Below are positions 1 to 64,000 of a stretch of 64,000 nucleotides of DNA, piece after piece. Location of the stretch: contig JBBRDK010000006.1 of assembly GCA_038203955.1 (NCBI GenBank), positions 946 to 64,945 of the forward strand, written 5' to 3'. The stretch is from Thermoanaerobaculia bacterium. Its GTDB lineage: Bacteria > Acidobacteriota > Thermoanaerobaculia > UBA5066 > Gp7-AA6. The notes beneath the pieces are model-generated. The model searched no databases, was not told the DNA's origin, and saw only the letters and a program-made list of their open reading frames with translations. How positions within the stretch are numbered: position 1 is the first letter of the stretch; every line of letters begins with the position of its first letter. The translations under genes were made by a program, and so were the position numbers.

Positions 1-3000
1 GCTCGCTTCCCACGAAGCCGCGGGCGCTTCGTATCCCGCGAGCTGCGCGATCACCTGGGCGACCCCCCGCGGGCCCTCCAGGCGGTGCGCGCCGTCGACG
101 TGCTGCCAGCAGCCGAGGAAACGGAGGAAGTGCGCGGCGGTCACCGGCTCGATCTCGCGGCGCAGGCGGTCGACGGTCGCGCGATGGATGCGCGCCAGGA
201 GCCTGCGGTCGCACCACGCCTCGCGTCCTTCGATCCGGGTCCGGAGCACGGAGCCCTCGACTTCGAGCTCGCGCAGCAGCGCCTCCTCTTCCGGCACGGC
301 GAAGATCGGCCCGAGCGCCTCGAGACGGCCGCGAAGGACGGTTTTGGGGTCCCGTACGGCTTCGACGGCGAAGATGCGGCAGCCCTCCCTGGTCACGCGT
401 CCCCCCGACTCGAGCTCGTCGATCCAGGGCTGCCACCCCGCGGCCTCCGTCTCCGTGACGTAACCCATCCAGAGAAGCGCCTCGTGGACCTCCTCGGCGC
501 TTTCCGGAAGAGGCCAGGCCTCGTCGCGGACGCGGGCGATCGCCTCCGGATCGAGCGCGCCGATCTCGTCCGAACTGCGGGCGTCGAGCACGCGGCGGGA
601 GAGCACCGCCTGGGTGCGGCGCTCCTCGAGAGGCGCGTCGTCGAGGAAGGTGTAGGGCTGCGACGAGAGGATGCCGCGCGCGAAGGCGGACGGCTCGACC
701 GTGTCCACCGCGCGTTTCTCGATCGAGCCGTCCTTCAGCCCGCGGAGGACCTCCAGAAAACCGTCCACGTCCATGGCTTCCGTCAGGCAGTCTTCGACCG
801 TCTGACGCACGATCGGATGCTCGACCGGCACCCGGATCGCCCCGCCCGGCAGCGTCTCCGGACAGGCCAGGACCTGGGGGAAGGCGCCCGCGAGCAGGTC
901 GTTGGCGCGCATCCGAAGAAGATTCGGGGGCACTCTCCGGCCGCCGCGGGAGCGCTCGAGAAGCAGCGACCGCTGAGCGTTCCAGCGCCATCGCGTCTCG
1001 AACATCGGCGCGGGGAGAATCGCCTGGACGAGCACCTCGCGAGCCGTGTCCGGATGGAGGTAATCGAAGACCTCTTCCAGCGGGAAGCTGTGTTGAGTGC
1101 CCAGCGAAAGCACGATCGCCTCTTCGTTGGCGGCGGCCTGGAGTTCGAACCCGAAACCCACGCAGAACTTCTTGCGGAGCGCGAGGCCCCACGCGCGGTT
1201 GATGCGCGATCCGAACGGGGCATGCACGACGAGCTGCATGCCGCCGCTCTCGTCGAAGAAGCGCTCCAGGATGACCCGCTTCTGGGTGGGAACCGCGCCG
1301 AGCGAGATCCGGCCCGCGTCGACGTACTCCGCCAGCTGCAGCGCCGCGCCTTCCGGCAAGGGGTCTCCACAGGCTTCGCGCAGCGCCTTCACGGAACCGC
1401 TTTCCAACCCCTCACAGCTTTCCCGCATCTCACCGATGGCGCGCGCCAGCTCGCGCGTCCGCCCGGGGCCCTCGCCGAGCCAGAACGGGAGGCTCGGAGG
1501 CTGGCCCTTCGCGTCCGCCACCCGCACGACGCCGGTCTCGACGCGCAGGATCCGCCACGAGGCATTGCCGAGCTGAAAGATGTCCCCGCCGTTCGATTCG
1601 ATCGCCCAATCCTCGTTCACGGTGCCAACCAGCGTTCCCTCGGGCTCCAGGCGCACCTGATAGTCCGCCGTGTCCGGAATGGCGCCTCCGGAAAGAAGCG
1701 CGGCCAGCCGCGCCCGCCGGGTCGCGAGGAGACGGCCTCCGACTCCGTCGCGATGGAGAAGCGCGCGCCGGCCGCCCGTATGCAGCGAGGCGACGTCGTC
1801 GAACTCGGCGCGCGTCAGCTCCCGGTAGGGCCAGGCCCGGCGCACGAGCTCGAAGAGCGCCGTCGCGTCCCACGGTTCGGCGACGCACGACGCGACGATC
1901 TGCTGCGCGAGGATGTCCAGAGGACGGGCGGGCTCCGGCGTGCGGTCGAGGATGGAAGCGCGGATGCACTGGAGGAGCGCCGCTCCCTCCGCGAGCTCGT
2001 CCAGGGTGAGGGGAAAGAGCCGGCCTTTCGGGACCTTCTTGAGCGCGTGGCCTGCGCGGCCGACTCGCTGGAGAAACGTGGCGATGGACCGCGTCGCGCC
2101 CACCTGGATTGCGAGGTCAACGTCGCCGATATCGATCCCGAGCTCCAGCGACGCGGTGGCGACGAGCGCACGGAGCCGGCCCGCCTTCAGCCGCTCTTCC
2201 GCGTCGAGCCGGCGTTCGCGGGAGAGGCTTCCGTGATGGCTCGTCACGGCGTCGTCTCCGAGCAGTCGCGTCAGCTGTCCGGCGATGCGCTCCGCCATCT
2301 TCCGCGTGTTGACGAAGACGAGGGTCGTCCGGTGCTCCCGAACGAGGACCGCGATCCTCTCGTAAATCTCCTGCCACTGCTCGTGCGAGCAGACCGTCGA
2401 GAGCGGAGAGGGCGGGATCTCGATCGCGAGATCGAGCGTCCTGAAGGTGCCGGCGTCGACCAGCGTGCAGTCCCGGCCGGCGCCGGCGCCCGTGAGGAAT
2501 CGCCCCACCCGCTCGAGCGGATTCTGAGTGGCCGAAAGGCCGATGCGCTGGACACGCGCCGTGGCGACCGCCTCCAGCCGCTCCAGAGAGAGAGCGAGGT
2601 GGCTTCCCCTCTTGTCGCGGACGAGCGCGTGGATCTCATCGATGATGACGGTCCGGACGGGGGCGATGAGCCGGCGGCCGCTGTCGCTGGTCAGAAGCAG
2701 GTAAAGGGACTCGGGCGTCGTGACGAGGATGTGGGGCGGCCGGCGCACCATCGCGGCCCGCTCGGACGCCGGGGTATCTCCCGTCCGGACGAGAACGCGC
2801 ACCTCCGGCACGGACGGGTCCATCGCGCGAATCTCGGCCAGCGGCCCGTCGAGGTTCTTGCGCACGTCGTTCGAGAGCGCCCGGAGGGGCGACACGTAGA
2901 GAACCGACGTCTCATCGGGAAGCGAGTCGCCCTGACGGATCAGCGAGTCGAGCGCCGACAGGAACGCCGCGAGTGTCTTTCCCGAGCCTGTGGGCGCCGC

Positions 3001-3123
3001 GATCAGGGTATGCGCGCCCGAACGGATCGCGGGCCAGCCATCACGTTGCGCCGGCGTCGGGTCGCCGAGTCGAGCGGAGAACCATGCCTCGACGGCGGGA
3101 TGGAAGGAGACCGGGAATGTCAA
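1..3123 (-). CDS. lhr: Lhr-family DEAD/DEAH-box ATP-dependent helicase (C-terminus lies beyond window start)
   Basis: Absent from the ORF track because it has no stop in the window. Reverse-complement translation near 2950-3100 reads PAVEAWFSARLGDPTPAQRDGWPAIRSGAHTLIAAPTGSGKTLAAFLSALDSL (Walker A). RTVIIDEIH (DExH box) lies near 2630-2660. The frame stays open to position 1 (..AQVIAQLAGYEAPAASWEAS). The only start after the upstream in-frame TAG is TTG at 3123..3121. The + ORF 85..3348 is its antisense shadow. Confidence 0.85.
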   Translation of the reverse strand, partial: MTFPVSFHPAVEAWFSARLGDPTPAQRDGWPAIRSGAHTLIAAPTGSGKTLAAFLSALDSLIRQGDSLPDETSVLYVSPLRALSNDVRKNLDGPLAEIRAMDPSVPEVRVLVRTGDTPASERAAMVRRPPHILVTTPESLYLLLTSDSGRRLIAPVRTVIIDEIHALVRDKRGSHLALSLERLEAVATARVQRIGLSATQNPLERVGRFLTGAGAGRDCTLVDAGTFRTLDLAIEIPPSPLSTVCSHEQWQEIYERIAVLVREHRTTLVFVNTRKMAERIAGQLTRLLGDDAVTSHHGSLSRERRLDAEERLKAGRLRALVATASLELGIDIGDVDLAIQVGATRSIATFLQRVGRAGHALKKVPKGRLFPLTLDELAEGAALLQCIRASILDRTPEPARPLDILAQQIVASCVAEPWDATALFELVRRAWPYRELTRAEFDDVASLHTGGRRALLHRDGVGGRLLATRRARLAALLSGGAIPDTADYQVRLEPEGTLVGTVNEDWAIESNGGDIFQLGNASWRILRVETGVVRVADAKGQPPSLPFWLGEGPGRTRELARAIGEMRESCEGLESGSVKALREACGDPLPEGAALQLAEYVDAGRISLGAVPTQKRVILERFFDESGGMQLVVHAPFGSRINRAWGLALRKKFCVGFGFELQAAANEEAIVLSLGTQHSFPLEEVFDYLHPDTAREVLVQAILPAPMFETRWRWNAQRSLLLERSRGGRRVPPNLLRMRANDLLAGAFPQVLACPETLPGGAIRVPVEHPIVRQTVEDCLTEAMDVDGFLEVLRGLKDGSIEKRAVDTVEPSAFARGILSSQPYTFLDDAPLEERRTQAVLSRRVLDARSSDEIGALDPEAIARVRDEAWPLPESAEEVHEALLWMGYVTETEAAGWQPWIDELESGGRVTREGCRIFAVEAVRDPKTVLRGRLEALGPIFAVPEEEALLRELEVEGSVLRTRIEGREAWCDRRLLARIHRATVDRLRREIEPVTAAHFLRFLGCWQHVDGAHRLEGPRGVAQVIAQLAGYEAPAASWEAS

Positions 3124-3296
3124 CGGACCGAGCTTAACGCACGAGCCGCGGATCCGTATTCCCCGGCAAAGCTTGACTCCCGCTCTGCGGGCGGCAAGAA
3201 TCCCGGCGCAGGTTTCCGGCTAAAAACTCGTCACGGCGAATCGGGGCTCGCGCGTCTCGCGCCCGACCGGCCGCCGGCAGAATCGAGAGAGAAAAG

Positions 3297-3830
3297 ATGG
3301 CGGAAGAGAAGCCTCAGAGTTGGTGGCAGACCGCCCCCGGTCTCCTGACCGCGGCCGCGGGCACCATCACCGCCCTGGCGGGTCTCGTCGCCACGCTCCA
3401 CAACGCGGGCTGCTTCCGAACCGCCAATTCCGACACCGTCCGGCCGGCGCCGCCCGGGGCGGCCGTCAGCCCGGCGGCCGCTCTCAACGTTCCGATCGCG
3501 CCCACGCCCGTTCGAGACGCTCCGGACGCCACGCCGAGCATCTTTCTGCGGTACACTGGGGACCCGTACGGCTGCGTCCTGAGCCTCCAGGTGCGCGTGG
3601 GCAAGACGATGGCGATCCCGACGTCGAACCTCTTCGAGGTCCACGGCATCAAGCCGGGAGCGACGAGCTACGTCGTCGGCGGCTCCATAGGCTGCACCAA
3701 TCTCGGAACGTGCATCGCCTCCGGGCAGGGAAGGGTCACGATCCGGGACGGCGGCATCTACGACATCATCTGGCGGCCGCTCGGGGGAACGCGCTGCGGC
3801 GTGGAGCTCAAAGAGGCGCCGACGCCGTAA
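3297..3830 (+). CDS. hypothetical protein with an N-terminal hydrophobic anchor
   Basis: ATG is preceded by a purine-rich gagagagaaaag. Third-position GC is high throughout. A hydrophobic segment APGLLTAAAGTITALAGLVATL is followed by a Cys-containing globular-looking part. I recognise no family. Confidence 0.6.
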   Translation: MAEEKPQSWWQTAPGLLTAAAGTITALAGLVATLHNAGCFRTANSDTVRPAPPGAAVSPAAALNVPIAPTPVRDAPDATPSIFLRYTGDPYGCVLSLQVRVGKTMAIPTSNLFEVHGIKPGATSYVVGGSIGCTNLGTCIASGQGRVTIRDGGIYDIIWRPLGGTRCGVELKEAPTP

Positions 3831-3857
3831 CGTTCGGGACGAGGCGACCCGAAAACG

Positions 3858-3886
3858 AAACGCCGGCGAAAATCTCGCCGGCGTTT
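3858..3886. terminator. bidirectional intrinsic-terminator hairpin between convergent genes
   Basis: Perfect 12-bp stem AAACGCCGGCGA / TCGCCGGCGTTT with a 5-nt loop AAATC. T-rich tracts follow on both strands (tttgcgtt on +, tcgttttc on -). Confidence 0.6.
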
Positions 3887-3903
3887 GCGTTGCGGGAGAC
3901 TTG

Positions 3904-4179
3904 TTACTTCGAGGTCGGCGTCGCGGGAGCGGCGGGAGCGACCGTCGTCGACTTCGTCTTGTGCTTCCGGGTGGTTTTCTTCTTCGTGGCGCTCGCCTTG
4001 CCCGTCGACATGCTCGACTTCGTCTGGGTGGTGGTCGTGGTGCCGGTCGTCGTCGCCGGTGCGGACTGAGTGGTAGTCGTGGTGGACTGGCTGCCCGTCG
4101 AAGAAGTCTGAGCGAAAGCACCCATCGGGAACGCCAGCGCCGCGGCAATGGCCACAGGGGACAGGACGGACTTTCTCAT
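3904..4179 (-). CDS. small secreted Thr/Ser/Lys-rich low-complexity protein
   Basis: GGAGGAG sits 6 nt upstream of the ATG. The signal peptide MRKSVLSPVAIAAALAFPMGAFA|QT is followed by a T/S-rich tract and a Lys-rich tail. Paralogue of 4360..4647. Confidence 0.6.
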   Translation of the reverse strand: MRKSVLSPVAIAAALAFPMGAFAQTSSTGSQSTTTTTQSAPATTTGTTTTTQTKSSMSTGKASATKKKTTRKHKTKSTTVAPAAPATPTSK

Positions 4180-4304
4180 CTGACTCCTCCTTCAAGCCCC
4201 GTGGCAAAACGCGACGGGGATGGGGCCGACTCTATGGGGCGCGACATGAACGGAGTGTGAACAACGCGGCGCCGGCAAACGCGGCCGCGGCGCCGGAGGC
4301 CCGG

Positions 4305-4339
4305 ACAAAAAAGGAGGCGTGCCGCCATCGGCACGCCTC
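4305..4339 (-). terminator. rho-independent terminator downstream of 4360..4647
   Basis: 11-bp stem GAGGCGTGCCG / CGGCACGCCTC (4314-4324 / 4329-4339) with a 4-nt loop. On the minus strand it is followed by CCTTTTTTG. Confidence 0.65.
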
Positions 4340-4359
4340 GAATTCCGCGGAGACGGGTC

Positions 4360-4647
4360 TTACTTGCTGTTCGATTTCGTCTCTTCGGTCTTCATCGTGC
4401 TCTTCTTCTTGGCGCCCTTCTTCGAGGACTTCTTGTGGGTCTTCTTGGTGGTCTTGGCGGTCGAGCCGTCGGCCATCGTCTTCTTATCGGTCGAGCTCAT
4501 CGAGCTGGACGAGGACGTCGACGTGGTCGCCGTCGGGGCGGCCATCGGCTTGTCGGCGGGCTTCGTGGCGGCCGTCTGGGCGAAGAGGCCGGTCGGGAGC
4601 GCCACCGCGACGCCGAGGGCGAGGATGCGGGCGATGTTCTTGTTCAT
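4360..4647 (-). CDS. small secreted Thr/Ser/Lys-rich low-complexity protein (paralogue of 3904..4179)
   Basis: AGGAGA lies upstream of the ATG. Signal peptide MNKNIARILALGVAVALPTGLFA|QT. It shares the SSMS(T)xK and KKTxKHK-like basic motifs with its neighbour. Confidence 0.6.
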   Translation of the reverse strand: MNKNIARILALGVAVALPTGLFAQTAATKPADKPMAAPTATTSTSSSSSMSSTDKKTMADGSTAKTTKKTHKKSSKKGAKKKSTMKTEETKSNSK

Positions 4648-4791
4648 TTCGAATCTCCTTTCGAGCGCGGCGCAAAAGGCGCCGGCCGTTCAGCAGAGAA
4701 GAGTCTAGGGAGAGGCGAGTGAACCCACCATGAACCTCCCACGGGGCGCAAAACGCCTCGATCGGTCGACGAAACAGGCGTCTCCGGCGGG

Positions 4792-6078
4792 TCAGGTCCG
4801 GCCGGCCAGAGCCATGATGAGCCCGGCGATCCCGCCCGCGAGAACGACCCACGCCGCCTCCAGCTCGAACACGAGCAGCACCGCCAGCGCGGCGGCCGCG
4901 AGCAGCAGGGAGAACAGATCGGGACCCGCGTGGAGGCCTCGAGGGAAGAGGACCGCGGCGGCGAAGATGACGGCCAGGTTGAGGATCACTCCGACGACGG
5001 CGGCGGTGATGCCCGACAGCGCGGCGCCCAGTCTCCGGTTCCCCCGGAGGTGCTCGATCCACGGCGCTCCCAGAAGGATGAAGAAGAAGCAGGGAAGGAA
5101 CGTCGCCCAGGTCGTGAGCAGGAACGCGAGGGCGCCGGAGGAGGCCGGCGACAGAGCGCCGGGAGATTGCCAGCCCGCCAGATACCCGACGAACGGCAGG
5201 ACCATGATGAGGGGCCCCGGCGTGGTCTCGGCGAGCGCAAGGCCGTCGACGGCCTGGGCCGGCGAGAGCCAGTGGAAGGTTCCGACCGCCGCCTGTACCA
5301 CGTACGTGAGAACCGCGTACGCCCCGCCGAAGGTGACGAAGGCCGCCCGGGAAAAAAAACGGTACGCGCGCGCGTGAGGCCCGCCCCATCCAAGGACCGC
5401 CGAAACGAAAAGAAGCGGGAATGCCCAGAGCGCGCAGAAGAGGAGAACGAGGCGGATGTTGCGGCGGCGCGCGGGGAGCTTCGTTCCGGCGCGCGCGGCT
5501 TCCCCAGGGGGAGCGGCTGGCGCCGCGGCCGCGGATTTCTCGAGCGCTCCGGCGGCGGCCGCCACCGCGATCACGAGAGGAAACGGCGCATGAAGGAACG
5601 TCAGCGCGAGAAACGCTCCCGCCGCAATCGCGGCATCCAGGGGCCGCTTCAGCGCTCGCCGCCCGATCCTCCAGACGGCCGCCGCGACGACCGCCACGAC
5701 GACCGGCTTCAATCCCGCGAGGGCGCCGGCGACCAGGGGCACATTGCCGTGCGCGGCATAGGCCCACGAAAGCCCGAGCAGGACGAGGACGGAGGGAAGC
5801 AGGAACAGCACGCCCGCGGCGACTCCGCCGGCGGCCCCGTGGAGGAGCCATCCGATGTAGATCGCGAGCTCCGTGGCCTCGGGACCCGGAAGGAGCATGC
5901 AGAAATTGAGCGCGTGCAGGAAACGCTCTTCCGAGATCCAGCGGCGCCGCACGACGAGGTCGCGGTGGAGCATCGCGATCTGGCCGGCGGGTCCGCCGAA
6001 GTTCACGCATCCGAGGACCGCCCAGTAACGCAGCGCGGCCGCGAAGGAAACCCTGGGGATGGGATCGGAATTCGACAT
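4792..6078 (-). CDS. chrA: chromate transporter (CHR family, fused two-domain form)
   Basis: N-terminus ..[57 protein letters not shown], and a second half ..[35 protein letters not shown]. Both are typical ChrA repeats. Polytopic membrane protein. Confidence 0.9.
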
Positions 6079-6144
6079 GGACGGCTACGCGAGGGTCGGC
6101 TTCGCCGCGGACATTCGAGGAGATGATAGATCCGCGATTCCAGG

Positions 6145-8139
6145 GTGAGCGAGGAGGAGTCCGTGCACGACGGGAGAAATCGGCCGAGCAACCAGGGCGC
6201 CGTCTCGGGCGGCCGCCGTGGACGCCGGGGCGCCGCGGGGCTGCTGCTACTCTGCGCCGCGATGGCGTGCGCGAGCGCAACGGGTCCGCGCGGGACGTCG
6301 GGAGAGCGTGTGGCGCCGCCCCCGCCCGCTCCCGCGTCCGGACCTGATCCCCACTCGTACTCGGACCCGGACCGCGTCCGGGTCCGCCATGTCGCCCTGG
6401 AGATCGACGTGCGGTTTCCGAGCCGCAGCGTCGCCGGAACGGCCGTCCTGTCGCTCGATCGAAACGATGCGGGCGCCGGGGCGCTCCTGCTGGACACGCG
6501 GGATCTCAAGATCCTTTCGGCCGAGACGGCCCCGGGTCAGGGCTCGTTTTCGCCGGCGCCGTTCTCGCTCGGAGCTTCCGACGCGATCCTCGGCGCGCCT
6601 CTCCGGGTCGAGCTGCCCGGCGGAGCGACTCGCGCGCGGATCCGCTACAAGACGTCCCCGCGCGCCTCCGCGCTGCAGTGGCTCCTTCCGGAGCAGACCG
6701 CCGGAAAATCGCATCCCTATCTCTTCACGCAGTCGCAGGCGATCCACGCGAGGAGCTGGATCCCCCTCCAGGACAGCCCGGGAGTGCGGCAGACCTGGTC
6801 GGCCTCCGTCCGGGTCCCCGCGGGACTCACGGCGCTCATGAGCGGCGCCCGGCTGGAGAAGCGAAGCGACGGCGCCTTCCGCTTCGAGATGACATCGCCC
6901 GTGCCGTCCTACCTGATCGCCCTTGCCGCCGGCGATCTCGCCTTTGCGCCGCTTGGCCCGCGCGCGGGGGTCTGGTCGGAACCCTCGGTGGTGTCGAAAG
7001 CGGCGTGGGAGTTCGCGGACACCGAGGCGATGATCGAAGCGGCGGAAGCGCTCTTCGGTCCCTATCGGTGGGAACGCTACGAGCTGCTCGTGCTGCCGCC
7101 GAGCTTTCCCTACGGCGGGATGGAGAATCCGCGCCTGACGTTCGCCACGCCGACCCTGCTCGCGGGCGACCGCAGTCTCGTCGACGTGGTCGCGCACGAG
7201 CTCGCCCATTCCTGGTCGGGCAACCTCGTCACCAACGCGACGTGGAGCGACTTCTGGCTGAACGAGGGCTTCACGACGTATTGCGAGCGCCGGATCGTGG
7301 AGCGCGTGTTCGGGGCGAAGCGATCGGAGATGGAATGGGTGCTCGGCCGCCAGACTCTCGAGACCCTCTCGATTTCCCTGCCGCCGGGAGACCGGAAGCT
7401 CCGGCCCGACGTCGCGGGCAGAGACCCGGACGAGGTTCTCTCGGAGGTCGTGTACGAAAAAGGGGCGCTCCTTCTGCTGACGATCGAACGGACGGTCGGA
7501 CGCGAGCGCTTCGACCGGTTCCTCCGCGGGTGGTTCGACGGGCACGCGTTCCGGAGCGCGACGACGGCCGACTTCCTGTCCTACCTCGACGAGCGCCTGT
7601 TCGCCGGAAGGCGGCCTCCGGGCCTCGACCTGGAGGCCTGGATGACTTCGCCGTCGATTCCACCGGGAGCCGCGGTGGCTAGCTCGACGGCGTTTGCGGA
7701 CGTGGACGCTCTCCGGGTCGCCTGGCTCTCGGGCTCCCGCCCGGCAGAGACCCTGCCGGCGAAGACCTGGAGCACGCTCGAATGGCTCCGGTTCCTCCGC
7801 AATCTTCCGCGCGACCTGCCGCTCGCAAAGTCGTCCGAGCTCGACCGCGCGTTCCAGCTTTCAGAAGCGCTCAACTCGGAGATCGCGTTTCAGTGGCTGC
7901 TGCTCGCCGTCGAGACCGGGTATCCCGGGGCACAGGCCCGCCTCGAATCCTTCCTGACGTCGATGGGCCGCAGAAAGTACCTGAAGCCCCTGTACGAGGC
8001 CCTGGCGAAGACGCCGGCCGGGCGGGAGCGGGCGGTCTCCCTCTACCGGCGGGCGCGGCCCGGGTATCATCCGATCGCGGTCGAAACTGTCGATAGAATC
8101 CTCTCGTGGAAGCCGTCCGAGAAGGAGAGCGACCGGTGA
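6145..8139 (+). CDS. M1-family zinc metallopeptidase (aminopeptidase / leukotriene A4 hydrolase-like), probably exported
   Basis: HELAHSWSGNLVTNATWSDFWLNEG gives HExxH-x18-E. GGMENP is present upstream. N-terminal signal-like RRGRRGAAGLLLLCAAMACASA. GTG start at 6145; the exact start is uncertain. Confidence 0.9.
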   Translation: MSEEESVHDGRNRPSNQGAVSGGRRGRRGAAGLLLLCAAMACASATGPRGTSGERVAPPPPAPASGPDPHSYSDPDRVRVRHVALEIDVRFPSRSVAGTAVLSLDRNDAGAGALLLDTRDLKILSAETAPGQGSFSPAPFSLGASDAILGAPLRVELPGGATRARIRYKTSPRASALQWLLPEQTAGKSHPYLFTQSQAIHARSWIPLQDSPGVRQTWSASVRVPAGLTALMSGARLEKRSDGAFRFEMTSPVPSYLIALAAGDLAFAPLGPRAGVWSEPSVVSKAAWEFADTEAMIEAAEALFGPYRWERYELLVLPPSFPYGGMENPRLTFATPTLLAGDRSLVDVVAHELAHSWSGNLVTNATWSDFWLNEGFTTYCERRIVERVFGAKRSEMEWVLGRQTLETLSISLPPGDRKLRPDVAGRDPDEVLSEVVYEKGALLLLTIERTVGRERFDRFLRGWFDGHAFRSATTADFLSYLDERLFAGRRPPGLDLEAWMTSPSIPPGAAVASSTAFADVDALRVAWLSGSRPAETLPAKTWSTLEWLRFLRNLPRDLPLAKSSELDRAFQLSEALNSEIAFQWLLLAVETGYPGAQARLESFLTSMGRRKYLKPLYEALAKTPAGRERAVSLYRRARPGYHPIAVETVDRILSWKPSEKESDR

Positions 8140-10145
8140 CCCGGGTGGCGAGCGCCTGCCCGCTCGACTGTCCCGATGCCTGCAGTCTCGAGGTGCAGGT
8201 CGAGAACGGGACCGCCGTCGCTCTCGGCGGCACCCGCGTCAATCCCCTGACTGCGGGATACATCTGCGCGAAGGTCCGCCGGTTTCCCGAGCACGTCCAT
8301 GGGCCGGCGCGAGTCCGCGACCCCGGGATCCGCGTCGGAACCAAAGGGGAAGGCCGGTTCCGGCCGGCGAGCTGGGACGAGGCGCTCAACCTGATCGCGT
8401 CGAAGATGGCGGCGCTCTCCGCGAGCGGAGCGGGGGAGGCGATCCTTCCCGTCTCCTACGGCGGCTCTAACGGATATCTCTCTCAGGACACCACGGACGC
8501 GCGGCTCTTCTCGAGACTCGGCGCCTCGCGGCTGGCCCGGACGGTCTGCTCGGCGCCGTCGACCCGCGCCGCGGTCGGCCTTTACGGAAAGATGGCCGGC
8601 ATCGCGCTCGACGACTACGCGTACGCGAAGCTCGCCGTCGTCTGGGGCGCCAACCCGCAGGCGTCGGGGATCCACCTGCTTCCTCACCTCCAGGCGGCGC
8701 GCCGGGCGGGGGGCCGCCTGGTGGTCCTCGATCCCCGGCGCACGCGGCTCGCGGCCGAGGCCGACCTGCACCTGCCACTTCGGCCGGGGACGGACCTGCC
8801 GGTCGCGTTGGCCGTCCACCGCTGGCTCTTCGCGAACGGGGCGGCGGACAAGGCGTTCCTCGAAAAACACACTACGGGTTGGGAGGAGCTGCGGCGGCGC
8901 GCCGAGCCGTGGCCCATCGCGCGCGCGGCGGCGGTGGCCGGGATTCTGGAAGAGGACCTCGCCCGATTCGCCCGCTGGTACGCGGAATCCGCTCCCGCCG
9001 CGATCCGTTGCGGCTGGGGTCTCGAGCGAAACCGAAACGGCGGCTCCGCCACCGCGGCGATCCTCGCGCTCCCCGCGGTCGCTGGCAAATTCGGCGTGCG
9101 AGGCGGCGGGTACACCCTTTCGAACTCCGCCGTATGGGAGCTCGATTCCCTGCGGGCGGCGAGGACCGAGCCGTCCCCCGCGCGGGAAATCAACATGAAC
9201 CGGACGGGGGAAGCGCTTCTCGACCGGGAGCGGCCGGTTCGCGTTCTGTTCGTCTACAACTGCAACCCGCTCATGACCCTCCCGGAGCAGGAAAAAGTGC
9301 GCAAGGGGCTCGAGCGCGAAGACCTGTTCACGGTCGTCTTCGATCCGGTGATGACCGACACGGCTCTGTACGCGGACGTGGTCCTCCCGGCGACGACGTT
9401 TCTCGAGCGAACGGAGCTCTCGCGCGGGTACGGCGCCTACGTGCTCCAGGAGGCCGAGGCGGTCATCCCGCCGGTCGGACAATCGCGCGCGAACCACGAC
9501 GTGTTCGCGGAGCTCTGCCGCCGCACAGGAGTGGAGCGGCCGGGCGACGCGACGACGGCAGAGGACCTCACGAGGGAGATCCTCGCCGGGAACCCCTCCG
9601 CCGCTTCGTGGCGCGCGTCGTTCGACCGGCAAGATCCGGGCGCTCCTTCCTTCGGCCGCGCCCCGATCCAGTTCGTGGACGTTTTCCCTCGAACCGCCGA
9701 CCGCCGGGCGCACCTCTGTCCCCCGGAGCTCGACGCCGAGGCCGCTCCCTCGGGACTCTACGGTTATCGGGAGGACCCCGCGACGGAGGCGCACCCCCTG
9801 GCCCTCGTGTCGCCGGCGACGGACCAGACGATCAGCACGACGCTCGGGGAGCTGCGGCGCGAGATCGCCGTGATGGAGATGCATCCCGCCGATGCCGTGG
9901 CGCGCGGGATCTCGGACGGTGACCGCGTGTCCGCCCGGAATGCGTCGGGGCAGGTCTCCTGCGTCGTCCGCGTCGCTCCGACTCTGCGGCCCGGCGTCGT
10001 CTCCGTTCCCAAGGGTCTCTGGAGCCACAACACCTTCGGAGGCTCGACGGCCAACGCCGTCGCGCCCGATACGCTCGCCGACCTCGGTGGGGGAGCGTGC
10101 TTCAACGACGCCCGGGTCGAGGTCGAGAGACTCCCCGCCGGATGA
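8136..10145 (+). CDS. molybdopterin (bis-MGD) oxidoreductase family protein
   Basis: N-terminal Fe-S cysteine cluster ACPLDCPDACSL..YICAK, followed by molybdopterin-oxidoreductase-like sequence over the whole length. The start is re-set to the GTG at 8136, which overlaps the TGA of the peptidase gene (GTGA) and has AAGGAGAG 8 nt upstream. The track start 8106 is an alternative. Confidence 0.85.
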   Translation: MTRVASACPLDCPDACSLEVQVENGTAVALGGTRVNPLTAGYICAKVRRFPEHVHGPARVRDPGIRVGTKGEGRFRPASWDEALNLIASKMAALSASGAGEAILPVSYGGSNGYLSQDTTDARLFSRLGASRLARTVCSAPSTRAAVGLYGKMAGIALDDYAYAKLAVVWGANPQASGIHLLPHLQAARRAGGRLVVLDPRRTRLAAEADLHLPLRPGTDLPVALAVHRWLFANGAADKAFLEKHTTGWEELRRRAEPWPIARAAAVAGILEEDLARFARWYAESAPAAIRCGWGLERNRNGGSATAAILALPAVAGKFGVRGGGYTLSNSAVWELDSLRAARTEPSPAREINMNRTGEALLDRERPVRVLFVYNCNPLMTLPEQEKVRKGLEREDLFTVVFDPVMTDTALYADVVLPATTFLERTELSRGYGAYVLQEAEAVIPPVGQSRANHDVFAELCRRTGVERPGDATTAEDLTREILAGNPSAASWRASFDRQDPGAPSFGRAPIQFVDVFPRTADRRAHLCPPELDAEAAPSGLYGYREDPATEAHPLALVSPATDQTISTTLGELRREIAVMEMHPADAVARGISDGDRVSARNASGQVSCVVRVAPTLRPGVVSVPKGLWSHNTFGGSTANAVAPDTLADLGGGACFNDARVEVERLPAG

Positions 10146-11089
10146 GCGCCGCGGGCTGGCCTGCGGAGCGCGACGGCGGACGACCCGCTTCGGATCGGGA
10201 GGAGCGGCGGAAGCGGCTTCGCGCGGCGCTCGCGCTGACCGCGGGAGTCCTCGCCATCGAGATCGCGGGCGGGATCGTCTCCGGCAGTCTCGCCCTTCTC
10301 GCGGACGCCGCGCACATGTTCGCCGACATCGCGGCGCTGATCCTCGCCTATGCGGCGATCACCGTCGCCGGCCGCGCCCCGACCCGGCGCCACAGCTTCG
10401 GGCTCTATCGGGCCGAGATCCTGGCCGCGTTCGTCAACGCCGAGATCCTGCTTCTCATGGCTCTCGGAATCCTGGTCGAGTCGGTCATGCGCTTCTCCTC
10501 TCCGGTCCCGGTGCGGACGGGCGTGATGCTCTGGGTGTCTCTGGTCGCGCTCGCCGCCAACCTGATCGCGATGCGACTGCTGTCGCACGACCACTCGGGG
10601 GAGCACGGCGCGGGGCACAACCTGAACATGCACGCGGCGTATCTGGAGGTCTTCACGGACATGCTCGGGTCCGCGGCCGTGCTGGCGGCGGCGATCGCGA
10701 TCCCGCGGACAGGATGGCTCTGGCTCGATCCGGCCGTCTCCGCGGCGGTGGCCCTCTTCATCCTTCCGAGGGCCGCCTCTCTTCTCAGGCAGTCGGCGCA
10801 CATCCTTCTCGAGGGCTCGCCCGGCGGGGTCGATCCCACCGCCGTGCGGGAGGCGGTCCTGCGCGTGCCGGGCGTCGAAGCTTGCCACGACCTGCATCTC
10901 TGGACACTGACGTCCGGCGTGCACTCCGCGAGCGTTCACATCCGCGCCGCTTCCGACACGCCGCGAGGGGACCTTCTGGTGGCCGTCCAGCAGGTGTTGA
11001 AGGACGCGGCGGGCGTGGACCATGCCACCATCCAGGTCGAGTGGGGAGTCGAGATGACGTGCCATGCGTCCAACCGCGGGCACGCCTGA
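10142..11089 (+). CDS. cation diffusion facilitator (CDF) family divalent-metal efflux transporter
   Basis: SGSLALLADAAHMFADIAALILAY..YRAEILAAFVNA..HAAYLEVFTDMLGS are CDF signatures. ATG at 10142 overlaps the upstream TGA (ATGA). Confidence 0.9.
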   Translation: MSAAGWPAERDGGRPASDREERRKRLRAALALTAGVLAIEIAGGIVSGSLALLADAAHMFADIAALILAYAAITVAGRAPTRRHSFGLYRAEILAAFVNAEILLLMALGILVESVMRFSSPVPVRTGVMLWVSLVALAANLIAMRLLSHDHSGEHGAGHNLNMHAAYLEVFTDMLGSAAVLAAAIAIPRTGWLWLDPAVSAAVALFILPRAASLLRQSAHILLEGSPGGVDPTAVREAVLRVPGVEACHDLHLWTLTSGVHSASVHIRAASDTPRGDLLVAVQQVLKDAAGVDHATIQVEWGVEMTCHASNRGHA

Positions 11090-11110
11090 GGGCGGCGAAA
11101 AGGAGACGGC

Positions 11111-11623
11111 ATGCGGTTTTTTTCCGGAATCCTCTTCGGATTTTTTCTGGTCGGCCTGATCATCGCGGCGGTCGTCGCGACGGGGGGCTACAACGTCGCG
11201 GCGACGGCGAGCCCGTCCCGCATCGAAACGCGCGTCGCGCAGTTCGCGCTGAACCGCTCGGTGTCGCGCCGCGCGCCGGCGGCGAAGAACCCCCTTCCGG
11301 CCACCCGGGAGACGTGGGCGGCGGGGCTCGAGCACTACAGGGAAAACTGCGTGGTGTGCCACGCGGCCCCCGGTGTCGATCCCTCCGAGCTATCCATGGG
11401 CCTGAACCCGCCCGCTCCGGATCTCACGCTGCCGCGCGTGCAGGCCCGGACCGACGGGGAGCTGTTCTGGCTCGTCTCCAACGGAATCCGGACGACCGGG
11501 ATGCCGGCGTTCTCACCGACCCACAAGCAGGATCAGATCTGGCAGATGGTCTCGCTCCTTCGCCATCTGCCGGAGCTGACCGCGGAAGAGCAGAAGGCGT
11601 TGAAGGGGAAAGGAAATGAGTAG
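11111..11623 (+). CDS. membrane-anchored class I c-type cytochrome
   Basis: N-terminal TM helix (FFSGILFGFFLVGLIIAAVVA), haem-binding CVVCH, and a distal GMPAF Met-ligand region. Confidence 0.8.
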   Translation: MRFFSGILFGFFLVGLIIAAVVATGGYNVAATASPSRIETRVAQFALNRSVSRRAPAAKNPLPATRETWAAGLEHYRENCVVCHAAPGVDPSELSMGLNPPAPDLTLPRVQARTDGELFWLVSNGIRTTGMPAFSPTHKQDQIWQMVSLLRHLPELTAEEQKALKGKGNE

Positions 11624-11696
11624 TCAGTTTTCAGTTTTCAGTGCTCGGTTCTCAGTTTCAGTTCGACTGACAACTGACGACTGATAACTGATAACT
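11624..11696. repeat. heptamer-periodic imperfect inverted repeat (CAGTnnn)n ... (ACTGAnA)4, locus 1
   Basis: It fills the whole gap between convergent stop codons (TAG 11621-23 and the minus-strand stop at 11697-99). Left arm cagttttcagttttcagtgctcggttctcagtttcagt; right arm actgacaactgacgactgataactgataac. It is much AT-richer than the flanks. Confidence 0.85.
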
Positions 11697-12461
11697 CTAA
11701 AGCACCGCCTTTTTCCGGAACTGACGGATCCCGAGGGAGACGAAGAGGGCGTTGAAGAGAAGGAGCCCCCCAGCCACCGTGGCGAACGGCAGGTGCGGGA
11801 ACTGCGGGACGAGAGCGGAGCGCAGGCCTTCACTCGAGTAGACCATCGGGTTGATCAGGACCGCCTTCTGCAGGATCGGAAATTTCGCGAGCGCGCTCCA
11901 CGGGTAGTAGGTACAGCCGAAGAAGATCATCGGGGCGAGAACGAGGCTGAACATGAGACCGATCTGGGTCTGTCCGACGGAGCACCCGAGCGTCAACCCG
12001 ATCGCCGAGGAGAGCAGCGCGACGGCGCAGCAGAGAGCGGCGAAGAGGAACGGGTGCGGCAGTGTCAGCGCGAGTCCCCGGCCCATGATCAGCCAGGCCG
12101 CCGGCACGACGACGAGACCGGCGATCAGCGCCTGGATCATCCCCGCGAGAATCTTCTCCACGGCGACCCATTCGATCTCGATCGGCGCGAGAAGGCGGTC
12201 CTCGATCTCCTTCGTGAACTGAAATTCGGAGATGACCGGCATGGCGACGGCCTGGATCCCGGCGAGCATCATCGACAGCGCGATGATGCCGGGAAGGAGG
12301 AGACTCTTGTACTCGAGAGGCATGTATCCGCTCGTGGTCAGCACGCGGCCGAAGACGAAGACGAGCAGCATCGGCTGCAGCAGAGTCTGAAGGAGCAGGG
12401 GCACGAAGTTTCGCCGCGCGACGTGGGCGTCCCGCGAGAGGAGCGCGAAGAACGTGCTCAT
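11697..12461 (-). CDS. ABC-2 type transporter permease
   Basis: Six-TM-like protein whose N-terminus MSTFFALLSRDAHVARRNFVPLLLQTLLQPMLLVFVFG is typical of ABC-2 permeases. ATG overlaps the ATPase stop (ATGA at 12458-12461). Confidence 0.85.
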   Translation of the reverse strand: MSTFFALLSRDAHVARRNFVPLLLQTLLQPMLLVFVFGRVLTTSGYMPLEYKSLLLPGIIALSMMLAGIQAVAMPVISEFQFTKEIEDRLLAPIEIEWVAVEKILAGMIQALIAGLVVVPAAWLIMGRGLALTLPHPFLFAALCCAVALLSSAIGLTLGCSVGQTQIGLMFSLVLAPMIFFGCTYYPWSALAKFPILQKAVLINPMVYSSEGLRSALVPQFPHLPFATVAGGLLLFNALFVSLGIRQFRKKAVL

Positions 12462-13486
12462 TCCCGGAGGCTCCGTCCGGTGTGGTGGAGAAAGAGGTTT
12501 TCGAGCGACGGCTCGGAGATATGCACGTCCGAGACGCTGGCGCCTGCGGCCAGAACGCGGTTCAAGAGCTCCGGCACGAGCGGTCCTCCCCGGTCGGCGT
12601 AGACGTCCGCCCCGGCGGGGCCGACGGGGCGTACTTCGGTGACCCCCGGCGTCCGCGCGAGCGCCTCCAGGAGCTCCGGCGAGCGCGGAGTGAGCTGGAG
12701 CCGGATCAGGTGGCCGCCCGGGATCGTCGCCTTCAGGGCTTCCGGGTCGCCGAGCGCAATGACGCGGCCGTGATCCACGATCGCGACCCGGCCGCAGAGA
12801 TCGTCCGCCTCTTCCATGTTGTGGGTCGTCAAGACGATGGTCCGGCCGCGCGCCCCGTACTCGCGCACGATCTCCCAGAGCAGCAGGCGGGTCTGCGGGT
12901 CGAGTCCGGACGACGGCTCATCCAAGAACAGCACGTCCGGCTCGTGCATCATCGCCCGCGCGATCGACAGCCGCTGCATCATGCCGCCCGAGAATCCCAC
13001 GACGAGCTGATCGGCGCGGTCGGTCAGCTGGAACCGTTCGAGGAGCGCCCGAGCGCGCGTCTGCCGCTCGGCAGGGGGAATGCCGAAGTAGGCGCCGTGA
13101 AAAACGAGGATCTCGCGCGCGGTCAGCGCGAAGTCGAGGTTCGGACGCTGCGGCACGACGCCGATCCGGCGCTTGACGGAGACGCGCCTCTTCCACACTT
13201 CCTCCTCCCCGATCCAGGCGCGGCCGCCGGTCGGTCGGACCCGCGTCGTCAGGATGCCCACCGTGGTCGACTTCCCGGCGCCGTTCGGCCCGAGAAGGCC
13301 GAAGATCTCTCCGGGCGCGATCTCGAGGGTCAGGCCGTCGAGCGCCACGACCTCGACCTTCTGTCTCCTCGCAGAGGGCGCGCGCCACGCGAACGGCGTC
13401 CCGACGATCCCGCGTCCCGGCGTGGCCGACGGCGGGGCGGAGGTGTACACCTTCCGAAGGCTGTCCGTCCGGATTCCGAGCGCCAT
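12458..13486 (-). CDS. ABC transporter ATP-binding protein (DrrA/NatA-like exporter ATPase)
   Basis: Walker A GPNGAGKST, signature FSGGMMQRL, Walker B VLFLDEPSSGLD, H-loop TTHNM. It carries an unusual ~25-aa insertion between the first beta strands (SAPPSATPGRGIVGTPFAWRAPSARRQ). Confidence 0.9.
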   Translation of the reverse strand: MALGIRTDSLRKVYTSAPPSATPGRGIVGTPFAWRAPSARRQKVEVVALDGLTLEIAPGEIFGLLGPNGAGKSTTVGILTTRVRPTGGRAWIGEEEVWKRRVSVKRRIGVVPQRPNLDFALTAREILVFHGAYFGIPPAERQTRARALLERFQLTDRADQLVVGFSGGMMQRLSIARAMMHEPDVLFLDEPSSGLDPQTRLLLWEIVREYGARGRTIVLTTHNMEEADDLCGRVAIVDHGRVIALGDPEALKATIPGGHLIRLQLTPRSPELLEALARTPGVTEVRPVGPAGADVYADRGGPLVPELLNRVLAAGASVSDVHISEPSLENLFLHHTGRSLRE

Positions 13487-13490
13487 GAAC

Positions 13491-14861
13491 TTAAAGAAGG
13501 GGCGCCATCAGCTCGGCGGCCGGGCGCTGCGCGAGGTCCGCGGACGGGATTGCCAGCGCGCTCTTGACGACGTCCCCGACCGATATCCCGCCGCGGTAGC
13601 TCCCGAGGAACGCCAGTCCGGGCCACCTCGACTCCGCGCGAGCCAGCACCGACATCCGATGTCCGTGCCCGATCTCGTACTGCGGGATCGCGCGCGGCCA
13701 GCGGGTGAGCGCCACCAACCGGGGGCCGGACGCGGCGCCCACGCTCTCCCGGACTTCGCGGCCGGCGATCCGCGCCAGCTCCTGCTCCGGGAGATCCGCC
13801 GCGCCGGGATCCCGCGCGCCGCCCGCAAACGCAGTCACAAGAAGCTCCCCCTCCGGCGCGCGTCCCGAAAACAGGCTCGAGCTCCACACCGCGCCGAGCA
13901 CGCGCCGCCCCGGCGCCGGGACGACGAGGTGCCCGAAGCCGCGAAGCCCGCCGGGAAGCGCGGAAGCAGGCCAGGAGAAGTGGAGAACCGCGACCGGAGG
14001 CGACGGAATGGACGAGAGAGCGACGAACGCCTCGGCGTCGAACTCGCGAACGAATCGCGCGGCGTCGCCGGCCGCCGACGCGATCACCACCCGGTCGGCG
14101 TCGAAGGCGCCGCGGGAGGTGCGCACCACCCAGCCGCCATTCCCGGGCGAGATGGACTCCACCGCCGTTCCCGTCTCCAGCCGGGGCCCGAGCGCCGCGC
14201 CGAGGGCGCGAGGGAGTGTCTCGAGACCGTTTCGGAAAGAGAGCAGTCCCCGGACGCGGGGAACGGAACGGTCGCGCTTTCGCATCGCACCGATCGCCGT
14301 CGCGAACAGGCTGCCGCGGAGCCGCTCCCCGCGCGCCAACGCCGGAAACGCGTCGGCGGCCGAAAGGCGGCCCGCGTCGCCGGCGAAGATGCCCGACACG
14401 AAGGGGGCGATGACGCGGTCAGCGACTTCCGATCCGAGCCGCCGCGAGAAGAAGGCGCGGACCGTCTCCGGAGGCGCGGAGAGAGACGCCCGCCGGACGA
14501 ACGGCTCTCCGGCGAGCCGCAACTTGCCGCGCCGGGAAAGGAGGGGCGTGCGCGCCAGGGAGAGCGGGGAGGAGGGCACTTCATGAAGCGCGCCGTTCCA
14601 GTCGATGTAACGGGGAAGGCGAGAGTCGGAAAGGAGCACTTCGGACTCGAGGCCCAGGTCGCGCACGAGGCGGAGAAGCTCGGGCGTCGGGCGCACGGTG
14701 TTGGGACCCATCTCGAGAAGGAACCCCTCGCGGCGCTCCGTGCGGATCACGCCGCCCGGCCGGTCCGACCGCTCGAGAACGCGGACGTCTTCTCCGTTCG
14801 CGGTGAGAGAGCGCGCGCAGACGAGACCCGCGAGGCCGGCGCCGATGACGATCGTCGTCAC
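13491..14861 (-). CDS. hemY: protoporphyrinogen/coproporphyrinogen oxidase (HemY-type, FAD)
   Basis: VTTIVIGAGLAGLVCARSL..VRVLERSDRPGGVIRT is a dinucleotide-binding fold, and HemY-like sequence continues throughout. The start is re-set to the GTG at 14861..14859, overlapping the hemH stop (GTGA). The track ORF (to 15125) is over-extended. Confidence 0.85.
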   Translation of the reverse strand: MTTIVIGAGLAGLVCARSLTANGEDVRVLERSDRPGGVIRTERREGFLLEMGPNTVRPTPELLRLVRDLGLESEVLLSDSRLPRYIDWNGALHEVPSSPLSLARTPLLSRRGKLRLAGEPFVRRASLSAPPETVRAFFSRRLGSEVADRVIAPFVSGIFAGDAGRLSAADAFPALARGERLRGSLFATAIGAMRKRDRSVPRVRGLLSFRNGLETLPRALGAALGPRLETGTAVESISPGNGGWVVRTSRGAFDADRVVIASAAGDAARFVREFDAEAFVALSSIPSPPVAVLHFSWPASALPGGLRGFGHLVVPAPGRRVLGAVWSSSLFSGRAPEGELLVTAFAGGARDPGAADLPEQELARIAGREVRESVGAASGPRLVALTRWPRAIPQYEIGHGHRMSVLARAESRWPGLAFLGSYRGGISVGDVVKSALAIPSADLAQRPAAELMAPLL

Positions 14862-15853
14862 GCCGCGGGCGCGTCCGACCAGAAGCCCGGCGATGACAGC
14901 ACGATGTCCTCCAGCGCCGCGAGAAACGTCGGATCGTCGTTCAACCCGGGCGTCCGCCGGAAGTGGGCGATGCCCGCCGCACGCGCCGCGTCGCCGAAGA
15001 GCTGGTCCACCTCGTAGAGGGTCTCGACGTGGTCGGTCACGAAGGCGATCGGGATGACGAGGACCTGAGCCGTTCCCGCGGAGCCGAGCTCGCGGAGCAC
15101 GTCCAGGGTCTGCGGGCCGAGCCACTCGACGGGTCCGAGCTTCGACTGGTACGCGAGCGTCCGGGGAGATCGGCCCCCGAGGCGGAGCGCGATCGCGTCG
15201 ACCGAGGCCTCCACCTCTCTCTGGTAGGGGTCGCCCTCGCGGGTCACGAGCTTCTTCGGAATCGAGTGCGCCGAAAAGAGCAGATGGACGGCCTCCGGCC
15301 GCGGGTCCGGAAATTTAGCGATCTCGGCGGCGATCAGGTCGGCGTGGGCCTGGACGAAGAGAGGATGGGTCGGCCACGAGCACATCTCGAAGAGCGTGGC
15401 CCCGGCCGTGAGCCGCCCGACCGCATCCCGCGAACGCGCCAGCGCTCCCTTCGTCGTCGTCAGCGAGTACTGCGGGTAGAGGGGAACGGCCAGGAAGCGG
15501 TCCACTCCGGACCGCGACAGCTCGCGCACGACGTCTTCGACGAGCGGCGCGGAACAGGTCATGGCCGTCCGCACCGGCACCGCCCGGCCGCGCGCCGCGA
15601 GCCGCCGCTCGACCCCGGCGGCCTGCTGATCGGTCAGCCGCCGGATGGGAGACCCGCCGCCGATCGACCGGTAGAGCTCGCGCGAGGCCTTCTTGCGGCC
15701 GAGGGCGATCGACGCGGCGATCGCCTTGCGCAGGAGGGCCGGCCGCACGCGGATCACGTCCGGGTCGGAGAACAGCCGGTAGAGAAACGCGGGGACGTCG
15801 TCTAGCGTCTCGGGCCCGCCGAGCTGGAGAAAGAGGATCGCGCGGGAAGTCAT
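14858..15853 (-). CDS. hemH: ferrochelatase
   Basis: MTSRAILFLQLGGPETLDDVPAFLYRLFSDPDVI.., ..LYPQYS.., ..FSAHSIP.. and ..IPIAFVTDHVETLYE are ferrochelatase signatures. Confidence 0.9.
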   Translation of the reverse strand: MTSRAILFLQLGGPETLDDVPAFLYRLFSDPDVIRVRPALLRKAIAASIALGRKKASRELYRSIGGGSPIRRLTDQQAAGVERRLAARGRAVPVRTAMTCSAPLVEDVVRELSRSGVDRFLAVPLYPQYSLTTTKGALARSRDAVGRLTAGATLFEMCSWPTHPLFVQAHADLIAAEIAKFPDPRPEAVHLLFSAHSIPKKLVTREGDPYQREVEASVDAIALRLGGRSPRTLAYQSKLGPVEWLGPQTLDVLRELGSAGTAQVLVIPIAFVTDHVETLYEVDQLFGDAARAAGIAHFRRTPGLNDDPTFLAALEDIVLSSPGFWSDAPAA

Positions 15854-15858
15854 TGGAT

Positions 15859-15945
15859 AGTCGTCAGTCGTCAGTTGTCAGTTGGGACGCGGTGACGGAA
15901 CGATGCGTTGGCTCGACTGAAAACTGAAAACTGAGAACTGAAAAC
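15859..15945. repeat. heptamer-periodic inverted repeat, locus 2
   Basis: Left arm agtcgtcagtcgtcagttgtcagtt, a 31-nt spacer, then right arm gactgaaaactgaaaactgagaactgaaaac. It lies between the hemH start (15853) and the hemN stop (15959). Confidence 0.85.
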
Positions 15946-15958
15946 GGCGCCCGCCGGC

Positions 15959-17353
15959 TCACAGCGTCCTCGAGAACACGGGTTTGTCGGCGGGCGCCGT
16001 CAAGTACGCGTCGAAGGGCATCGCCAGGTTTCGGAGGAAGACGCGGCCGACGGGGGTCGCGCGGATCTCGCCTGAGAGAAGCTCGACCAGTCCGTCGTCG
16101 GCGCACGGACGCAGGCGTTCGAGCGCGTCCGCGAAGGTGTCGTCGAAGCGGATTCCGTGATCCCGCTCGATCTCCGCCTTGACGATCACGCCGTGGCAGA
16201 GGAGGCTCTGGATCACGCTCTTTCGCAGCCGGTCGTCTGCCGTCAGTCGGACGCCGCGGAAAGTCGCGGCGCCTTCGCGCTCGACCGCCGCGCGATACGG
16301 CGCGAGGTCGCGCGCATTCTGGACGTAGCCGTCGCCGACCTCTCCGATGGCGCTCATGCCGAGTCCGATGAGGTCCGTGCCCGCCTTGGTCGTGTACCCC
16401 TGGAAGTTGCGGTGCAGGGTGCGGTTCCGGCGCGCGCGGGCGAGCTCGTCGTCGGGCCGCGCGAAATGGTCCATGCCGATGTACTCGAAGCCCGCCGACT
16501 GGAAGCGCTCGAGGGCGGTCTGGAAGATCCCGAATTTCTCCGCTTCTCCCGGAAGGTGCGGCTCCAGGATCCGCTGATGCTTCTTCATCCACGGGACGTT
16601 TGCGTACGAATACACGGCGAGGCGGTCGGGACCGATCTCGAGCACGCGGTCGATCGTCGCGCCGAAGCTTTCCGGCGTCTGGCAGGGGAGTCCGTAGATC
16701 AGGTCCATGTTGACGCTCGGGAATCCCAGGCGGCGCGCCTCCTCGACCAGCCGGCGCGTGTCGTCGTACGGCTGAATCCGGTTGATCGCCGCCTGAACGC
16801 GCGGATCGAAGTCCTGGACTCCCATCGAGAGGCGGTTGAACCCGGCGCGCGCGAGCGCCGCGAGATGCTCCGGCGTCGTGACCCGGGGGTCCACCTCCAC
16901 GCCGAGCTCGGCGTCGGAGGAAAAGACGAAACGCTCACGCAGCCTGGCGAGAAGCGCCTCGAGCCGGTCGGGCGCGAAATAGGTCGGGGTCCCGCCGCCC
17001 AGGTGCAGCTGGACGACCGGCCGGTGATGTCCTGCCCGCGACGCCACCCATTCGATCTCGCGCTCGAGGGTGGCGAGATACGGGTCCTCCAGACGGTGCT
17101 CCGTCCCTGTGATGACGACCGTGCAGCCGCAGAAATAGCAGAGCTTTTCGCAGAACGGCAGATGGAGATAGAGCGAGAGCGGCCTCGGCTGATCATCGCC
17201 GGCGCTCTCCCGGAGGAGCGATTCGTACTCGCGCGGCCCGACGCCCTCCTTCCACACCGGCGCCGTCGGGTAGGACGTATACCGCGGCCCCGGAACGTTG
17301 TATCGCCGGAGCAGGTCGAGCGACAGGAGGCCGATCGCCGGGCCGCGATCCAT
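15959..17353 (-). CDS. hemN: oxygen-independent coproporphyrinogen III oxidase (radical SAM, true HemN type)
   Basis: YNVPGPRYTSYPTAP N-terminal motif and CxxxCxxCxC (FCEKLCYFCGC). The start is re-set to ATG 17353..17351 (MDRGPAIGLL); the track ORF to 17851 is over-extended. Confidence 0.9.
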   Translation of the reverse strand: MDRGPAIGLLSLDLLRRYNVPGPRYTSYPTAPVWKEGVGPREYESLLRESAGDDQPRPLSLYLHLPFCEKLCYFCGCTVVITGTEHRLEDPYLATLEREIEWVASRAGHHRPVVQLHLGGGTPTYFAPDRLEALLARLRERFVFSSDAELGVEVDPRVTTPEHLAALARAGFNRLSMGVQDFDPRVQAAINRIQPYDDTRRLVEEARRLGFPSVNMDLIYGLPCQTPESFGATIDRVLEIGPDRLAVYSYANVPWMKKHQRILEPHLPGEAEKFGIFQTALERFQSAGFEYIGMDHFARPDDELARARRNRTLHRNFQGYTTKAGTDLIGLGMSAIGEVGDGYVQNARDLAPYRAAVEREGAATFRGVRLTADDRLRKSVIQSLLCHGVIVKAEIERDHGIRFDDTFADALERLRPCADDGLVELLSGEIRATPVGRVFLRNLAMPFDAYLTAPADKPVFSRTL

Positions 17354-17388
17354 CCCCGCGTCGCGGGCCCTCCCCGCGTCGCGGTCCG

Positions 17389-18465
17389 TCACCGGCGCAC
17401 CTCCGCCGGCATCGAGAGCGGCTCCTGGACCGCGGAGAAGAACGCCTCCACGCACTCGATCCGGGAAGACGGCAGGACGCCGTGGCCGAGATTCACGATG
17501 TGCGCGCGCCCGCCCGTGGTCCGGACGATGTCCCGTGTTCGGCGATCGACCTCGCCGGGGTCTCCCAGGAGGCCGCCCGGATCGAGGTTGCCCTGGAGCG
17601 CGAGGCCGGGGACGCGGCGCCGCGCCTCGCCGATCGGGACCCTCCAGTCGATCGACAGAACGTCCGCGCCCGAGCGCGCCATGTCCTCGAGCAGATGGCC
17701 GCAGCCGTTCACATAGAGAACGACCGGCGCACCCCGACGCTCGATGCGGGAGATCGCCCGCGCGACGGCGGGCAGCGCCCACGCCCGGTAGTCCTCCACC
17801 GTGAGCTCGCCCGCCCAGGTGTCGAAGAGCTGCACGGCCTGCGCCCCGCACGCGATCTGGAAGGAGAGGACGTCTCCGACGACGTCCGCGAGCAGATCGA
17901 GGAGCCGGCCGAGCGTCTCGCGGTCGCGCCCCATCATTTCCTTGATCGCCGCGAAGGACTTCGACCCTCCCCCTTCGACGAGGTACGAGGCGAGCGTCCA
18001 GGGAGCGCCGCAGAAGCCGAGCACCGCGGCCTGGTCTCCGACGGCGGAGCGCAGCGACGCCAGGATCTTTCCCGTAAACCCGATCTCCGATTCGGGGTCG
18101 AACCGCCGCAACCTTCGGACGTCGGCGCTCGAGCGAATGGGTTCCGGAAGATGGGGTCCGCCCTCGGTGAACTCGACCTGCGCCCCCATCGCGGCGACGG
18201 GAACGAGGATGTCAGAAAAGAAGATCACGCCGTCAGGGTGAAACCGGCGAAAGGGCTGGAGCGACACTTCCGTCGCCAGCTCCGCGTTGCGGCAGAGGTC
18301 CCAGAACGAGACGGTGCGCCGGACCTCCCGGTACTCGGGAAGGTAGCGGCCGGCCTGGCGCATCATCCAGACGGGGGGGCGGTCGACCGGCCGGGCGAAA
18401 CAGGCGTCTACGAGCCGCCGTCCGGAAGACGGTGTCGGCCGTCCGGATGACGGTGGTGCTGGCAT
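17389..18465 (-). CDS. hemE: uroporphyrinogen decarboxylase
   Basis: RPPVWMMRQAGRYLPEYREV and ..GVIFFSDILVP.. are HemE signatures. The start is re-set to ATG 18465..18463. Confidence 0.9.
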   Translation of the reverse strand: MPAPPSSGRPTPSSGRRLVDACFARPVDRPPVWMMRQAGRYLPEYREVRRTVSFWDLCRNAELATEVSLQPFRRFHPDGVIFFSDILVPVAAMGAQVEFTEGGPHLPEPIRSSADVRRLRRFDPESEIGFTGKILASLRSAVGDQAAVLGFCGAPWTLASYLVEGGGSKSFAAIKEMMGRDRETLGRLLDLLADVVGDVLSFQIACGAQAVQLFDTWAGELTVEDYRAWALPAVARAISRIERRGAPVVLYVNGCGHLLEDMARSGADVLSIDWRVPIGEARRRVPGLALQGNLDPGGLLGDPGEVDRRTRDIVRTTGGRAHIVNLGHGVLPSSRIECVEAFFSAVQEPLSMPAEVRR

Positions 18466-18517
18466 CAAAGACGAAATTCTATCGCCTCGGGCCGGAGGGC
18501 CGCCCGATGTCCAGGAG

Positions 18518-21406
18518 TCAGGCGGGCGTCGCCTCGGCGGAAAGGAGTTGGCGCAGGACGTAGGGAAGGATGCCTCCATGGCGGTAGTAGTCGACCTCGA
18601 TGGGGGTGTCGATGCGCACCAGGAGGGAAACGCACCTCTCCGACTTGTCCGCGGATCGGATGGTGAGCTCGACCATCTGCCGCGGGTGGATCTCCCCCTC
18701 GAGGCCGATGATGTCGAACGTCTCACTCCCGGTGATGCCGAGGCTCTCGGCGCTCGCTCCTTCCGGAAACTGGCAGGGGAGAACGCCCATGAAGACGAGG
18801 TTCGAGCGATGGATCCGCTCGAAGCTCTGCGCGATGACGGCCCGCACTCCGAGGAGCCGCGTGCCCTTGGCCGCCCAGTCGCGTGAGCTGCCCGACCCGT
18901 ACTCCTGCCCGGCGAAGACGATGAGCGGGATCTTTCCGGCCTGGTAGCGCACGGAGGCGTCGTAGATCGACATCTGCTCGCCGTGCGGCTGGTAGATCGT
19001 CACCCCTCCTTCGACTCCTGGCACCATGCGGTTCTTGATGCGCACGTTCGCGAAGGTGCCCCGCGTCATCACGCGGTCGTTGCCGCGGCGGGAGCCGTAG
19101 CTGTTGAAGTCCTGCGGCACGACGTGCTTCTCCTGAAGATAGAGGCCGGCGGCCGAAGTCTTCTTGATCGCGCCCGCGGGGCTGATGTGGTCCGTCGTGA
19201 CGGAGTCCCCGAAGATCGCCAGGGCGCGCGCGTTGCGGATGTCGCACACGCCTTCCGTGACCATGCTGAAGCGGTCGAAGAACGGCGGCTCCTGGATGTA
19301 GGTCGAGTTGGGGTCCCACTTGTAGACCTTCCCGGCCGTGGTGGGTATCTCGTTCCAGAGCGGATTGGCGTCGACGAAATCGGAATAGAGCCGCCGGTAG
19401 GTGTCGGGATCGACGGACCGCGAGAGCGCGGACTGGATCTCGGCGAGGGTCGGCCAGATGTCCTTCAGGTACACGTCGGAGCCGTCGCCGCCCCGTCCGA
19501 GCGGCTCCTCGGTAACGTCAATGTCGACCCGGCCCGCCAGGGCGAACGCGACGACCAGGGGAGGACTCATCAGGAAATTGGCCTTGATGTTCTGCTGGAC
19601 CCGCGCCTCGAAGTTTCGGTTCCCCGAGAGCACGCTCGCGGCGATCAGGTCGTGCGACGTGACGACTTCCTCGATCCCGGGGTCGAGGGGCCCCGAGTTT
19701 CCGATGCAGGTGGTGCAGCCGTATCCGACGAGGTTGAATCCGAGCTGATCGAGCGGCTTCTGGAGCCCCGTGCGCGCAAGGTACTCGGTGACGACGCGCG
19801 AGCCGGGCGCCAGCGACGCCTTCACCTTCGGAGAGACCGTCATCCCGCGGGCGACGGCCTTCTCCGCGAGCAGGCCGGCGGCGAGCATCACGCTCGGATT
19901 CGACGTGTTCGTGCAGGACGTGATCGCCGCGATCAGCACGTCGCCGTGGCCGAGCGTCACCACCGCCGGCGCCATGTGATCCTCGGGCACGTCCTCGATG
20001 CGGTCCGGGCTCGGCCGGTTGTTGACCATTTCCGTCTCGGTCCACGGGTTGGTGTCCTTCTGTATCGACTGGACCGCGATCGATCCCGAGTGCTCCTGGT
20101 GGCCGCCCCCCGCCAGCGGGACTTCCGGAGTCGGCCCCTCGAAACCAATCCGCGCGCGGAACCGCTCGGAGAAATCGGCTTCGCGCTTTCCGTAACCGTT
20201 CTCCGTGACGGGCGCGCCCAGAAGCTCCCGGAACCGGCGTTTGAGATCGGGAAGGTCGATGCGGTCCTGCGGACGCTTGGGACCCGATACGCTCGGCCGG
20301 ACCGTCGCGAGGTCGAGCTCGATCACCGAGGTGTAGTCGCACTGCCCGGCCGAAGGCATGCCGAAGAGCTCCTGCGCCTGGAAGTAGGCGCGGAACGCCG
20401 CGACGTGCTCCTCGGAGCGGCCCGTGGCGAGAAGGTAACGGCACGACTCTTCGTCCACGGGGAAGTACCCCATCGTGGCCCCGTACTCGGGGGCCATGTT
20501 CGCGATGGTGGCGCGGTCGGGAAGCGGCAGGGAGGCGGCCCCCTCGCCGTGGAACTCGACGAATTTTCCGACGACCTTCGCCGCCCGCAGCATCTGGGTG
20601 CAGTGCAGCGCGAGGTCCGTCGCCGTGACGCCTTCGGAGAGCCGCCCCTTCATGTGGACGCCGACGACGTCCGGCGCGAGGAAGTAAACCGGCTGGCCGA
20701 GCATTCCGGCTTCCGCCTCGATTCCGCCGACGCCCCATCCGACGATCCCGAGACCGTTGATCATCGTCGTGTGAGAGTCCGTCCCGACCACCGTGTCGGG
20801 AAACCAGACGCCGTCGCGCTCCAGCACGCCGCGGGCGAGGTACTCGAGGTTGACCTGGTGGCAGATGCCGATACCGGGGGGCACGACGTCGAATCCGTGA
20901 AACGCCTGCGTGCCCCACTTGAGAAACTCGTAGCGCGCGCGGTTGCGCCGGAACTCCATCTCGATGTTGCGCTGGAACGCGTCGGGCACCGACCAGACAT
21001 CCACCTGCACGGAATGGTCGACCACGAGAGCGACGGGCACCAGGGGTTCGATGACCGAAGGATCCTTGCCCATGCGCTCGACCGCCGACCGCATCGCGGC
21101 GAGGTCGACCAAGAGGGGCACACCCGTGAAGTCCTGCAGGAGGATCCGGGCGACGATAAAAGGGACTTCGGCGACGCGCTCTCCGCCGGCCCGCCAACCG
21201 GCGAGCGCGCGCACGTCTTCCTCCCGGATGCGCTTGCCGTCCACGCCGCGGAGCACCGATTCGAGGACGATGCGCAGGCTGACGGGAAGACGCGAGAGGG
21301 AGCCGGCCCCGGCCTTCTCGAGCGCGGGGAGCGAATAGAAGTTTCCCGATTTCCCGGGCCCCGGAGAGAACTCCCGTCGCACGCCAAAAGGGTCGGTCAT
21401 CGTCAT
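18518..21406 (-). CDS. acnA: aconitate hydratase A
   Basis: 962 aa. Contains ..[21 protein letters not shown].., ..[13 protein letters not shown].., ..[10 protein letters not shown].. and ..[18 protein letters not shown].., all aconitase A signatures. Confidence 0.95.
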
Positions 21407-21636
21407 GGAATGGGGAAGAGATCCCTCCTCGAGGCGGTTTCAGCCGGAAGCGCAGTCTATGAAGCCATCCGGGACAGGTCAAGGCCGGCAGATCCTGAAC
21501 GGCCTGTCTCCGCGGCGCGCGAGGACCCCGAATCCTTCCGGGGCGTGATGACATAGTTCTTCCCATATCCGACTCGTCGCAACGACTGAGGGCCCGCGGC
21601 TCCGTGCCGCGCCCTCCGCAGAAAAAGGGAGAGCCC

Positions 21637-22278
21637 ATGAAGAAGAGGGTCGCCATCCTGTGCGCCGCCGCCGCCGTCCTGCTCACCGCTTCTGCCGCCT
21701 TCGCCGCCCCCGAGACGTTCAGTTTCGACAAGAACCACAGCCTCGTCGGGTTCCGGATCCGACATTTCGTCTCGAAGGTCGAGGGGCGCTTCCGGGATTT
21801 CGACGGGACCATCTCGCTCGACCGCCAGAACCCCGCCGCTTCGCGTGTCGACCTGACGATCCAGACCGCGTCGATCGACACGGGCGCGGAGAACCGCGAC
21901 AAGCACCTTAAGTCCCCCGACTTCTTCGACGCGGAGAAGTTCCCGACGATCACCTTCAAGAGCACGAAGGTCACTCCGAAGGGGAAGGACGCGTTCGACG
22001 TGACCGGCGAGTTCTCGATGCACGGCGTGACGAAGACGATCACGATCCCCGTCCGGCACGGCGGATTCATCAAGGTCGGCAAAGCCGAGAAGGCCGGCTT
22101 CGAGACGGTCGCCTTCACCCTCGACCGGAAGGACTACGGCATCACCTGGAACCGGGCCGCCGACGCCGGAGGCGTGATGCTCGGGGACGACATCGAGGTC
22201 AACATCCAGGTCGAGGCGAACAAGCCCCTCGAGGACGCGAAGCCCGCGACGGTGGCGCCCGCAAAATCCGGCCGCTGA
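21637..22278 (+). CDS. YceI-family periplasmic polyisoprenoid-binding-like protein
   Basis: GGGAGAG lies upstream of ATG 21637. Signal peptide MKKRVAILCAAAAVLLTASAAFA. The motifs ..DKNHSLVGFRIRHFVSKVEGRF..ASIDTG..RDKHLKSPDFFD..FPTITFKS are YceI signatures. Confidence 0.9.
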   Translation: MKKRVAILCAAAAVLLTASAAFAAPETFSFDKNHSLVGFRIRHFVSKVEGRFRDFDGTISLDRQNPAASRVDLTIQTASIDTGAENRDKHLKSPDFFDAEKFPTITFKSTKVTPKGKDAFDVTGEFSMHGVTKTITIPVRHGGFIKVGKAEKAGFETVAFTLDRKDYGITWNRAADAGGVMLGDDIEVNIQVEANKPLEDAKPATVAPAKSGR

Positions 22279-22287
22279 CCGCCGCCT

Positions 22288-22313
22288 CTTCCCCCGGTAC
22301 CCGCCGGGGGAAG
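22288..22313 (+). terminator. GC-rich hairpin after the yceI-like gene (candidate terminator, no U-tract)
   Basis: 10-bp perfect stem CTTCCCCCGG / CCGGGGGAAG with a 6-nt loop, starting 10 nt after the stop. Confidence 0.35.
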
Positions 22314-22440
22314 CTCTCCGGACGTCCCGGGCGCCGGCGCCCTCGACGGTGAAGGCACCGGCTTTTCGGGGAAGGCCGCTTCTCCCTCCGTGCCGCGAAA
22401 GGGCTCCGGGGCGCTCCGATCCATTAGACTCGATCGCCCG

Positions 22441-23268
22441 ATGGAATGGCACGCGCTCGGCTGGGTCGCCGTCGCTCTCTACGTGGGAGCCGAGGCGCTC
22501 TCTATCCTCTCGCTGCTGAAGCCCGGCCGCGCGTCGTCGGGAACGATCCTGCGGACCTCCGCCGCCTCCGTGCTTCTGGCGGCCGGGCTCGCACTTCACT
22601 TCGCCGATCTCGAGATCACGGCGCGGATGCTTCACTCCGTCCCCTACAGGACCTTCGGCGGCTCTCTCTCGCTCTTCGGCTGGATGCTCGGCGTCTCGTA
22701 TCTCGCCCTTCTCTTCCGCCATCGGGAGCGGGCGATCGGGCCTTTCCTGATCCCCTTCGTCATCCTGTTTTCCGCGGCCGGCCTTCTCCTCCCCATGCAG
22801 GCGGCCGCTCCCGACAGCGAGATGCGGGGCTCTCTCTTCGCCCTGCACGTCACGTTCGGCATTCTGGGATACGCCGCGTTCACCTTCTCCTTCGTCCTGT
22901 CGGTCCTCTACCTCGTGCAGAACCGCCAGATCCGGCGCGGCAGGACCGGCATCCTCTTCGCCCGCCTCCCGCCCCTCGAGGTGATCGGAAAGATGAACCG
23001 CACGAGCGTCTCGATCGGCATCGCGGTGCTCGCCGCGTCGGTTCTGTTCGGTCTCCTGTGGGCCAACCGCGTGTGGGCGACGATGGCCGATCCCAAGATC
23101 GAGTGGGCGATCGCGACGCTCGCCCTCTACGGGTTCCTGCTGTGGATGGAAAGGCGCGGGTGGAAGGGGCCCCGCGTCGCGGTCCTGTCGATCCTGGGGT
23201 ACGGCCTCGTCCTCTTCTCCTACACGATCGTCAACATGTTCTTTTCCCGCTCTCACGGATTCCGATGA
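22441..23268 (+). CDS. CcsA/HemX-like cytochrome c assembly family membrane protein
   Basis: Polytopic protein with a Trp-rich segment ..LLWANRVWATMADPKIEWAIATLALYGFLLWMERRGW... Its stop overlaps the hemA start (ATGA at 23265-23268). The position upstream of hemA matches the Bacillus hemAXCDBL logic, but with a different gene order. Confidence 0.75.
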   Translation: MEWHALGWVAVALYVGAEALSILSLLKPGRASSGTILRTSAASVLLAAGLALHFADLEITARMLHSVPYRTFGGSLSLFGWMLGVSYLALLFRHRERAIGPFLIPFVILFSAAGLLLPMQAAAPDSEMRGSLFALHVTFGILGYAAFTFSFVLSVLYLVQNRQIRRGRTGILFARLPPLEVIGKMNRTSVSIGIAVLAASVLFGLLWANRVWATMADPKIEWAIATLALYGFLLWMERRGWKGPRVAVLSILGYGLVLFSYTIVNMFFSRSHGFR

Positions 23269-24533
23269 GCCAGGCCGCCGACGCCCGCCTGCTTCTGCTC
23301 GGCTGGGATTTTCGCGTCGCCGAGGGGTCCGTCCGCGACCGGATCGCGCTCTCCGCGGACGAAGTGAGCGAGGCGCTGCGCTCGCTGCTCGGAAAGGGGA
23401 TCGTCTCCGAAGGGGTGATCGTCTCCACGTGTCATCGCAGCGAGATCTACGCCCTCTTCGGCGAAGGGTCGGACGCGGGGGAGCGCGTGACCCGGTACGT
23501 TTCGGAGTGGCGCGGCCTGGAACCCGCGGCGCTCGAGCGGGCGGGGTTCCGCCGCGAAGGCGCGGAGGCCGCCCGTCATCTCTTCCGCGTGGCGTCCGGG
23601 CTCGACTCGATGGCCCTCGGAGAGAGCGAGGTGCTGGGGCAGGTCCGGCAGGCGTTCCGCATCGCGAAAGAGTCGGGGGCCACGCGCGCCGTCCTCCACC
23701 GGCTCTTCGAGTCCGCCGTCGCCGCCGGAAAGCGGGTGCGCGCGGAAACGGAGATCGGGCGCCATCCTCTCTCCGTCGTCTCGATCGGGTTCGAGCTCGC
23801 CACGAAGGTCTTCGGCGATCTCTCCCGCCGGACCGTCCTCGTCCTCGGAGCGGGCGACACGGGAAGCCTGTTCGCGCGCCAGGCGCTCGACGCCGGCGTC
23901 CGGGACCTGCGGATCGCGAACCGGACTCCCGGCCGCGCGGAGGGCCTCGCCGCCCGCGTCTCGGGGCTGGTCGTTCCCTGGGAAGACGTCGCCCGGGAGC
24001 TCGCGGCGGCGGACGTGGTGGTCGGCACGACCGCGAGCCCGCGGCCGGTCGTGCGGCGCGACGACGTCGAGAACGCGATGCGCCAGCGGCGCGGACGCCC
24101 GATGTTCTTCCTCGACCTCGCCGTGCCGCCCGACGTCGAACCCGCGGTGCGCGACGTCTACAACACGTTCGTCTACGGAGTGAACGACCTCGAGTCGGTG
24201 GCCGAGGACAATCGGCGCCGCCGCGCGCGGGAGGTCCCCCGGGCCGAAGAGATCCTCGAGGAAGAGCTCTCGAGGTTCCTCGCCTGGATGGGGAACCTCG
24301 CGGTCGTGCCGACGGTGACGGGGCTGCGGGAGCACATGGACAGGATCCGCGACGAGGAGCTGGCGAGGCTTCCCCCCGCCGACCGCGAGCGGTTCGCGGC
24401 GTATGCGAACTCCTTCGCCGCCCGACTCCTCCACGAGCCCTTGAGGCGCCTGAAGACGGAGGGCGACGCCGGCCGCCGCCTCGATCGGGTCGAGGCAGTG
24501 CGCCACCTCTTTCATCTCGACGAGGACGAGTGA
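23265..24533 (+). CDS. hemA: glutamyl-tRNA reductase
   Basis: ..VIVSTCHRSEIYALF.. (catalytic Cys), ..LDSMALGESEVLGQVR.., and ..VLVLGAGDTGSLFARQ.. (NADPH fold). The track ORF 22446.. is over-extended. Confidence 0.9.
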   Translation: MSQAADARLLLLGWDFRVAEGSVRDRIALSADEVSEALRSLLGKGIVSEGVIVSTCHRSEIYALFGEGSDAGERVTRYVSEWRGLEPAALERAGFRREGAEAARHLFRVASGLDSMALGESEVLGQVRQAFRIAKESGATRAVLHRLFESAVAAGKRVRAETEIGRHPLSVVSIGFELATKVFGDLSRRTVLVLGAGDTGSLFARQALDAGVRDLRIANRTPGRAEGLAARVSGLVVPWEDVARELAAADVVVGTTASPRPVVRRDDVENAMRQRRGRPMFFLDLAVPPDVEPAVRDVYNTFVYGVNDLESVAEDNRRRRAREVPRAEEILEEELSRFLAWMGNLAVVPTVTGLREHMDRIRDEELARLPPADRERFAAYANSFAARLLHEPLRRLKTEGDAGRRLDRVEAVRHLFHLDEDE

Positions 24534-24575
24534 CGAAGTTCGCGGGGCACGGGTCACCGGGCGCCGGGCGCGGGG

Positions 24576-24708
24576 CGATTCCCGATCTAGTTGACCGCGG
24601 AGTACCGCGGCCGTCTCGCTCCCGTTGGTCGCTCGGCTCCCGATCTAGTTGTCCGCGGAGTACCGCGGCCGTCTCGCTCCCGTTGGTCGCTCGGCTCCCG
24701 ATTCCCGG
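24576..24708 (+). repeat. two tandem 58-nt units flanked by CGATTCC heptamers
   Basis: Units 24581-24638 and 24639-24696 differ at one position (ttgaCc vs ttgTcc). Each contains the palindromic hairpin CCGCGG-AGTA-CCGCGG. The flanks are cgattcccgat / cccgattcccgg. It ends 21 nt before the hemC ATG. Confidence 0.9.
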
Positions 24709-24729
24709 CCTCTTCCAGGGGGGATCCCG

Positions 24730-25656
24730 ATGACGGCGGTCGCGATTCCGGGACGGATCCGGCTCGCCGCCCGAGGCTCCGCGCTCTCGCTGGCGCAGGT
24801 CGAGCTCATCGCGAGGGCTCTCGGCCCGCTGGTCGAGACGGAGATCGCGACCTACCGCACGACGGGGGACCGGCTGTCGCACCTGGATGCCGCGATCACG
24901 GGCAAGGGAATCTTCACGAAGGAGATCGACGAGGCGCTCCTGGACGGCCGCGCCGACGTCGGCGTCCACAGCCTGAAGGACCTGCCGTCCGAGCTTGCGG
25001 CCGGTCTCGTCCTCGCCGCCGTCCCGCCTCGCGAGGATGCGAGCGACGTGCTGATCTCGCGGCCGCGCCGGAAATTCGCGGACCTGCCGCCCGGAGCGCG
25101 CGTGGGCACCGGAAGCCCGCGGCGCAGGGCCCAGCTCCTCGCCGCCCGGCCGGACCTCTCCGTTTCGGAAGCCCGCGGCAACGTCGACACGCGGATCCGA
25201 AGGCTCGAGGAAGGGCGGTGGGACGCCATCGTCCTCGCGCAGGCGGGACTCGCGCGCCTGGAGCGCCTGTCGGAGGTCGATGACGTCTTCGGCCCGGAGC
25301 TTCTTCTGCCCGCGATCGGGCAGGGCGCCCTGGCGCTCGTGGCGCGCGCTGGCGACACGGCGGTTCTCGACACCCTCGCCGCCCTCGATCACCGGTCTTC
25401 GCACCGCGAGGTGCTCGCCGAGCGCGGCCTTCTCCGCCTCCTGCACGCGGGCTGCCGGGCGCCGCTCGCCGGCCGCGCCGTGGTTTCGGGAGACCGCATG
25501 GTCCTTTCGGCCGGCGTCTACTCGCTCGACGGCCGCGTCGCGATGCGGGAAGAGGCGGAGGGACCGGCGGACGAGCCCGACGCGCTCGCGGAGCGGGTGG
25601 CGCGCCGGCTTCTCGCCCGGGGAGCGGCGCGTCTTCTGGAGAAGGCGCGGGAGTGA
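24730..25656 (+). CDS. hemC: hydroxymethylbilane synthase (porphobilinogen deaminase)
   Basis: ..IRLAARGSALSLAQV..TTGD..GKGIFTKEIDEALLDGRADVGVHSLKDLP..GTGSPRRRAQL.. are HemC signatures. Start re-set to ATG 24730. Confidence 0.9.
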   Translation: MTAVAIPGRIRLAARGSALSLAQVELIARALGPLVETEIATYRTTGDRLSHLDAAITGKGIFTKEIDEALLDGRADVGVHSLKDLPSELAAGLVLAAVPPREDASDVLISRPRRKFADLPPGARVGTGSPRRRAQLLAARPDLSVSEARGNVDTRIRRLEEGRWDAIVLAQAGLARLERLSEVDDVFGPELLLPAIGQGALALVARAGDTAVLDTLAALDHRSSHREVLAERGLLRLLHAGCRAPLAGRAVVSGDRMVLSAGVYSLDGRVAMREEAEGPADEPDALAERVARRLLARGAARLLEKARE

Positions 25657-26423
25657 TTCCTCTCGCCGCTTCCGGAGGGGCGATACCCCTCGCCCTCGTC
25701 GTCCGCTCCGGAGCCCTCGACTTTCCGCGCCCATCGGACGGCGCGGTCCTCGAGGTCTTCGAGAAGATCACCCATGCGATCGAGCCCCTCGCGGCCGATT
25801 CCGCCGTGCTGACGGAGCCCGCGGCCCTCGCGGTCTTCACGAGCCAGGTCGCCGTCCGTCTGTTCTTCGAAGACGCCGAGCGGAGACGGCTCTTCGCGCA
25901 GAGCCTCTCGGCCGGGCGCGTCGCGGCGGTCGGGCAATCGACGGCCGCCGCCCTGCGCGACGTCGGCGTCGAGCCCGCGATCGTCGCGGCCGGCTCCGGC
26001 GCGAGCGTTCTCGACCGGCTTCCGCGCCGGCTGGAGGGATGGCGCGTCCTCCTCCCGAGGGGAGAGGATGCGACGCTCGAGCTGCCGGGGGGCCTCGCCG
26101 CCCGCGGCGCGCGGCTGCGTCCGATGGTCCTCTACCGGAAGGTGCCGGCCCCTCCCGATCCGGCGCTCGATGCGGAGATCGCGAGCGGCGCCTTCTTCGC
26201 GCTCGCGACCACGTCGCCCGCCGCCGCGAGCTGGCTGTTCACGAACGCGAGCCCCGCCGCCATGGAACGCCTGCGCGAAATCCCTGCCGTCGTGCTCGGC
26301 CGCTACACGGGCCGGTATCTGACTTCGCATGGGATCGAACGGGTCGAGACCGCGGCCCAGCCCACGTTCCACGCGATCCTCGAGCGCCTGGCCGAGCTTG
26401 CCGCCGCCCGGCGCACGGAATAG
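25653..26423 (+). CDS. hemD: uroporphyrinogen-III synthase
   Basis: The GTG start overlaps the hemC stop (GTGA). HEM4-like two-lobe sequence (..[13 protein letters not shown].., ..[14 protein letters not shown]..). Its position between hemC and hemB also supports the call. Confidence 0.75.
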
Positions 26424-26433
26424 ATTCGCCCGC

Positions 26434-27426
26434 GTGAGCCCGTTTCCCACCCACCGCCCGCGGCGGTTGCGCCGCAGCCCCGCCCTGCGCCGGCTGGTGC
26501 GCGAGACGCGCCTGTCGTCCGACCAGCTCGTCGCCCCGCTCTTCGTGCGCCACGGCCGCGGCGTGCGCGAGGAGATCTCCTCCCTCCCCGGCGTCTTCCG
26601 CCTGTCGCCCGACGAGGCGCTCGCGGCCTGCCAGGAGCTCTCCGCCGCCCGCGTCCCCGCGGTGATCCTGTTCGGTATCCCGGAGCGCAAGGATGAGACG
26701 GGCAGCGAGGGCTGGGACGACTCGGCCGCCGTGCAGACGACCGTTCGCCTCCTGAAGAAGGCGCTTCCCGATCTCCTCGTCGTCACCGACGTCTGCCTGG
26801 ACGAGTACACGTCTCACGGGCATTGCGGGGTGATCCGGGACGGAGACGTCGACAACGACGCGACGCTTCCCCTTCTGGCTCGCTGCGCCCTTTCGCACGC
26901 TCGCGCCGGGGCGGACGTCGTCGCGCCGTCCGACATGATGGACGGGCGCGTCGCCGCGATCCGCGAGGGCCTCGACGAGGACGGATTCGCCGACATCGCC
27001 ATCCTGGCGTACGCCGCCAAGTCGGCGTCGGCCTTTTACGGACCGTTCCGTGAGGCGGCGGATTCCGCTCCGAAGTTTGGCGACCGGCGCAGCTACCAGA
27101 TGGATCCCGCCAACCGGCGCGAGGCGATGCGGGAGATCGCGCTCGACCTCGAAGAGGGGGCGGACGCCGTCATGGTGAAACCCGCGCTCGCGTACCTGGA
27201 CGTCATCCGCGAAGCGCGCGAGAGCTTCGACGCGCCGATCGCCGCCTACAACGTGTCCGGCGAGTACGCGATGGTCAAGGCCGCCGCGGCAAACGGCTGG
27301 ATCGACGAGAAGCGCATCGTGCTCGAAATTCTGACCGGGATCGTCCGCGCGGGAGCGGACTTCGTGCTGACGTACCACGCTCTCGACGCCGCGCGGTGGG
27401 TGGCCGAGGGCGGGCTCCCCGCGTGA
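26434..27426 (+). CDS. hemB: porphobilinogen synthase (ALA dehydratase)
   Basis: [21 protein letters not shown].., ..[14 protein letters not shown].., ..[14 protein letters not shown].., ..[13 protein letters not shown].. (Schiff-base Lys). Start re-set to GTG 26434. Confidence 0.9.
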
Positions 27427-27430
27427 CGCG

Positions 27431-28816
27431 TTGACGCGCCAGCCCGGCGTCCGGCGGGCCCGGGCCCGCGCCGCCGCGGGAGGCGTGAAGTCGAAAGCCC
27501 TCTTTCGCCGCGCGACGGCCCTCATGCCGGGCGGAGTCAGCTCGCCCGTGCGTTCTTTCGCGTCGGTCGGCGGGGAGCCCTTCTTCGCGGCGGCCGGCCG
27601 CGGGGCCCGGCTGCGCGACGCCGACGGACGTTCGTACATCGACTACGTTCAGTCCTACGGGCCGCACCTCTTCGGGCACGTTCCTCTCTTCGTGCGCAAC
27701 GCGCTCTCGCGCGCCATCCGCCGCGGCACCTCGTTCGGCGCGCCGACCGAGCTCGAGGTCCGGCTGGCCGGGCGCGTCGCCGCGATGGTTCCCTCCGTCG
27801 AGATGGTGCGGTTCGTCAACTCGGGGACGGAAGCCACCATGAGCGCGATCCGCCTCGCCCGGGGCGCGACGGGACGGGCAAGGATCGTGAAGACCGACGG
27901 CGGATACCACGGCCACGGCGATGCGTTCCTGGTGTCCGCGGGCTCGGGGGTCGCGACGCTGGGCATCGCGGGCAGCCCCGGCGTGCCGGCCGCCGCCGCC
28001 GCCCTGACCACGGTGGTCCCTTACAACGACGCCGGAGCGCTGGCCCGCGCGTTCGAGAGCTTCCCCGGCGAGATCGCCGCGTTCATCGTCGAGCCCGTCG
28101 CGGCGAACATGGGCGTGGTGCCGCCGCGCGCCGGCTACCTGCAGGCGGTCCGCGACTTGACGCGCGAGAACGGCGCGCTGCTCGTGTTCGACGAGGTCAT
28201 CAGCGGGTTTCGCCTCGCGCCCGGGGGCGCTCAGGAGCTCTACGGGGTCCTGCCCGATCTGACGACGCTCGGAAAGATCCTCGGAGGCGGCCTTCCCGTC
28301 GGCGCCTACGGCGGGTCGCGCGAGCTGATGTCCCGCATGGCGCCGTCGGGCCCGGTGTACCAGGCGGGCACGCTCTCCGGGAATCCTCTCGCCATGGAGG
28401 CCGGGCTCGCGATGCTCGGCGAGATCGCGCGGCATCCTCCGTACGCGAGGCTCCAGAGCCTGGGCGCGCTTCTCGAAGAACGCGTGCGCGAGGCGATCGC
28501 GTCAGCCGGCGTGGCCGACCGCGTCCGCTACCAGAGGGTCGCCTCTCTCTCGACGCTCTTCTTCGCGCCGGGCGACCTCCCCGATTTCGCCGCCGCGAAG
28601 AGGAGCGACACCGCCCGCTACGCGGCCTTCTTCCACGCAATGCGCGAGCGGGGAATCTTTCTGCCGCCGGCGCAATTCGAAGCGTGGTTCCTGTCGACGG
28701 CGCACACGGAGGCGGACGTGAGGAAGACAGCTCGGATGGTGGCGGAGAGCCTAGGCGTGGCGTTCGAGGGGACAGAAGGCGGCAGGCGGACGGAGAACGG
28801 GGCCGGGAATCGGTAA
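27431..28816 (+). CDS. hemL: glutamate-1-semialdehyde 2,1-aminomutase
   Basis: ..ALMPGGVSSPVRSF.., ..NSGTEATMSAIRLARG.., ..DEVISGFRLAPGGAQ..DLTTLGKILGGGLP.. (PLP Lys). The start is uncertain: TTG 27431, or GTG 27485 which matches the usual N-terminus better. The last codons and the stop lie inside a heptamer array. Confidence 0.9.
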   Translation: MTRQPGVRRARARAAAGGVKSKALFRRATALMPGGVSSPVRSFASVGGEPFFAAAGRGARLRDADGRSYIDYVQSYGPHLFGHVPLFVRNALSRAIRRGTSFGAPTELEVRLAGRVAAMVPSVEMVRFVNSGTEATMSAIRLARGATGRARIVKTDGGYHGHGDAFLVSAGSGVATLGIAGSPGVPAAAAALTTVVPYNDAGALARAFESFPGEIAAFIVEPVAANMGVVPPRAGYLQAVRDLTRENGALLVFDEVISGFRLAPGGAQELYGVLPDLTTLGKILGGGLPVGAYGGSRELMSRMAPSGPVYQAGTLSGNPLAMEAGLAMLGEIARHPPYARLQSLGALLEERVREAIASAGVADRVRYQRVASLSTLFFAPGDLPDFAAAKRSDTARYAAFFHAMRERGIFLPPAQFEAWFLSTAHTEADVRKTARMVAESLGVAFEGTEGGRRTENGAGNR

Positions 28817-28832
28817 TCGGGAATCGGGAATC
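28805..28832. repeat. (GGKAATC)4 heptamer array
   Basis: GGGAATC GGTAATC GGGAATC GGGAATC. The hemL stop TAA is the core of heptamer 2. The reverse complement GATTCCC is the motif that flanks the 58-nt repeats at 24576 and 34267. Confidence 0.85.
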
Positions 28833-28883
28833 GAAGGGCAGCCGCTTTACTAAACGAGAGATCGAACTCGGTTTAACCGGTTC

Positions 28884-28942
28884 ACTCTCACTCTCGACTC
28901 TTAACTCTCAACTCTCAACTCCGAACGCTCAACTCTCAACTT
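28884..28942. repeat. (ACTCTCA)-type heptamer array, about 9 units
   Basis: actctc actctcg actctta actctca actctca actccga acgctca actctca actt. It overlaps the stop and the last four codons (EVES*) of the minus-strand antiporter gene. Confidence 0.85.
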
Positions 28943-30641
28943 CATCAAACCCTCGAAAGCGCTCATGCCTCTCGCGTCTTATCTCCGACGTCTCCGCTTC
29001 GACCCAGGGCAGCGGGAAGCCGAAGTGTTTCAGCGTGCGGCTGGAGATCTCAAGCGACGTCTCGAATTCTTCCGCGACGACCTCGTCGGCGCCGAGGGCG
29101 GCGATCTCGGGGATCTCCGCCAGGTACCGCGTCCGCGCGATCAGGAATACGCCCGGCGCAAGGTCCCGGCAGAGGCGGACCGCGCGCCGCGTCGCCCGCG
29201 GGTCGGACAGCAGGACGAGGGCGGCGCGCGCCCGCTCGATTCCGCAGTACCTCAGCACGCTGTCGTTCGACGCGTCCCCGTATTCGACGGCGAGGTCCTT
29301 GCCGCGGGCCCGGGCAACGCGCTCGGGGTTCAACTCGAGGATCCGGAACGGAATCTTCGAGCGGCCGAGCACGCGGGCGAGCGTCTCTCCCGTGTGTCCG
29401 AACCCGAGGATGACGACGTGGCCCTCGACCGGGGCGTCTCCGGGCGCCGACGCCTTCGATTCCGGTGCGCCGCGGGTCCCGCCGGCGAGCTTCTGCGCGA
29501 TGCCGTGGCTCGCTTCGAAGAGGAACGGCGTCGCGATCATCGACGCGATGGCAGCCGCGAGGATCGCCTGGTACTCGCCCCGGTCGATTCCCCCGGCCAG
29601 GTGCGCCGCGGACAAAAGCACGAACGAGAACTCGCCGATCTGCGCGAGGGAGATGCCGACGACGACCGCGACCCGGGCGCCGTAACCCAGGAGAAGGACC
29701 GGAAGGGCGCCGAGCACCGCCTTGCCCACGAGGACGAAGGCGAGGACCGACGCGACCGCGATCGGACGGTTTAAGAGGACGCGCGGATCGAACAGCATTC
29801 CGACGGAGACGAAAAAGAGAGCGCTGAACGCGTCCCGAAACGGCGCGACGTCCGCCACCGCCTGATGGCCGAACTCGGACTCGGAGACCACGAGCCCGGC
29901 GAGGAACGCGCCGAGCGCCAGCGACAGGCCGGCCGCCGCCGTGCCGAGCGCAGTCCCGAACACGAGCAGGAGAACGGCCAGCGTGAAGAGCTCCTTCTGG
30001 CGGGTCCTCACCATGGCGGCCAGAAGGCGAGGGACGATTTTGCGCGCGGCAACAGCGATGACGATCACCGTCACGGCCGCCTTGCCGAGAGCCAGGGCGA
30101 GCGCGCCCAGCCCCAGACTGCCCTTGGAGGACAGCGGCGCCACAAGGAGCATCATCGGCACGACCATCAGGTCTCCGAACAGGTTGATCCCGACGAGAAA
30201 GCGGCCGTGGGGGGAGTCCGTCTCGCCGCGGTCCATCAGCAGCTTCAGCAGGATCACCGTCGTGCACGTCACGACCAGGAACCCGAAGAGCACACCCCGG
30301 GAGAACGGCTCTCCCAGCAGGGCGCCGAGGCCGGCGGCGGCGGCCACAACGCCGAAGAACTGGAGGGGACCCGCGATCCACACGATCCGGCCGAGCCGCC
30401 GGATGCTCGACACCGACAGGTCGAGCCCGACCGTGAACAGGAGGAGCACGACGCCCACCTCCGCCAGGGTTTCGACGGCGGAGACGTCCTTGACCAGGCC
30501 GAGCCCGTACGGGCCGAGCAGGATCCCGGCCGCGAGGAAGCCGACGAGCGGGGGCTGCCGGACGCGCTGAACGAGCCACGCCGCCGCGAGGGCGGCGAGG
30601 AGGACGAGGGCGAGCGGGCCCAGGAACGCCGGCGTCGACAC
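28929..30641 (-). CDS. CPA2-family monovalent cation:proton antiporter with C-terminal TrkA-N/RCK domain (KefB/KefC-like)
   Basis: N-terminal Na/H-exchanger-type membrane domain (..PPLVGFLAAGILLGPYGLGLV..LLLFTVGLDLS..) followed by ..HVVILGFGHTGETLARVL.. (GxGxxG). GTG start. Confidence 0.9.
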   Translation of the reverse strand: MSTPAFLGPLALVLLAALAAAWLVQRVRQPPLVGFLAAGILLGPYGLGLVKDVSAVETLAEVGVVLLLFTVGLDLSVSSIRRLGRIVWIAGPLQFFGVVAAAAGLGALLGEPFSRGVLFGFLVVTCTTVILLKLLMDRGETDSPHGRFLVGINLFGDLMVVPMMLLVAPLSSKGSLGLGALALALGKAAVTVIVIAVAARKIVPRLLAAMVRTRQKELFTLAVLLLVFGTALGTAAAGLSLALGAFLAGLVVSESEFGHQAVADVAPFRDAFSALFFVSVGMLFDPRVLLNRPIAVASVLAFVLVGKAVLGALPVLLLGYGARVAVVVGISLAQIGEFSFVLLSAAHLAGGIDRGEYQAILAAAIASMIATPFLFEASHGIAQKLAGGTRGAPESKASAPGDAPVEGHVVILGFGHTGETLARVLGRSKIPFRILELNPERVARARGKDLAVEYGDASNDSVLRYCGIERARAALVLLSDPRATRRAVRLCRDLAPGVFLIARTRYLAEIPEIAALGADEVVAEEFETSLEISSRTLKHFGFPLPWVEAETSEIRRERHERFRGFDEVES

Positions 30642-30785
30642 GCCGGCACTTTACTCCGCGGGAATGCGCGCGCCGGGCAGGCTCCTTCTGAATGCTTGCG
30701 AGGCTTCCGGTCTGGTAGCCTCTGACGAAAGATCCAGGCGGCAGAGGCTCGAGCGACACGGACTCTCACCCGAAGGGAGCGATGC

Positions 30786-32345
30786 ATGGCGATGAACACG
30801 GTCGCGGCAACCGAGAAACAGTGGCTCGGGCATCCGCGCGGCCTCTCCACGCTGTTCTTCACCGAGATGTGGGAGCGGTTCAGCTATTACGGGATGCGGG
30901 GGCTTTTGATCCTTTTCCTGGTGGCGTCCGTCCAGACCGGGGGCTTCGGCCTGACGGACAGGTCGGCGGCGGCCATCTACGGCCTCTACACGGGGTTCGT
31001 GTACCTGATGGCGCTCCCGGGCGGATGGGTAGCGGACCGTATCCTCGGCCAGCGGAACGCGGTGTTCGTCGGCGGCTGCATCATCGCCGCCGGGCATTTC
31101 TGCATGGCGGTTCCGAGCGTCCCGACGTTCTACGGCGGGCTCGTTCTGATCGTCATCGGAACCGGTCTTTTGAAACCGAACGTCAGCGCGATGGTCGGCG
31201 ACCTCTATCCGGTGGGCAGCCCGCGCCGGGACGCCGGCTTCTCCGTGTTCTATTCGGGGATCAACGTCGGCGCCCTCGTCGGGCCGCTGATCTGCGGGTT
31301 CCTCGGCGAGCGGGTGAACTGGCACCTCGGTTTCTCCGCCGCAGGCATCGGCATGGTCCTGGGCCTCATTCAGTACCGCCTGGGCGCGAAGTATCTGGGC
31401 AAGGCGGGAATCCGCCGCCCCGAGGAGACGACGACCCTGGCCGACAGGGGGGCGCGCCGCCGGCTGGCGATCGGCGCGGCGGTCGTGGTCGGTATCGTCG
31501 CGCTCATGGTCGCGCTCCACGTGGCGGGCGTCGTCCGGATGAACCTCTACGACATCGCGAAGGGGACCGGGTACTTCATGCTCGGCCTCGCCATCCTTTA
31601 CTTTTCGTCGCTCCTGCTCTTCGCGAAGATCAGCGGCGCGGAGAAGAAACGGATCGGGGTCATCTTCATCTTCTTCATGGCGGCCGTGCTCTTCTGGGCC
31701 GGGTTCGAGCAAGCCGGTTCCTCTTTGAACCTCTTCAGCGACCGGCTCATGAACCGGGACCTCTTCGGCAAGACCATCCCGACCTCCTGGTACCAGTCGG
31801 TCAATTCGATGTTTCTGATCCTCCTCGCGCCCGTCTTCGGCGCGCTGTGGATCAAGCTCGGACGGCGCCAGCCTTCGACGGCGGCGAAGATGGGGTTCGG
31901 ACTGCTGTTTCTGGCCGCGGGCTTCCTGGTGCTCGCTCTCGGCGCCACCTACGCGGTGGGCGGCGTCAAGGTGAGCATGATGTGGATGATCGTGACCTAT
32001 CTGCTCCATACCGCCGGCGAGCTGTGCCTCTCCCCGGTGGGTCTGTCGAGCGTCACGAAGCTCGCGCCCAAGAAGCTGGCCGGGCAGCTGATGGGCACCT
32101 GGTTCATGGGAACGGCGCTCGGCAATCTGATCGCGGGCCTCGCGGCGGGCGGCTTCGAGGGAATGGGCGTCTCGGAGCTCTTCGCCGCCGTCGCCAAGGT
32201 CACGGGAGTCGCGGGCGTCATCCTTCTGATCTTCGCGCGTCCGATCCGGCGGCTGGTCGGCGGCGCCGAAGACAACGTCGACGAGACGGCGATCCCGGCC
32301 GCGGCGACCGGCGTCCGCGAAGGCGCGTTGCCGGCCGGGGGCTGA
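30786..32345 (+). CDS. POT/PTR2-family proton-dependent oligopeptide transporter
   Basis: HPRGLSTLFFTEMWERFSYYGMRGLLILFL (ExxERFxYY signature). MFS-like polytopic protein. Confidence 0.9.
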   Translation: MAMNTVAATEKQWLGHPRGLSTLFFTEMWERFSYYGMRGLLILFLVASVQTGGFGLTDRSAAAIYGLYTGFVYLMALPGGWVADRILGQRNAVFVGGCIIAAGHFCMAVPSVPTFYGGLVLIVIGTGLLKPNVSAMVGDLYPVGSPRRDAGFSVFYSGINVGALVGPLICGFLGERVNWHLGFSAAGIGMVLGLIQYRLGAKYLGKAGIRRPEETTTLADRGARRRLAIGAAVVVGIVALMVALHVAGVVRMNLYDIAKGTGYFMLGLAILYFSSLLLFAKISGAEKKRIGVIFIFFMAAVLFWAGFEQAGSSLNLFSDRLMNRDLFGKTIPTSWYQSVNSMFLILLAPVFGALWIKLGRRQPSTAAKMGFGLLFLAAGFLVLALGATYAVGGVKVSMMWMIVTYLLHTAGELCLSPVGLSSVTKLAPKKLAGQLMGTWFMGTALGNLIAGLAAGGFEGMGVSELFAAVAKVTGVAGVILLIFARPIRRLVGGAEDNVDETAIPAAATGVREGALPAGG

Positions 32346-32379
32346 TCGAAACGCGGGCTGCGGCTTTTCCGGTTCCGCC

Positions 32380-33212
32380 TCAGAACTTCGCGACGAGCGC
32401 GGCGGACGTGATGGTGTCCGTCTTCTTTTTTCCGGGCACCGGCTCGTTCAGCGTGAGCCAGGCGTAAGAGAGCTTCACCGAGAGGACCGTCGTGACGCCC
32501 GCGCCGAGCGAGACCTTGTTGGCGAATCGCCAGTCCTTCGAGTCGCTCAGGTCCTCGACGAAGGACGCCTCTTCGGAAAACTCGCTCGTCTTCGAGAGCT
32601 TCCATTTGTATTCGAGGGCGGCGCGCGCGGTCGCGAAGTCCCCGTCTCGGTCCCGGCGGGGACGGGGAGGATCCGCCGCTCGCTCGTGTAACCGAGCCCC
32701 ATCTCGGCCTTGAGCGAGTGGGGGTCCGCCGAGAGAAACTGCCAGGCGGCGCCCGCTTCGCCCGCCCACTGCCCGTCGATCCCCGCGAAACGGTTTTCCC
32801 GATAGGTTCCGAGCCCGTAAATCTCGAGGCGCGGGCTCAATTTCCGGGCGCCGCGGAGGAGTCCCTCGAAGGTCCGCGCGCTCTCGATCCCGTCGGTCTC
32901 GCTGCGGATGAACGCGAGGGAAGCCTTGTAGTTCCACACCCCCGGCGCGTAAAGGACCTCGCCGGCCGCCCCCAGGGTCTTCGCGTCCGAGTTGCCGGAC
33001 GTCGCGACATAGGAAGCCTCCGCCTTGCCGGACCAGACGGGGGGCGGCTTCGGCGGATCCTCAGCGAGTGCGAGCCGGGCGGCCGAGAAGCCGAGGCAGA
33101 GCAGGACGATCCGGGTGCCGGACGCGTCAGGTCCCGGACGGACCGCGGGGAGGAAGGGCCGGCACCGCCGGCACGGCGCGGAGCAGGGGCGCGGCAAACG
33201 GCCGCACGGCAA
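32380..33212 (-). pseudogene. DUF481 (YdiY-like) outer-membrane beta-barrel gene with an apparent single-base frameshift
   Basis: The N-terminal part is in the frame of ORF 32547..33212 (..WSGKAEASYVATSGNSDAKTLGAAGEVLY..AEMGLGYTSERR..TETG). The C-terminal part is in the frame of ORF 32380..32937 (DFATARAALEYKWKLSK..SAALVAKF*, with a terminal Phe typical of barrels). The frames meet at a C4 run at 32640-32643, and one extra base would give ..TETGDFATAR... The start is uncertain: TTG 33212 overlaps the upstream gene. Confidence 0.6.
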
Positions 33213-34212
33213 TCCCGAGGGCGCTGCCGCGCGGCTTCCCGGCCGAAACGTCCCTGTACCTCACGGCCTGCTCGCCGCACAGCGCCGTGCCCGCGAGGAG
33301 CCAGGCGATGTCGGCGACCTGCGCGGCGTTGCCCGCAAAAGCGGCGAGCGAAGCGAGAACGTTCAAGGCCCCGACGAGGAAAAGAAGCCCGGCCGTGACG
33401 CGCCCCCATTTCAACGCGTCGAAGTCGAAGCGGCGCTCGAGCTCGCGCTGATCCGGGCGGGGCAGGAGCGACAGAGCGGGCTCGAGAAGACGGAACAGAT
33501 CCTGATCCGGGAGCCCCGGCTTCGGTCCCGCGGCGCCGCCGGCCGCGCGCGGACGGCGACGATACCGGATCGCGAGCGCCACCCGATGAAACAGCACGCC
33601 CGCGACGGAGCCCATCGGGCGGCCCGCGACCCACGCGCTCCCGATCCTCACCGCCGACTCGGCGGCGAGAAAGACCGACAGCGCGAGCGGAAGCGTCCAG
33701 GGGAACAGCGGCGGTCCGCCGAAGAGGCCGAGGACGTGGGAAAAGAGGCCGAGCGACCCCAGGACGAAGAGAGGAAGGGCCGAGACGACCGTCATCGCTA
33801 CAGCGGGAGCGCCGATCTCCGACTCCAGCCGTTCCTGGACGTCGCCCGGAAGATGCCCGATCAGCGGCGAGAAGAGGATCGCGAGGCGCCGCTCGCGGAC
33901 CGAATCGTGCCTCCGGACGCGCTCGGAGGATCGCGCCTCTTCGGCCGGAGCGTCGTACGCCTCGAGGACGCGGATGGCATGGCGCTCCTCCCACGGACGG
34001 AGCCTGTATTGGATGCCGCCCGTCGCGAGCGGGCTCGCGTCGATTACCTCGTAGATCGCCTCTTGCCACCGCACGGCGGTCCCCGGATGCTCCGCCCGCG
34101 TCGCCGTGCGCGGTGCCCGTCCCGCCCACCCCTTGGACACGGCGCACGTCAGGACGACCGAGCCGTCGGGCAGAGACTCCGCGACATCCGAGCCGAAGGC
34201 AGAGGGGGTCAT
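33127..34212 (-). CDS. hypothetical polytopic membrane protein
   Basis: Start re-set to ATG 34212..34210 (MTPSAFGSDVAES..). A soluble N-domain (..VRWQEAIYEVIDASP..YRLRPWEERHAIRVLEAYD..) is followed by several hydrophobic helices. High third-position GC. No family recognised. The sequence upstream of this ATG in the track ORF is an antisense shadow of udgX. Confidence 0.55.
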   Translation of the reverse strand: MTPSAFGSDVAESLPDGSVVLTCAVSKGWAGRAPRTATRAEHPGTAVRWQEAIYEVIDASPLATGGIQYRLRPWEERHAIRVLEAYDAPAEEARSSERVRRHDSVRERRLAILFSPLIGHLPGDVQERLESEIGAPAVAMTVVSALPLFVLGSLGLFSHVLGLFGGPPLFPWTLPLALSVFLAAESAVRIGSAWVAGRPMGSVAGVLFHRVALAIRYRRRPRAAGGAAGPKPGLPDQDLFRLLEPALSLLPRPDQRELERRFDFDALKWGRVTAGLLFLVGALNVLASLAAFAGNAAQVADIAWLLAGTALCGEQAVRYRDVSAGKPRGSALGIAVRPFAAPLLRAVPAVPALPPRGPSGT

Positions 34213-34266
34213 GAGATTTTCGCCCGAGGGTAGCAAAGGGAAAGCCTGCGCGCGAAGGTGTGACTG

Positions 34267-34373
34267 CGATTTCCGATTCCCCTTCATCTTTCGATTTCCG
34301 ATTCCCGATCTAGTTGACCGCGGAGTACCGCAGCCGTCTCGCTCCCGTTGGTCGCTCGGCTCCCGATTCCCGG
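34267..34373 (+). repeat. single 58-nt unit (same family as 24581-24696) with CGATT(T)CC heptamer flanks
   Basis: Unit 34304-34361 matches the 24581 unit except for one G->A change in the second CCGCGG. It is preceded by two copies of cgatttccgattcc (34267-80, 34292-34305) and followed by cccgattcccgg. It ends 17 nt before the udgX ATG. Confidence 0.9.
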
Positions 34374-34390
34374 CTCCGTTGGCCCATCTC

Positions 34391-35047
34391 ATGCTTCGGC
34401 CGTCTCCCGTGTCCAAGGGCACTCCTGAATCCGCCGCGCCGCTGATTCCTCCGCGGCCGACGCTGCCGAAGCTCCGCGCGGCGGCGGCGGTTTGCCGCGC
34501 GTGCGACCTCTGGCGGCGCGGGACGCAGACGGTCTTCGGCGAGGGGGGACGCTCGTCGCGGCTCGTGCTCGTCGGCGAGCAACCCGGCGACCGCGAGGAC
34601 CTCGAGGGGCGCCCGTTCGTCGGACCCTCCGGCCAGCTCCTGGACGATGCGCTCGAAGAGGCGGGAATCGACCGGAAGCTGGCGTACGTCACCAACGCTG
34701 TCAAGCACTTCAAGTGGGAGCCGCGAGGAAAGAAGCGGATCCACCAGAAGCCGAACGCAGTCGAGATCGCGGCATGCCGGCCCTGGCTCGACGCCGAGCT
34801 CGCCGTTCTGCGGCCGGACGTGCTCGTCTGTCTCGGCGCGACCGCGGCGCAGGCGCTTCTCGGCCGAACCTTCCGCGTCACGAAGAGCCGCGGCGCCCTC
34901 ATCCCTTCGCCGCTCGCCCCCCACGTCATCGCGACCGTCCATCCGTCTTCGATCCTTCGCGCGCCGGACGAGGCCGCGCGGCGGCGGGAAAGAGAGATGT
35001 TCGTCCGGGATCTCCGCTTCGCCGCCCGTTATCTCGCTCGCGCCTGA
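34391..35047 (+). CDS. udgX: UdgX-type (family-4-derived) uracil-DNA glycosylase
   Basis: CRACDLW Fe-S cysteines. Motif A is GEQPG (34574-34588) rather than GE(x)PG. KKRIH loop at 34730-34744 (KRRIH in the mycobacterial enzyme, whose His forms the covalent link). Motif B is TVHPSSILR. Start re-set to ATG 34391. Confidence 0.8.
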   Translation: MLRPSPVSKGTPESAAPLIPPRPTLPKLRAAAAVCRACDLWRRGTQTVFGEGGRSSRLVLVGEQPGDREDLEGRPFVGPSGQLLDDALEEAGIDRKLAYVTNAVKHFKWEPRGKKRIHQKPNAVEIAACRPWLDAELAVLRPDVLVCLGATAAQALLGRTFRVTKSRGALIPSPLAPHVIATVHPSSILRAPDEAARRREREMFVRDLRFAARYLARA

Positions 35048-35373
35048 AGGGGATCGGACGGCGATTGGCATTTCCCTCCGCCAAACTGCTAACATTTCCG
35101 CGGAGGATCTTCTGGCACGCGCACTCGAACTGCAGGCCGGGCTGGCACAGGAGCGCTGGCGAAAAGCCGTCGACGCCCTGTGGCGCGAGGTCCTGTCCTA
35201 CCGCCGGCTCCGACTGGCCGACCGCGAGCGCGAACGGACCGAACGGCGTCTGCGGAATCTGAGGCGTATCGTGCGCCGGGCCCTCTCGGAGTATCACCGG
35301 CTTCAGATCGAGACCTCGCCCGACGAGACACCCCGCCCCTGAGCGGCGTCGAACGTTCCGTTCGCCGGCGATC

Positions 35374-35787
35374 GTGACGGGCGCGACCGCCGGATCGTCC
35401 GGCCCCGCTTGGAAGAGGCTCTTCTGGGTTTCGGGCTCCTTCGCCGTGTGCCGTCTTCCGACGGATGCGCCTCTTCCGGTTTTTCCGGTCGGGGGCGCTC
35501 TCTACTCGGCGACGCGGACGGATCGGGAGCTCTCGATCGTCTGCGACGAGGCCGCCGCGCCGGCCGGCGCCATCTGCGAAGCGGGGTGGCGCGCGCTGCG
35601 CCTGGCCGGACCGATCCCGTTCACGGTGACGGGGGTGATCGCCGCGGTCTCGGCGCCTCTCGCGCGCGCCCGGCTCCCGATGTTCGCCGTCTCGACCTAC
35701 GACACGGACTACGTCCTGGTCCGGGCCTGCGACGCGCAGGCGGCCCGCGAAGCCCTCGAGAGCGACGGATTCCGAATCGAGCCCTGA
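35374..35787 (+). CDS. ACT-domain protein (small-ligand-binding, CASTOR/ACT_7-like)
   Basis: ..FAVCRLP..LYSATRTDRELSIVCDE..GWRALRLAGPIPFTVTGVIAAVSAPLARARLPMFAVSTYDTDYVLV.. has the typical ACT_7 layout. GTG start. Confidence 0.7.
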   Translation: MTGATAGSSGPAWKRLFWVSGSFAVCRLPTDAPLPVFPVGGALYSATRTDRELSIVCDEAAAPAGAICEAGWRALRLAGPIPFTVTGVIAAVSAPLARARLPMFAVSTYDTDYVLVRACDAQAAREALESDGFRIEP

Positions 35788-35796
35788 CCGGGCGCT

Positions 35797-36147
35797 CTAC
35801 TCGCGGAAGCTCTCGCGGCCGAACGCCTGCCATCCGGCATTGCCGGAGGCCAGGAGCTTCTCGAGACCGCCATCCTTGTCGGCAGTCTCACGGAACTTCG
35901 GATCCGAGTGATAGCGGCAGATGTCGAAGAGCGATTGGAGGCCGGCGAGGACCGGAGCGGCATCGAGCCCGGTATCGGGGAGGCCGCGCGTCGCGTTGAC
36001 CGCCGCGAGAATGCGCCGCGCGTCCTCCGGGGTCGTCAGGACGCCGACCAGACGCCCCTGAGCGTCCACGACCATCCGGGGGTCCTTTCGGTCGGACGTC
36101 CAGGGCTCGGGCGAATGCGCGCGGGGCGGAGCGGGCTCTGGGGCCAT
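35797..36147 (-). CDS. hypothetical protein (116 aa)
   Basis: Strong AGGAGGAA lies 5 nt upstream of ATG 36147..36145. High third-position GC. No family recognised. The remainder of the 600-aa track ORF is a shadow of the propeller gene. Confidence 0.6.
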   Translation of the reverse strand: MAPEPAPPRAHSPEPWTSDRKDPRMVVDAQGRLVGVLTTPEDARRILAAVNATRGLPDTGLDAAPVLAGLQSLFDICRYHSDPKFRETADKDGGLEKLLASGNAGWQAFGRESFRE

Positions 36148-36237
36148 CTCGTTCCTCCTGTCTTGTGCTGGCTCGGCTGAGTGGTTGGATTCGATTATGC
36201 GCCCGCCCGGCGCCGGAGCGATTGGTAGGATGGCCGC

Positions 36238-37320
36238 ATGTCTAAAACGACGCGGCTCGGACTCGGCCTTGCTCTCGCGGTTTTCGCTCATCCGGTCGCG
36301 GGGCAGGCTCAGGCCCCCGCTCCGGGCGCAACCGCCCCTCGGACCTCGCCGGCGGCCCCGGAGTATGCGCTCACCGATCGGATCCCCATGCCCGGGGACA
36401 CGGGATGGGACTACCTCACGTTCGACGGACCCTCGCATCGCCTCTACGTCTCGCGCGGCGATCGCGTCCTCGCGATCGACTCCAACAGCAGGAAGGTCGT
36501 CGGGGAGATCGCGCCGACGGCCGGAGTCCACGGGATCGCTCTCGCGCCCGGGCTCGACCGCGCGTTCACGAGCAACGGGCGCTCGTCCAGCGTCACGGTC
36601 TTCTCGCCGTCGAATCTCGCCGTCGTCGGAGAGGTCAAGGGAACGGGCGAAAACCCGGATGCGATCCTCTATGACTCCGCGAGCGGCCGTGTCTTCACCT
36701 TCAACGGCCGGGGCAAGAGCGCGACCGCGATCAACGCGAAGACGCTCGCGATCGAAGGGACCGTTCCCCTCGGTGGCAAGCCGGAAGGGCCGGCAGCGGA
36801 TGGGGCGGGGCGAATCTTCGTCAACATCGAAGACACGAACACGCTGGCCGTCCTCGACTCGCGCACTCTCACGGTGACGGCGCGCTGGCCTCTGGCTCCC
36901 TGCGACGAACCGACCGGGCTCTCGCTCGACGCCGCCCACAAACGTCTCTTCGTCGGCTGCCACAACAAGCTCATGATGGTCGTGGACTCCTCGACCGGGC
37001 GCATCGTGACCTCTCTGCCGATCGGAGAGGGCGTCGACGGAACGGCCTTCGATCCGGGGACGGGACTCGCGTACGCCTCGAACGGGGACGGAACGCTGAC
37101 GGTCGTGCACGAGGATTCCGCGGACTCCTTCCGCGTGGTCCAGAACGTCGCGACTCAGCGCGGCGCCCGGACGCTGGCGCTCGATCCCGCGACCCACAAA
37201 ATCTATCTCGTCACCGCGCAGTTCGGTCCGCCCCCGTCGCCGACGGCGGAGCGCCCGAACCCTCGCCCTCCCATGTTGCCGGGAACGGCCGTCGTGCTGA
37301 TCGTGTCGCCGAAGGGGTAG
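36238..37320 (+). CDS. YncE/YVTN-type seven-bladed beta-propeller protein, secreted
   Basis: Signal peptide MSKTTRLGLGLALAVFAHPVAGQA. Repeated ..G..P.GIA.. / ..VVD..T..V blades (GVHGIALAP, NPDAILYDS, KPEGPAADG, EPTGLSLD, GVDGTAFDP, GARTLALDP). Confidence 0.85.
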   Translation: MSKTTRLGLGLALAVFAHPVAGQAQAPAPGATAPRTSPAAPEYALTDRIPMPGDTGWDYLTFDGPSHRLYVSRGDRVLAIDSNSRKVVGEIAPTAGVHGIALAPGLDRAFTSNGRSSSVTVFSPSNLAVVGEVKGTGENPDAILYDSASGRVFTFNGRGKSATAINAKTLAIEGTVPLGGKPEGPAADGAGRIFVNIEDTNTLAVLDSRTLTVTARWPLAPCDEPTGLSLDAAHKRLFVGCHNKLMMVVDSSTGRIVTSLPIGEGVDGTAFDPGTGLAYASNGDGTLTVVHEDSADSFRVVQNVATQRGARTLALDPATHKIYLVTAQFGPPPSPTAERPNPRPPMLPGTAVVLIVSPKG

Positions 37321-37547
37321 CCGCCGAGGGGCGCCCCTGAAGCCAGCCTGACATTGCGCAACAGCGGCCGACGCAGGACGGCTGGAGCCCGTTAATGCTG
37401 TACCAGCTCGGACACCCCGGCAGCACTCCAACCGCGCGAGCCTCGTCCCGTCACCCGCAGCACCGCGACCCCTTAAACGACATCCTCCCTCGCAAACTAT
37501 TGTAAACGAAGGCTCTAGTTCGTTTCGCGACTCCCTTCTTCGTCCAC

Positions 37548-37598
37548 CTCCGGCCTCTTCGCTGCGACGGCACTCCGGCCTCTTTCGCTGCGACGGCA
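37548..37598 (+). repeat. 25/26-nt tandem direct repeat in the cluster leader region
   Basis: CTCCGGCCTCTTCGCTGCGACGGCA (37548-37572) and CTCCGGCCTCTTTCGCTGCGACGGCA (37573-37598). They are identical apart from one extra T. Confidence 0.85.
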
Positions 37599-37625
37599 CT
37601 TCTGTTATACTTCACCGTCACAGCT

Positions 37626-37727
37626 ATGAACAACAAATGCGCAACGGCGGGTACCTCCCGGGCGAAGGTCCGTCTGTGTGGGGCGCGCTTTGTTCTTTCG
37701 CTGACCAGGTCGACGCCGGCTCTCTGA
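37626..37727 (+). CDS. possible 33-aa upstream ORF (module copy A)
   Basis: [33 protein letters not shown]. Its N-terminus is shared with copies C and D. It has no SD, and third-position GC is only moderate. Confidence 0.25.
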   Translation: MNNKCATAGTSRAKVRLCGARFVLSLTRSTPAL

Positions 37728-37884
37728 GCTGAACGATGAAAAGCAAAGCGCAACGGCGGGTACCTCCCGGGCGAAGTTCTGCCTGCCTGCGCTGCATCTC
37801 TTCTTCTTCGGATACGGGCCGCTGAAGCTCCGACCGACTCATGAAAAACCTAAATGCGACGGCGGGTACCTCCCCGGCGAAGGT
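37626..37884 (+). repeat. three tandem copies (spacing about 105-110 nt) of a conserved 44-nt ATG-initiated module
   Basis: A 37626 ATGAACAACAAATGCGCAACGGCGGGTACCTCCCGGGCGAAGGT. B 37736 ATGAAAAGCAAA-GCGCAACGGCGGGTACCTCCCGGGCGAAGTT. C 37841 ATGAAAAACCTAAATGCGACGGCGGGTACCTCCCCGGCGAAGGT. A fourth copy lies at 55582. Confidence 0.9.
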
Positions 37885-38011
37885 TTGTGCTGGGCGGCGA
37901 TCAAGAGCTTCGTTTTCTGAGCAGCTAGACGCGGCGCACCGCGCCGTTTGTGGCGATCGCCCGACTCCCTGGATTCCCCGGGGGGCGGATGCGGAGTCGT
38001 GCCGCCCATGA
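37841..38011 (+). CDS. possible 56-aa upstream ORF (module copy C), stop overlapping the start of the hydroxylase gene
   Basis: MKNLNATAGTSPAKVCAGRR...ESCRP*. It is below the 60-aa track cut-off. Its TGA (38009-38011) overlaps ATG 38008 as ATGA, the same coupling seen at nine other junctions in this window. Confidence 0.4.
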   Translation: MKNLNATAGTSPAKVCAGRRSRASFSEQLDAAHRAVCGDRPTPWIPRGADAESCRP

Positions 38012-39597
38012 CCCCCAAAGTCTTCCTGCGCCAGAACGCGCTGGCCGAGCCTCTCTTCAACCGGTGGTACGCGTGGCCCTACCTCGTCTCCCCCGTGACG
38101 GCGCCGATGTACGTCGGCAATCTCCACCTGCGCCTGATGGAATCGTTCGTCGCCAATCCGCAAGTCCACATCGCGGCGCTCAAGAACCCGGAGATGTCGG
38201 GAGGCCCCTTCCTGAGCCTCGATGAGAGCAAGGTCCCCGCCGTGGAGCGGTTGATCGACAAGACACGGCGCCAAAGCGCGCCTTTGCTCGAGTTCGCGGA
38301 CGCCGTCCGCGATCTGACACGGATCCTGATGACCCGGGCGGACGGAGCTTCGCTGCATCCGTTCTATGCGGAGGTGCCCGAGCCGCTCAAGGGCTTCGTG
38401 GAGCTCGTCTACGACGTCAACAACCACCCGGGGATCCGCTTCCTCGAGTCGCTCCTGTACTTCAGTCCCTATTACGACGAGGAAGCCCAGAGCCTCGATT
38501 TCTCCGTCGTGAATGGGGACGACCGCGCATTCGTCTTCAGCACCCCCCGGCTGGAGGAAGACGATCGCCTGCATCTGTCGCTGCCCTATCGCGCCGAGGG
38601 CCTCGACCGCGTCTTCCGCATGCGGGAGAAGCCGCAGCCGCTCGGTTTCGCGACCGAGGCGCTTGGATTGTCCGGCCCGGACGACGGGCGATTCAAAGGG
38701 TTGTTCACGGATCAGCCTCCCCGCCTCGCGGAGCCGCGGGATCCGGAAGGGGTCCGCGTCCGCTATTTCGGGCACGCCTGCGTCCTGATCGAGACCCGGG
38801 ACACGACGATTCTTACAGACCCGGTCATCGGTTACGAGCACGGCCGGGGAGCCGCGAGGTTTTCCTTCGCGGACCTGCCCGCCCGCATCGACTACGTCCT
38901 CATCACCCACGCTCACCAGGATCACTGCATGTTGGAGACGCTTCTCCCGCTTCGTCACAAGGTGGGCGAGATCATCGTGCCGCGAAACAGCGGAGGCGGT
39001 CTCGCCGACCCGTCCCTGAAGCTGGCGCTCCAGAGCGCGGGATTTTCCAATGTCAGCGAAATCGACGAGCTCGGCCGCGTCGAGACGGCGGACGGCTCGA
39101 TTACGAGCATTCCGTTTTTCGGGGAACACGGCGACTTGAACATTCGCAGCAAGACGACCTACCTCGTTCGACTTCTCGGCAAATCCTTTCTCTTCTGCGC
39201 AGACTCCAATGCCGTTGAGCCCACGCTGTACGACCACTTGAGCGACATTGTGGGAGACCTCGATGTCGCCTTCATCGGGATGGAATGCGACGGCGCGCCC
39301 ATGAGCTGGCTCTATGGACCCGTGGTGACCGCCCCTCTCACGCGCCGGATGGACCAGTCGAGGCGCCTGGACGCCTCCGACTGCGAGCGCGGAATGGAGC
39401 TCGTGAAGCGTCTTCGCCCGCGGACGGTCTACGTCTACGCCATGGGATCGGAACCATGGCTGACGTATCTGACGTCGATTCATTACACGGAGCAGTCCCG
39501 GCCCATCGTGCAAGCGCGCGCGCTCGTCGCGCGATGCCGGACGCTCGGAATCTGCGCCGAGACGCTCTTCGGGAAGAAAGAGCTGCAGCTCGGATGA
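38008..39597 (+). CDS. CmlA-like non-haem di-iron beta-hydroxylase (metallo-beta-lactamase fold with N-terminal domain)
   Basis: C-terminal MBL fold with ITHAHQDHC (HxHxDH, 38908-38925) and ..FFGEHGD... A ~250-aa N-terminal domain starts ..FLRQNALAEPLFNRWYAWPYLVSP... It is directly coupled (ATGA) to a stand-alone A-T protein, the arrangement known for CmlA/CmlP. The start ATG 38008 was chosen; TTG 37948 (the track start) is an alternative. Confidence 0.75.
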   Translation: MTPKVFLRQNALAEPLFNRWYAWPYLVSPVTAPMYVGNLHLRLMESFVANPQVHIAALKNPEMSGGPFLSLDESKVPAVERLIDKTRRQSAPLLEFADAVRDLTRILMTRADGASLHPFYAEVPEPLKGFVELVYDVNNHPGIRFLESLLYFSPYYDEEAQSLDFSVVNGDDRAFVFSTPRLEEDDRLHLSLPYRAEGLDRVFRMREKPQPLGFATEALGLSGPDDGRFKGLFTDQPPRLAEPRDPEGVRVRYFGHACVLIETRDTTILTDPVIGYEHGRGAARFSFADLPARIDYVLITHAHQDHCMLETLLPLRHKVGEIIVPRNSGGGLADPSLKLALQSAGFSNVSEIDELGRVETADGSITSIPFFGEHGDLNIRSKTTYLVRLLGKSFLFCADSNAVEPTLYDHLSDIVGDLDVAFIGMECDGAPMSWLYGPVVTAPLTRRMDQSRRLDASDCERGMELVKRLRPRTVYVYAMGSEPWLTYLTSIHYTEQSRPIVQARALVARCRTLGICAETLFGKKELQLG

Positions 39598-41561
39598 CAC
39601 CCCAGGCCGCGGGCGGCGACGCGAAGAGCGCGAATCCGGCGTTCTCCCGCCTGACTCCGGAGGAGGCGCGTTTCGTCCAAGCGTGGAATGACACCCGGAG
39701 GGACTATCCCCGTGACGAGACCATTCCGGCGCTCTTCGAGCGGGAAGTTCGGCGCTCGCCCGGCGCGACCGCGCTCGTCTCCGCGGAGGATGGGCGAACG
39801 CTGACCTACGACGCCCTCAATCGGCGGGCCAACCAGCTCGCCCGTCACCTGCGGGACCTCGGCGTCCGGCCGGAGATGCGGGTCGCGATTCACCTCGAGC
39901 GGTCGTTCGACGCGGTCGTCTCGATGCTCGCGATCCTGAAAGCCGGCGGCGCTTACGTTCCGCTCGATCCGCGCCTGCCGTTGAAGCGCGCCTCTCACGT
40001 CCTCGAAGACTCCGGGGCCTCCGTCGTGCTGAGCGTCGAGCCCCTGGCGGATGCGCTGCCCGCGGTCTGGGCCCGCCTCATCTGCCTCGACTCCGACGCG
40101 GGGGCGATTGCGCGGCAGAGCGACGCGAATCCGCCTCGCGCCGGTTCGGCGCTGGGCCTGGCGCACATTCTCTACACGTCGGGCTCGACCGGAGCGCCCA
40201 AGGGCGTGGCGGTGGTCCATCGCGGGGTCGTCCGCCTGGTCCGCGGGACGGACTTCGCCCACCTCGGCCCGGACGAGGTCTTCCTTCAGGCCGCGCCTTT
40301 GTCCTTCGACGCCTCGACGTTCGAGATCTGGGGCGCGCTGTTGAACGGCGGTCGCCTCGTGATCCTCTCTGCGCAGACCCCCGGCCTGGACGACCTCGCG
40401 GAAGCGATCCGGGCGCACGCTGTGACGACTCTCTGGCTCACCGCGGGACTCTTCCATCTCGCGGTCGACCAGCGGCTGTCGGATTTGAAACCTCTGCGCC
40501 AGCTTCTGGCCGGCGGCGATGTTCTCTCCCCGCCGAGAGTCCGGCGCGTGCTGGAAGAGATTCCCGGCTGCGCGCTCGTGAACGGCTACGGCCCCACGGA
40601 GAGCACGACCTTCGCCGCCTGCCACGTCATCCGCTCGCTGCCCGCGAGTGCCGCCACCGTGCCGATCGGGCGGCCCATCGCCAACACACAGATCTATCTC
40701 CTGGATTCCGAGCGCCGGTGGGTCCCGCCCGGTGAGACAGGGGAGCTGTACATCGGCGGTGATGGTCTGGCGCGCGGCTATTGGAACAGCCCGGAGCGGA
40801 CCGCCGAGAGTTTCGTGAAGTCCCCTTTCGACGCGGAAGCCGACGCGCGCCTCTATCGAACGGGGGATCTGGCGCGCCTGCTCCCGGACGGCAATCTCGA
40901 ATTCCTCGGCCGTGCCGACCACCAGATCAAGGTCCAGGGCTTTCGAGTCGAGCTTTCCGAGATCGAATCGGCGCTCGCCCGCCACGCGGCCGTCTCCTGC
41001 AACGTCGTCGACGCCCGGCAGACGTCGGCGGGCGGCCAGAGGCTCGTCGCCTACGTCGTTCTCCGTCCGGGAGAGGAGGCAAGCGACGCCGAGCTCCGCG
41101 CGTTTTTGCAGCAGGAGCTTCCGGAATACATGGTGCCCCCCGCCTTCGTGCGCCTCTCCTCGCTTCCGCTCACGGGCAACGGCAAAGTGGACCGGCGCGC
41201 CCTTCCGGAACCGGTGGGGGCCTCCGCCGGGACCGCGTCTCCCCCGCGCTCCATGACAGAAGAGACGATCGCGCAGGTCTGGCGGTCCGTTCTCGACCTC
41301 GAGGCGATCGATTGCGACGAGAACTTCTTCGACCTCGGAGGCAATTCGCTTCTTCTGATCGACGCTCACGCCAGGCTCCAAAAACTTCTCGCGATTTCCA
41401 TGCCCATCACGACGCTCTTCGAATATCCGACAGTCCGATCCCTCGCACGTTCTCTCGCCAGCGGCCCGGCTCCCGACGAGTCGCTGCAGGCGTTGCGGGA
41501 ACGGGTCCGGCAGAGGCGCCAGGTATGCGATCGCCGTCCCACACCGGAGCCCGCGTCGTGA
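39594..41561 (+). CDS. stand-alone NRPS adenylation-thiolation (A-T) loading protein
   Basis: [39 protein letters not shown] (40173-40205), NGYGPTEST, GELYIGGDGLARGY, YRTGD, VQGFRVELSEIE, NGKVDRRALP, and T-domain LGGNSLL (Ser codon 41346-41348). ATG overlaps the upstream stop (ATGA). Confidence 0.9.
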   Translation: MTPQAAGGDAKSANPAFSRLTPEEARFVQAWNDTRRDYPRDETIPALFEREVRRSPGATALVSAEDGRTLTYDALNRRANQLARHLRDLGVRPEMRVAIHLERSFDAVVSMLAILKAGGAYVPLDPRLPLKRASHVLEDSGASVVLSVEPLADALPAVWARLICLDSDAGAIARQSDANPPRAGSALGLAHILYTSGSTGAPKGVAVVHRGVVRLVRGTDFAHLGPDEVFLQAAPLSFDASTFEIWGALLNGGRLVILSAQTPGLDDLAEAIRAHAVTTLWLTAGLFHLAVDQRLSDLKPLRQLLAGGDVLSPPRVRRVLEEIPGCALVNGYGPTESTTFAACHVIRSLPASAATVPIGRPIANTQIYLLDSERRWVPPGETGELYIGGDGLARGYWNSPERTAESFVKSPFDAEADARLYRTGDLARLLPDGNLEFLGRADHQIKVQGFRVELSEIESALARHAAVSCNVVDARQTSAGGQRLVAYVVLRPGEEASDAELRAFLQQELPEYMVPPAFVRLSSLPLTGNGKVDRRALPEPVGASAGTASPPRSMTEETIAQVWRSVLDLEAIDCDENFFDLGGNSLLLIDAHARLQKLLAISMPITTLFEYPTVRSLARSLASGPAPDESLQALRERVRQRRQVCDRRPTPEPAS

Positions 41562-44500
41562 GCGGTGTGCGAGACGGCAATCTGCGGGACGCGATTGCGA
41601 TTGTGGGGATGGCGGGGCGTTTTCCCGGCGCGGATTCGGTCTCGCACTTATGGGAGAACCTCCAGGCGGGCCGCGAATCGATCTCCGTTCTCACCGACGC
41701 GGAGCTGCTCGAATCCGGGATCGACGCTTCCATGCTCGCCGACCCGCTGTATGTCAAGGCGCGGGGCGTGTTGGAGGACGTCGATCTCTTCGACGCATCC
41801 TTCTTCGGATTCACTCCCAAAGAGGCGGAGTTGACGGATCCGCAGCACCGGCTTTTTTTAGAGACGTGCTGGCGCGCGCTCGAGGACGCGGGCTGCAATC
41901 CGGAGGCCTTCGACGGTGCGATCGGCGTCTTCGGCGGAATGAGCATGAACACGTATCTGCTCGCGGCCCGCGGGAAGGACCCCGGTTTCTGGAAGGATCT
42001 CACCGAGTCCTACCAGATCGGTGAATACCCCTCCGTGCTGGGAAACGACTACAACTTTCTGGCAACGAGGGTCTCCTACAAGCTGAACCTGACGGGACCG
42101 AGCCTGGACGTCCAGACGGGATGCTCGACTTCTCTCGTGGCGGTCTGTCTGGCGTGCCGAGCGCTCCTGCAGCACGATTGCGACGCCGCGCTGGCCGGAG
42201 GGGTCTCGATCACCTTCCCGCAGAAGAGGGGCTACCTCTACCAGGAAGGGGCGATGGGCTCTCCGGACGGCAAGTGCCGTGCGTTCGACGCGGCCGCCGG
42301 AGGGACGGTGTTCGGGTCCGGAGTCGGGATCGTGGTCTTGAAGCGGCTCTCCGATGCCGTCGCGAACAGAGACTCCATTGTCGCGGTGATCCGCGGATTC
42401 GCGTTGAACAACGACGGGGCGTCCAAGGTCGGTTACATGGCGCCGAGCGTCGAAGGCCAGGCCGCAGTGATCGCGACGGCGCAGGCTGTCGCCGATGTGG
42501 ACGCCGAGTCGATTGGATACGTCGAGACGCACGGAACGGGGACGCCGCTCGGGGACCCGATCGAGATCGCCGGGCTGACCCGAGCCTTTCGGTCCGCGAC
42601 GAGCGCGAAGGGATTCTGCGCGATCGGGTCGGTCAAGCCGAACGTCGGCCATCTGGATATCGCTTCCGGGGTCACGGGTCTGATGAAGGCGGCGCTCGCC
42701 GTCCGCACGGGCCGGATTCCGCCGAGCCTCCATTTCGAGCGATCCAATCCCGCCATCGACTTCGCGGACTCGCCGTTCTTCGTGAACACGCAACTCTCCG
42801 AGTGGAGCAACACCGCCCGCCCGCGCCGCGCGGGGGTGAGTGCCTTCGGCGTCGGGGGCACAAACGCCCACGTGGTCCTCGAAGAGGCCCCCGTGCCCGA
42901 ACCTCCCGCCATCCGCTCCTGCGAGCTTCTGGTGCTCTCGGCGAAGACGCCCACCGGGCTCGACGCGGCCGCGGCGAATCTCGCTCGCCATCTGGCCGAG
43001 AAACCGGAAGCGAACCTCGGTAACGTGGCCTTCACGCTGCAGGCGGGCCGCAAGAACTTCGCCCACCGGCGCGCTCTCGTTTGCGCGGACGTCGCGGAGG
43101 CGGTCTCTGATCTGACGCGTCCCTCCGGACGAGCGGTGGCCCGGGGCGGGGACGTTCCCGTCTCCTCGGTCGCGTTCCTGTTTCCCGGCCAGGGATCACA
43201 GTACCCGGGCATGGCCCGGGAGATCTACGAGAGTGAAGAGCGGTTCAGGCAGGAGGTCGACCTCTGCGTCGGCCTGCTTGGGCCGGAGCTCGCGAAGAAC
43301 CTGCGCGATCTTCTGCTCGCGCCCCCGGCAGAGGGCGAGCCTTCGGAGAAGAGCGCGATCCACCGAACGGGGCTGGCCCAGCCCGCCCTTTTCGTCGTCG
43401 AATACGCGCTCGCGCGGCTCTGGGAGAGCTGGGGCGTTCGTCCGTCGGCGATGCTCGGGCACAGCGTCGGCGAATTCGTCGCAGCCACGCTCGCCGGCGT
43501 CTTCTCCCTCGAAGATGCGCTGGCGCTCGTGGCGGCGCGCGGACGGATGATCGAAGAACTCCCCGAGGGATCGATGCTCGCCGTCCGGATGGAAGAAGGG
43601 CAACTGGCCACGGTGGCGCGTCCAGGGCTCTCCCTCGCCGCGGTCAACGCGCCCTCGCTCTGCGTGCTGTCGGGCCCGCCGGACGTCATCGATGGTCTGC
43701 AGAAAGAGCTGGCGGAGCGGGGAATCGCCCAGCGCCGGCTTCAGACATCCCATGCTTTCCATTCCGAAATGATGGATCCCGTCGTCGCCCCCTTCGAGGA
43801 TCTCGTGAACAGTGTCCGTCTCCAGCCGCCGTCGATCCCGATCGTTTCGGGCGTGACGGGAACGTGGGTCCGGGCCGAGGAGGCGACCGACCCCGCGTAC
43901 TGGAGCGCCCATCTGCGAAAACCCGTCCATTTCGCCCGCGGCGTCGCGACGCTCTTGAATGAAAAGGGCCGGGCCCTCCTGGAAGTCGGCCCCGGTCAGA
44001 CTCTTTCCCTGCACGCGAAGCGTCATCCGGCGAAGACCTCCGGACATGTCGTTCTCTCCTCTCTGGGCCATCCGGAGAATCGCGAGTCCGAACGGGCGTG
44101 CCTCCTGCGCGCGGCGGGGCAACTGTGGGTCTCCCGGGTCGCGATCGACTGGCAGGGACTCCAGGCGGGAAGGGATTTGGGCCGCGTCCCTCTTCCGACC
44201 TACCCCTTCGAGAGGAGCCGCCACTGGATCGGGACGCGACTGGAGGACACCACCTCCGGCATCGGTACCCACGGCGGCCCCCAAATCGCGTCTCTGCCAA
44301 CCCGGGCCGAGGGGGCCGTCGCCTTTCCAACGAAAGCGGAGTTGCCAATGATGAACGACGCCAACCCCGCCTCTGCGGCTTTTCGCCATCCCCGGCTTCT
44401 CTCGAGAGTCCAGAAAGTGTTCGGCGATCTCGCCGGCCTGCCGCCCGGAGAAGTCCCGCCTTCCGCGACTTTTCTCGAGGCCGGTTTCGACTCGCTCTTC

Positions 44501-47500
44501 CTGACGCAGGCGAGCCAGCACCTCCAGAAGGAGTTCGGAATTCGCATCGCCTTTCGTCAACTCCTGGGAGATCAGTCGACACCCGACGCCCTTGCCAGCT
44601 TCCTCGACGCGCAGCTGCCCGCCGAAATCGCGCTCCTGACCCCGACTTCCGTGGCGGCGGTAGCCGAACCCCCGGCGAATTCCCCGCGGCCGGCGGCCGG
44701 CGCGGCGCCCGCAGCCGGATCTTCGGGCGTTCTCGAGCGTATTTTGACGGAGCAGCTGCGCGTCATGTCTCGCCAGCTTGAGATGCTTCGCGGCGACATC
44801 CCGGAGCTCGCGCCGCCGGAGGAGACGGCCTCCGTCCCGACGACGTCGCTTCCGAATCCAGAGGGGCCCGTACCGGCGCAGTTTGAGTCTGCCGGCGAAA
44901 AGCCAGCCTTCAAGCCCTTCGGTCCCTACAAGCCGATCGAGAGAGGCGCCGGAGACGCTCTCTCGGAGACGGCCCGGCGGTATCTGACGGGTTTTATCGA
45001 GCGTTACTCGCGTAAGACGGCGAAGTCGAAGCGGCTCGCCGAGGAGCACCGCTCCCATTTCGCCGACCCGCGGGTCGTGGCGGGGTTCCGCCGCGACTGG
45101 AAGGAAATCGTCTACCCGATCGTGGCGACGGGCTCTTCGGGCTCGCGCATCCGGGACGTGGACGGGAACGAATACGTCGACCTCCTGATGGGATTCGGCC
45201 TGAACCTCTTCGGACATTCGCCGTCGTTCGTGACCGAGGCCGTCGCCGAACAGCTTCGTAAGGGCGTCGAGATCGGGCCGCAGTCCCCTCTCGCGGGGGA
45301 GGTGGCGCGTCTCATCAGCGAGTTCACTGGAATGGAGCGGGTGACCTTCTGCAATACGGGCTCCGAAGCCGTGATGGCCGCGATCCGCCTGGCCCGTACC
45401 GTGACGGGCCGCGACCCGATCGCGCTCTTTTCCGGCGCATACCACGGCACATTCGACGAGGTCCTCGTGAGAGGCGTGCGCTCCGGAGGTGTCCACAAGT
45501 CCTTTCCCATCGCACCGGGCATCCCCGCCGCGAAGGTCGAGAACGTCCTCGTGCTCGACTACGGAACCGAGGAATCGCTGCGGATCCTCGAATCCCGGAT
45601 TGGCCAGCTGGCGGCCATTCTGGTCGAGCCGGTTCAGAGCCGGCACCCCGATCTCCAGCCGCGGGAGTTTCTCCGGAAACTGCGGGAGATGACCGAGAAA
45701 TCCGGAACGGCGCTCATCTTCGATGAAGTGATCACGGGCTTTCGAGTCCATCCGGGAGGCGCTCAGGCGTGGTTCGGAATCCAGGCCGATCTCGCGACCT
45801 ACGGGAAGGTGCTCGGCGGCGGTCTGCCTCTCGGGGTCGTCGCCGGAAAAGGCGCTTTCATGGACGCTTTGGACGGCGGCATCTGGCAGTTCGGAGACGA
45901 CTCGTTCCCCGAGACCGGCGTGACCTTCTTTGCGGGGACCTTCGTGAGACATCCACTCGCGATGGCCGCCGCGCTGGCGGTGCTCCATCGGCTGAAGGCT
46001 GCCGGGCCCTCCCTCCAGGAAGGGTTGAACGACAAAGCCGCGTGGTTGGCGGGAGAGTTGAACGCCGTCTTCGAAAGAAATCACGTCCCGAGCCGCGTCG
46101 AGCACTTCGGCTCGATTCTCTATTTCGGGTTTTCGAACGATCACCGACTCGCGAGCCTGCTCTTCTATCATCTTCGCGAAAAAGGCGTGCACATCTGGGA
46201 GGGTTTCCCCTGCTTCGTTACAGAAGCGCACAGCCAGGAAGACCTCGAGTTCATCGTGCGCTCCTTTGACGCAAGCGCCACTGAGATGAGGGCGGGAGGA
46301 CTTCTGCCGTCTTCCGACGACGGGAGAGGGCGTGGCGATGCGGTCCCACGACCCATGGAAGTCGTTGCCGCGACCGCGCCGGAGAGCCCCGATTCCGCCG
46401 CCTCTTCGTTGACCGAATCCCAGAAGGAGGTCTGGCTCGCGTGCCAGATGGGATCCGAAGCTTCCTGTGCGTTCAACGAGGGCATCTCGCTCCGGTTTCG
46501 CGGAACTCTCGAGGTTTCGGCCCTGCGCGAGGCGCTCCAGGATCTCGTTGACCGGCATGACGCCCTGCGCACGAAGTTCGACGCGGATGGGGAACTGCAG
46601 CGCGTGGTAGCGGCGGCGAGCGTCCCGCTGACGATCACGGATCTATCGGAATGGAAGCGCGGGGACGCGCAAGTGCGGAGCAGGCAGATCGTGCTCGAGG
46701 AGGCACGGACTCCCTTCGATCTGACGCGCGGACCGCTCCTCCGCGGCCGACTCGTACGCCTCGCGACTGACCTTCACGATCTCGTGCTGACGGCCCACCA
46801 TCTCGCCTCCGATGGCTGGTCGACGAACGTGCTTCTCAGGGAGCTCGCCTCCCTCTATTCCGCACGGCGAGAGTCAATCGCAAACGACCTGCCCGCCGCG
46901 TCGCGCTTTCGCGATTTTGCCGCGCGCGAGGCGGCGCGGCGCAGAGGTCCGAAGGCCTCCGCGACCGAGGCGTACTGGCTGGGCGAGTTTGCGTCCCCGG
47001 CGCCCGTGTTGGATCTGCCGACGGACCGGCCGCGTCCGGCTGTCAAGACGTATGCGGGAGCGACGATCCGACGGACGGTTTCCGGCTCGCTCGCAAAGGC
47101 GGTGCGTCAGGCCGGTGCCCGAGAAGGATGTACGCTTTTTGCGACTCTGTTTGCGGTGTTTACGGCCCTTCTCCACCGCCTGACGGGGCAAGAAGATCTG
47201 GTGGTCGGGATCCCCGCCGCGGGCCAGGCCGGAGACGGCTGCGAGGACGTCGTCGGACACTGCGTCAACTTCCTGCCGATTCGCTCGCGCGCGCCGAAGG
47301 ATGTCGAGTTCCGAACACACTTGCGGTCCATCCGGAAGACGATTCTGGACGCCTTCGAGCACCAGGACTATACGTACGGCAGTCTCATCCAGGCGCTGGC
47401 GCTTCCGCGCGATCCGAGCCGTCTGCCGCTGATCGAGGCGCAATTCAACCTCGAGCGGGTTGGAGCCGGCTCGGATTGGAGCGGCCTTGCCGTGGACGTG

Positions 47501-50500
47501 GACACTAACCCGAAGTCTTTCGTCAACGACGACGTCTTCTTGAATGTCGTCGAGACGGCGGATGGCCTGGTTCTCGACTGCGACTTCAATACCGATCTCT
47601 TCGACGCCGGGACGGTCGAGCGGTGGCTGGGATACTTCGAGAAGCTCCTCGAGGGAATCGTCGAGGACGCCTCCCGGTCGCTTTCGGCCCTGCCCCTGTG
47701 CGGCGAGGCGGAGCGTAAACAGGTGCTGGTCGAATGGAATCGCACCCGGCGGCGGCTTTCGAAGGCCGGGTGCGCGCATCAGCTCTTCGAAGTGCAGGCG
47801 CTTCGGGCGCCGGAGGCGATCGCTCTCTCCTTCCGGGACGAGCGGGTGACCTACGCGGAATTGAACGTCCGCGCGAACCGGCTGGCGAATCACCTCGCGA
47901 GCTTCGGAGTCGCCCGTGGCGTCGTCGTGGGCCTGTGCCTGGAGCGCTCTCCCGACCTCGTGGTCGCGATTCTGGCGATCCTGAAGGCCGGAGGAGCCTA
48001 CGTCCCGCTCGATCCCTCGCACCCATCGGAGCGCCGCGCCGCGATCCTCGAGGACGTGGGCGCGCCGTTCCTCCTCATAGACGAAGACGAAGACGTTCCC
48101 GTTCCGGCGGCGACCCGGGTCATCCGGCTGCGCGCGGAACGCGAAAAAATCTCGGAGGCGAGCGCCGAGACGCCAGGGGCCACGCCGGCCGCGGAGGACC
48201 TGGCGTACGTGATCTACACATCCGGGTCGACGGGAAAACCGAAGGGCGTCGCCATAGCGCACCGGTCCCTCGTGAACCTGCTCGAAGCCATGCGAGAGAG
48301 TCCCGGGATCGGTCGCACCGATACCCTCCTCGCAGTCACGACTGTGTCCTTCGACATCGCGGCGCTCGAGTTGCTCCTGCCGCTGACGGCGGGGGCGCGA
48401 ACCGCTCTCGCTCCGCCGGAAGCCTCTTCCGACGGCAGCCGGCTGTCCGAAGAGCTGTTTCGCTCCCAAGCCACGATCCTTCAGGCGACGCCCGCCACGT
48501 GGCGGCTCTTGATCGACTCGGGGTGGAAGGGTCAGTCGAATCTGAAGTTGCTCTGCGGCGGAGAACCTCTGTCTCGCGACCTGGCGGACGCCCTCCTCGC
48601 CCGTGGCGGCTCCCTCTGGAACATGTATGGTCCCACGGAGACGACGATCTGGTCCGCGGCTGGACGGGTCGCCGCCGGCGAGGGCGCGCCCCGCATCGGA
48701 CCGCCGATCGCGAACACCCGACTCTATGTCCTCGACGAAGAGCTTCGGCCCGTGCCCATCGGGGTCCGGGGTGAGGTCTTCATCGGAGGAGAGGGTCTCG
48801 CGAGGGGCTACTGGAAGCTGCCGGAGCTTACCGAAAGAAACTTCCTTCCCGATCCCTTCCGGAGCGAACGGGGAGCTCGGCTCTACCGGACCGGCGACCT
48901 TGGCCGTTTCCGGTCCGATGGGACGATTGAGCTCTCCGGCCGGCGAGACCGGCAAGTCAAAGTCCGGGGATACCGCATCGAGCTTTCCGAGGTCGAAGCC
49001 GCGCTCTCGAGCCATGCGGCCGTGCGGGAAGCCGCCGTGACGGTTCGCGAAGACTCGCCTGGCGACAGGAGACTCGTTGCGTACATTGTCCCCGAGGCAG
49101 CCGATCTGCGCGACGTCGAGGCCGAGTGGCAGGCGGAGATGAGCGCCCAGTGGCGCGCGCAATACGGCTCGGCGATTCGGGAGCGCGATCCCGGGAGCGA
49201 TGCGCATCCGGATCCGTCCCTGAGCCTCTACGGCTGGACTGGCCTCGGCAACGTCGCCGAAGAGCTCGACGCATGGCTCGCTCCGATCGCCGAGGAGATC
49301 CTCGCCTGGAGTCCCCGGCGCGTCCTCGAGATCGGATGCGGCACCGGGCTGCTGCTCGAAAGGCTGGCTCCCGCATGCCGGTTTTACTCGGGCACGGATC
49401 TGTCGGAGGAGGCGCTCGACAGCCTACGCGCCCGCCTGGCATTGTCGGACCTCCCGGCGAAACGAGTCGGGCTCCGGCGCCGGATGGCGGACGATTTCGA
49501 GGGAATCGAGCCCGGGTCGTTCGACACCGTGATCGTCAACTCGGTCGTGGAGTACCTGCCGAGCGTCGAGTCTCTGTTACGGGTCGTCGAAGGCGCGATC
49601 CGGACCGTCGGGAAGGGCGGGCGCGTTTTCCTGGGGGATGTCCCGAGCCTGCCGATGTGGGAAACCTTTCACGCGGCGGCCCAGCTCGCGCACGCTTCCG
49701 ACGAGCTTCCCGTCAAAGAGCTCTCGGAGCGGGTGCGCCACGCGGTCTCGCAGGGGAGCCGTCTGCTGGTCGATCCCGACTTTTTCCGGGCGCTCAAACA
49801 CAGCGTTCCGGGGATTGACCGTGTCGAAGTGCGGCTCTCGCGGGGCCGATTTTCGGACGAAGCGTCGCGACTCCACGCCGACGCCTATTACGACGTAATC
49901 CTTCACGTCGGTGAGCCGACTCCGGACAAAGGCCAGGTCGGGCGAGAGCGCGTGACGCTCGATTGGGAAGAAGAACCCCTGGCCCTGTCCACCCTCGAAA
50001 CTCTCTTCACGGCGGAGACGGACTCGGTCCTCGTGCTGGGAGTCCCGATTCTCCGTCTGGTGGCGCAAGCGAAGACGCTCGAGCTGCTCGAGACCGGAGA
50101 GGGAGGCGTCGCGGAGACGGTCGGCGACCTTCGGGAGCGCCTGCGAGACGTGTCGGGCGCCGACCTCGCACCAATCGGGGATCTCGCCGAGAGTCGAGGC
50201 TACTCGATGGACAGGGTCTGGTCCGGCTCGGGACGTTCCGGCCGTTGCGATCTGCTTTTCCGGCGCGCTCTTGCGAAGACCGGCGTGAGTCTGTCTCCCG
50301 GACTGTCGAAAGAGGTCCCGGGGCCGAGGCCGTGGCATGAGTACGCCAACAGTCCCGCGCGCTCGGCGCTCGCGCGCCGTCTCGTGCCGGAGCTCCGGTC
50401 GTTCGTCAAGCAGAAGTTGCCCGCCTTCATGGTGCCGGCCGCGATCGAGATCCTCGAAGTGCTGCCCCTCACCGCAAACGGCAAGGTGGACCATCGTGCG

Positions 50501-50854
50501 CTGCCGCGGCCGCAGCGTCTCCACGCGCTGGCGGAGGAGACTTTTCGGGCCCCTCGGACCGAACGCGAGAGAACCCTCGCGGCGATCTGGGCCGAAGTCC
50601 TGCATCTCGATCGGGTCGGAATTTGCGACGACGTCTTCGATCTCGGCGGCGATTCGCTCTTGATCTTCCAGATCTCGACACGCGCGAACCGGGCGGGCTT
50701 CGAAATCGCCCCGAGAGATCTCTTTGCGCACCGCACCATTCTGGAGCTCACACAAGCCCTCGCGATGAAAGAGAGCGAGCCGTCGGCGCCCGAGCGGACT
50801 CCCCTGGTGGCGATGTCTCGCGACGCGCATCGAGTGAGGCGGGCGAGCTTGTGA
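41558..50854 (+). CDS. hybrid PKS-NRPS megasynthase: KS-AT-ACP-aminotransferase-C-A(embedded MT)-T
   Basis: The GTG start overlaps the upstream stop (GTGA); the track start 40781 is an over-extension. KS: [13 protein letters not shown] (41591), active Cys in [10 protein letters not shown] (42122-24), [14 protein letters not shown]: FPGQGSQ, GHSVGE (Ser 43463-65), HAFH (43751-62). ACP: GFDSL (Ser 44492-94). Class-III PLP aminotransferase: [14 protein letters not shown] (Lys 45806-08). C: HHLASDGW (46796-46816). A: [11 protein letters not shown] (48215-47), [20 protein letters not shown]: VLEIGCGTG (49322-48), lying between ..RLVAYIVP and LPAFMVP. T: GGDSL (Ser 50654-56). No KR, DH or ER domain. 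Confidence 0.95.
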
Positions 50855-50894
50855 TTTACGAGAAGAAGGCCGGGACTCCGGCATAGCGATCCGA

Positions 50895-53800
50895 ATGGGA
50901 AGACCTGCTCGGTCCCTGGCGCCTCCCGCCGCGGAGACATCACCGGTTGCTGCCGCCGCGACAGAGGACGTCTTCGTTTTTCCCGCGTCATTCGCCCAGC
51001 AGCGTTTCTGGTTCGTCGATCAATACAACCCCGGGACCACCGCGTACTGCCTTCCGATCCTGCTGCGCGTCGCCGGGAACCTCAATCCGAACGTCCTCGA
51101 GCGGGTCTTGAACGAGATTGTCCGGCGTCACGAGATCCTCAGGACGACGTTTTCCCTGTCGCAGTGGGAGCTCGTGCAGGTGATCTCCCCGTCGGCTCGC
51201 CTGACGCTGCCTCTCGTCGACCTGTCGTACATTCCCGAGCCGGAGCGCGAAGCGCGCGCCTTCGATCAGGCGCGGGAAGAGAGCCGGAGAGCCTTCGACC
51301 TGCGTCAGGGACCGCTCTTCCGGGCTCATCTCTGGCGGCTGTCCGATCGCGATCATCTGTTCCTGCTCGACATGCATCACATCGTTGCGGACGGGTGGTC
51401 CTTCTCCGTCCTGCTCCACGAGCTCGCCGTTCTCTACGATGCTTTTGAGAAGGGCCGCGACTCGCCGCTGCCGGACTTATCCATCCAATACGCGGATTTC
51501 GCTCAGTGGCAACGCGATCGGACGCAGGAGGAGGGACAGGATGGCGATCTCTCCTTCTGGAAAGCGGAACTTGCGGGAGCGCCTCCGATGCTCGATTTGC
51601 GGTCGGACCACCCGCGGCCATCGCGACAGACCTTTTCCGGAGCCTACGAGACCGAGCTCCTGCCCGCCGGTCTGACCCACAGGATCAAAGCTTTGTCCCG
51701 ACGAGAGGGCTTCACGCCTTTCATGACCCTGCTGGCCGCCTTCTTCGCGGTCCTCTACCGTTACACGGGCCAGACCGACATGGTTGTGGGCTCGCCCATC
51801 GCAAATCGCTCCCGCTTCGAGCTCGAGCCTCTCATCGGCCTCTTCATGAACACGCTCGTCCTCCGCGCCGACCTTTCCGGAAACCCGACCTTCCGTGAGC
51901 TCCTCGCTCGAGTCGGGCGCGTCTGTGTGGGCGCCTATTCGCACCAGGACATGCCGTTCGAGAAGCTCGTCGAAGAGCTCAAGCCGCCGAGAGATCCGAG
52001 TCGCAATCCCGTTTTTCAATCGATGTTCGTGTATCAGAAAGCCTTCATTCAGCCCTTCGCGGCAGGAGACCTCCGATTCACACCGATCAAGGCGGACCGT
52101 GGCGGCGCATTGACGGATCTCTCCCTGTTCGTCATCGACCGGCAAGACGGTTTCACGACCGGCATCGAGCACAACACCGACCTGTTCGATGCCTCCTCGA
52201 TCCGACGCATGCTCGGTCATTTCCGCACTCTGCTCCAGGCGGTCGTAGAGAATCCCGAGCTCCGGATCGATGCGATCCCGTTGTTGACGCCTGTCGAGCG
52301 CCGCCAGTTGCTCATCGAGTGGAACGAGACCGAATCCGAATTTCCGAAGGACCAGTGCCTGCACCAGCTCTTCGAGGCACAGGTCGAGAAGACTCCCGAC
52401 GCGGTTGCGCTTCTGTTCGAAGGACACGGATTGACCTACCGCGAATTAAACGCCCGCTCCAATCGTCTGGCCCGGTATCTCGCCCGGATGGGCGTGGGGC
52501 CGGAAACGCGAGCCGGCGTCTGCTTGCCGCGGTCCCCCGAGATGGTCATCGGACTGCTGGCGGTTCTGAAGGCGGGCGGCGCCTATATCCCGCTCGACCC
52601 CGCCTACCCGCGCGAACGATTGGCGTTCCTGCTCGAAGACGCAGCCCCTTCCGTCGTTGTGTCGCAGGGCACGATCGCCGGAGCGATCCCCTTTGCCGGA
52701 AGCGTCGTCTCTCTGGACTCGATCGGCCGGCAACTCGACCGAGAATGCGAGGAAAACCTGGCAAACGGCGTCACGCCCGATGACCTCGCCTATCTGATCT
52801 ACACCTCGGGGTCGACAGGCAGGCCGAAGGCCGCCATGATTCCGCATCGAGGCGTCGTCAACTACCTGACGTGGTGCGTCCCCGCCTACTCGGTCGCATC
52901 CGGCCGGGGGGCGCCGGTGCAGTCCCCCCTCTCCTTCGATCTGACGGTGACCTCGCTTTTTGCGCCGCTCGTCTGTGGCGGGACGGTGCATCTCCTCGCC
53001 GAAAAGCCGGCAGGGGCGGCGCTCGCCGAGCTGTTTGACGAACCCGGAGACTGGAGTCTCGTCAAGACGACACCGACCGAGCTCGAGCTCTTGAGCCGGC
53101 AGGTCATGGCCGGGAACGCTTCCAGGCGAACGCGCGCCTTCGTGGTGGGAGGCGAGAGCCTGGCGGGCGAGATGCTCGGCTTCTGGCGCGGCGCGGCTCC
53201 GGACACGAAAGTCTTCAACGAGTACGGTCCGACGGAAACCGTCGTCGGATGCTGCGTCTACGAGGTCGGCGCGGCACCCCACGCCGGGCCGGTTCCGATC
53301 GGCCGCCCGATCGCGAACACGCGGCTCTACATTCTCGGGCCGGACGGGCAGCCGGTTCCGATCGGCGTCGTCGGAGAGCTCTGCATCGCCGGAGCCGGGG
53401 TGGCGCGAGGATACTGGAACCGGCCGGATCTGACGGCCGAACGGTTCGTTCCCGACCCGTTCGGGAAGCCCGGCTCCCGGATGTACCGCTCAGGCGATTT
53501 CGCGCGATACCGGTCCGACGGGAACATCGAATACGTGGGACGCCGCGACTCGCAGGTGAAGCTGCGGGGCTATCGCATCGAGCTCGGAGAGATCGAGGCG
53601 GCGCTCGAAGGACATCCAGCGGTGCGCCGGTCCGCGGTGCTCGCGCGGGAAGATGCGCCAGGCGAGAAGAGGCTCGTGGCCTATGTGGAGGCGGGACCGG
53701 CGAGCGCGGTGACCGAGACGCAGCTTCGCGCCTTCCTGAAGGAAAGGTTGCCGGCGCACATGGTTCCGTCGGCGTTCCTGATTCTCGAGAGCCTTCCTCA

Positions 53801-54968
53801 GAGCCCGAACGGAAAGATCGATCGACGAGCCTTGCCCGCACCCGCTCCGACCTCCCGGGAAAAGGAGGCGGGCCGCATCGCTCCGTCCGACCCCGTGGAA
53901 GTCCGGCTGGCGGCGATCTGGGAAGACGTCCTCGGCGTGCGCGGCATCGGCGTCCGCGACGACTACTTCGACCTGGGGGGACACTCGCTGCTGGCTATCA
54001 AACTCTTCTCGCGGATCAGAAACGTCTTTGGACGGCATCTGCCGCTCGCGACGATCTTTCAGGCGCCGACAATCGAACGGCTTGCCGGGATCATCCGGCA
54101 GGAGGGTTGGAAGCCGTCCTGGTTCTCGCTCGTGCCGATCCAGCCGCTCGGCGCGAAGACGCCTCTGTACCTGATTCACGCAGGCGGGGGCAACGTGCTC
54201 TTTTATATGGATCTCGTTCGCCACCTGCGCCGCGACCAGCCCGTGTACGGGTTACAGGCTAGGGACCTGACGGAAAAGGGGAGGCGCGCAGAACGTCTTG
54301 AAGAGATGGCCGCGTTTTACGTCAAGGAGATCCGAGAGTTTCAGCCGGAAGGGCCGTACTACCTCGGGGGGGCTTCCTATGGGGGCCTGATCGCATTCGA
54401 GATGGCGCAACAGCTTCTTCGGCAGGGACAGGAGGTCGGCATGGTCGCGCTGCTGGACACCTGGGGGCCCGATTATCCAAGCCGCCATCCCGACGAACAC
54501 TCGCTCCGAGTCCGTCTGATCCGGCTGTCGGAACGAGTGTCCCTCCACGTCGGCAACATTATTGCGACGGAGGGGAACCGCGCGAAAGCCGGTTACGTCA
54601 CGTGGAAGACCAGCGTCCTGCTGGACACGATGCGCAAGGAGATGCTGCGCCGCGCCGAAAGGGTTCGGAAACTCCTGGGGCTCCCTCGAGCCTTCCGCGT
54701 GCTGGAGGCTCGCATCGGAGAGGCCAAATCCCGTTATGTTCCGCAGGTCTATGCCGGCAGGTTGACGCTCTTTCGGGCGACCACGCAGCCGGCGGGATAC
54801 GGCTACGACGGGGATCTCGGATGGACACGCGTCGCGCGCGGCGGCGTGGAAGTGCACGAGATCCCCGGTCACCACGGCTCCATCGTCCACGAGCCGCGAG
54901 TCCCGATTCTGGCAGAGCGGTTGACGCGCTGCCTGGACGAGCTCGCTGCGAATAAATCCTCGGCTTAA
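50895..54968 (+). CDS. NRPS termination module C-A-T-TE
   Basis: C: [19 protein letters not shown] (51375-95). A: [52 protein letters not shown]: GGHSLL. TE: ..[11 protein letters not shown].., GGASYGG (Ser 54375-77). Confidence 0.95.
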
Positions 54969-55066
54969 CCGTTGGCGGGCTCTCGGTGGAAGGGAGAGCG
55001 ATAAAGACGTGGCGGCGACGTGGGCGTGGAGGCCGGCGCGCTGATATCCTCCTCGCCCGCTAACCT

Positions 55067-55143
55067 GGGCCGTTAGCTCAGTCGGTTAGAGCATCGGCCT
55101 TTTAAGCCGGTGGTCCTGGGTTCGAGTCCCAGACGGCCCACCA
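55067..55143 (+). tRNA. tRNA-Lys (anticodon UUU), CCA encoded
   Basis: Folded by hand. Acceptor GGGCCGT/ACGGCCC is perfect. U8 A9. D arm GCTC-AGTCGGTTA-GAGC. Anticodon arm TCGGC-CTTTTAA-GCCGG. 5-nt variable loop. T arm CTGGG-TTCGAGT-CCCAG. Discriminator A plus CCA. Confidence 0.95.
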
Positions 55144-55581
55144 ACCTGGACCTCACGAATCCGCACCGGAATCCAGTAAGCACTCTTCTCTCCTTGCCCC
55201 GGAGAATTCTCAATTCGATTTCAGCGCCGGACCGATGGCGCTCTCTCCCGATGGACGCATCCGGCCGTGATTTGCCGGGCGAGAGAAGTTTCCGTTCGCC
55301 GCTCCCGGTAGTCCCCAGCTCCTGCGCCTCAAACCTAAGTGGGTCGAGACTCTCCCGTCAGGGGTATCTCGATTCCCCGAGTCTCTTTCTGCGGCTCTTC
55401 GAGATGCCGGACCTCTGGAAGACGGCCTCCCGCTCGGTTAGCTGGACGGGGCGTCTGCCGCGGAAACGGTTGCAGAATAAGACCTTCTCGCTCCGGGCTC
55501 GGCGCGTCGAACAAACCTCCCGAGTTCTTTCCCTCCTGCGGATCTTTCCCGGCACGAGTTTTGCTCGGTCGACGTAAACCC

Positions 55582-55806
55582 ATGAACAATCAAGACGCAA
55601 CGCCGGGTACCTCCCGAGCGAAGGTCTGCGTCGAGCGCCTTGCCGGGGGTTTCGATCGGTCCCTGCGGGACCTGATCGCACACTGCCGCTCGGCTGAGGC
55701 GGGAGGCTACAGGCCATCGGACGTTCCGACGGCCCGCTTGAGCCCGAAGGACCTCGACAAACTCGTCGCGGAAGTCAAAACCTCCGATCCGCGCCCTCGC
55801 CAGTGA
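55582..55806 (+). CDS. 74-aa ORF: module-copy-D N-terminus fused to a tail that resembles the end of an NRPS epimerization domain; stop overlaps the NRPS start
   Basis: MNNQDATPGTSRAKVCVERLAGGFDRSLRDLIAHCRSAEAGGYRPSDVPTARLSPKDLDKLVAEVKTSDPRPRQ*. Fairly high third-position GC. TGA 55804-06 overlaps GTG 55803 (GTGA). The first 44 nt match the modules at 37626/37736/37841. Confidence 0.5.
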   Translation: MNNQDATPGTSRAKVCVERLAGGFDRSLRDLIAHCRSAEAGGYRPSDVPTARLSPKDLDKLVAEVKTSDPRPRQ

Positions 55807-58800
55807 AGCCCGCACCCTTCGAGGACGTGTACGAGCTTTCGCCGATGCAGCAGGGCCTCCTCTTTCACACACTCTACGATCCAGCGGCCGACCCCTATTT
55901 CAAGCAGTCCGTTCTCACCCTGCGCGGGGATCTTGACGGCGAACGCTTCGCCCAGGCATGGCAACGGGTCGCCGCACGTCACGTGATCCTGAGAACCTCC
56001 TTCCACTGGGAGGGCCTGGAGAAACCGGTCCAGGTCGTCCATCCCAATGCGCAGGTGCCCGTCGAGTCGCTGGACTGCCGCGGCCTGTCTCTCGACGCGC
56101 AGCAGCACCGCCTCGAAGTCTTTCTTCTGGAAGACCGGAAGAAAGGCTTCGATCTGGCCTCTCAGCCGCTTCTCAGGGTGACCCTGCTCCGAACGGCCGA
56201 GGACCTCCACGAGTGCGTTCTGAGCTTTCAGCACCTCGTGCTCGACCGCTGGTCGCGCTCGCTCGTTCTGAGGGAGGTTTTCGCCGAGTACGCGGCCGGC
56301 AGCCGCGGCGAGGACGCCGGACTTTCGCCGGCGGTCTCTTATGGCGAATACATCGCGTGGATTCAGGGGACAGATCGGAGCGGGGCGGAAGCTTTCTGGC
56401 GCAGCGCGCTCGCAGGATTCACGAGGCCGACATCGGTCCGTTTGGACGGAAGGTCCGACCCCCCGAGCGCGCAGGGGTTCGAGGAGGCGTCCATTCGCCT
56501 CTCCCCACAGGTGAGCGCCACGCTCCAGTCGTTTGCCCGGCGTCATCGACTGACGCTGAACACCCTCATTCAGGGAGCCTGGGCGGTCCTGGCGAGCCGC
56601 TACAGTGGTGAGGAAGACGTGCTCTTCGGCGCGACCGTGTCGGGTCGTCCCGCGTCACTCCCCGAAGTCGAATCCATGGTCGGGCTCTTCATCAATACCC
56701 TCCCGGTGCGGGTCCGCGTCCCGCAGAGTGGAAAACTCATCGACTGGCTGCGGAGACTTCAGGAAGAGTTCCTGGAGCTGAGGCAGTACGAGCACAGCTC
56801 GCTCGTGGACATCCAGGGCTGGAGCGAGGTGCCCCGCGGCACACCCCTCTTCGAGAGCCTGGTGGTATTCGAGAACGTCGGTGGCGATTTCGATTCCCTT
56901 TCGGGCGACGGCCCTCTGAAGGTTCTGCGCTTTCGCTCGCCCGGCGGCTGGACGAACTACCCACTGACCCTCCTGGCGCTTCCAGGGGAGCGGCTGTTTT
57001 TGCGGATCCTCTTTGATCGCTCGGTCTTCGACGCCCCCTCTATCCTGCGGATGCTCGGACACCTCGCGACGCTGCTCGAAGGCATGGCGGCGGACCCCGA
57101 TCAGCCTCTGTCGCGTTTGCCACTGCTGACGCAGCTCGAGCGTCGTCATCTCCTTTTCGACTGGAATCAGACGGCGCGAGCGTTCCCGCACGAGAAGACG
57201 GTGCATGGGTTGTTCGAGGAGCAGGCGCAGGAATCGCCCGATGCGCAAGCGGTCGTCTTTGATCAACAGCGGCTGAGCTATAGAGAGTTGAACGAGCGTG
57301 CGAACCGATTGGCCCGGTTTCTCAGGAGGCAGGGGGTGGGGCCGGAAGTGCTGGTCGGTTTGTGCGTGGAGCGGTCGGTGGAAATGGTGGTCGGGATCCT
57401 GGGGATCTTGAAGGCGGGTGGCGCGTACGTCCCCCTGGATCCTCACTATCCGAGGGAACGCGTGGCGTTCATGCTGGAGGACTCCGGGGTTTCGGTGCTG
57501 CTGACGCAACGAAGCCTGGCGGATGCGCATGCGGACGGGCCTTTTAAGCGGGTGAACCTGGACACGGAAAGGGTGCCGATCGAAAAGGAGAGCGGTGAGA
57601 ACCTGGAGAGCGGCGCGCGCCCGGAAAACCTGGTCTACGTGATCTACACCTCGGGATCCACGGGACTGCCCAAGGGAGTCGCCATCGAACACCGCAGCAC
57701 GGTTGCGTTGCTGACGTGGGCCCGGGAGTTCTTCCATCGCGGAGAGCTCAAGGGTGTCCTCGCATCGACGTCGGTCTGCTTCGATCTGTCTGTATTCGAG
57801 TTGTTCGCCCCCCTGGTTTCCGGAGGAAGCGTGATCCTCTCCCGGAACGTACTGGAGCTTCCGGAGCTTGCCGCGCGGTCGGAAGTGACGCTTGTCAACA
57901 CGGTCCCTTCGGCGATGGCCGAGTTGTTGAGGATCGGCGGTCTGCCCGAATCTGTGGCGACGGTCAATCTCGCGGGAGAGCCGCTGGCGACGGCTCTCGT
58001 GGACCAGATCGCAGGGGGGGCGCGAGCGAGGCGAGTCTTCGATTTGTACGGGCCGACGGAGGACACGACCTATTCCACTTGTGCTCTTCGAGAAATTGGG
58101 GGCGCGGCGACGATAGGGCGACCGATCTCGAACAAGCGCGCGTACATCCTGGACAGTCAGAACGAGCCGGTGCCCGTGGGCGTCGAGGGAGACCTCAACG
58201 TGGCCGGAGCGGGAGTGGCGCGAGGTTACCTGAATCGACCCGAGCTGACGCGGGAGAGGTTCCTGCCGGACCCGTTTCACCCGGGGGAAAGGATGTACAG
58301 GACGGGGGACCGCGCTCGATTCCTGCCGGACGGGAACCTCCAGTTCGCAGGACGCCTCGACCAGCAGATCAAGATCCGAGGCTACCGCATTGAAATCGGC
58401 GAGATCGAAACAGTGCTGTCGGCGCATCCCGACGTGCGGGAATGCGCGGTGGCCGCCCGGCGAGATCCAACGAGTGGGGATCGCCTGGTTGCCTACGTCG
58501 TATGGGGCGCAGGACAACCGGCCCGCAATGACCTCCGTCTCTTTTTGAAGAGGTCTCTTCCCGATTACATGATCCCTTCGGACTTTCTTTTCCTCGACTC
58601 CCTTCCCCTGACCCCCAACGGGAAGCTCGACCGAAAGGCGTTGCCGGCCCCGGAGCAAAAGCGGCCCGTGCCCGAAGACTCTTTCGTGGCGCCGCGCACT
58701 TCCGTCGAGGACGTCGTCGCCGGAATCTGGGCTGAGGTTCTCGGGTTGCAGCCGGTCGGCGTCGAGGATGACTTCTTCGTCCTGGGAGGGCATTCGCTGC

Positions 58801-59006
58801 TTGGGACGCAGATCATCTCTCGCGTCCGAGAGGCTTGTCGCGTCGAGCTGCCGTTGCGCGCTCTCTTCGAGAGTCGGACCGTGGCGGGCCTCGCTCGCGA
58901 AATCGAAAATATAAGATCGAGAAACGCGGTGGACTCGACCGTGCGACTCGTCCCGGTGTCGCGGGAGGGACGGCGTATGAAGCGATCCGACCTCCCGATA
59001 GATTGA
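55803..59006 (+). CDS. NRPS module C-A-T without release domain (orphan, downstream of the TE module)
   Basis: C: FEDVYELSPMQQGLLFH start, with the active-site motif degenerate as QHLVLDRWS (56229-49). A: LSYRELNERANRLARFL, YTSGSTGLPKG (57646-78), NLAGEPL, DLYGPTEDT, YRTGD, NGKLDRKALP. T: GGHSLL. Confidence 0.9.
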   Translation: MKPAPFEDVYELSPMQQGLLFHTLYDPAADPYFKQSVLTLRGDLDGERFAQAWQRVAARHVILRTSFHWEGLEKPVQVVHPNAQVPVESLDCRGLSLDAQQHRLEVFLLEDRKKGFDLASQPLLRVTLLRTAEDLHECVLSFQHLVLDRWSRSLVLREVFAEYAAGSRGEDAGLSPAVSYGEYIAWIQGTDRSGAEAFWRSALAGFTRPTSVRLDGRSDPPSAQGFEEASIRLSPQVSATLQSFARRHRLTLNTLIQGAWAVLASRYSGEEDVLFGATVSGRPASLPEVESMVGLFINTLPVRVRVPQSGKLIDWLRRLQEEFLELRQYEHSSLVDIQGWSEVPRGTPLFESLVVFENVGGDFDSLSGDGPLKVLRFRSPGGWTNYPLTLLALPGERLFLRILFDRSVFDAPSILRMLGHLATLLEGMAADPDQPLSRLPLLTQLERRHLLFDWNQTARAFPHEKTVHGLFEEQAQESPDAQAVVFDQQRLSYRELNERANRLARFLRRQGVGPEVLVGLCVERSVEMVVGILGILKAGGAYVPLDPHYPRERVAFMLEDSGVSVLLTQRSLADAHADGPFKRVNLDTERVPIEKESGENLESGARPENLVYVIYTSGSTGLPKGVAIEHRSTVALLTWAREFFHRGELKGVLASTSVCFDLSVFELFAPLVSGGSVILSRNVLELPELAARSEVTLVNTVPSAMAELLRIGGLPESVATVNLAGEPLATALVDQIAGGARARRVFDLYGPTEDTTYSTCALREIGGAATIGRPISNKRAYILDSQNEPVPVGVEGDLNVAGAGVARGYLNRPELTRERFLPDPFHPGERMYRTGDRARFLPDGNLQFAGRLDQQIKIRGYRIEIGEIETVLSAHPDVRECAVAARRDPTSGDRLVAYVVWGAGQPARNDLRLFLKRSLPDYMIPSDFLFLDSLPLTPNGKLDRKALPAPEQKRPVPEDSFVAPRTSVEDVVAGIWAEVLGLQPVGVEDDFFVLGGHSLLGTQIISRVREACRVELPLRALFESRTVAGLAREIENIRSRNAVDSTVRLVPVSREGRRMKRSDLPID

Positions 59007-59095
59007 CCATGGGCACACTGGCCTCGGACGAGTTTCCGATCGACGCCGCGTCCTGCGGCCAGGCCGGCAAAGCCGGCTTCGCCCTCGCCGAAATC

Positions 59096-59990
59096 GTGAG
59101 CGCTCGGGACGACGGGCCGGCGCGTCGGTCGCCCTCTTTCTGGCGGCCGCGGCGGCCGCGCGCGCGCACGACACCTGGATCCGTCCGGCCCGCGCCGCCG
59201 TCCCCGCGGGATCGCTTCTCTCGCTCGAGGCGACGAGCGGGATGGGCTTTCCGGCGGTCGGGTTCGCGATCGCTCCCGAGAGACTGTCCGCCGCCCGCGT
59301 CCGGCTGGCGGGAACCGTTCGCGAGGTCGCGGGCGTGTCCGCCGGAAAGCGATCGCTACGCCTCTCCACGCTGGCCGGCGGCCAGGGGATCGCGTGCGTG
59401 TGGCTGGAGACGAAGCCGAAGTCGCTGGATCTCAAACCCGCTCAGGTCCGTGAGTACCTCGAGGAGATCGGGGCGGACGAAAGCATCGGGAAAAGCTGGA
59501 GCGCGACACCCAACGCGCGCTGGCGCGAGGTGTACTCCAAGCACGCCAAGACGTTCGTCGCGGTCGGCGCCGCCGGAGACGACCGGTCCTGGGGGACGCC
59601 CGTCGGAATGCGTCTCGAGATCGTCCCGCTGTCGGACCCGACGCGCATGCGCGCGGGCGATCGCGTGGCGGTGCGCCTCCTTCGCGACGGACGTCCCGCC
59701 GCCGACTTTCCGCTCGGGGTCGTGCAGGCAGGCGAAAAGACCGGCATCCTCCGGAAGACGGACGCCGAAGGCCGGATCGTCTTCACGCGGCCCGCCCGGG
59801 ATGGATCCTCATCCGCGCCACCGAGCTGCGCCGCTCGCCGTCGCCCGAGCGGGACTGGGACAGCGACTTCTCGACGCTCACGCTTCACGTCCGACAGAGA
59901 CGCGAGAGGCGACTGAAGCGTCCCAGTCCGCCGGCAGCGGCCGGTGGAAACCCGCGAGGTTTTGCCGTCAGCGCTGAGCGGGCGGCGTGA
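59096..59990 (+). pseudogene. DUF4198-like periplasmic protein gene with at least two apparent frameshifts
   Basis: A signal-like ..ASVALFLAAAAAARA followed by HDTWIRP.. (the usual mature N-terminus of DUF4198) is in frame with track ORF 59242..59916, but has no canonical in-frame start. A GTG at 59096 lies in another frame. After ..EGRIVFTRPA the family-like continuation GWILIRATELRRSPSPERDWDSDFSTLTLHV is in a third frame (switch near 59787-59802, in CCC/GGG runs). The end coordinate is approximate. Confidence 0.5.
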
Positions 59991-60294
59991 CGACGGGCGT
60001 GCGGTCCCGGTCGGGTGTCGTGTTTCCGGGAGTCGACCGGAAGCCCGGGCTAGTTCCGCCCGACGGAGTCGTCGTGTACCGCCCGCCCGTTCCCGCATCG
60101 CTGGTGCCGCCCGTGCCGGCGGGTCCCGCGGTGCCCGTCCCTCCCGTCGTTCCCGTGGTGCCCGACGTCGTTCCGGGGCCGCCCGATGTCGTGGACGACG
60201 AGCAGGCCGTCTGGCCGATGAGAAGGGCCGCGGCGATAACAAGCACACCGGACGCGAGAAGCGTGAGGAGTCGGGCTTTCGAGCGTGAGTTCAT
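59968..60294 (-). CDS. small Gly/Thr-rich secreted or lipoprotein-like protein
   Basis: GGAGG lies 6 nt upstream of ATG 60294..60292. MNSRSKARLLTLLASGVLVIAAALLIGQTAC|SSS (imperfect lipobox) is followed by a G/T/S/P low-complexity region. Confidence 0.55.
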   Translation of the reverse strand: MNSRSKARLLTLLASGVLVIAAALLIGQTACSSSTTSGGPGTTSGTTGTTGGTGTAGPAGTGGTSDAGTGGRYTTTPSGGTSPGFRSTPGNTTPDRDRTPVVTPPAQR

Positions 60295-60384
60295 TTTCGA
60301 CCTCCATCCGCGGGATTGCAAGGGATGTTCCGACGAGGCGAGGAGGGGGTTACGGCGCGGAATCGTCGGAGCTCGCCGCCTCCC

Positions 60385-61692
60385 TCAGGCGCCCGGCAGG
60401 GCCTGGAGAAACTCGCTCTCCCGGCGCCAGACCGTCTCCTCCCGCCGGGGACCGGTCGAGAGAAACACGGCGGGCGCTCCGATCCGCTCCTCGAGGTAGC
60501 GCACGTAGCGGTGCGCGGCCGGCGGAAGATCCTCGGTGCGCGTCGCCGCCGTCGTCTTCGTCCGCCATCCCGGGACCGTCTCGTACACGGGCTCGACGCG
60601 CTCGAGGTCTTCGACGAGAGGTGGAACGTCCTGGAGCTCGCGGCCGTCGAGGCGGTAGCCGACGCACACCGGGATCTCGGCGAGGTCGTCGAGCACGTCG
60701 AGCTTCGTGATGGCGACGGCGGCGGCTCCCGAGAGCTCGACCGCCGTGCGGGCAACGACCGCGTCGAACCAGCCGGTGCGGCGGGGCCGGCCGGTGGACG
60801 TCCCGTACTCGTTCCCGCGCGCGCGCAGGAACTCGCCGGTCGCGTCGTTCAATTCCGTCGGGAAGGGGCCGGCGCCCACGCGCGTCGTGTACGCCTTCAG
60901 CACCACGAGCGAACCGTCCAGGGAACGCGGAGAGATGTGGAGCCCGGCCGCGACTCCCGCCGACGTGCAGGTCGACGACGTGACGAACGGATAGGTTCCC
61001 GCGGAGAGATCCAGCATCGCGCCGTGCGCTCCCTCGGCGAGAAGCGTCCCTCCGCCGCGGAGATGGTCTCGAAGGTACCGGCCCGTGTCCCGGACGTGGG
61101 GCTTCAAGGCCTCGGCCGAACGGCCCAGGGCGTCGAGCACCGCGGAAGTCTCGGGGATGTCGGCGCAGCCGAGCGCCCGCAGAAGGGCACCCGTCTCGGC
61201 CGCGAGCGCTTCCACCCGCGCGCGCAGGATCGCGGGACGGTAGAGCTCGGCGACGCGGACGCCCTTTCTCGCTGCGGCCGACTCGTAAGAGGGACCGATG
61301 CCCCGGAGCGTCGTCCCGATCTTGCCGTCTCCCGCGGCCGACTCGCGCGCGGCGTCGAGAAGGCGGTGCCAGGGCAGGATCACCTGGGCGCGATCGGACA
61401 GGAGGAGGTTGTCGCCGACTTCGATGCCCTGTTCGCGGACGCCGGCGATCTCCATCAGGAGGGCGTCGGGGTCGACCACGACCCCCGGACCGATGACGCC
61501 AATCCTGCCGCGGACCGCGCCGGCGGGGAGCAGATGCAGCGCGAAATGGCGGTCGCCGAACTTGACCGTGTGTCCCGCGTTGTGGCCGCCGTGGTAGCGG
61601 GCGACGACGTCGAAGCGGTCGGAAAGAAGGTCGATGATCTTCCCCTTGCCCTCGTCCCCCCACTGTCCGCCCAGGATGGCGACGACCTTCAC
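60385..61692 (-). CDS. purA: adenylosuccinate synthetase
   Basis: VKVVAILGGQWGDEGKGK (P-loop), ..HGGHNAGHT.., ..IGTTLRGIGPSYE.., ..GNEYGTSTGRPRRTGW... Start re-set to GTG 61692..61690, which has GGAGGGAGGG 6 nt upstream. ATG 61735 is an alternative. The 820-aa track ORF is over-extended. Confidence 0.9.
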   Translation of the reverse strand: MKVVAILGGQWGDEGKGKIIDLLSDRFDVVARYHGGHNAGHTVKFGDRHFALHLLPAGAVRGRIGVIGPGVVVDPDALLMEIAGVREQGIEVGDNLLLSDRAQVILPWHRLLDAARESAAGDGKIGTTLRGIGPSYESAAARKGVRVAELYRPAILRARVEALAAETGALLRALGCADIPETSAVLDALGRSAEALKPHVRDTGRYLRDHLRGGGTLLAEGAHGAMLDLSAGTYPFVTSSTCTSAGVAAGLHISPRSLDGSLVVLKAYTTRVGAGPFPTELNDATGEFLRARGNEYGTSTGRPRRTGWFDAVVARTAVELSGAAAVAITKLDVLDDLAEIPVCVGYRLDGRELQDVPPLVEDLERVEPVYETVPGWRTKTTAATRTEDLPPAAHRYVRYLEERIGAPAVFLSTGPRREETVWRRESEFLQALPGA

Positions 61693-61857
61693 CGCGGGCC
61701 CTCCCTCCGCGCGCAACGTGCGCAACGAACGCATGTGGAAAAGCGAGGCAGAGTACCACCGGGGGATTGCGTCCGGGTAGGCGGGTCGGGCCGGGAGCCC
61801 CTCCGCCGGAATCAAAACTCGAGAGGGCAAGGAGAAAGCTCCTACAATCGCCGCTCG

Positions 61858-63375
61858 ATGAAAACGCTGTCCCTTTCCGGATCCCGCCTGAGGCTGCCGG
61901 ACCTCCGGGACATCGCGGAGCGGCGCGTGCGCCTCGTCCTGGCGCCCGGCGCGCGAAAGGCGATCGCCGCGTCGCGCCGCGTCGTCGACCTCGCGGTGGC
62001 TCGGAACGAGCGGGTGTACGGGCTCACGACGGGCTTCGGGAGTTTCGCCAGCGTCACGGTGGCCAGCGACCAGCTCGAGAAGCTCCAGAGGAACCTGGTG
62101 CGCAGTCACAGCGCGGGAGTGGGCGAGGCGCTTCCCGATGCGGCGGTGCGAGCGATGATCGCGCTCCGCGTGAACGCGCTGGCGAAAGGGCATTCGGGGA
62201 TACGCGCCTCGACCGTCGACGCGCTCCTCGGCATGCTGGCCGCCGACGTCCTTCCCGTCGTGCCCGCGCGCGGATCCGTCGGCGCTTCGGGAGACCTCGC
62301 GCCGCTCGCGCACCTCGCCCTCGGGCTCATGGGCGAAGGTCGCGTCCGCGTGGCCGGCCGTGAGCTGTCCGCCCGTCGGGCCCTCGCCGCCGCAGGGCTC
62401 GAACCCGTGACGCTCGGCGCCAAAGAAGGCCTGGCATTGATCAACGGCGTTCAGATGTCGGTCGCGGTCGGAGGACTGGCGCTCGAGCGCGCCGCGAGGC
62501 TGGCGCAGATCGCCGACATCGCCGGCGCCGCCTCTCTCGACGCGGCCCGGGGATCCGACGCCGCCTTCGATCCCCGGGTGATCGCGGCGCGTCCTCACCC
62601 CGGCGCGATCGCGTCCGCGCGGAACCTGCGGACTCTCCTGGCGGGCAGCGCCATCCGCGAGTCCCACCGCGGTTGCGGGCGGGTGCAGGACAACTACTCG
62701 CTGCGCTGCATACCGCAGGTACACGGTGCCGCCCGCGACGCCTTCGCCCACGCGCGCGAGGCGATCGAGCGGGAGATGAACAGCGCGACCGACAACCCGC
62801 TCGTCTTCCCGGCCGGAGGCGAGATCATCTCCGGCGGGAACTTTCACGGCGCGCCCGTCGGCCTGGTCCTGGACTACGCGGCGATCGCGGCGACGGACCT
62901 CGCCTCAATCTCCGAGCGGCGCATCGAGAAGCTCTTGAACCCGGGGCTCTCGGACCTTCCCGCGTTTCTGGTCGCGGAAGGCGGCCTGAACTCCGGCCTC
63001 ATGATGGCCCAGGTGACGGCCGCCGCGCTGGTGTCGGAGTCGAAGTCGCTGTCACACCCCGCCTCGGTCGACTCGATTCCGACGTCCGCGGACAAGGAGG
63101 ATCACGTCTCGATGTCTCCGATCGCGGCCCGCAAGCTCGCGGCGATCGTGGACAACCTGGAGCGGGTCCTCGGCATCGAGGTCCTGACCGCGTTCCAGGC
63201 GATGGAATTCCTCCGACCGCTGCGCTCGTCCCGGCCGCTCGAGACGCTCCGAACCGCGTTCCGACGGGTCGTCCGGCCGTGGAACGAGGACCGCGTTCTC
63301 GCCCCGGACCTCGAGGCGGCACGCCAATTCCTGTCGAGCGACGCGATGACGCGGCTGGTGGGAACGCTGAAGTAG
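61858..63375 (+). CDS. hutH: histidine ammonia-lyase
   Basis: ..YGLTTGFG.., ..GSVGASGDLAPLAH.. (Ala-Ser-Gly MIO motif), ..QDNYSLRCIPQVHG.., ..NPLVF... Start re-set to ATG 61858. Confidence 0.95.
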   Translation: MKTLSLSGSRLRLPDLRDIAERRVRLVLAPGARKAIAASRRVVDLAVARNERVYGLTTGFGSFASVTVASDQLEKLQRNLVRSHSAGVGEALPDAAVRAMIALRVNALAKGHSGIRASTVDALLGMLAADVLPVVPARGSVGASGDLAPLAHLALGLMGEGRVRVAGRELSARRALAAAGLEPVTLGAKEGLALINGVQMSVAVGGLALERAARLAQIADIAGAASLDAARGSDAAFDPRVIAARPHPGAIASARNLRTLLAGSAIRESHRGCGRVQDNYSLRCIPQVHGAARDAFAHAREAIEREMNSATDNPLVFPAGGEIISGGNFHGAPVGLVLDYAAIAATDLASISERRIEKLLNPGLSDLPAFLVAEGGLNSGLMMAQVTAAALVSESKSLSHPASVDSIPTSADKEDHVSMSPIAARKLAAIVDNLERVLGIEVLTAFQAMEFLRPLRSSRPLETLRTAFRRVVRPWNEDRVLAPDLEAARQFLSSDAMTRLVGTLK

Positions 63376-63455
63376 CAGTCATCAGTATTCAGTCGTCAGT
63401 TCTGAGTCGGGGTTGACCTTTTGCGACTGACAACTGAAAACTGAGAACTGATAAC
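63376..63455. repeat. heptamer-periodic inverted repeat, locus 3
   Basis: It starts immediately after the hutH TAG. Left arm cagtcatcagtattcagtcgtcagttctgagtcgg; spacer ggTTGACCttttgc; right arm gactgacaactgaaaactgagaactgataac. It ends 16 nt before the hutU GTG. Confidence 0.85.
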
Positions 63456-63471
63456 CGTTACTATTTCCCCC

Positions 63472-64000
<529 letters not shown>

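Follow-up and report, generated by a model that had tools for sequence, protein, structure and literature searches.

Organization of the Locus

The DNA analyzed here, a stretch of 64,000 nt referred to below as the window, carries a peptide/polyketide operon in whose leader three short open reading frames (mini-ORFs A, B, and C) follow one another, each beginning at the ATG of a repeated module. A fourth copy of the module heads mini-ORF D, which lies in front of an orphan NRPS gene. The features of interest are the following.

37548..37600, + strand: tandem 25/26-nt direct repeat, (CTCCGGCCTCTT(T)CGCTGCGACGGCACT) x2, found by repeat search and covering the likely -35 region
37603..37611, + strand: extended -10-like element TG-T-TATACT (TGTTATACT), found by direct reading, whose end is 14 nt upstream of the ATG of copy A
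37626..37727, + strand: mini-ORF A, 33 aa, module-headed, with the 12-mer CGGGTACCTCCC at 37648-37659 and a TGA stop 8 nt before the ATG of B
37736..37825, + strand: mini-ORF B, 29 aa, with the 12-mer at 37757-37768 and the stop 15 nt before the ATG of C
37841..38011, + strand: mini-ORF C, 56 aa, with the 12-mer at 37863-37874 and the stop at 38009-38011, overlapping the hydroxylase ATG at 38008 (ATGA)
38008..39597, + strand: CmlA-like diiron beta-hydroxylase, first gene of the operon (Pfam CmlA_N, 3e-85, and metallo-beta-lactamase domains)
39594-41561, + strand: A-T didomain (Pfam)
41558-50854, + strand: PKS/NRPS of 3098 aa (Pfam)
50895-54968, + strand: C-A-T-TE NRPS (Pfam)
55582..55806, + strand: mini-ORF D, 74 aa, with the 12-mer at 55604-55615 and the stop at 55804-55806, overlapping the NRPS GTG at 55803 (GTGA)
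55803..59006, + strand: orphan C-A-T NRPS module behind mini-ORF D (Pfam Condensation, AMP-binding, and PP-binding)

The remainder of the operon spans 39594..54968 on the + strand, as supported by the gene calls on orthologous loci, and its first two junctions after the hydroxylase are ATGA and GTGA overlaps. The first-pass annotation had pointed out that NTGA couplings of this kind join bona fide gene pairs elsewhere in the window, which is indeed the case (e.g., at 39594, 41558, 23265, and 25653). Judged from the match of its residues 16-61 to positions 110-155 of the 155 positions of the NCBIfam profile TIGR01720 (E=7e-8), in mini-ORF D the module runs on, without a change of frame, into the tail of a truncated NRPS epimerization-type domain, of which the last ~46 residues align. 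A bldA-like tie between the AAA/AAC-rich module starts and the tRNA-Lys(UUU) at 55067 was considered and discarded, because the same tRNA is an ordinary chromosomal neighbor in syntenic loci that lack the cluster.

All copies of the module share four parts: an initial ATG, a run of rare, A-rich codons, a distance of 23, 24, or 25 nt between that ATG and GGTACC, and the near-invariant 12-mer. The core ACGSCGGGTACCTCCCSRGCGAAG is found four times in the window (37644, 37753, 37859, and 55600), always on the + strand and with 0 mismatches, while it appears in 0 of 100 dinucleotide-preserving shuffles (chance expectation 0 vs 4 observed). A search with nhmmer and a 21-unit profile returned no further module copy in the 64,000 nt, and an antisense copy of the core is likewise absent from the window. 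The core scan, the shuffles, and the nhmmer search thereby uphold the initial description of four ATG-headed copies on the + strand and nowhere else in the window, and direct reading of the sequence agrees with it that no Shine-Dalgarno (SD) sequence precedes any of the window copies. The extent of 44 nt given to the module at that stage has to be enlarged, in that the conserved unit reaches further in the 5′ direction, where TGTTATACT (37603-37611) is kept in relatives.

Relative to its neighbors, copy B lacks 1 nt in the stretch from the ATG to the core, as had been noticed. Its ATG-to-GGTACC distance is 23 nt and the core is read in another frame (RVPPGR). An error is not the explanation, since the same spacing and frame recur in the related copies L056_1, L016_2, L002_2, L067_2, and L076_1 (L numbers denote related loci); L056_1 is an ortholog of mini-ORF B of equal length and frame.

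We infer the leader promoter and the transcription start solely from the conserved TGnTATnnT, which in L016, L002, L024, L034, L054, L065, L066, L076, and L077 lies 11-14 nt before the first ATG (the L077 version being TGATATAAT); a strict -35/-10 consensus scan called no promoter at the leader. At the position equivalent to the direct repeat of 37548..37600, L002 has the related TTCGCCGACGG. Because the -10-like element of the window ends 14 nt before the first ATG, the 5′ UTR would be only a few nucleotides long (~5-8 nt). Internal promoters of the sigma-54 or ECF type within the units were rejected, as a reading of the sequences showed that such patterns are not conserved; a sigma-54-like GGCAC-N5-TTGC is found only upstream of the uORF of a regulator gene.

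Distribution among Relatives

In total, 37 instances of the module were collected from 21 loci in independent assemblies, all apparently from Acidobacteriota. Arrays of 1-3 copies stand ahead of orthologous CmlA-like hydroxylase operons, and single copies ahead of NRPS genes and of a NarL-type response-regulator gene. The ATG is present in 37/37 modules, at 24 nt (22 modules), 25 nt (9), or 23 nt (6) from GGTACC, and CGGGTACCTCC is intact in 34/37. At positions +4 to +21 of the modules the fraction of A is 0.42, compared to 0.158 window-wide. Upstream of their ATG, the response-regulator copies carry GGAG or GGAAG, which is SD-like. GGGTACCTCC occurs 24 times in the window and in 251 kb of loci whose retrieval had not relied on the DNA pattern; each time it is on the sense strand, preceded by an ATG at a distance of 23-25 nt.

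Among 185,579 species genomes, a scan found 18 matches, against ~17 estimated for chance, and the full module is present in 2 of the 18, both of them NRPS loci of Acidobacteriota. A scan of metagenomes gave 45 loci, 13 of which are true, all 13 at orthologous leaders. A dispersed repeat (REP, MITE, or CRISPR) was rejected because of the copy number and the gene-start context. Both of the distributions that the first-pass annotation had named as weakening its finding can thus be set aside, as the module is not scattered like a generic repeat and the homologous clusters of relatives do carry it.

Conservation of Nucleotides, Peptide, and Fold

The three spacings place the same core bases in three reading frames. 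The commonest of these encodes MxNxNAxxGTSxAK, and one codon position of the module holds R, P, L, W, and S among the copies. Substitutions in the mini-ORFs are spread evenly over the codon positions (11/10/11 and 8/10/10), in agreement with the lack of third-position bias described initially, while those in the hydroxylase gene are not (6/4/23). The mini-ORFs evolve faster than this neighboring gene, and their C-terminal parts are unrelated between lineages. GGT accounts for 7% of the Gly codons in the genes of the window, yet it is invariant in the module.

The nucleotides do not behave as a conserved helix either. In a 32-module alignment (A3), 0 pairs have changed on both sides for the CGGG/CCCG and ACCUCC/GRAGGU hairpins, and the RNAalifold consensus on the modules retains only a 3-bp GGG/CCC stem (-3.3 kcal/mol). 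Local RNA structure was also rejected on the grounds that the minimum-free-energy folds of the individual units are inconsistent between copies, and the palindromes GGTACC and CCCGGG, which had been put forward as features of a cis-acting RNA or DNA element, are not helix-like in their behavior. The alignment of homologues that had been proposed as a check, looking for either codon periodicity or covariation, therefore returns neither: three frames, no codon-position bias, and no covarying helix together mean that it is the nucleotides that are conserved, rather than the peptide or the fold.

Searches for known elements were unproductive. With Rfam 15 at the gathering threshold the whole window yields tRNA-Lys only and six related loci yield tRNAs only, and at E<=10 the region 37300-38100 yields two chance-level matches of 17 bits, compared to gathering scores of 72-80. 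A T-box or guanidine-III identity was dropped for want of Rfam support. The search for intrinsic terminators found two weak 5-bp matches, both at copy A, and none near D or on the sense strand of L016. A leader-peptide transcription attenuator was accordingly rejected, as there is no convincing terminator and no conserved terminator/antiterminator hairpin. A database search with a padded profile of the module peptide matched ORF D itself only, and a literature search with the sequence string gave only primers containing KpnI sites.

Comparative Evidence for Translation and the Stop/Start Relay

Each mini-ORF terminates at the next start or a few nucleotides short of it. For the hydroxylase, 7/7 non-fused lineages (window/L056, L016, L024/L034, L066, L067, L076, and L077) have an overlap of its start with the last mini-ORF, by ATGA as for ORF C in L056_2, L016_3, L066_2, L067_2, L076_3, and L077_2, and by TTGA in L024_2 and L034_2. 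The uORF of the response-regulator gene overlaps the start of that gene in the same manner (NTGA) in L038, L047, L058, L073, and L075. In the window, the two overlaps that the first-pass annotation had taken as favoring translation, ATGA for ORF C (stop 38009-38011, ATG 38008) and GTGA for ORF D (stop 55804-55806, GTG 55803), are both as described. Stop/start overlap of the kind used to recognize translationally coupled ORFs is hence present for C and D and at 13 related loci (L056, L016, L024, L034, L066, L067, L076, L077, L038, L047, L058, L073, and L075). The first and second mini-ORFs are separated by TGA-N3-ATG in six lineages, and indels are absent over stretches of 165-171 nt at 81-83% identity. 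In L054, L065, L069, and five further hydroxylase N-termini the module is instead fused in frame to the hydroxylase.

By this comparison, translation of the mini-ORFs is strongly supported. Judging from what is kept across the relatives, namely the 12-mer and a frame that stays open from its start codon to a stop in a fixed place, the sequence of the peptide is irrelevant. The three explanations originally offered for the module are each retained in part. Leader ORFs stand as far as translation is concerned (kept relays and overlaps, no indels), but the reading as a sensor or arrest peptide is unsupported because three frames run over the core and the peptides are unconstrained. A cis-acting element stands as a nucleotide signal, given the conservation of CGGGTACCTCC and the invariant rare GGT, but not as a conserved RNA fold, in view of the missing covariation. 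A portable start cassette describes copy D and the lineages in which the module is the hydroxylase N-terminus, whereas a decaying scar does not agree with the maintenance of the tandem copies.

The arrangement can be compared with leader uORFs (pyrBI, trp-type) and overlap coupling, where translation of a short leader ORF sets downstream expression, as it may here, NTGA overlaps couple the frames, and the peptide sequence is of little import. Unlike the pyrBI/trp-type leaders, the module has no conserved terminator/antiterminator hairpins or regulatory codon runs, and up to three uORFs occur in series with the same 12-mer at the same distance from the AUG. We infer that the module is a form of leader-uORF control with novel features.

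Proposed Role of the 12-mer

The reading that we favor, tentatively, is that of an SD-less start cassette with a 12-mer that is read at a fixed register to the AUG and may serve as an ops-like site for RNA polymerase (RNAP) pausing and ribosome loading. The chain of mini-ORFs would feed ribosomes into the first gene of the peptide/polyketide cluster, and the whole looks like an undescribed control element. The 12-mer would then be a nucleic-acid signal acting at the interface of transcription and translation.

The proposed sequence of events is as follows. The AUG of the first copy, which is SD-less, would lie ~5-8 nt from the predicted 5′ end of the transcript; the 12-mer is at +23 to +34 from the A of the AUG, behind ~20 nt of A-rich rare codons. 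RNAP would pause with the 3′ end of the RNA near +34, which puts GG at -11/-10 and a pyrimidine followed by G at -1/+1. The distance from the AUG to the active site being ~34 nt, the AUG and the A-rich tract would at this point be newly out of the polymerase, so that a ribosome could start immediately behind RNAP, either by SD-independent loading or by re-initiation once the previous mini-ORF has been read. One to three mini-ORFs are chained, the last overlapping (NTGA) or fused in frame with the first biosynthetic gene. With a signal at every start, polymerase and ribosome would not part before the hydroxylase start is reached, and coupling sustained in this manner would shield the long operon from polarity.

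The pyrimidine-G step is found at +33 to +36 in 32/37 modules, with GG at -11/-10 in 31, and in 5/37 an A takes the place of the G after the pyrimidine run. The consensus elemental pause is G-10 Y-1 G+1 with flanking Gs (PMC12820379), and elemental pause sites, which are enriched near translation starts, resemble the module, with its GG at +24/+25 and Y-G at ~+34/+35 (PMC12820379). The likeness is one of sequence alone, and the module is near-fixed over 12 bases, far beyond what the pause consensus requires. G-10 Y-1 G+1 is low in information, and a conserved 20-mer rich in G and C may well match it somewhere by chance. An elemental pause leaves the invariance of TACCTCC unexplained, and the fact that all 12 bases are invariant points to an additional, sequence-specific factor as a reader of the site.

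A close parallel is the ops/JUMPStart element (RfaH; LoaP, TaA), which like the 12-mer is 12 nt long, orientation-specific, and conserved in sequence rather than structure, and which is located in transcribed leaders of long operons, antibiotic clusters included, and fits the GG...YG pause. The 12-nt ops element conforms to the pause consensus, and the delay induced by RfaH is thought to help ribosome recruitment (PMC7819879). RfaH targets resemble the module genes in being SD-less and rich in rare codons at their starts, where time for ribosome loading behind RNAP has been proposed, and antibiotic operons are activated by the NusG paralogs LoaP and TaA (PMC7819879). The differences are considerable. 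The ops consensus GGCGGTAGYNTG shares with CGGGTACCTCCC only the outline GG...TA...YG; ops occupies a variable site in an untranslated leader, while the element here sits inside a translated mini-ORF, its distance from the AUG fixed at 23-25 nt, and is repeated at each relay start; and the host lineage here is Acidobacteriota, with no NusG paralog gene seen nearby. Neither the Pfam annotation of the ~45 window ORFs scanned nor the gene lists of the flanking loci contain a NusG/KOW domain or other candidate reader, and a cluster-situated regulator was likewise absent from the window ORFs scanned. An RfaH-type gene may, however, be located elsewhere in a genome.

In its most specific form the proposal is a start-codon-linked "coupling cassette", in which RNAP would halt ~34 nt past an SD-less AUG, perhaps held by a sequence-specific factor, and the same device would be reused at each re-initiation, assembling coupled transcription and translation before giant operons are entered. 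Taken with all these details, we consider it speculative and on the unlikely side.

Alternative Explanations

We have also considered that the core is a DNA operator of a NarL/GerE-type (LuxR-family) regulator, serving autoregulation and, as 1-3 roadblock sites, acting downstream of the cluster promoter; the ATGs and mini-ORFs would then be by-products of duplicating an operator-containing gene start. The spread of the motif is regulon-like, as it is found both in leaders of biosynthetic operons and in the leader of a REC+GerE response-regulator gene (8 variants, with protein identity as low as 64%), and in L069 a GerE-family regulator gene is directly upstream of the module-bearing hydroxylase. 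The regulator leaders hold the inverted repeat ACCTCC-N5-GGAGGT with invariant arms and the spacers CGGGC, CAGGG, CAGGC, and CAGTG, and the lack of compensatory changes is what one expects of a sequence read by a protein. The half-site TACCTCC presumably resembles the NarL heptamer TACYYMT. What the element shares with NarL 7-2-7 operators is a putatively similar half-site and, in front of a NarL-family regulator gene, an inverted repeat; it differs in that the spacer is 5 nt instead of 2, the cluster copies conserve one half-site, and the element is tied to an ATG and translated frames. The inverted repeat is present only in the regulator-gene leaders; the loci with an adjacent regulator gene are these and L069. 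Among the cluster copies, L076_1, L076_2, and L077_1 are examples with a degenerate or absent second half-site. The window lacks the regulator, also at the otherwise conserved POT transporter/DUF481 syntenic site, and yet four intact modules are present. An operator would moreover leave unexplained the ATG at a fixed 23-25 nt in 37/37 modules, the sequence from the ATG to the core being wholly diverged between regulator-type and cluster-type copies, as well as the maintained frames and stop positions, and the sites would fall downstream of the promoter, inside translated frames. We regard an operator as unlikely.

Less likely still is that the core acts as RNA, its CCUCC mimicking the anti-SD and pairing with the adjacent GRAGG or a downstream SD, or being bound by a protein or sRNA, so that translation of the mini-ORF gates the downstream start. 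The element is always on the transcribed sense strand and within a translated frame; ACCUCC is usually followed 5 nt on by GAAGG/GGAGG, giving a perfect 6-bp hairpin in the regulator leaders, where the core is also partly complementary to the SD region GGAGGAUCCCG (duplex z from -1 to -2.3 in 8/8 regulator loci). In the cluster copies, however, this hairpin has a C·A mismatch or worse, and the purine block is absent from L076_1, L076_2, and L077_1. Neither candidate hairpin covaries, the RNAalifold stem is of 3 bp, and the core shows no consistent complementarity to the ribosome-binding region of the hydroxylase (z between -3.0 and +1.4). Masking of a downstream ribosome-binding site by the core was rejected, since the regulator leaders agree with it weakly and the cluster leaders do so inconsistently. 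Pairing blocks initiation within the first five codons, and the site at +23 falls outside this range. The fused lineages have no downstream SD to mask, the window holds no antisense copy, the element has no Rfam family match, and the best duplexes with 16S rRNA are no better than those of shuffled cores (with E. coli 16S as a proxy). Tandem riboswitches or operators do offer a parallel, in that a unit repeated 2-3 times per leader could sharpen a response, but the module lacks an aptamer-like fold, covariation, and an Rfam match.

It is improbable that the copies are functionless remnants of repeated duplication or recombination of the hydroxylase 5′ end, looking conserved through recent origin or gene conversion. 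The module does resemble the family-typical hydroxylase N-terminus (MxxxNAKVYL) with an insert of ~7 codons, it constitutes that N-terminus in 8/22 of the closest homologs, and copy D clearly stems from a deletion or fusion event. On the other hand, the flanks are 81-83% identical or unalignable and the hydroxylases only 69-83% identical while the ATG and the 12-mer are invariant, an unlinked regulator gene has the module too, 7/7 lineages keep the stops and frames, and gene conversion is impossible between different genomes.

Finally, functional peptides (ribosome-arrest or sensor leader peptides, an N-terminal tag, or RiPP-like precursors) are most improbable, because, despite the recurring peptide of the commonest frame, its use as the hydroxylase N-terminus in several lineages, and a PPG motif in the 23-nt frame, the same bases are read in three frames with five different residues at one codon, third-position bias is lacking in ORFs that evolve faster than the adjacent gene, the C-terminal parts differ between lineages, and the neighbors are NRPS/PKS, hydroxylase, and PPTase only, so that RiPP precursor genes, with an unconserved peptide and no modifying enzymes nearby, were rejected.

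Implications

Acidobacteriota hold many silent biosynthetic clusters in uncultured lineages and, to our knowledge, almost nothing is known about how these are switched on. A compact leader cassette comprising a promoter, a near-leaderless SD-less start, the 12-mer, and a coupled mini-ORF relay would be a handle for heterologous expression, in which the cassette could be kept or deleted, or its reader supplied. Hydroxylase N-termini and small ORFs such as D are prone to mis-annotation at such loci. The fixed register of 23-25 nt between the AUG and the 12-mer amounts to a concrete geometric prediction, and the cassette would provide a natural, modular test case for ribosome loading on SD-less starts and for how transcription-translation coupling arises and persists across re-initiation.

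Module Copies and Gene Context

The ATG-started module of about 44 nt occurs four times in the window. Its 24-nt core ACGSCGGGTACCTCCCSRGCGAAG lies at 37644, 37753, 37859, and 55600, always on the + strand and without mismatch, which bears out the copies claimed by the first-pass annotation at 37626, 37736, 37841, and 55582. It is absent from all 100 dinucleotide-preserving shuffles, and a search of the 64 kb with a profile built from 21 units did not find a fifth copy. The short frames opened by the module ATGs (mini-ORFs A–D) and the genes around them are as follows.

Mini-ORFs and neighboring genes in the window
ATG 37626, + strand: mini-ORF A, 33 aa
ATG 37736, + strand: mini-ORF B, 29 aa
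ATG 37841, + strand: mini-ORF C, 56 aa, ATGA end on the hydroxylase start (38008-38011)
38008-39597: CmlA-like diiron beta-hydroxylase, 3' of the tandem modules
39594-41561: A-T didomain, 3' of the hydroxylase
41558-50854: PKS/NRPS, 3098 aa
50895-54968: C-A-T-TE NRPS
55067-55143: tRNA-Lys(UUU), between the TE-terminated NRPS and mini-ORF D
ATG 55582, + strand: mini-ORF D, 74 aa, GTGA end on the NRPS start (55803-55806)
55803-59006: orphan C-A-T NRPS, behind mini-ORF D

The overlaps of mini-ORFs C and D with the downstream starts had also been claimed and are confirmed, as is the stop/start coupling of real gene pairs elsewhere in the window (e.g., at 39594, 41558, 23265, and 25653).

The cluster, with a G+C content of 63-69% vs ~69-72% for most of the upstream flank, lies between housekeeping genes (heme biosynthesis, POT transporter, and UDG on one side, hutH/hutU on the other). 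In syntenic loci without the cluster (L047, L070; L-numbers denote related loci from other assemblies), the same tRNA-Lys lies within a few kb of the UDG region, so the 17-kb cluster looks inserted beside a chromosomal tRNA-Lys that is not cluster-specific. A 24-nt stretch of its anticodon arm (55096-55119) is repeated at 57538-57561 in the orphan NRPS gene with 88% identity and a 12-nt exact seed, about one such match being expected by chance in the 5.5-kb region. The "aromatic amino acid lyase" ORF at 60316-63999 matches Pfam Lyase_aromatic only from residue 525, followed by urocanase at 63445+; it probably represents hutH-hutU starting near 61.8 kb, and thus histidine catabolism, outside the cluster. 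A 363-aa ORF just 5' of the leader (36229-37317) is unannotated and has no Pfam match. In related clusters, a phosphopantetheinyl transferase gene lies just upstream of the module-bearing leader (L065 7068-7766, L066 2436-3185) or several kb further upstream (L069 778-1521).

Conservation and Architecture in Relatives

A one-genome-per-species scan with the query CGGGTACCTCCCNNGCGAAG gave 18 matches, about as many as estimated for chance, two of which hold the whole module including the ATG, in MAGs of Thermoanaerobaculia (L002) and Acidobacteriota (L016), both within NRPS loci. A metagenome scan gave 13 true module loci out of 45. Further loci were fetched via proteins rather than the DNA pattern, as homologs of the hydroxylase and of a response regulator, and every one of them contains the module, the total being 37 modules in 21 loci. 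Across the window and the 251 kb of loci obtained without the pattern, GGGTACCTCC occurs 24 times, always on the sense strand and with an ATG 23–25 nt upstream. The module is thus neither a dispersed repeat nor peculiar to the window genome; the check proposed earlier, of relatives' clusters against a generic scattered repeat, finds it kept at orthologous loci.

Three tandem modules precede the hydroxylase operon in the window, L016, and L076, and two in L024, L034, L054, L065, L066, L067, and L077. L056 has at least two, its locus ending at the contig edge, and L069 a single one, linker-fused to the hydroxylase. Two modules lie ahead of the NRPS gene in L002, as does the lone copy D in the window. 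In a second group of loci, a single module occupies the leader ahead of a REC+GerE (NarL-type) response-regulator gene and is kept down to 64% protein identity. In L070, L072, L073, and L075 (~9600-10900), hemA-hemC-hemD-hemB-hemL are followed by the Na/H exchanger, POT, response regulator, DUF481, and UDG; this order recurs in the window, except that the 200-nt POT-DUF481 gap (32342-32547) holds neither response regulator nor leader module.

The sequence TGnTATnnT precedes the first module of each cluster array and ends 11–14 nt 5' of the ATG (TGTTATACT at 37603-37611 in the window, TGATATAAT in L077). We infer an extended -10 promoter, with a 5' UTR of just a few nt; a strict -35/-10 consensus scan did not call the leader promoter. 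Directly 5' of it in the window, a 25/26-nt unit CTCCGGCCTCTT(T)CGCTGCGACGGCACT forms a tandem duplicate (37548-37600), and L002 has a single related copy. Where the cluster leaders have the extended -10, the regulator leaders have a sigma-54-like GGCAC-N5-TTGC ahead of the uORF (L047 5770-5835; L070, L072, L073, and L075 at ~9820-9875), with a conserved TTGTGC-N9-GCACAA palindrome just upstream.

Constraint on Nucleotides

In a 32-module alignment, the ATG and CGGGTACC make up the invariant columns, with TCC nearly invariant, and CGGGTACCTCC is intact in 34 of all 37 modules. The GGCGAAGG block after the 12-mer is common and is replaced in L076_1, L076_2, and L077_1 (suffixes number the modules within a locus), so that the universal core is the 12-mer, at +23 to +34 from the A of the AUG. 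Twenty-two modules have an ATG-to-GGTACC distance of 24 nt, nine of 25 nt, and six of 23 nt, which places the same bases in three reading frames (GTSRAK, GYLPGG, and RVPPGR). The shortest class comprises copy B, L056_1, L016_2, L002_2, L067_2, and L076_1; the 1-nt deletion noted earlier in copy B is thus real as a shorter spacing, but it represents a recurrent, tolerated class rather than an error.

GGT accounts for 7% of the Gly codons of the window genes, yet it is unvarying in the module, where other rare codons are plentiful (GCA 5%, CTA 0%, GTA 2%). Substitutions between the mini-ORFs of close pairs (81-83% identity) fall on the codon positions as 11/10/11 (window vs L056) and 8/10/10 (L024 vs L034), as compared to 6/4/23 in the adjacent hydroxylase gene (94% identity), in agreement with the lack of third-position bias reported earlier. 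The invariant rare GGT, the even distribution of substitutions, and the divergence of the mini-ORFs beyond the hydroxylase point to selection on nucleotides rather than on the peptide. A makes up 42% of the +4 to +21 tract (15.8% of the genome).

Single-sequence folds vary between copies. Pairing in the 32-module alignment amounts to 89% for the CGGG/CCCG hairpin and 75% for the ACCUCC/GRAGGU one, with no compensatory change for either, and RNAalifold retains just a 3-bp stem. Rfam 15 has no family match for the module, the core shows modest complementarity to the downstream ribosome-binding site that is consistent in regulator leaders only, and no special match to 16S rRNA was found using that of E. 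coli as proxy for the host's. With no fold, covariation, Rfam family, or rRNA match, the module appears to be read as linear sequence. The cis-acting element suggested in the first-pass annotation thus survives in the nucleotide conservation of the core, whereas its palindromes do not behave as helices.

Probable Translation and Relay

The mini-ORF frames are maintained though their peptides are unconstrained. The first stop lies 3 nt ahead of the next ATG (TGA-NNN-ATG) in L002, L016, L024, L034, L054, and L065, and 5–18 nt ahead of it elsewhere. In 7/7 non-fused lineages, the last mini-ORF ends on the hydroxylase start, with an ATGA overlap in window/L056, L016, L066, L067, L076, and L077 and a TTGA overlap in L024/L034; L067_2 uses another frame and still overlaps. 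At a 1-in-3 chance each, we estimate p ~5e-4 for seven correct registers, the requirement for an open frame not being included. The regulator uORF ends in an ATGA overlap in L038, L047, L058, L073, and L075, and its stop falls on the Shine-Dalgarno (SD) sequence in L070 and L072. In L054, L065, L069, and five further homologs, the module is the in-frame hydroxylase N-terminus (…GTSRAKVYLRQNA). At ~18% divergence, the mini-ORF pairs are still free of indels over 165-171 nt. There are two exceptions to the relay pattern: in the L021 lineage, a 1-nt deletion terminates the frame 24 nt too soon, and L002_2 stops 16 nt short of the NRPS ATG.

On these grounds we conclude that the module ATGs are probably real starts, with ribosomes handed on along successive frames until they reach the first biosynthetic gene. 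Of the leader-ORF option raised earlier, translation is upheld by frames and overlaps kept across lineages, but a sensor or arrest peptide is not, the peptides being unconstrained and in three frames. In the close relative L056 (reverse strand), the hydroxylase frame breaks into unrelated sequence (…CTCGCCAATGCAACCGAACGAGATAGG…) from ~170 nt into the gene, which could reflect a disrupted gene or a chimeric contig.

Proposed Mechanism

The comparisons describe the module as an SD-less, A-rich start plus an invariant 12-mer in fixed register, reused at every start along a translationally coupled relay at the heads of long operons. The register with the AUG suggests that the 12-mer acts at the transcription-translation interface. 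With the RNA 3' end at +34, it would give GG at -11/-10 and a Y-G step at -1/+1, a pattern present in 32 of 37 modules that corresponds to the consensus pause pattern (PMC12820379). At such a pause, ~34 nt would separate the AUG from the RNA polymerase active site, the spacing of a ribosome abutting the polymerase (bioRxiv 10.1101/2020.03.01.971028). Repeated in every module, the pause would make the polymerase wait at each re-initiation, where the ribosome would load.

The closest precedent is ops, the element read by RfaH, likewise a sequence-conserved 12-nt leader element matching the pause consensus; the RfaH-induced delay is thought to aid ribosome recruitment on SD-less, rare-codon-rich operons, and NusG paralogs also control antibiotic operons (PMC7819879). 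The information of the pause pattern is low, and five modules have YAG in place of YG. A further weakness is that the invariant TACCTCC needs a reader, and a NusG paralog was not seen among the window ORFs scanned or in the gene lists of flanking loci. We tentatively propose an ops-like pause and ribosome-loading site; the wider statement, that the 12-mer acts as a signal in register with the AUG, may well be wrong, and the pause step itself is rather unlikely.

The main rival is that the core is the operator of a NarL/GerE-type regulator, since the motif occurs in the leader of a NarL-type regulator gene within an inverted repeat of variable spacer (ACCTCC-N5-GGAGGT), and a GerE regulator gene adjoins the module of L069. 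Such an operator would, however, leave the fixed ATG register and the maintained frames unexplained. Furthermore, the window keeps four intact modules without a regulator gene between POT and DUF481, although its gene order matches that of the regulator loci over ten genes (heme genes, Na/H exchanger, POT, then DUF481, UDG). Readings as an anti-SD RNA, a neutral remnant, or a peptide scored lower than this operator.

Origin of the Module

Distant hydroxylase homologs (≤62% identity) start with sequences like MSSQNAKVYL, and the module resembles such an N-terminus with ~7 inserted codons (M-x-N-x-N-A-[TPGTSRA]-K-V-Y-L); it is therefore probable that the unit arose within the 5' end of the hydroxylase gene, followed by tandem duplication. 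Residues 16-61 of mini-ORF D align to the final 46 positions of the NRPS epimerization-type domain TIGR01720 (E=7e-8), which indicates a module fused in frame onto the tail of a truncated NRPS gene, whose native GTGA coupling to the next module is retained. The recombination scar or start cassette suggested earlier thus fits copy D and the lineages with a module-derived hydroxylase N-terminus, whereas the tandem copies are maintained rather than decaying.

No description of the module turned up in Rfam 15 or the literature searched, and an arrangement of successive mini-ORFs that all carry an invariant 12-mer at constant spacing from an SD-less AUG, conserved in an Acidobacteriota lineage, appears undescribed. 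The module falls among known leader-uORF and coupling devices, with an ops-like logic.

Follow-up and report, generated by a model that had tools for sequence, protein, structure and literature searches.

In microcystin biosynthesis, McyE carries KS-AT-ACP-AMT and then NRPS domains in one polypeptide, a likeness to the locus studied here by description rather than by alignment; it extends a long polyketide chain (Adda) and not an aminoacyl starter. TioS, which has an interrupted A domain, methylates Cys. In biotin biosynthesis, BioF and BioA condense an amino acid to an alpha-amino ketone and convert it to a vicinal diamine with a class-III aminotransferase (8-amino-7-oxononanoate to 7,8-diaminononanoate). 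The MycA aminotransferase takes Gln as its donor in aminating a beta-ketothioester carried on the ACP (PMC3870968). FrsH, a relative of CmlA, hydroxylates Leu tethered to a T domain and takes Ile as well (PMC7794379); that enzymes of this family hydroxylate valine has been put forward elsewhere only as a hypothesis (PMC12181424).

Here, we analyzed a window (the whole stretch of DNA under study, 64,000 nucleotides) in which positions 38008-54968 hold four co-directional genes, assigned by Pfam as a hydroxylase, an A-T loader, a 3098-aa hybrid, and a C-A-T-TE protein with E-values far past chance. The four intact genes are predicted to form a small peptide assembly line of an uncultured soil or sediment Acidobacteriota bacterium. 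A sequence-only reading had given the domain order as CmlA-like; A-T; KS-AT-ACP-AMT-C-A(MT)-T; C-A-T-TE, and Pfam returned exactly this order in the same places. The features of the locus and its downstream flank are as follows.

38008..39597, + strand: CmlA-family non-haem diiron beta-hydroxylase, 529 aa (Pfam, PDB matches, sequence motifs)
39594..41561, + strand: free-standing loader, 655 aa (Pfam, NCBIfam TIGR01733, specificity code)
41558..50854, + strand: hybrid PKS-NRPS, 3098 aa, KS-AT-ACP-AMT-C-A(MT)-T (Pfam, same-architecture homologues)
41591..42739, + strand: KS domain, with which the hybrid starts at aa 12 (Pfam ketoacyl-synt, 7e-72)
43175..44032, + strand: AT domain, malonyl-CoA type (Pfam Acyl_transf_1, 1e-48; motifs)
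44405..44602, + strand: ACP, approximate limits (two Pfam PP-binding stretches; phosphopantetheine Ser979 in GFDSL)
45008..46321, + strand: in-line class-III aminotransferase, AMT (Pfam Aminotran_3, 8e-52; 6KFM alignment; motifs)
46406..47725, + strand: condensation domain C1 (Pfam, 3e-86; HHLASDG at aa 1747)
47786..50560, + strand: interrupted A domain (AMP-binding, 4e-89; code DILQLGMIWK, Gly; 5WMM alignment)
50573..50761, + strand: T domain of module 2, GGDSL (Pfam, motif)
50895..54968, + strand: terminal NRPS module C-A-T-TE, 1357 aa (Pfam, code, motifs)
55067..55143, + strand: tRNA-Lys(UUU) (ARAGORN; Rfam, 75.5 bits)
55630-55776, + strand: NRPS linker remnant in another frame (NCBIfam TIGR01720 fragment, tblastx frame analysis)
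55803-59006, + strand: C-A(Ala)-T gene (Pfam; code DLFNNALTYK; variant C motif QHLVLDR)

The first three genes are indeed chained by 4-nt overlaps, as had been read by eye (ATGA at 39594-39597 and GTGA at 41558-41561), and the 40-nt gap before the fourth lies at 50855-50894. The public gene call of the hybrid (P0001, 3109 aa) starts at ATG 41525 with a 37-nt overlap instead of at GTG 41558; it is the 4-nt overlap that is kept in homologous loci. Neighboring genes of the contig are frameshifted, so assembly errors are possible, but the four cluster ORFs themselves are intact. The sequence recurs in soil and sediment metagenomes, where runs from five studies contain at least roughly half of the words sampled from it. 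Promoter and terminator sites between 37000 and 56000 are no more numerous than in shuffled sequence. We found no PPTase, transporter, or regulator adjoining the cluster within the window, and the flanking genes of relatives had no matches there; in relatives, a PPTase lies near the cluster.

The first gene product combines a CmlA_N domain (PF18456; aa 7 to 237, 3e-85) with a metallo-beta-lactamase (MBL) fold (aa 250 to 426, Pfam). It matches the diiron monooxygenase 8A90 at 489 bits and CmlA (4JO0) at 409 bits, and all of its metal-ligand motifs (HAHQDH, GEH, ADS, and MECDG) align with 8A90, in agreement with the earlier assignment of a CmlA-like hydroxylase. A literature search returned nothing on the origin of 8A90. 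The 4-nt overlap between hydroxylase and loader genes is shared by four related loci (L001-L003 and L087). Counting loci without regard to shared ancestry, a CmlA-like gene was found in 10 distinct loci, all with Val-type loaders and including one Planctomycetaceae MAG and one delta-proteobacterial MAG; 15 loci whose loaders carry Thr, Pro, or other codes lack it. It is kept whatever the third-module code (Asn, Gln, Pro-like, or DAMHVGGVAK). The hydroxylase is thus predicted from these patterns to act on loader-tethered Val.

The loader consists of an A domain (approximately aa 48 to 531; AMP-binding, 5.5e-91) and a T domain (PP-binding by Pfam; aa 558 to 619, GGNSL), with no C domain. The sequence-only reading had taken it for an amino-acid-type A-T protein and not a fatty-acyl ligase; the presence of Asp235 and Lys517 and a TIGR01733 match of 444 bits bear this out. 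Its tentative triplet D-A-F was likewise correct and extends to the full Val-type code DAFWLGGTFK, which we take to agree with the canonical Val code at 9 of 10 positions and which also occurs in 9 related loci. The predictions favor Val, with Ile or Leu possible.

Several lines of evidence link such loaders to the KS. In P0012, an A-T with the identical 9-residue code is fused in cis to KS-AT-ACP-AMT-C-A-T, and A-T-KS starts are also present in P0034 (named Labilithrix luteola) and P0073 (named Lysobacter ciconiae). In 85 genome loci, an A domain often lies directly upstream of KS domains that share at least 52% identity with the hybrid KS, but not of those about 40% identical, which are of the fatty-acyl-primed cyanobacterial type. 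Together, the cis fusions and the upstream A domains of the closest KS domains support aminoacyl priming of the KS. Putatively amino-acid-primed AMT modules are found in several phyla, with the loader sometimes fused to the KS.

The catalytic residues of the hybrid are well preserved. The KS retains its Cys in TGCSTSL and its His residues in HGTGT (aa 325) and GHL (aa 364), and the AT has GHSVG at aa 634 and, as noted by eye, the malonyl-associated HAFH motif at aa 732. No KR, DH, or ER domain was detected in the hybrid by Pfam, and the AT-ACP spacing is just ~125 aa. The AMT aligns over its full length with the solved MycA amine transferase 6KFM (493 bits, E = 8e-147) and keeps DEVITGFR and the PLP lysine, in YGKVLGGG aligned with 6KFM. 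This close homology supports the proposed KS-AT-ACP-AMT-C arrangement of the MycA/ItuA type. A check for truncated or inactive AMT and KS domains thus found the PLP Lys and the KS Cys, His, and His in place, and every catalytic motif examined was intact.

In module 2, the D-I-L triplet read by hand was right, and the full code predicts Gly. The A domain is interrupted by a methyltransferase insert (~49190-50407; SAM motif VLEIGCGTG) that lies between A8 and A9: A8 precedes it, and A9 (LPAFMVP) and A10 (NGKVDH) follow. The interrupted domain aligns over its whole length with the TioS A-M-A structure 5WMM (416 bits). Homology to TioS, and the fact that Gly offers N as its sole nucleophile, suggest N-methylation, although the M2 motif of the insert is divergent; N-methyl-Gly (sarcosine) is the predicted residue of this module.

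The terminal module comprises a C domain (aa 29 to 473, HHIVADG; Condensation, 6e-106), an A domain (aa 493 to 974), a T domain (aa 1004 to 1065, GGHSL), and a TE (aa 1090 to 1343, GASYG and GHHGS; Thioesterase, 3.5e-25). Here, the triplet D-L-T proposed earlier held, but the accompanying choice of Asp or Asn narrowed to Asn with the full code DLTKVGEVGK, and Asp was dropped.

These assignments suggest that the cluster is probably a functional four-gene, trans-loaded NRPS-PKS-NRPS line making a diamino-hydroxy-acyl-Sar-Asn product. The loader would adenylate L-valine (or a close aliphatic analogue) and tether it to its own T domain, where the translationally coupled CmlA-type diiron enzyme would hydroxylate C-beta to give 3-hydroxyvalyl-S-T. 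The hybrid KS would then accept the aminoacyl unit and condense it with malonyl-ACP supplied by the HAFH-type AT, giving 4-amino-5-hydroxy-5-methyl-3-oxohexanoyl-S-ACP, with no reductive domain to act on it. Transamination of the 3-keto group by the in-line PLP domain, as in the MycA AMT, would generate a vicinal 3,4-diamine. C1 would join this acyl unit to glycine, N-methylated to sarcosine by the inserted methyltransferase, and the last module would add L-Asn before TE release by hydrolysis or by lactamisation onto either free amine. The linear product, 3,4-diamino-5-hydroxy-5-methylhexanoyl-Sar-Asn, would be C14H27N5O6 with a calculated [M+H]+ of 362.203; the calculated values are 344.193 for the cyclic form and 346.209 for the non-hydroxylated linear form. 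No N-protecting step (starter C domain or acyltransferase) is visible, and a free 4-amino group beside the 3-keto/3-amino thioester could undergo tetramate or gamma-lactam cyclisation, derailing the chain.

All close relatives are MAGs of Acidobacteriota/Thermoanaerobaculia, with AMTs 80 to 88% identical; the species collection holds no identical genome, the best AMT match being 88%. They keep the hydroxylase, loader, and hybrid but have swapped the third A domain (Asn, Gln, Pro-like, or DAMHVGGVAK). Close relatives share 87% DNA identity as far as a breakpoint within the last module, beyond which a different A domain follows. We infer that hydroxylase, Val loader, PKS/AMT, and Sar are the invariant part across relatives and that replacement of the A domain varies the third residue.

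CmlA-family enzymes work in trans, and their target is not fixed by gene order alone. The hydroxylase might therefore act on the last module, converting Asn-S-T to beta-hydroxy-Asn, a common NRPS building block, or on another carrier, with 3,4-diamino-5-methylhexanoate as the first unit. We consider this quite unlikely given the translational coupling of its gene to the loader, its occurrence only with Val-type loaders, and its retention in relatives whose third module has a Gln, Pro-like, or DAMHVGGVAK code. We also considered whether the A-T/hydroxylase pair might only supply a hydroxy-amino acid in free form, or belong to another pathway, with the KS primed otherwise (e.g., by an acyl-CoA). 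Side pathways of an A-T plus a hydroxylase exist (e.g., the NovH/NovI type), and in Acidobacteriaceae relatives, L070 among them, the KS is not preceded by an A-T loader. However, this locus lacks a type-II or free thioesterase through which the amino acid could be released, the hybrid opens with the KS and itself contains no loading domain, and the A(Val code)-T-KS fusion of P0012 joins the two in cis; such a role is very unlikely. Hydroxylation of the loader-bound residue ahead of KS extension remains our preferred reading.

At the other end of the operon, the tRNA-Lys marks the downstream end of the cluster: metagenome contigs break at it, and a related strain (run X4) loses synteny past it. 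The C-A(Ala)-T gene lies beyond, on the same strand and 835 nt past the TE gene, and its A (Lys517) and T (GGHSL) motifs are intact. Further, in L003, the locus most similar by third-module code, an Ala-coded module 46% identical to this gene lies immediately upstream of the hydroxylase gene. A working fifth component adding alanine, for instance by acylating a free amine or extending the chain, is nonetheless unlikely. The tRNA separates this gene from the operon, and its C motif is QHLVLDR instead of HHxxxDG. The 50 codons that precede it (55630-55776) are a remnant of the linker found ahead of C domains of this kind in longer NRPSs and are out of frame with the gene. With no other NRPS-like sequence upstream of them, the gene looks 5'-truncated. 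Moreover, L001 and L087 lack a counterpart, L086 has downstream just a different, N-terminally truncated C-domain gene, and the coverage of run X4 takes in the TE gene and the tRNA but leaves this segment out. We therefore rejected extending the cluster to this gene, probably a truncated relic beyond the tRNA. The four-gene line is also quite unlikely to have been characterised under another name, in a subscription-journal paper or a MIBiG entry. The best 120 homologues include no product names, the close ones all being MAG proteins, and genome matches with an AMT identity of at least 80% are all uncultured MAGs. Full-text searches for Acidobacteria NRPS-PKS products, vicinal diamines, CmlA hydroxyvaline, and AMT diamino acids found no matching cluster, although most subscription journals lay outside the search.

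Two further candidates in this region were discarded. A "deletion joint" from 55144 to 59153 in run X4, apparently a clean 4-kb indel, depends on 28 nt of low-complexity, GC-rich sequence; what holds in that run is the loss of coverage beyond the tRNA. An aromatic lyase at 60316-63375, considered as a Tyr/Phe aminomutase supplying a beta-amino-acid starter, is hutH by NCBIfam (681 bits against a cut-off of 539) and is followed by hutU; the N-terminal half of this 1019-aa ORF is an antisense shadow of purA.

Putatively amino-acid-primed KS-AT-ACP-AMT modules were seen in Acidobacteriota, Verrucomicrobiota, Planctomycetaceae, delta-proteobacterial, and cyanobacterial genomes. It is possible, though we propose it only tentatively, that they represent a widespread, uncharacterised thiotemplated route to 3,4-diamino acids and that the invariant 3,4-diamino-5-hydroxy-5-methylhexanoyl-sarcosine head of this clade is a warhead whose third residue is tuned by natural A-domain swapping. 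Such a head could be, for example, an amino-statine-like protease inhibitor or a metal-binding unit. If the prediction holds, beta,gamma-diamino acids made by amination of a carrier-bound alpha-amino ketone would be a new thiotemplate building block, and soil Acidobacteriota, few of whose metabolites have to our knowledge been confirmed experimentally, would gain a concrete small product with predicted masses. The family is also a natural experiment, and the breakpoint in the last module is useful for learning permissive recombination sites. Because the individual enzymes are all known, the surprise is moderate rather than high.

Compared with known systems, the locus is a real, ordinary-in-kind, and apparently uncharacterised variant: every enzyme type is known, and we found no characterised product for the combination among the homologues and papers searched. 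Like MycA/ItuA (mycosubtilin and iturin; Bacillus), the hybrid has a reduction-free KS-AT-ACP followed by an in-line class-III aminotransferase and a C domain. MycA and ItuA are fatty-acid-primed by their own acyl-ligase/ACP loading region, whereas neither the hybrid nor the loader has such fatty-acyl loading (acyl-AMP ligase plus ACP); here, the KS comes first and a separate amino-acid A-T would prime it, so the predicted product lacks a lipid and has a second amine in vicinal position. The A domain that follows also differs from theirs in its putative N-methyltransferase insert. This insert lies between A8 and A9 as in TioS-type interrupted A domains (A-M-A), but the substrate code is for Gly, predicting sarcosine. 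In carenaemin biosynthesis (Collimonas), the KS/AMT start is alike and the genes are different. The resemblance to BioF/BioA is a chemical analogy, with homology limited to the aminotransferase class, and those free-standing enzymes act on free substrates rather than on a thiotemplate. Finally, the hydroxylase shares the CmlA_N plus metallo-beta-lactamase diiron architecture of the CmlA/CmlP (chloramphenicol) and FrsH/FrsA (FR900359) pairs, a family that works on T-tethered amino acids. Unlike in those pairs, the predicted substrate is valine, which would require hydroxylation of a tertiary C-H, and the hydroxylated residue is predicted to pass to a KS and not to a C or R domain.

Four genes read in one direction across 38008-54968 of the window, whose G+C content is about 68%, and their products match Pfam families with E values of 1e-15 to 1e-106. 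The genes are joined by an ATGA overlap, a GTGA overlap and then a 40-nt gap, and the 4-nt overlap before the hybrid is kept in homologous loci. In a public gene call (P0001), the hybrid is 3109 aa long and starts at ATG 41525, 11 codons earlier.

Proteins encoded at 38008-54968 (plus strand), with Pfam domains and motifs as read
Hydroxylase, 529 aa: CmlA_N and metallo-beta-lactamase; HAHQDH, with carboxylates in GEH, ADS and MECDG
Loader, 655 aa: A-T
Hybrid, 3098 aa: KS (Cys in TGCSTSL, His in HGTGT, His in GHL), KS-AT linker, AT (GHSVG, HAFH), ACP (GFDSL), class-III aminotransferase, AMT (DEVITGFR, YGKVLGGG), C (HHLASDG), A interrupted by a methyltransferase, MT (VLEIGCGTG, between A8 and A9), T
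Last protein, 1357 aa: C (HHIVADG), A, T, TE (GASYG, GHHGS)
T domains: GGDSL, GGHSL and GGNSL

The domain order and junctions match those described in the sequence-only reading, whose observation is therefore correct, coordinates included. That reading made its chemistry depend on an intact AMT and KS; indeed, the PLP lysine is present and the KS triad is unbroken. Against solved structures, the AMT gives a full-length alignment to the MycA amine-transferase domain (6KFM, 493 bits), as does the A-MT-A unit to the interrupted A domain of TioS (5WMM). The hydroxylase matches CmlA with 409 bits and is closer to the diiron monooxygenase 8A90 (489 bits).

A-domain codes were read by alignment to a GrsA-PheA sequence, which reproduced the reference code DAWTIAAICK. 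The loader code, DAFWLGGTFK, agrees at 9 of 10 positions with the canonical Val code of the Stachelhaus table, DAFWIGGTFK. Module 2 (DILQLGMIWK) is predicted to select Gly and module 3 (DLTKVGEVGK) Asn. Because module 2 combines a Gly code with the MT insert, its predicted product should be sarcosine.

Several observations support priming of the KS by the aminoacyl-T protein. The hybrid itself lacks a loading domain. In the homologue P0012, an A-T of the same code is fused in cis to KS-AT-ACP-AMT-C-A-T, and an A-T-KS start also occurs in P0034 and P0073 (source names Labilithrix luteola and Lysobacter ciconiae). Among 85 genome loci, those with a KS at least 52% identical often carry an A domain immediately upstream, with Val-, Thr-, Pro-, Ile-like or DLKN-type codes, whereas those with a KS about 40% identical are cyanobacterial and lack such a loader. 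Acidobacteriaceae loci such as L070 are an exception, with a KS 55-58% identical yet no A-T loader.

There is a 4-nt overlap between the hydroxylase and loader genes. Of the loci compared, 10 distinct ones have a CmlA-like gene, and every one of these has a Val-type loader; a Planctomycetaceae MAG and a delta-proteobacterial MAG are among them. The gene is missing from all 15 loci whose loader carries another code. These counts take no account of common descent and do no more than suggest that the hydroxylase acts for the loader. The hydroxylase is kept whatever the third residue. FrsH, a relative of CmlA, is a precedent, since it hydroxylates Leu tethered to a T domain and can also use Ile (PMC7794379); valine as a substrate of the CmlA family is so far only a proposal (PMC12181424).

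In the proposed mechanism, Val-S-T would be hydroxylated to 3-hydroxy-Val-S-T, and Claisen condensation with malonyl-ACP would yield a 4-amino-3-oxo intermediate. PLP-dependent transamination would convert this to a 3,4-diamine, the amino donor probably being Gln on the model of MycA, which uses Gln (PMC3870968). The chain would then be joined to sarcosine and next to Asn, and the TE would free the product, predicted in linear form to be C14H27N5O6 (computed [M+H]+ 362.203). This scheme is weakest at the free 4-amino group, where cyclisation onto the thioester could occur; no N-protecting function is visible.

Among the best 120 protein homologues of the hybrid, none carries a product name. 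Identity is highest at 88%, 76% and 67-70%, those with a named source being Acidobacteriota MAGs; about 30 more, of about 3,100 aa and 47-53% identity, share the whole architecture, and their source-named members belong to Acidobacteriota, with Pyrinomonadaceae and Aridibacter among them. When one genome per species was scanned, none was identical, and the best AMT matches (80-88%) lay in Thermoanaerobaculia or "uncultured Acidobacteriota" MAGs. The DNA also occurs in soil and sediment metagenomes, where runs of five studies contain roughly half or more of the words sampled.

In every close locus, the hydroxylase, loader and hybrid keep their order and overlaps, and the loader code is constant (DAFW[LI]GGTF). 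Module 2 reads as Gly throughout except in locus L009 (partial read DIIQLAG). The last-module code is Asn in this cluster and L003, Gln (DAWQFGLIDK) in the nearest relative, L086, DAMHVGGVAK in five loci and Pro-like in L002. L086 DNA is 87% identical over 40321-52640 and 65% thereafter. Along the last module, protein identity is 0.88 for the C domain but only 0.24-0.56 for the A domain, the signature of A-domain replacement. Position ~52640, just past the C domain of the C-A-T-TE gene, marks a natural A-domain swap breakpoint (Asn versus Gln in L086). In P0008 and P0010, a TE is fused straight after the sarcosine module.

Locus L002 (GCA_039933215.1) likewise has a TE fused after the sarcosine module, with A-T-TE and (C)-A-T-TE genes flanking the hybrid, giving several release domains in one locus. 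More distant hybrid homologues in L004 (a Pyrinomonadaceae MAG) and L070 (the cultured Paracidobacterium acidisoli 4G-K13) lie inside polysaccharide loci with NeuB, CMP-sugar and epimerase genes, Wzm/Wzt, Poly_export, O-antigen ligase and GT2. In these loci, C-(A)-T-TE, Acyl_transf_3 and a PPTase come after the hybrid, and L004 has a Cupin_8 protein in place of the CmlA-type hydroxylase. This setting hints that some members of the hybrid family decorate a glycan.

Genes upstream of the cluster are housekeeping or unrelated: Lhr helicase, chromate transporter, M1 peptidase, aconitase, hemH, hemB, a hemL-like aminotransferase, a KefC-type exchanger, DUF481, UDG, an ACT protein and a beta-propeller protein.

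Features flanking the cluster
14858-15877, minus: ferrochelatase
26323-27426: ALA dehydratase
27371-28816: class-III aminotransferase, probably hemL
32380-33212, minus: DUF481 gene
34299-34372: element of about 75 nt
55067-55143: tRNA-Lys(UUU), 98 nt past the TE gene
55803-59006: C-A(Ala)-T gene
59002-59916: DUF4198 gene
60385 to about 61680, minus: purA
about 61850-63375: hutH
63445 onward: hutU

The haem-pathway genes are loosely grouped at 14858-28816, and the Aminotran_3 gene there has no relation to the in-line AMT. A frameshift, real or an assembly error, breaks the DUF481 gene, so that model positions 1-118 and 121-210 fall in two overlapping ORFs. The element at 34299-34372 reaches word depths of 500-2770 versus 3-28 in its flanks in four soil metagenomes, occurs on 22-32 contigs per run and has the direct repeat TCCCGATTCCCG at both flanks. 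It is neither a tRNA nor a match to any Rfam family, shows no stable folding (z = +1.4) and occurs in none of the 85 fetched loci; a dispersed short repeat and an adapter-like artefact are both conceivable.

Metagenome contigs from four runs all end at tRNA-Lys. Further, a related strain in metagenome run X4 matches the TE gene and hydroxylase region at ~96-99%, with the C-A-T segment and genes further downstream not covered, so the tRNA may be an island or recombination boundary. An apparent clean 4-kb deletion joint in X4 was discarded, its support being 28 nt of low-complexity sequence. Within 55630-59006, the C-A(Ala)-T gene stands alone, and its C motif is the variant QHLVLDR. Immediately upstream, but in another frame, is a remnant of some 50 codons from the inter-module linker normally found ahead of such C domains (a TIGR01720-like fragment), with no NRPS-like sequence before it; the gene looks like a 5'-truncated NRPS relic. 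The signal-peptide region of the DUF4198 gene has no ATG, GTG or TTG upstream, the first start codon being at 59242. An "aromatic lyase" ORF at 60316-63375 (1019 aa) is an artefact combining hutH with, as its 5' half, the antisense shadow of purA.

Orphan NRPS-PKS clusters are common in MAGs. This cluster is a real, intact and uncharacterised hybrid, and the earlier interpretation is supported and refined. No characterised cluster with this gene set was found among the best 120 homologues or in a paper collection with few subscription journals. The cluster belongs to a broader group of amino-acid-primed AMT modules that spans several phyla, likewise without a characterised member. All of its parts are of known kinds; the combination is new, with a predicted new building block. 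The module would work like that of MycA/ItuA and resembles McyE in architecture, but an amino acid stands where those systems are primed by a lipid or polyketide. The hydroxylase and its carrier would work as in CmlA/CmlP and FrsH/FrsA, and the A-MT-A domain as in TioS. The predicted outcome, an alpha-amino ketone turned into a vicinal diamine by a class-III aminotransferase, resembles BioF/BioA of biotin synthesis by analogy only.
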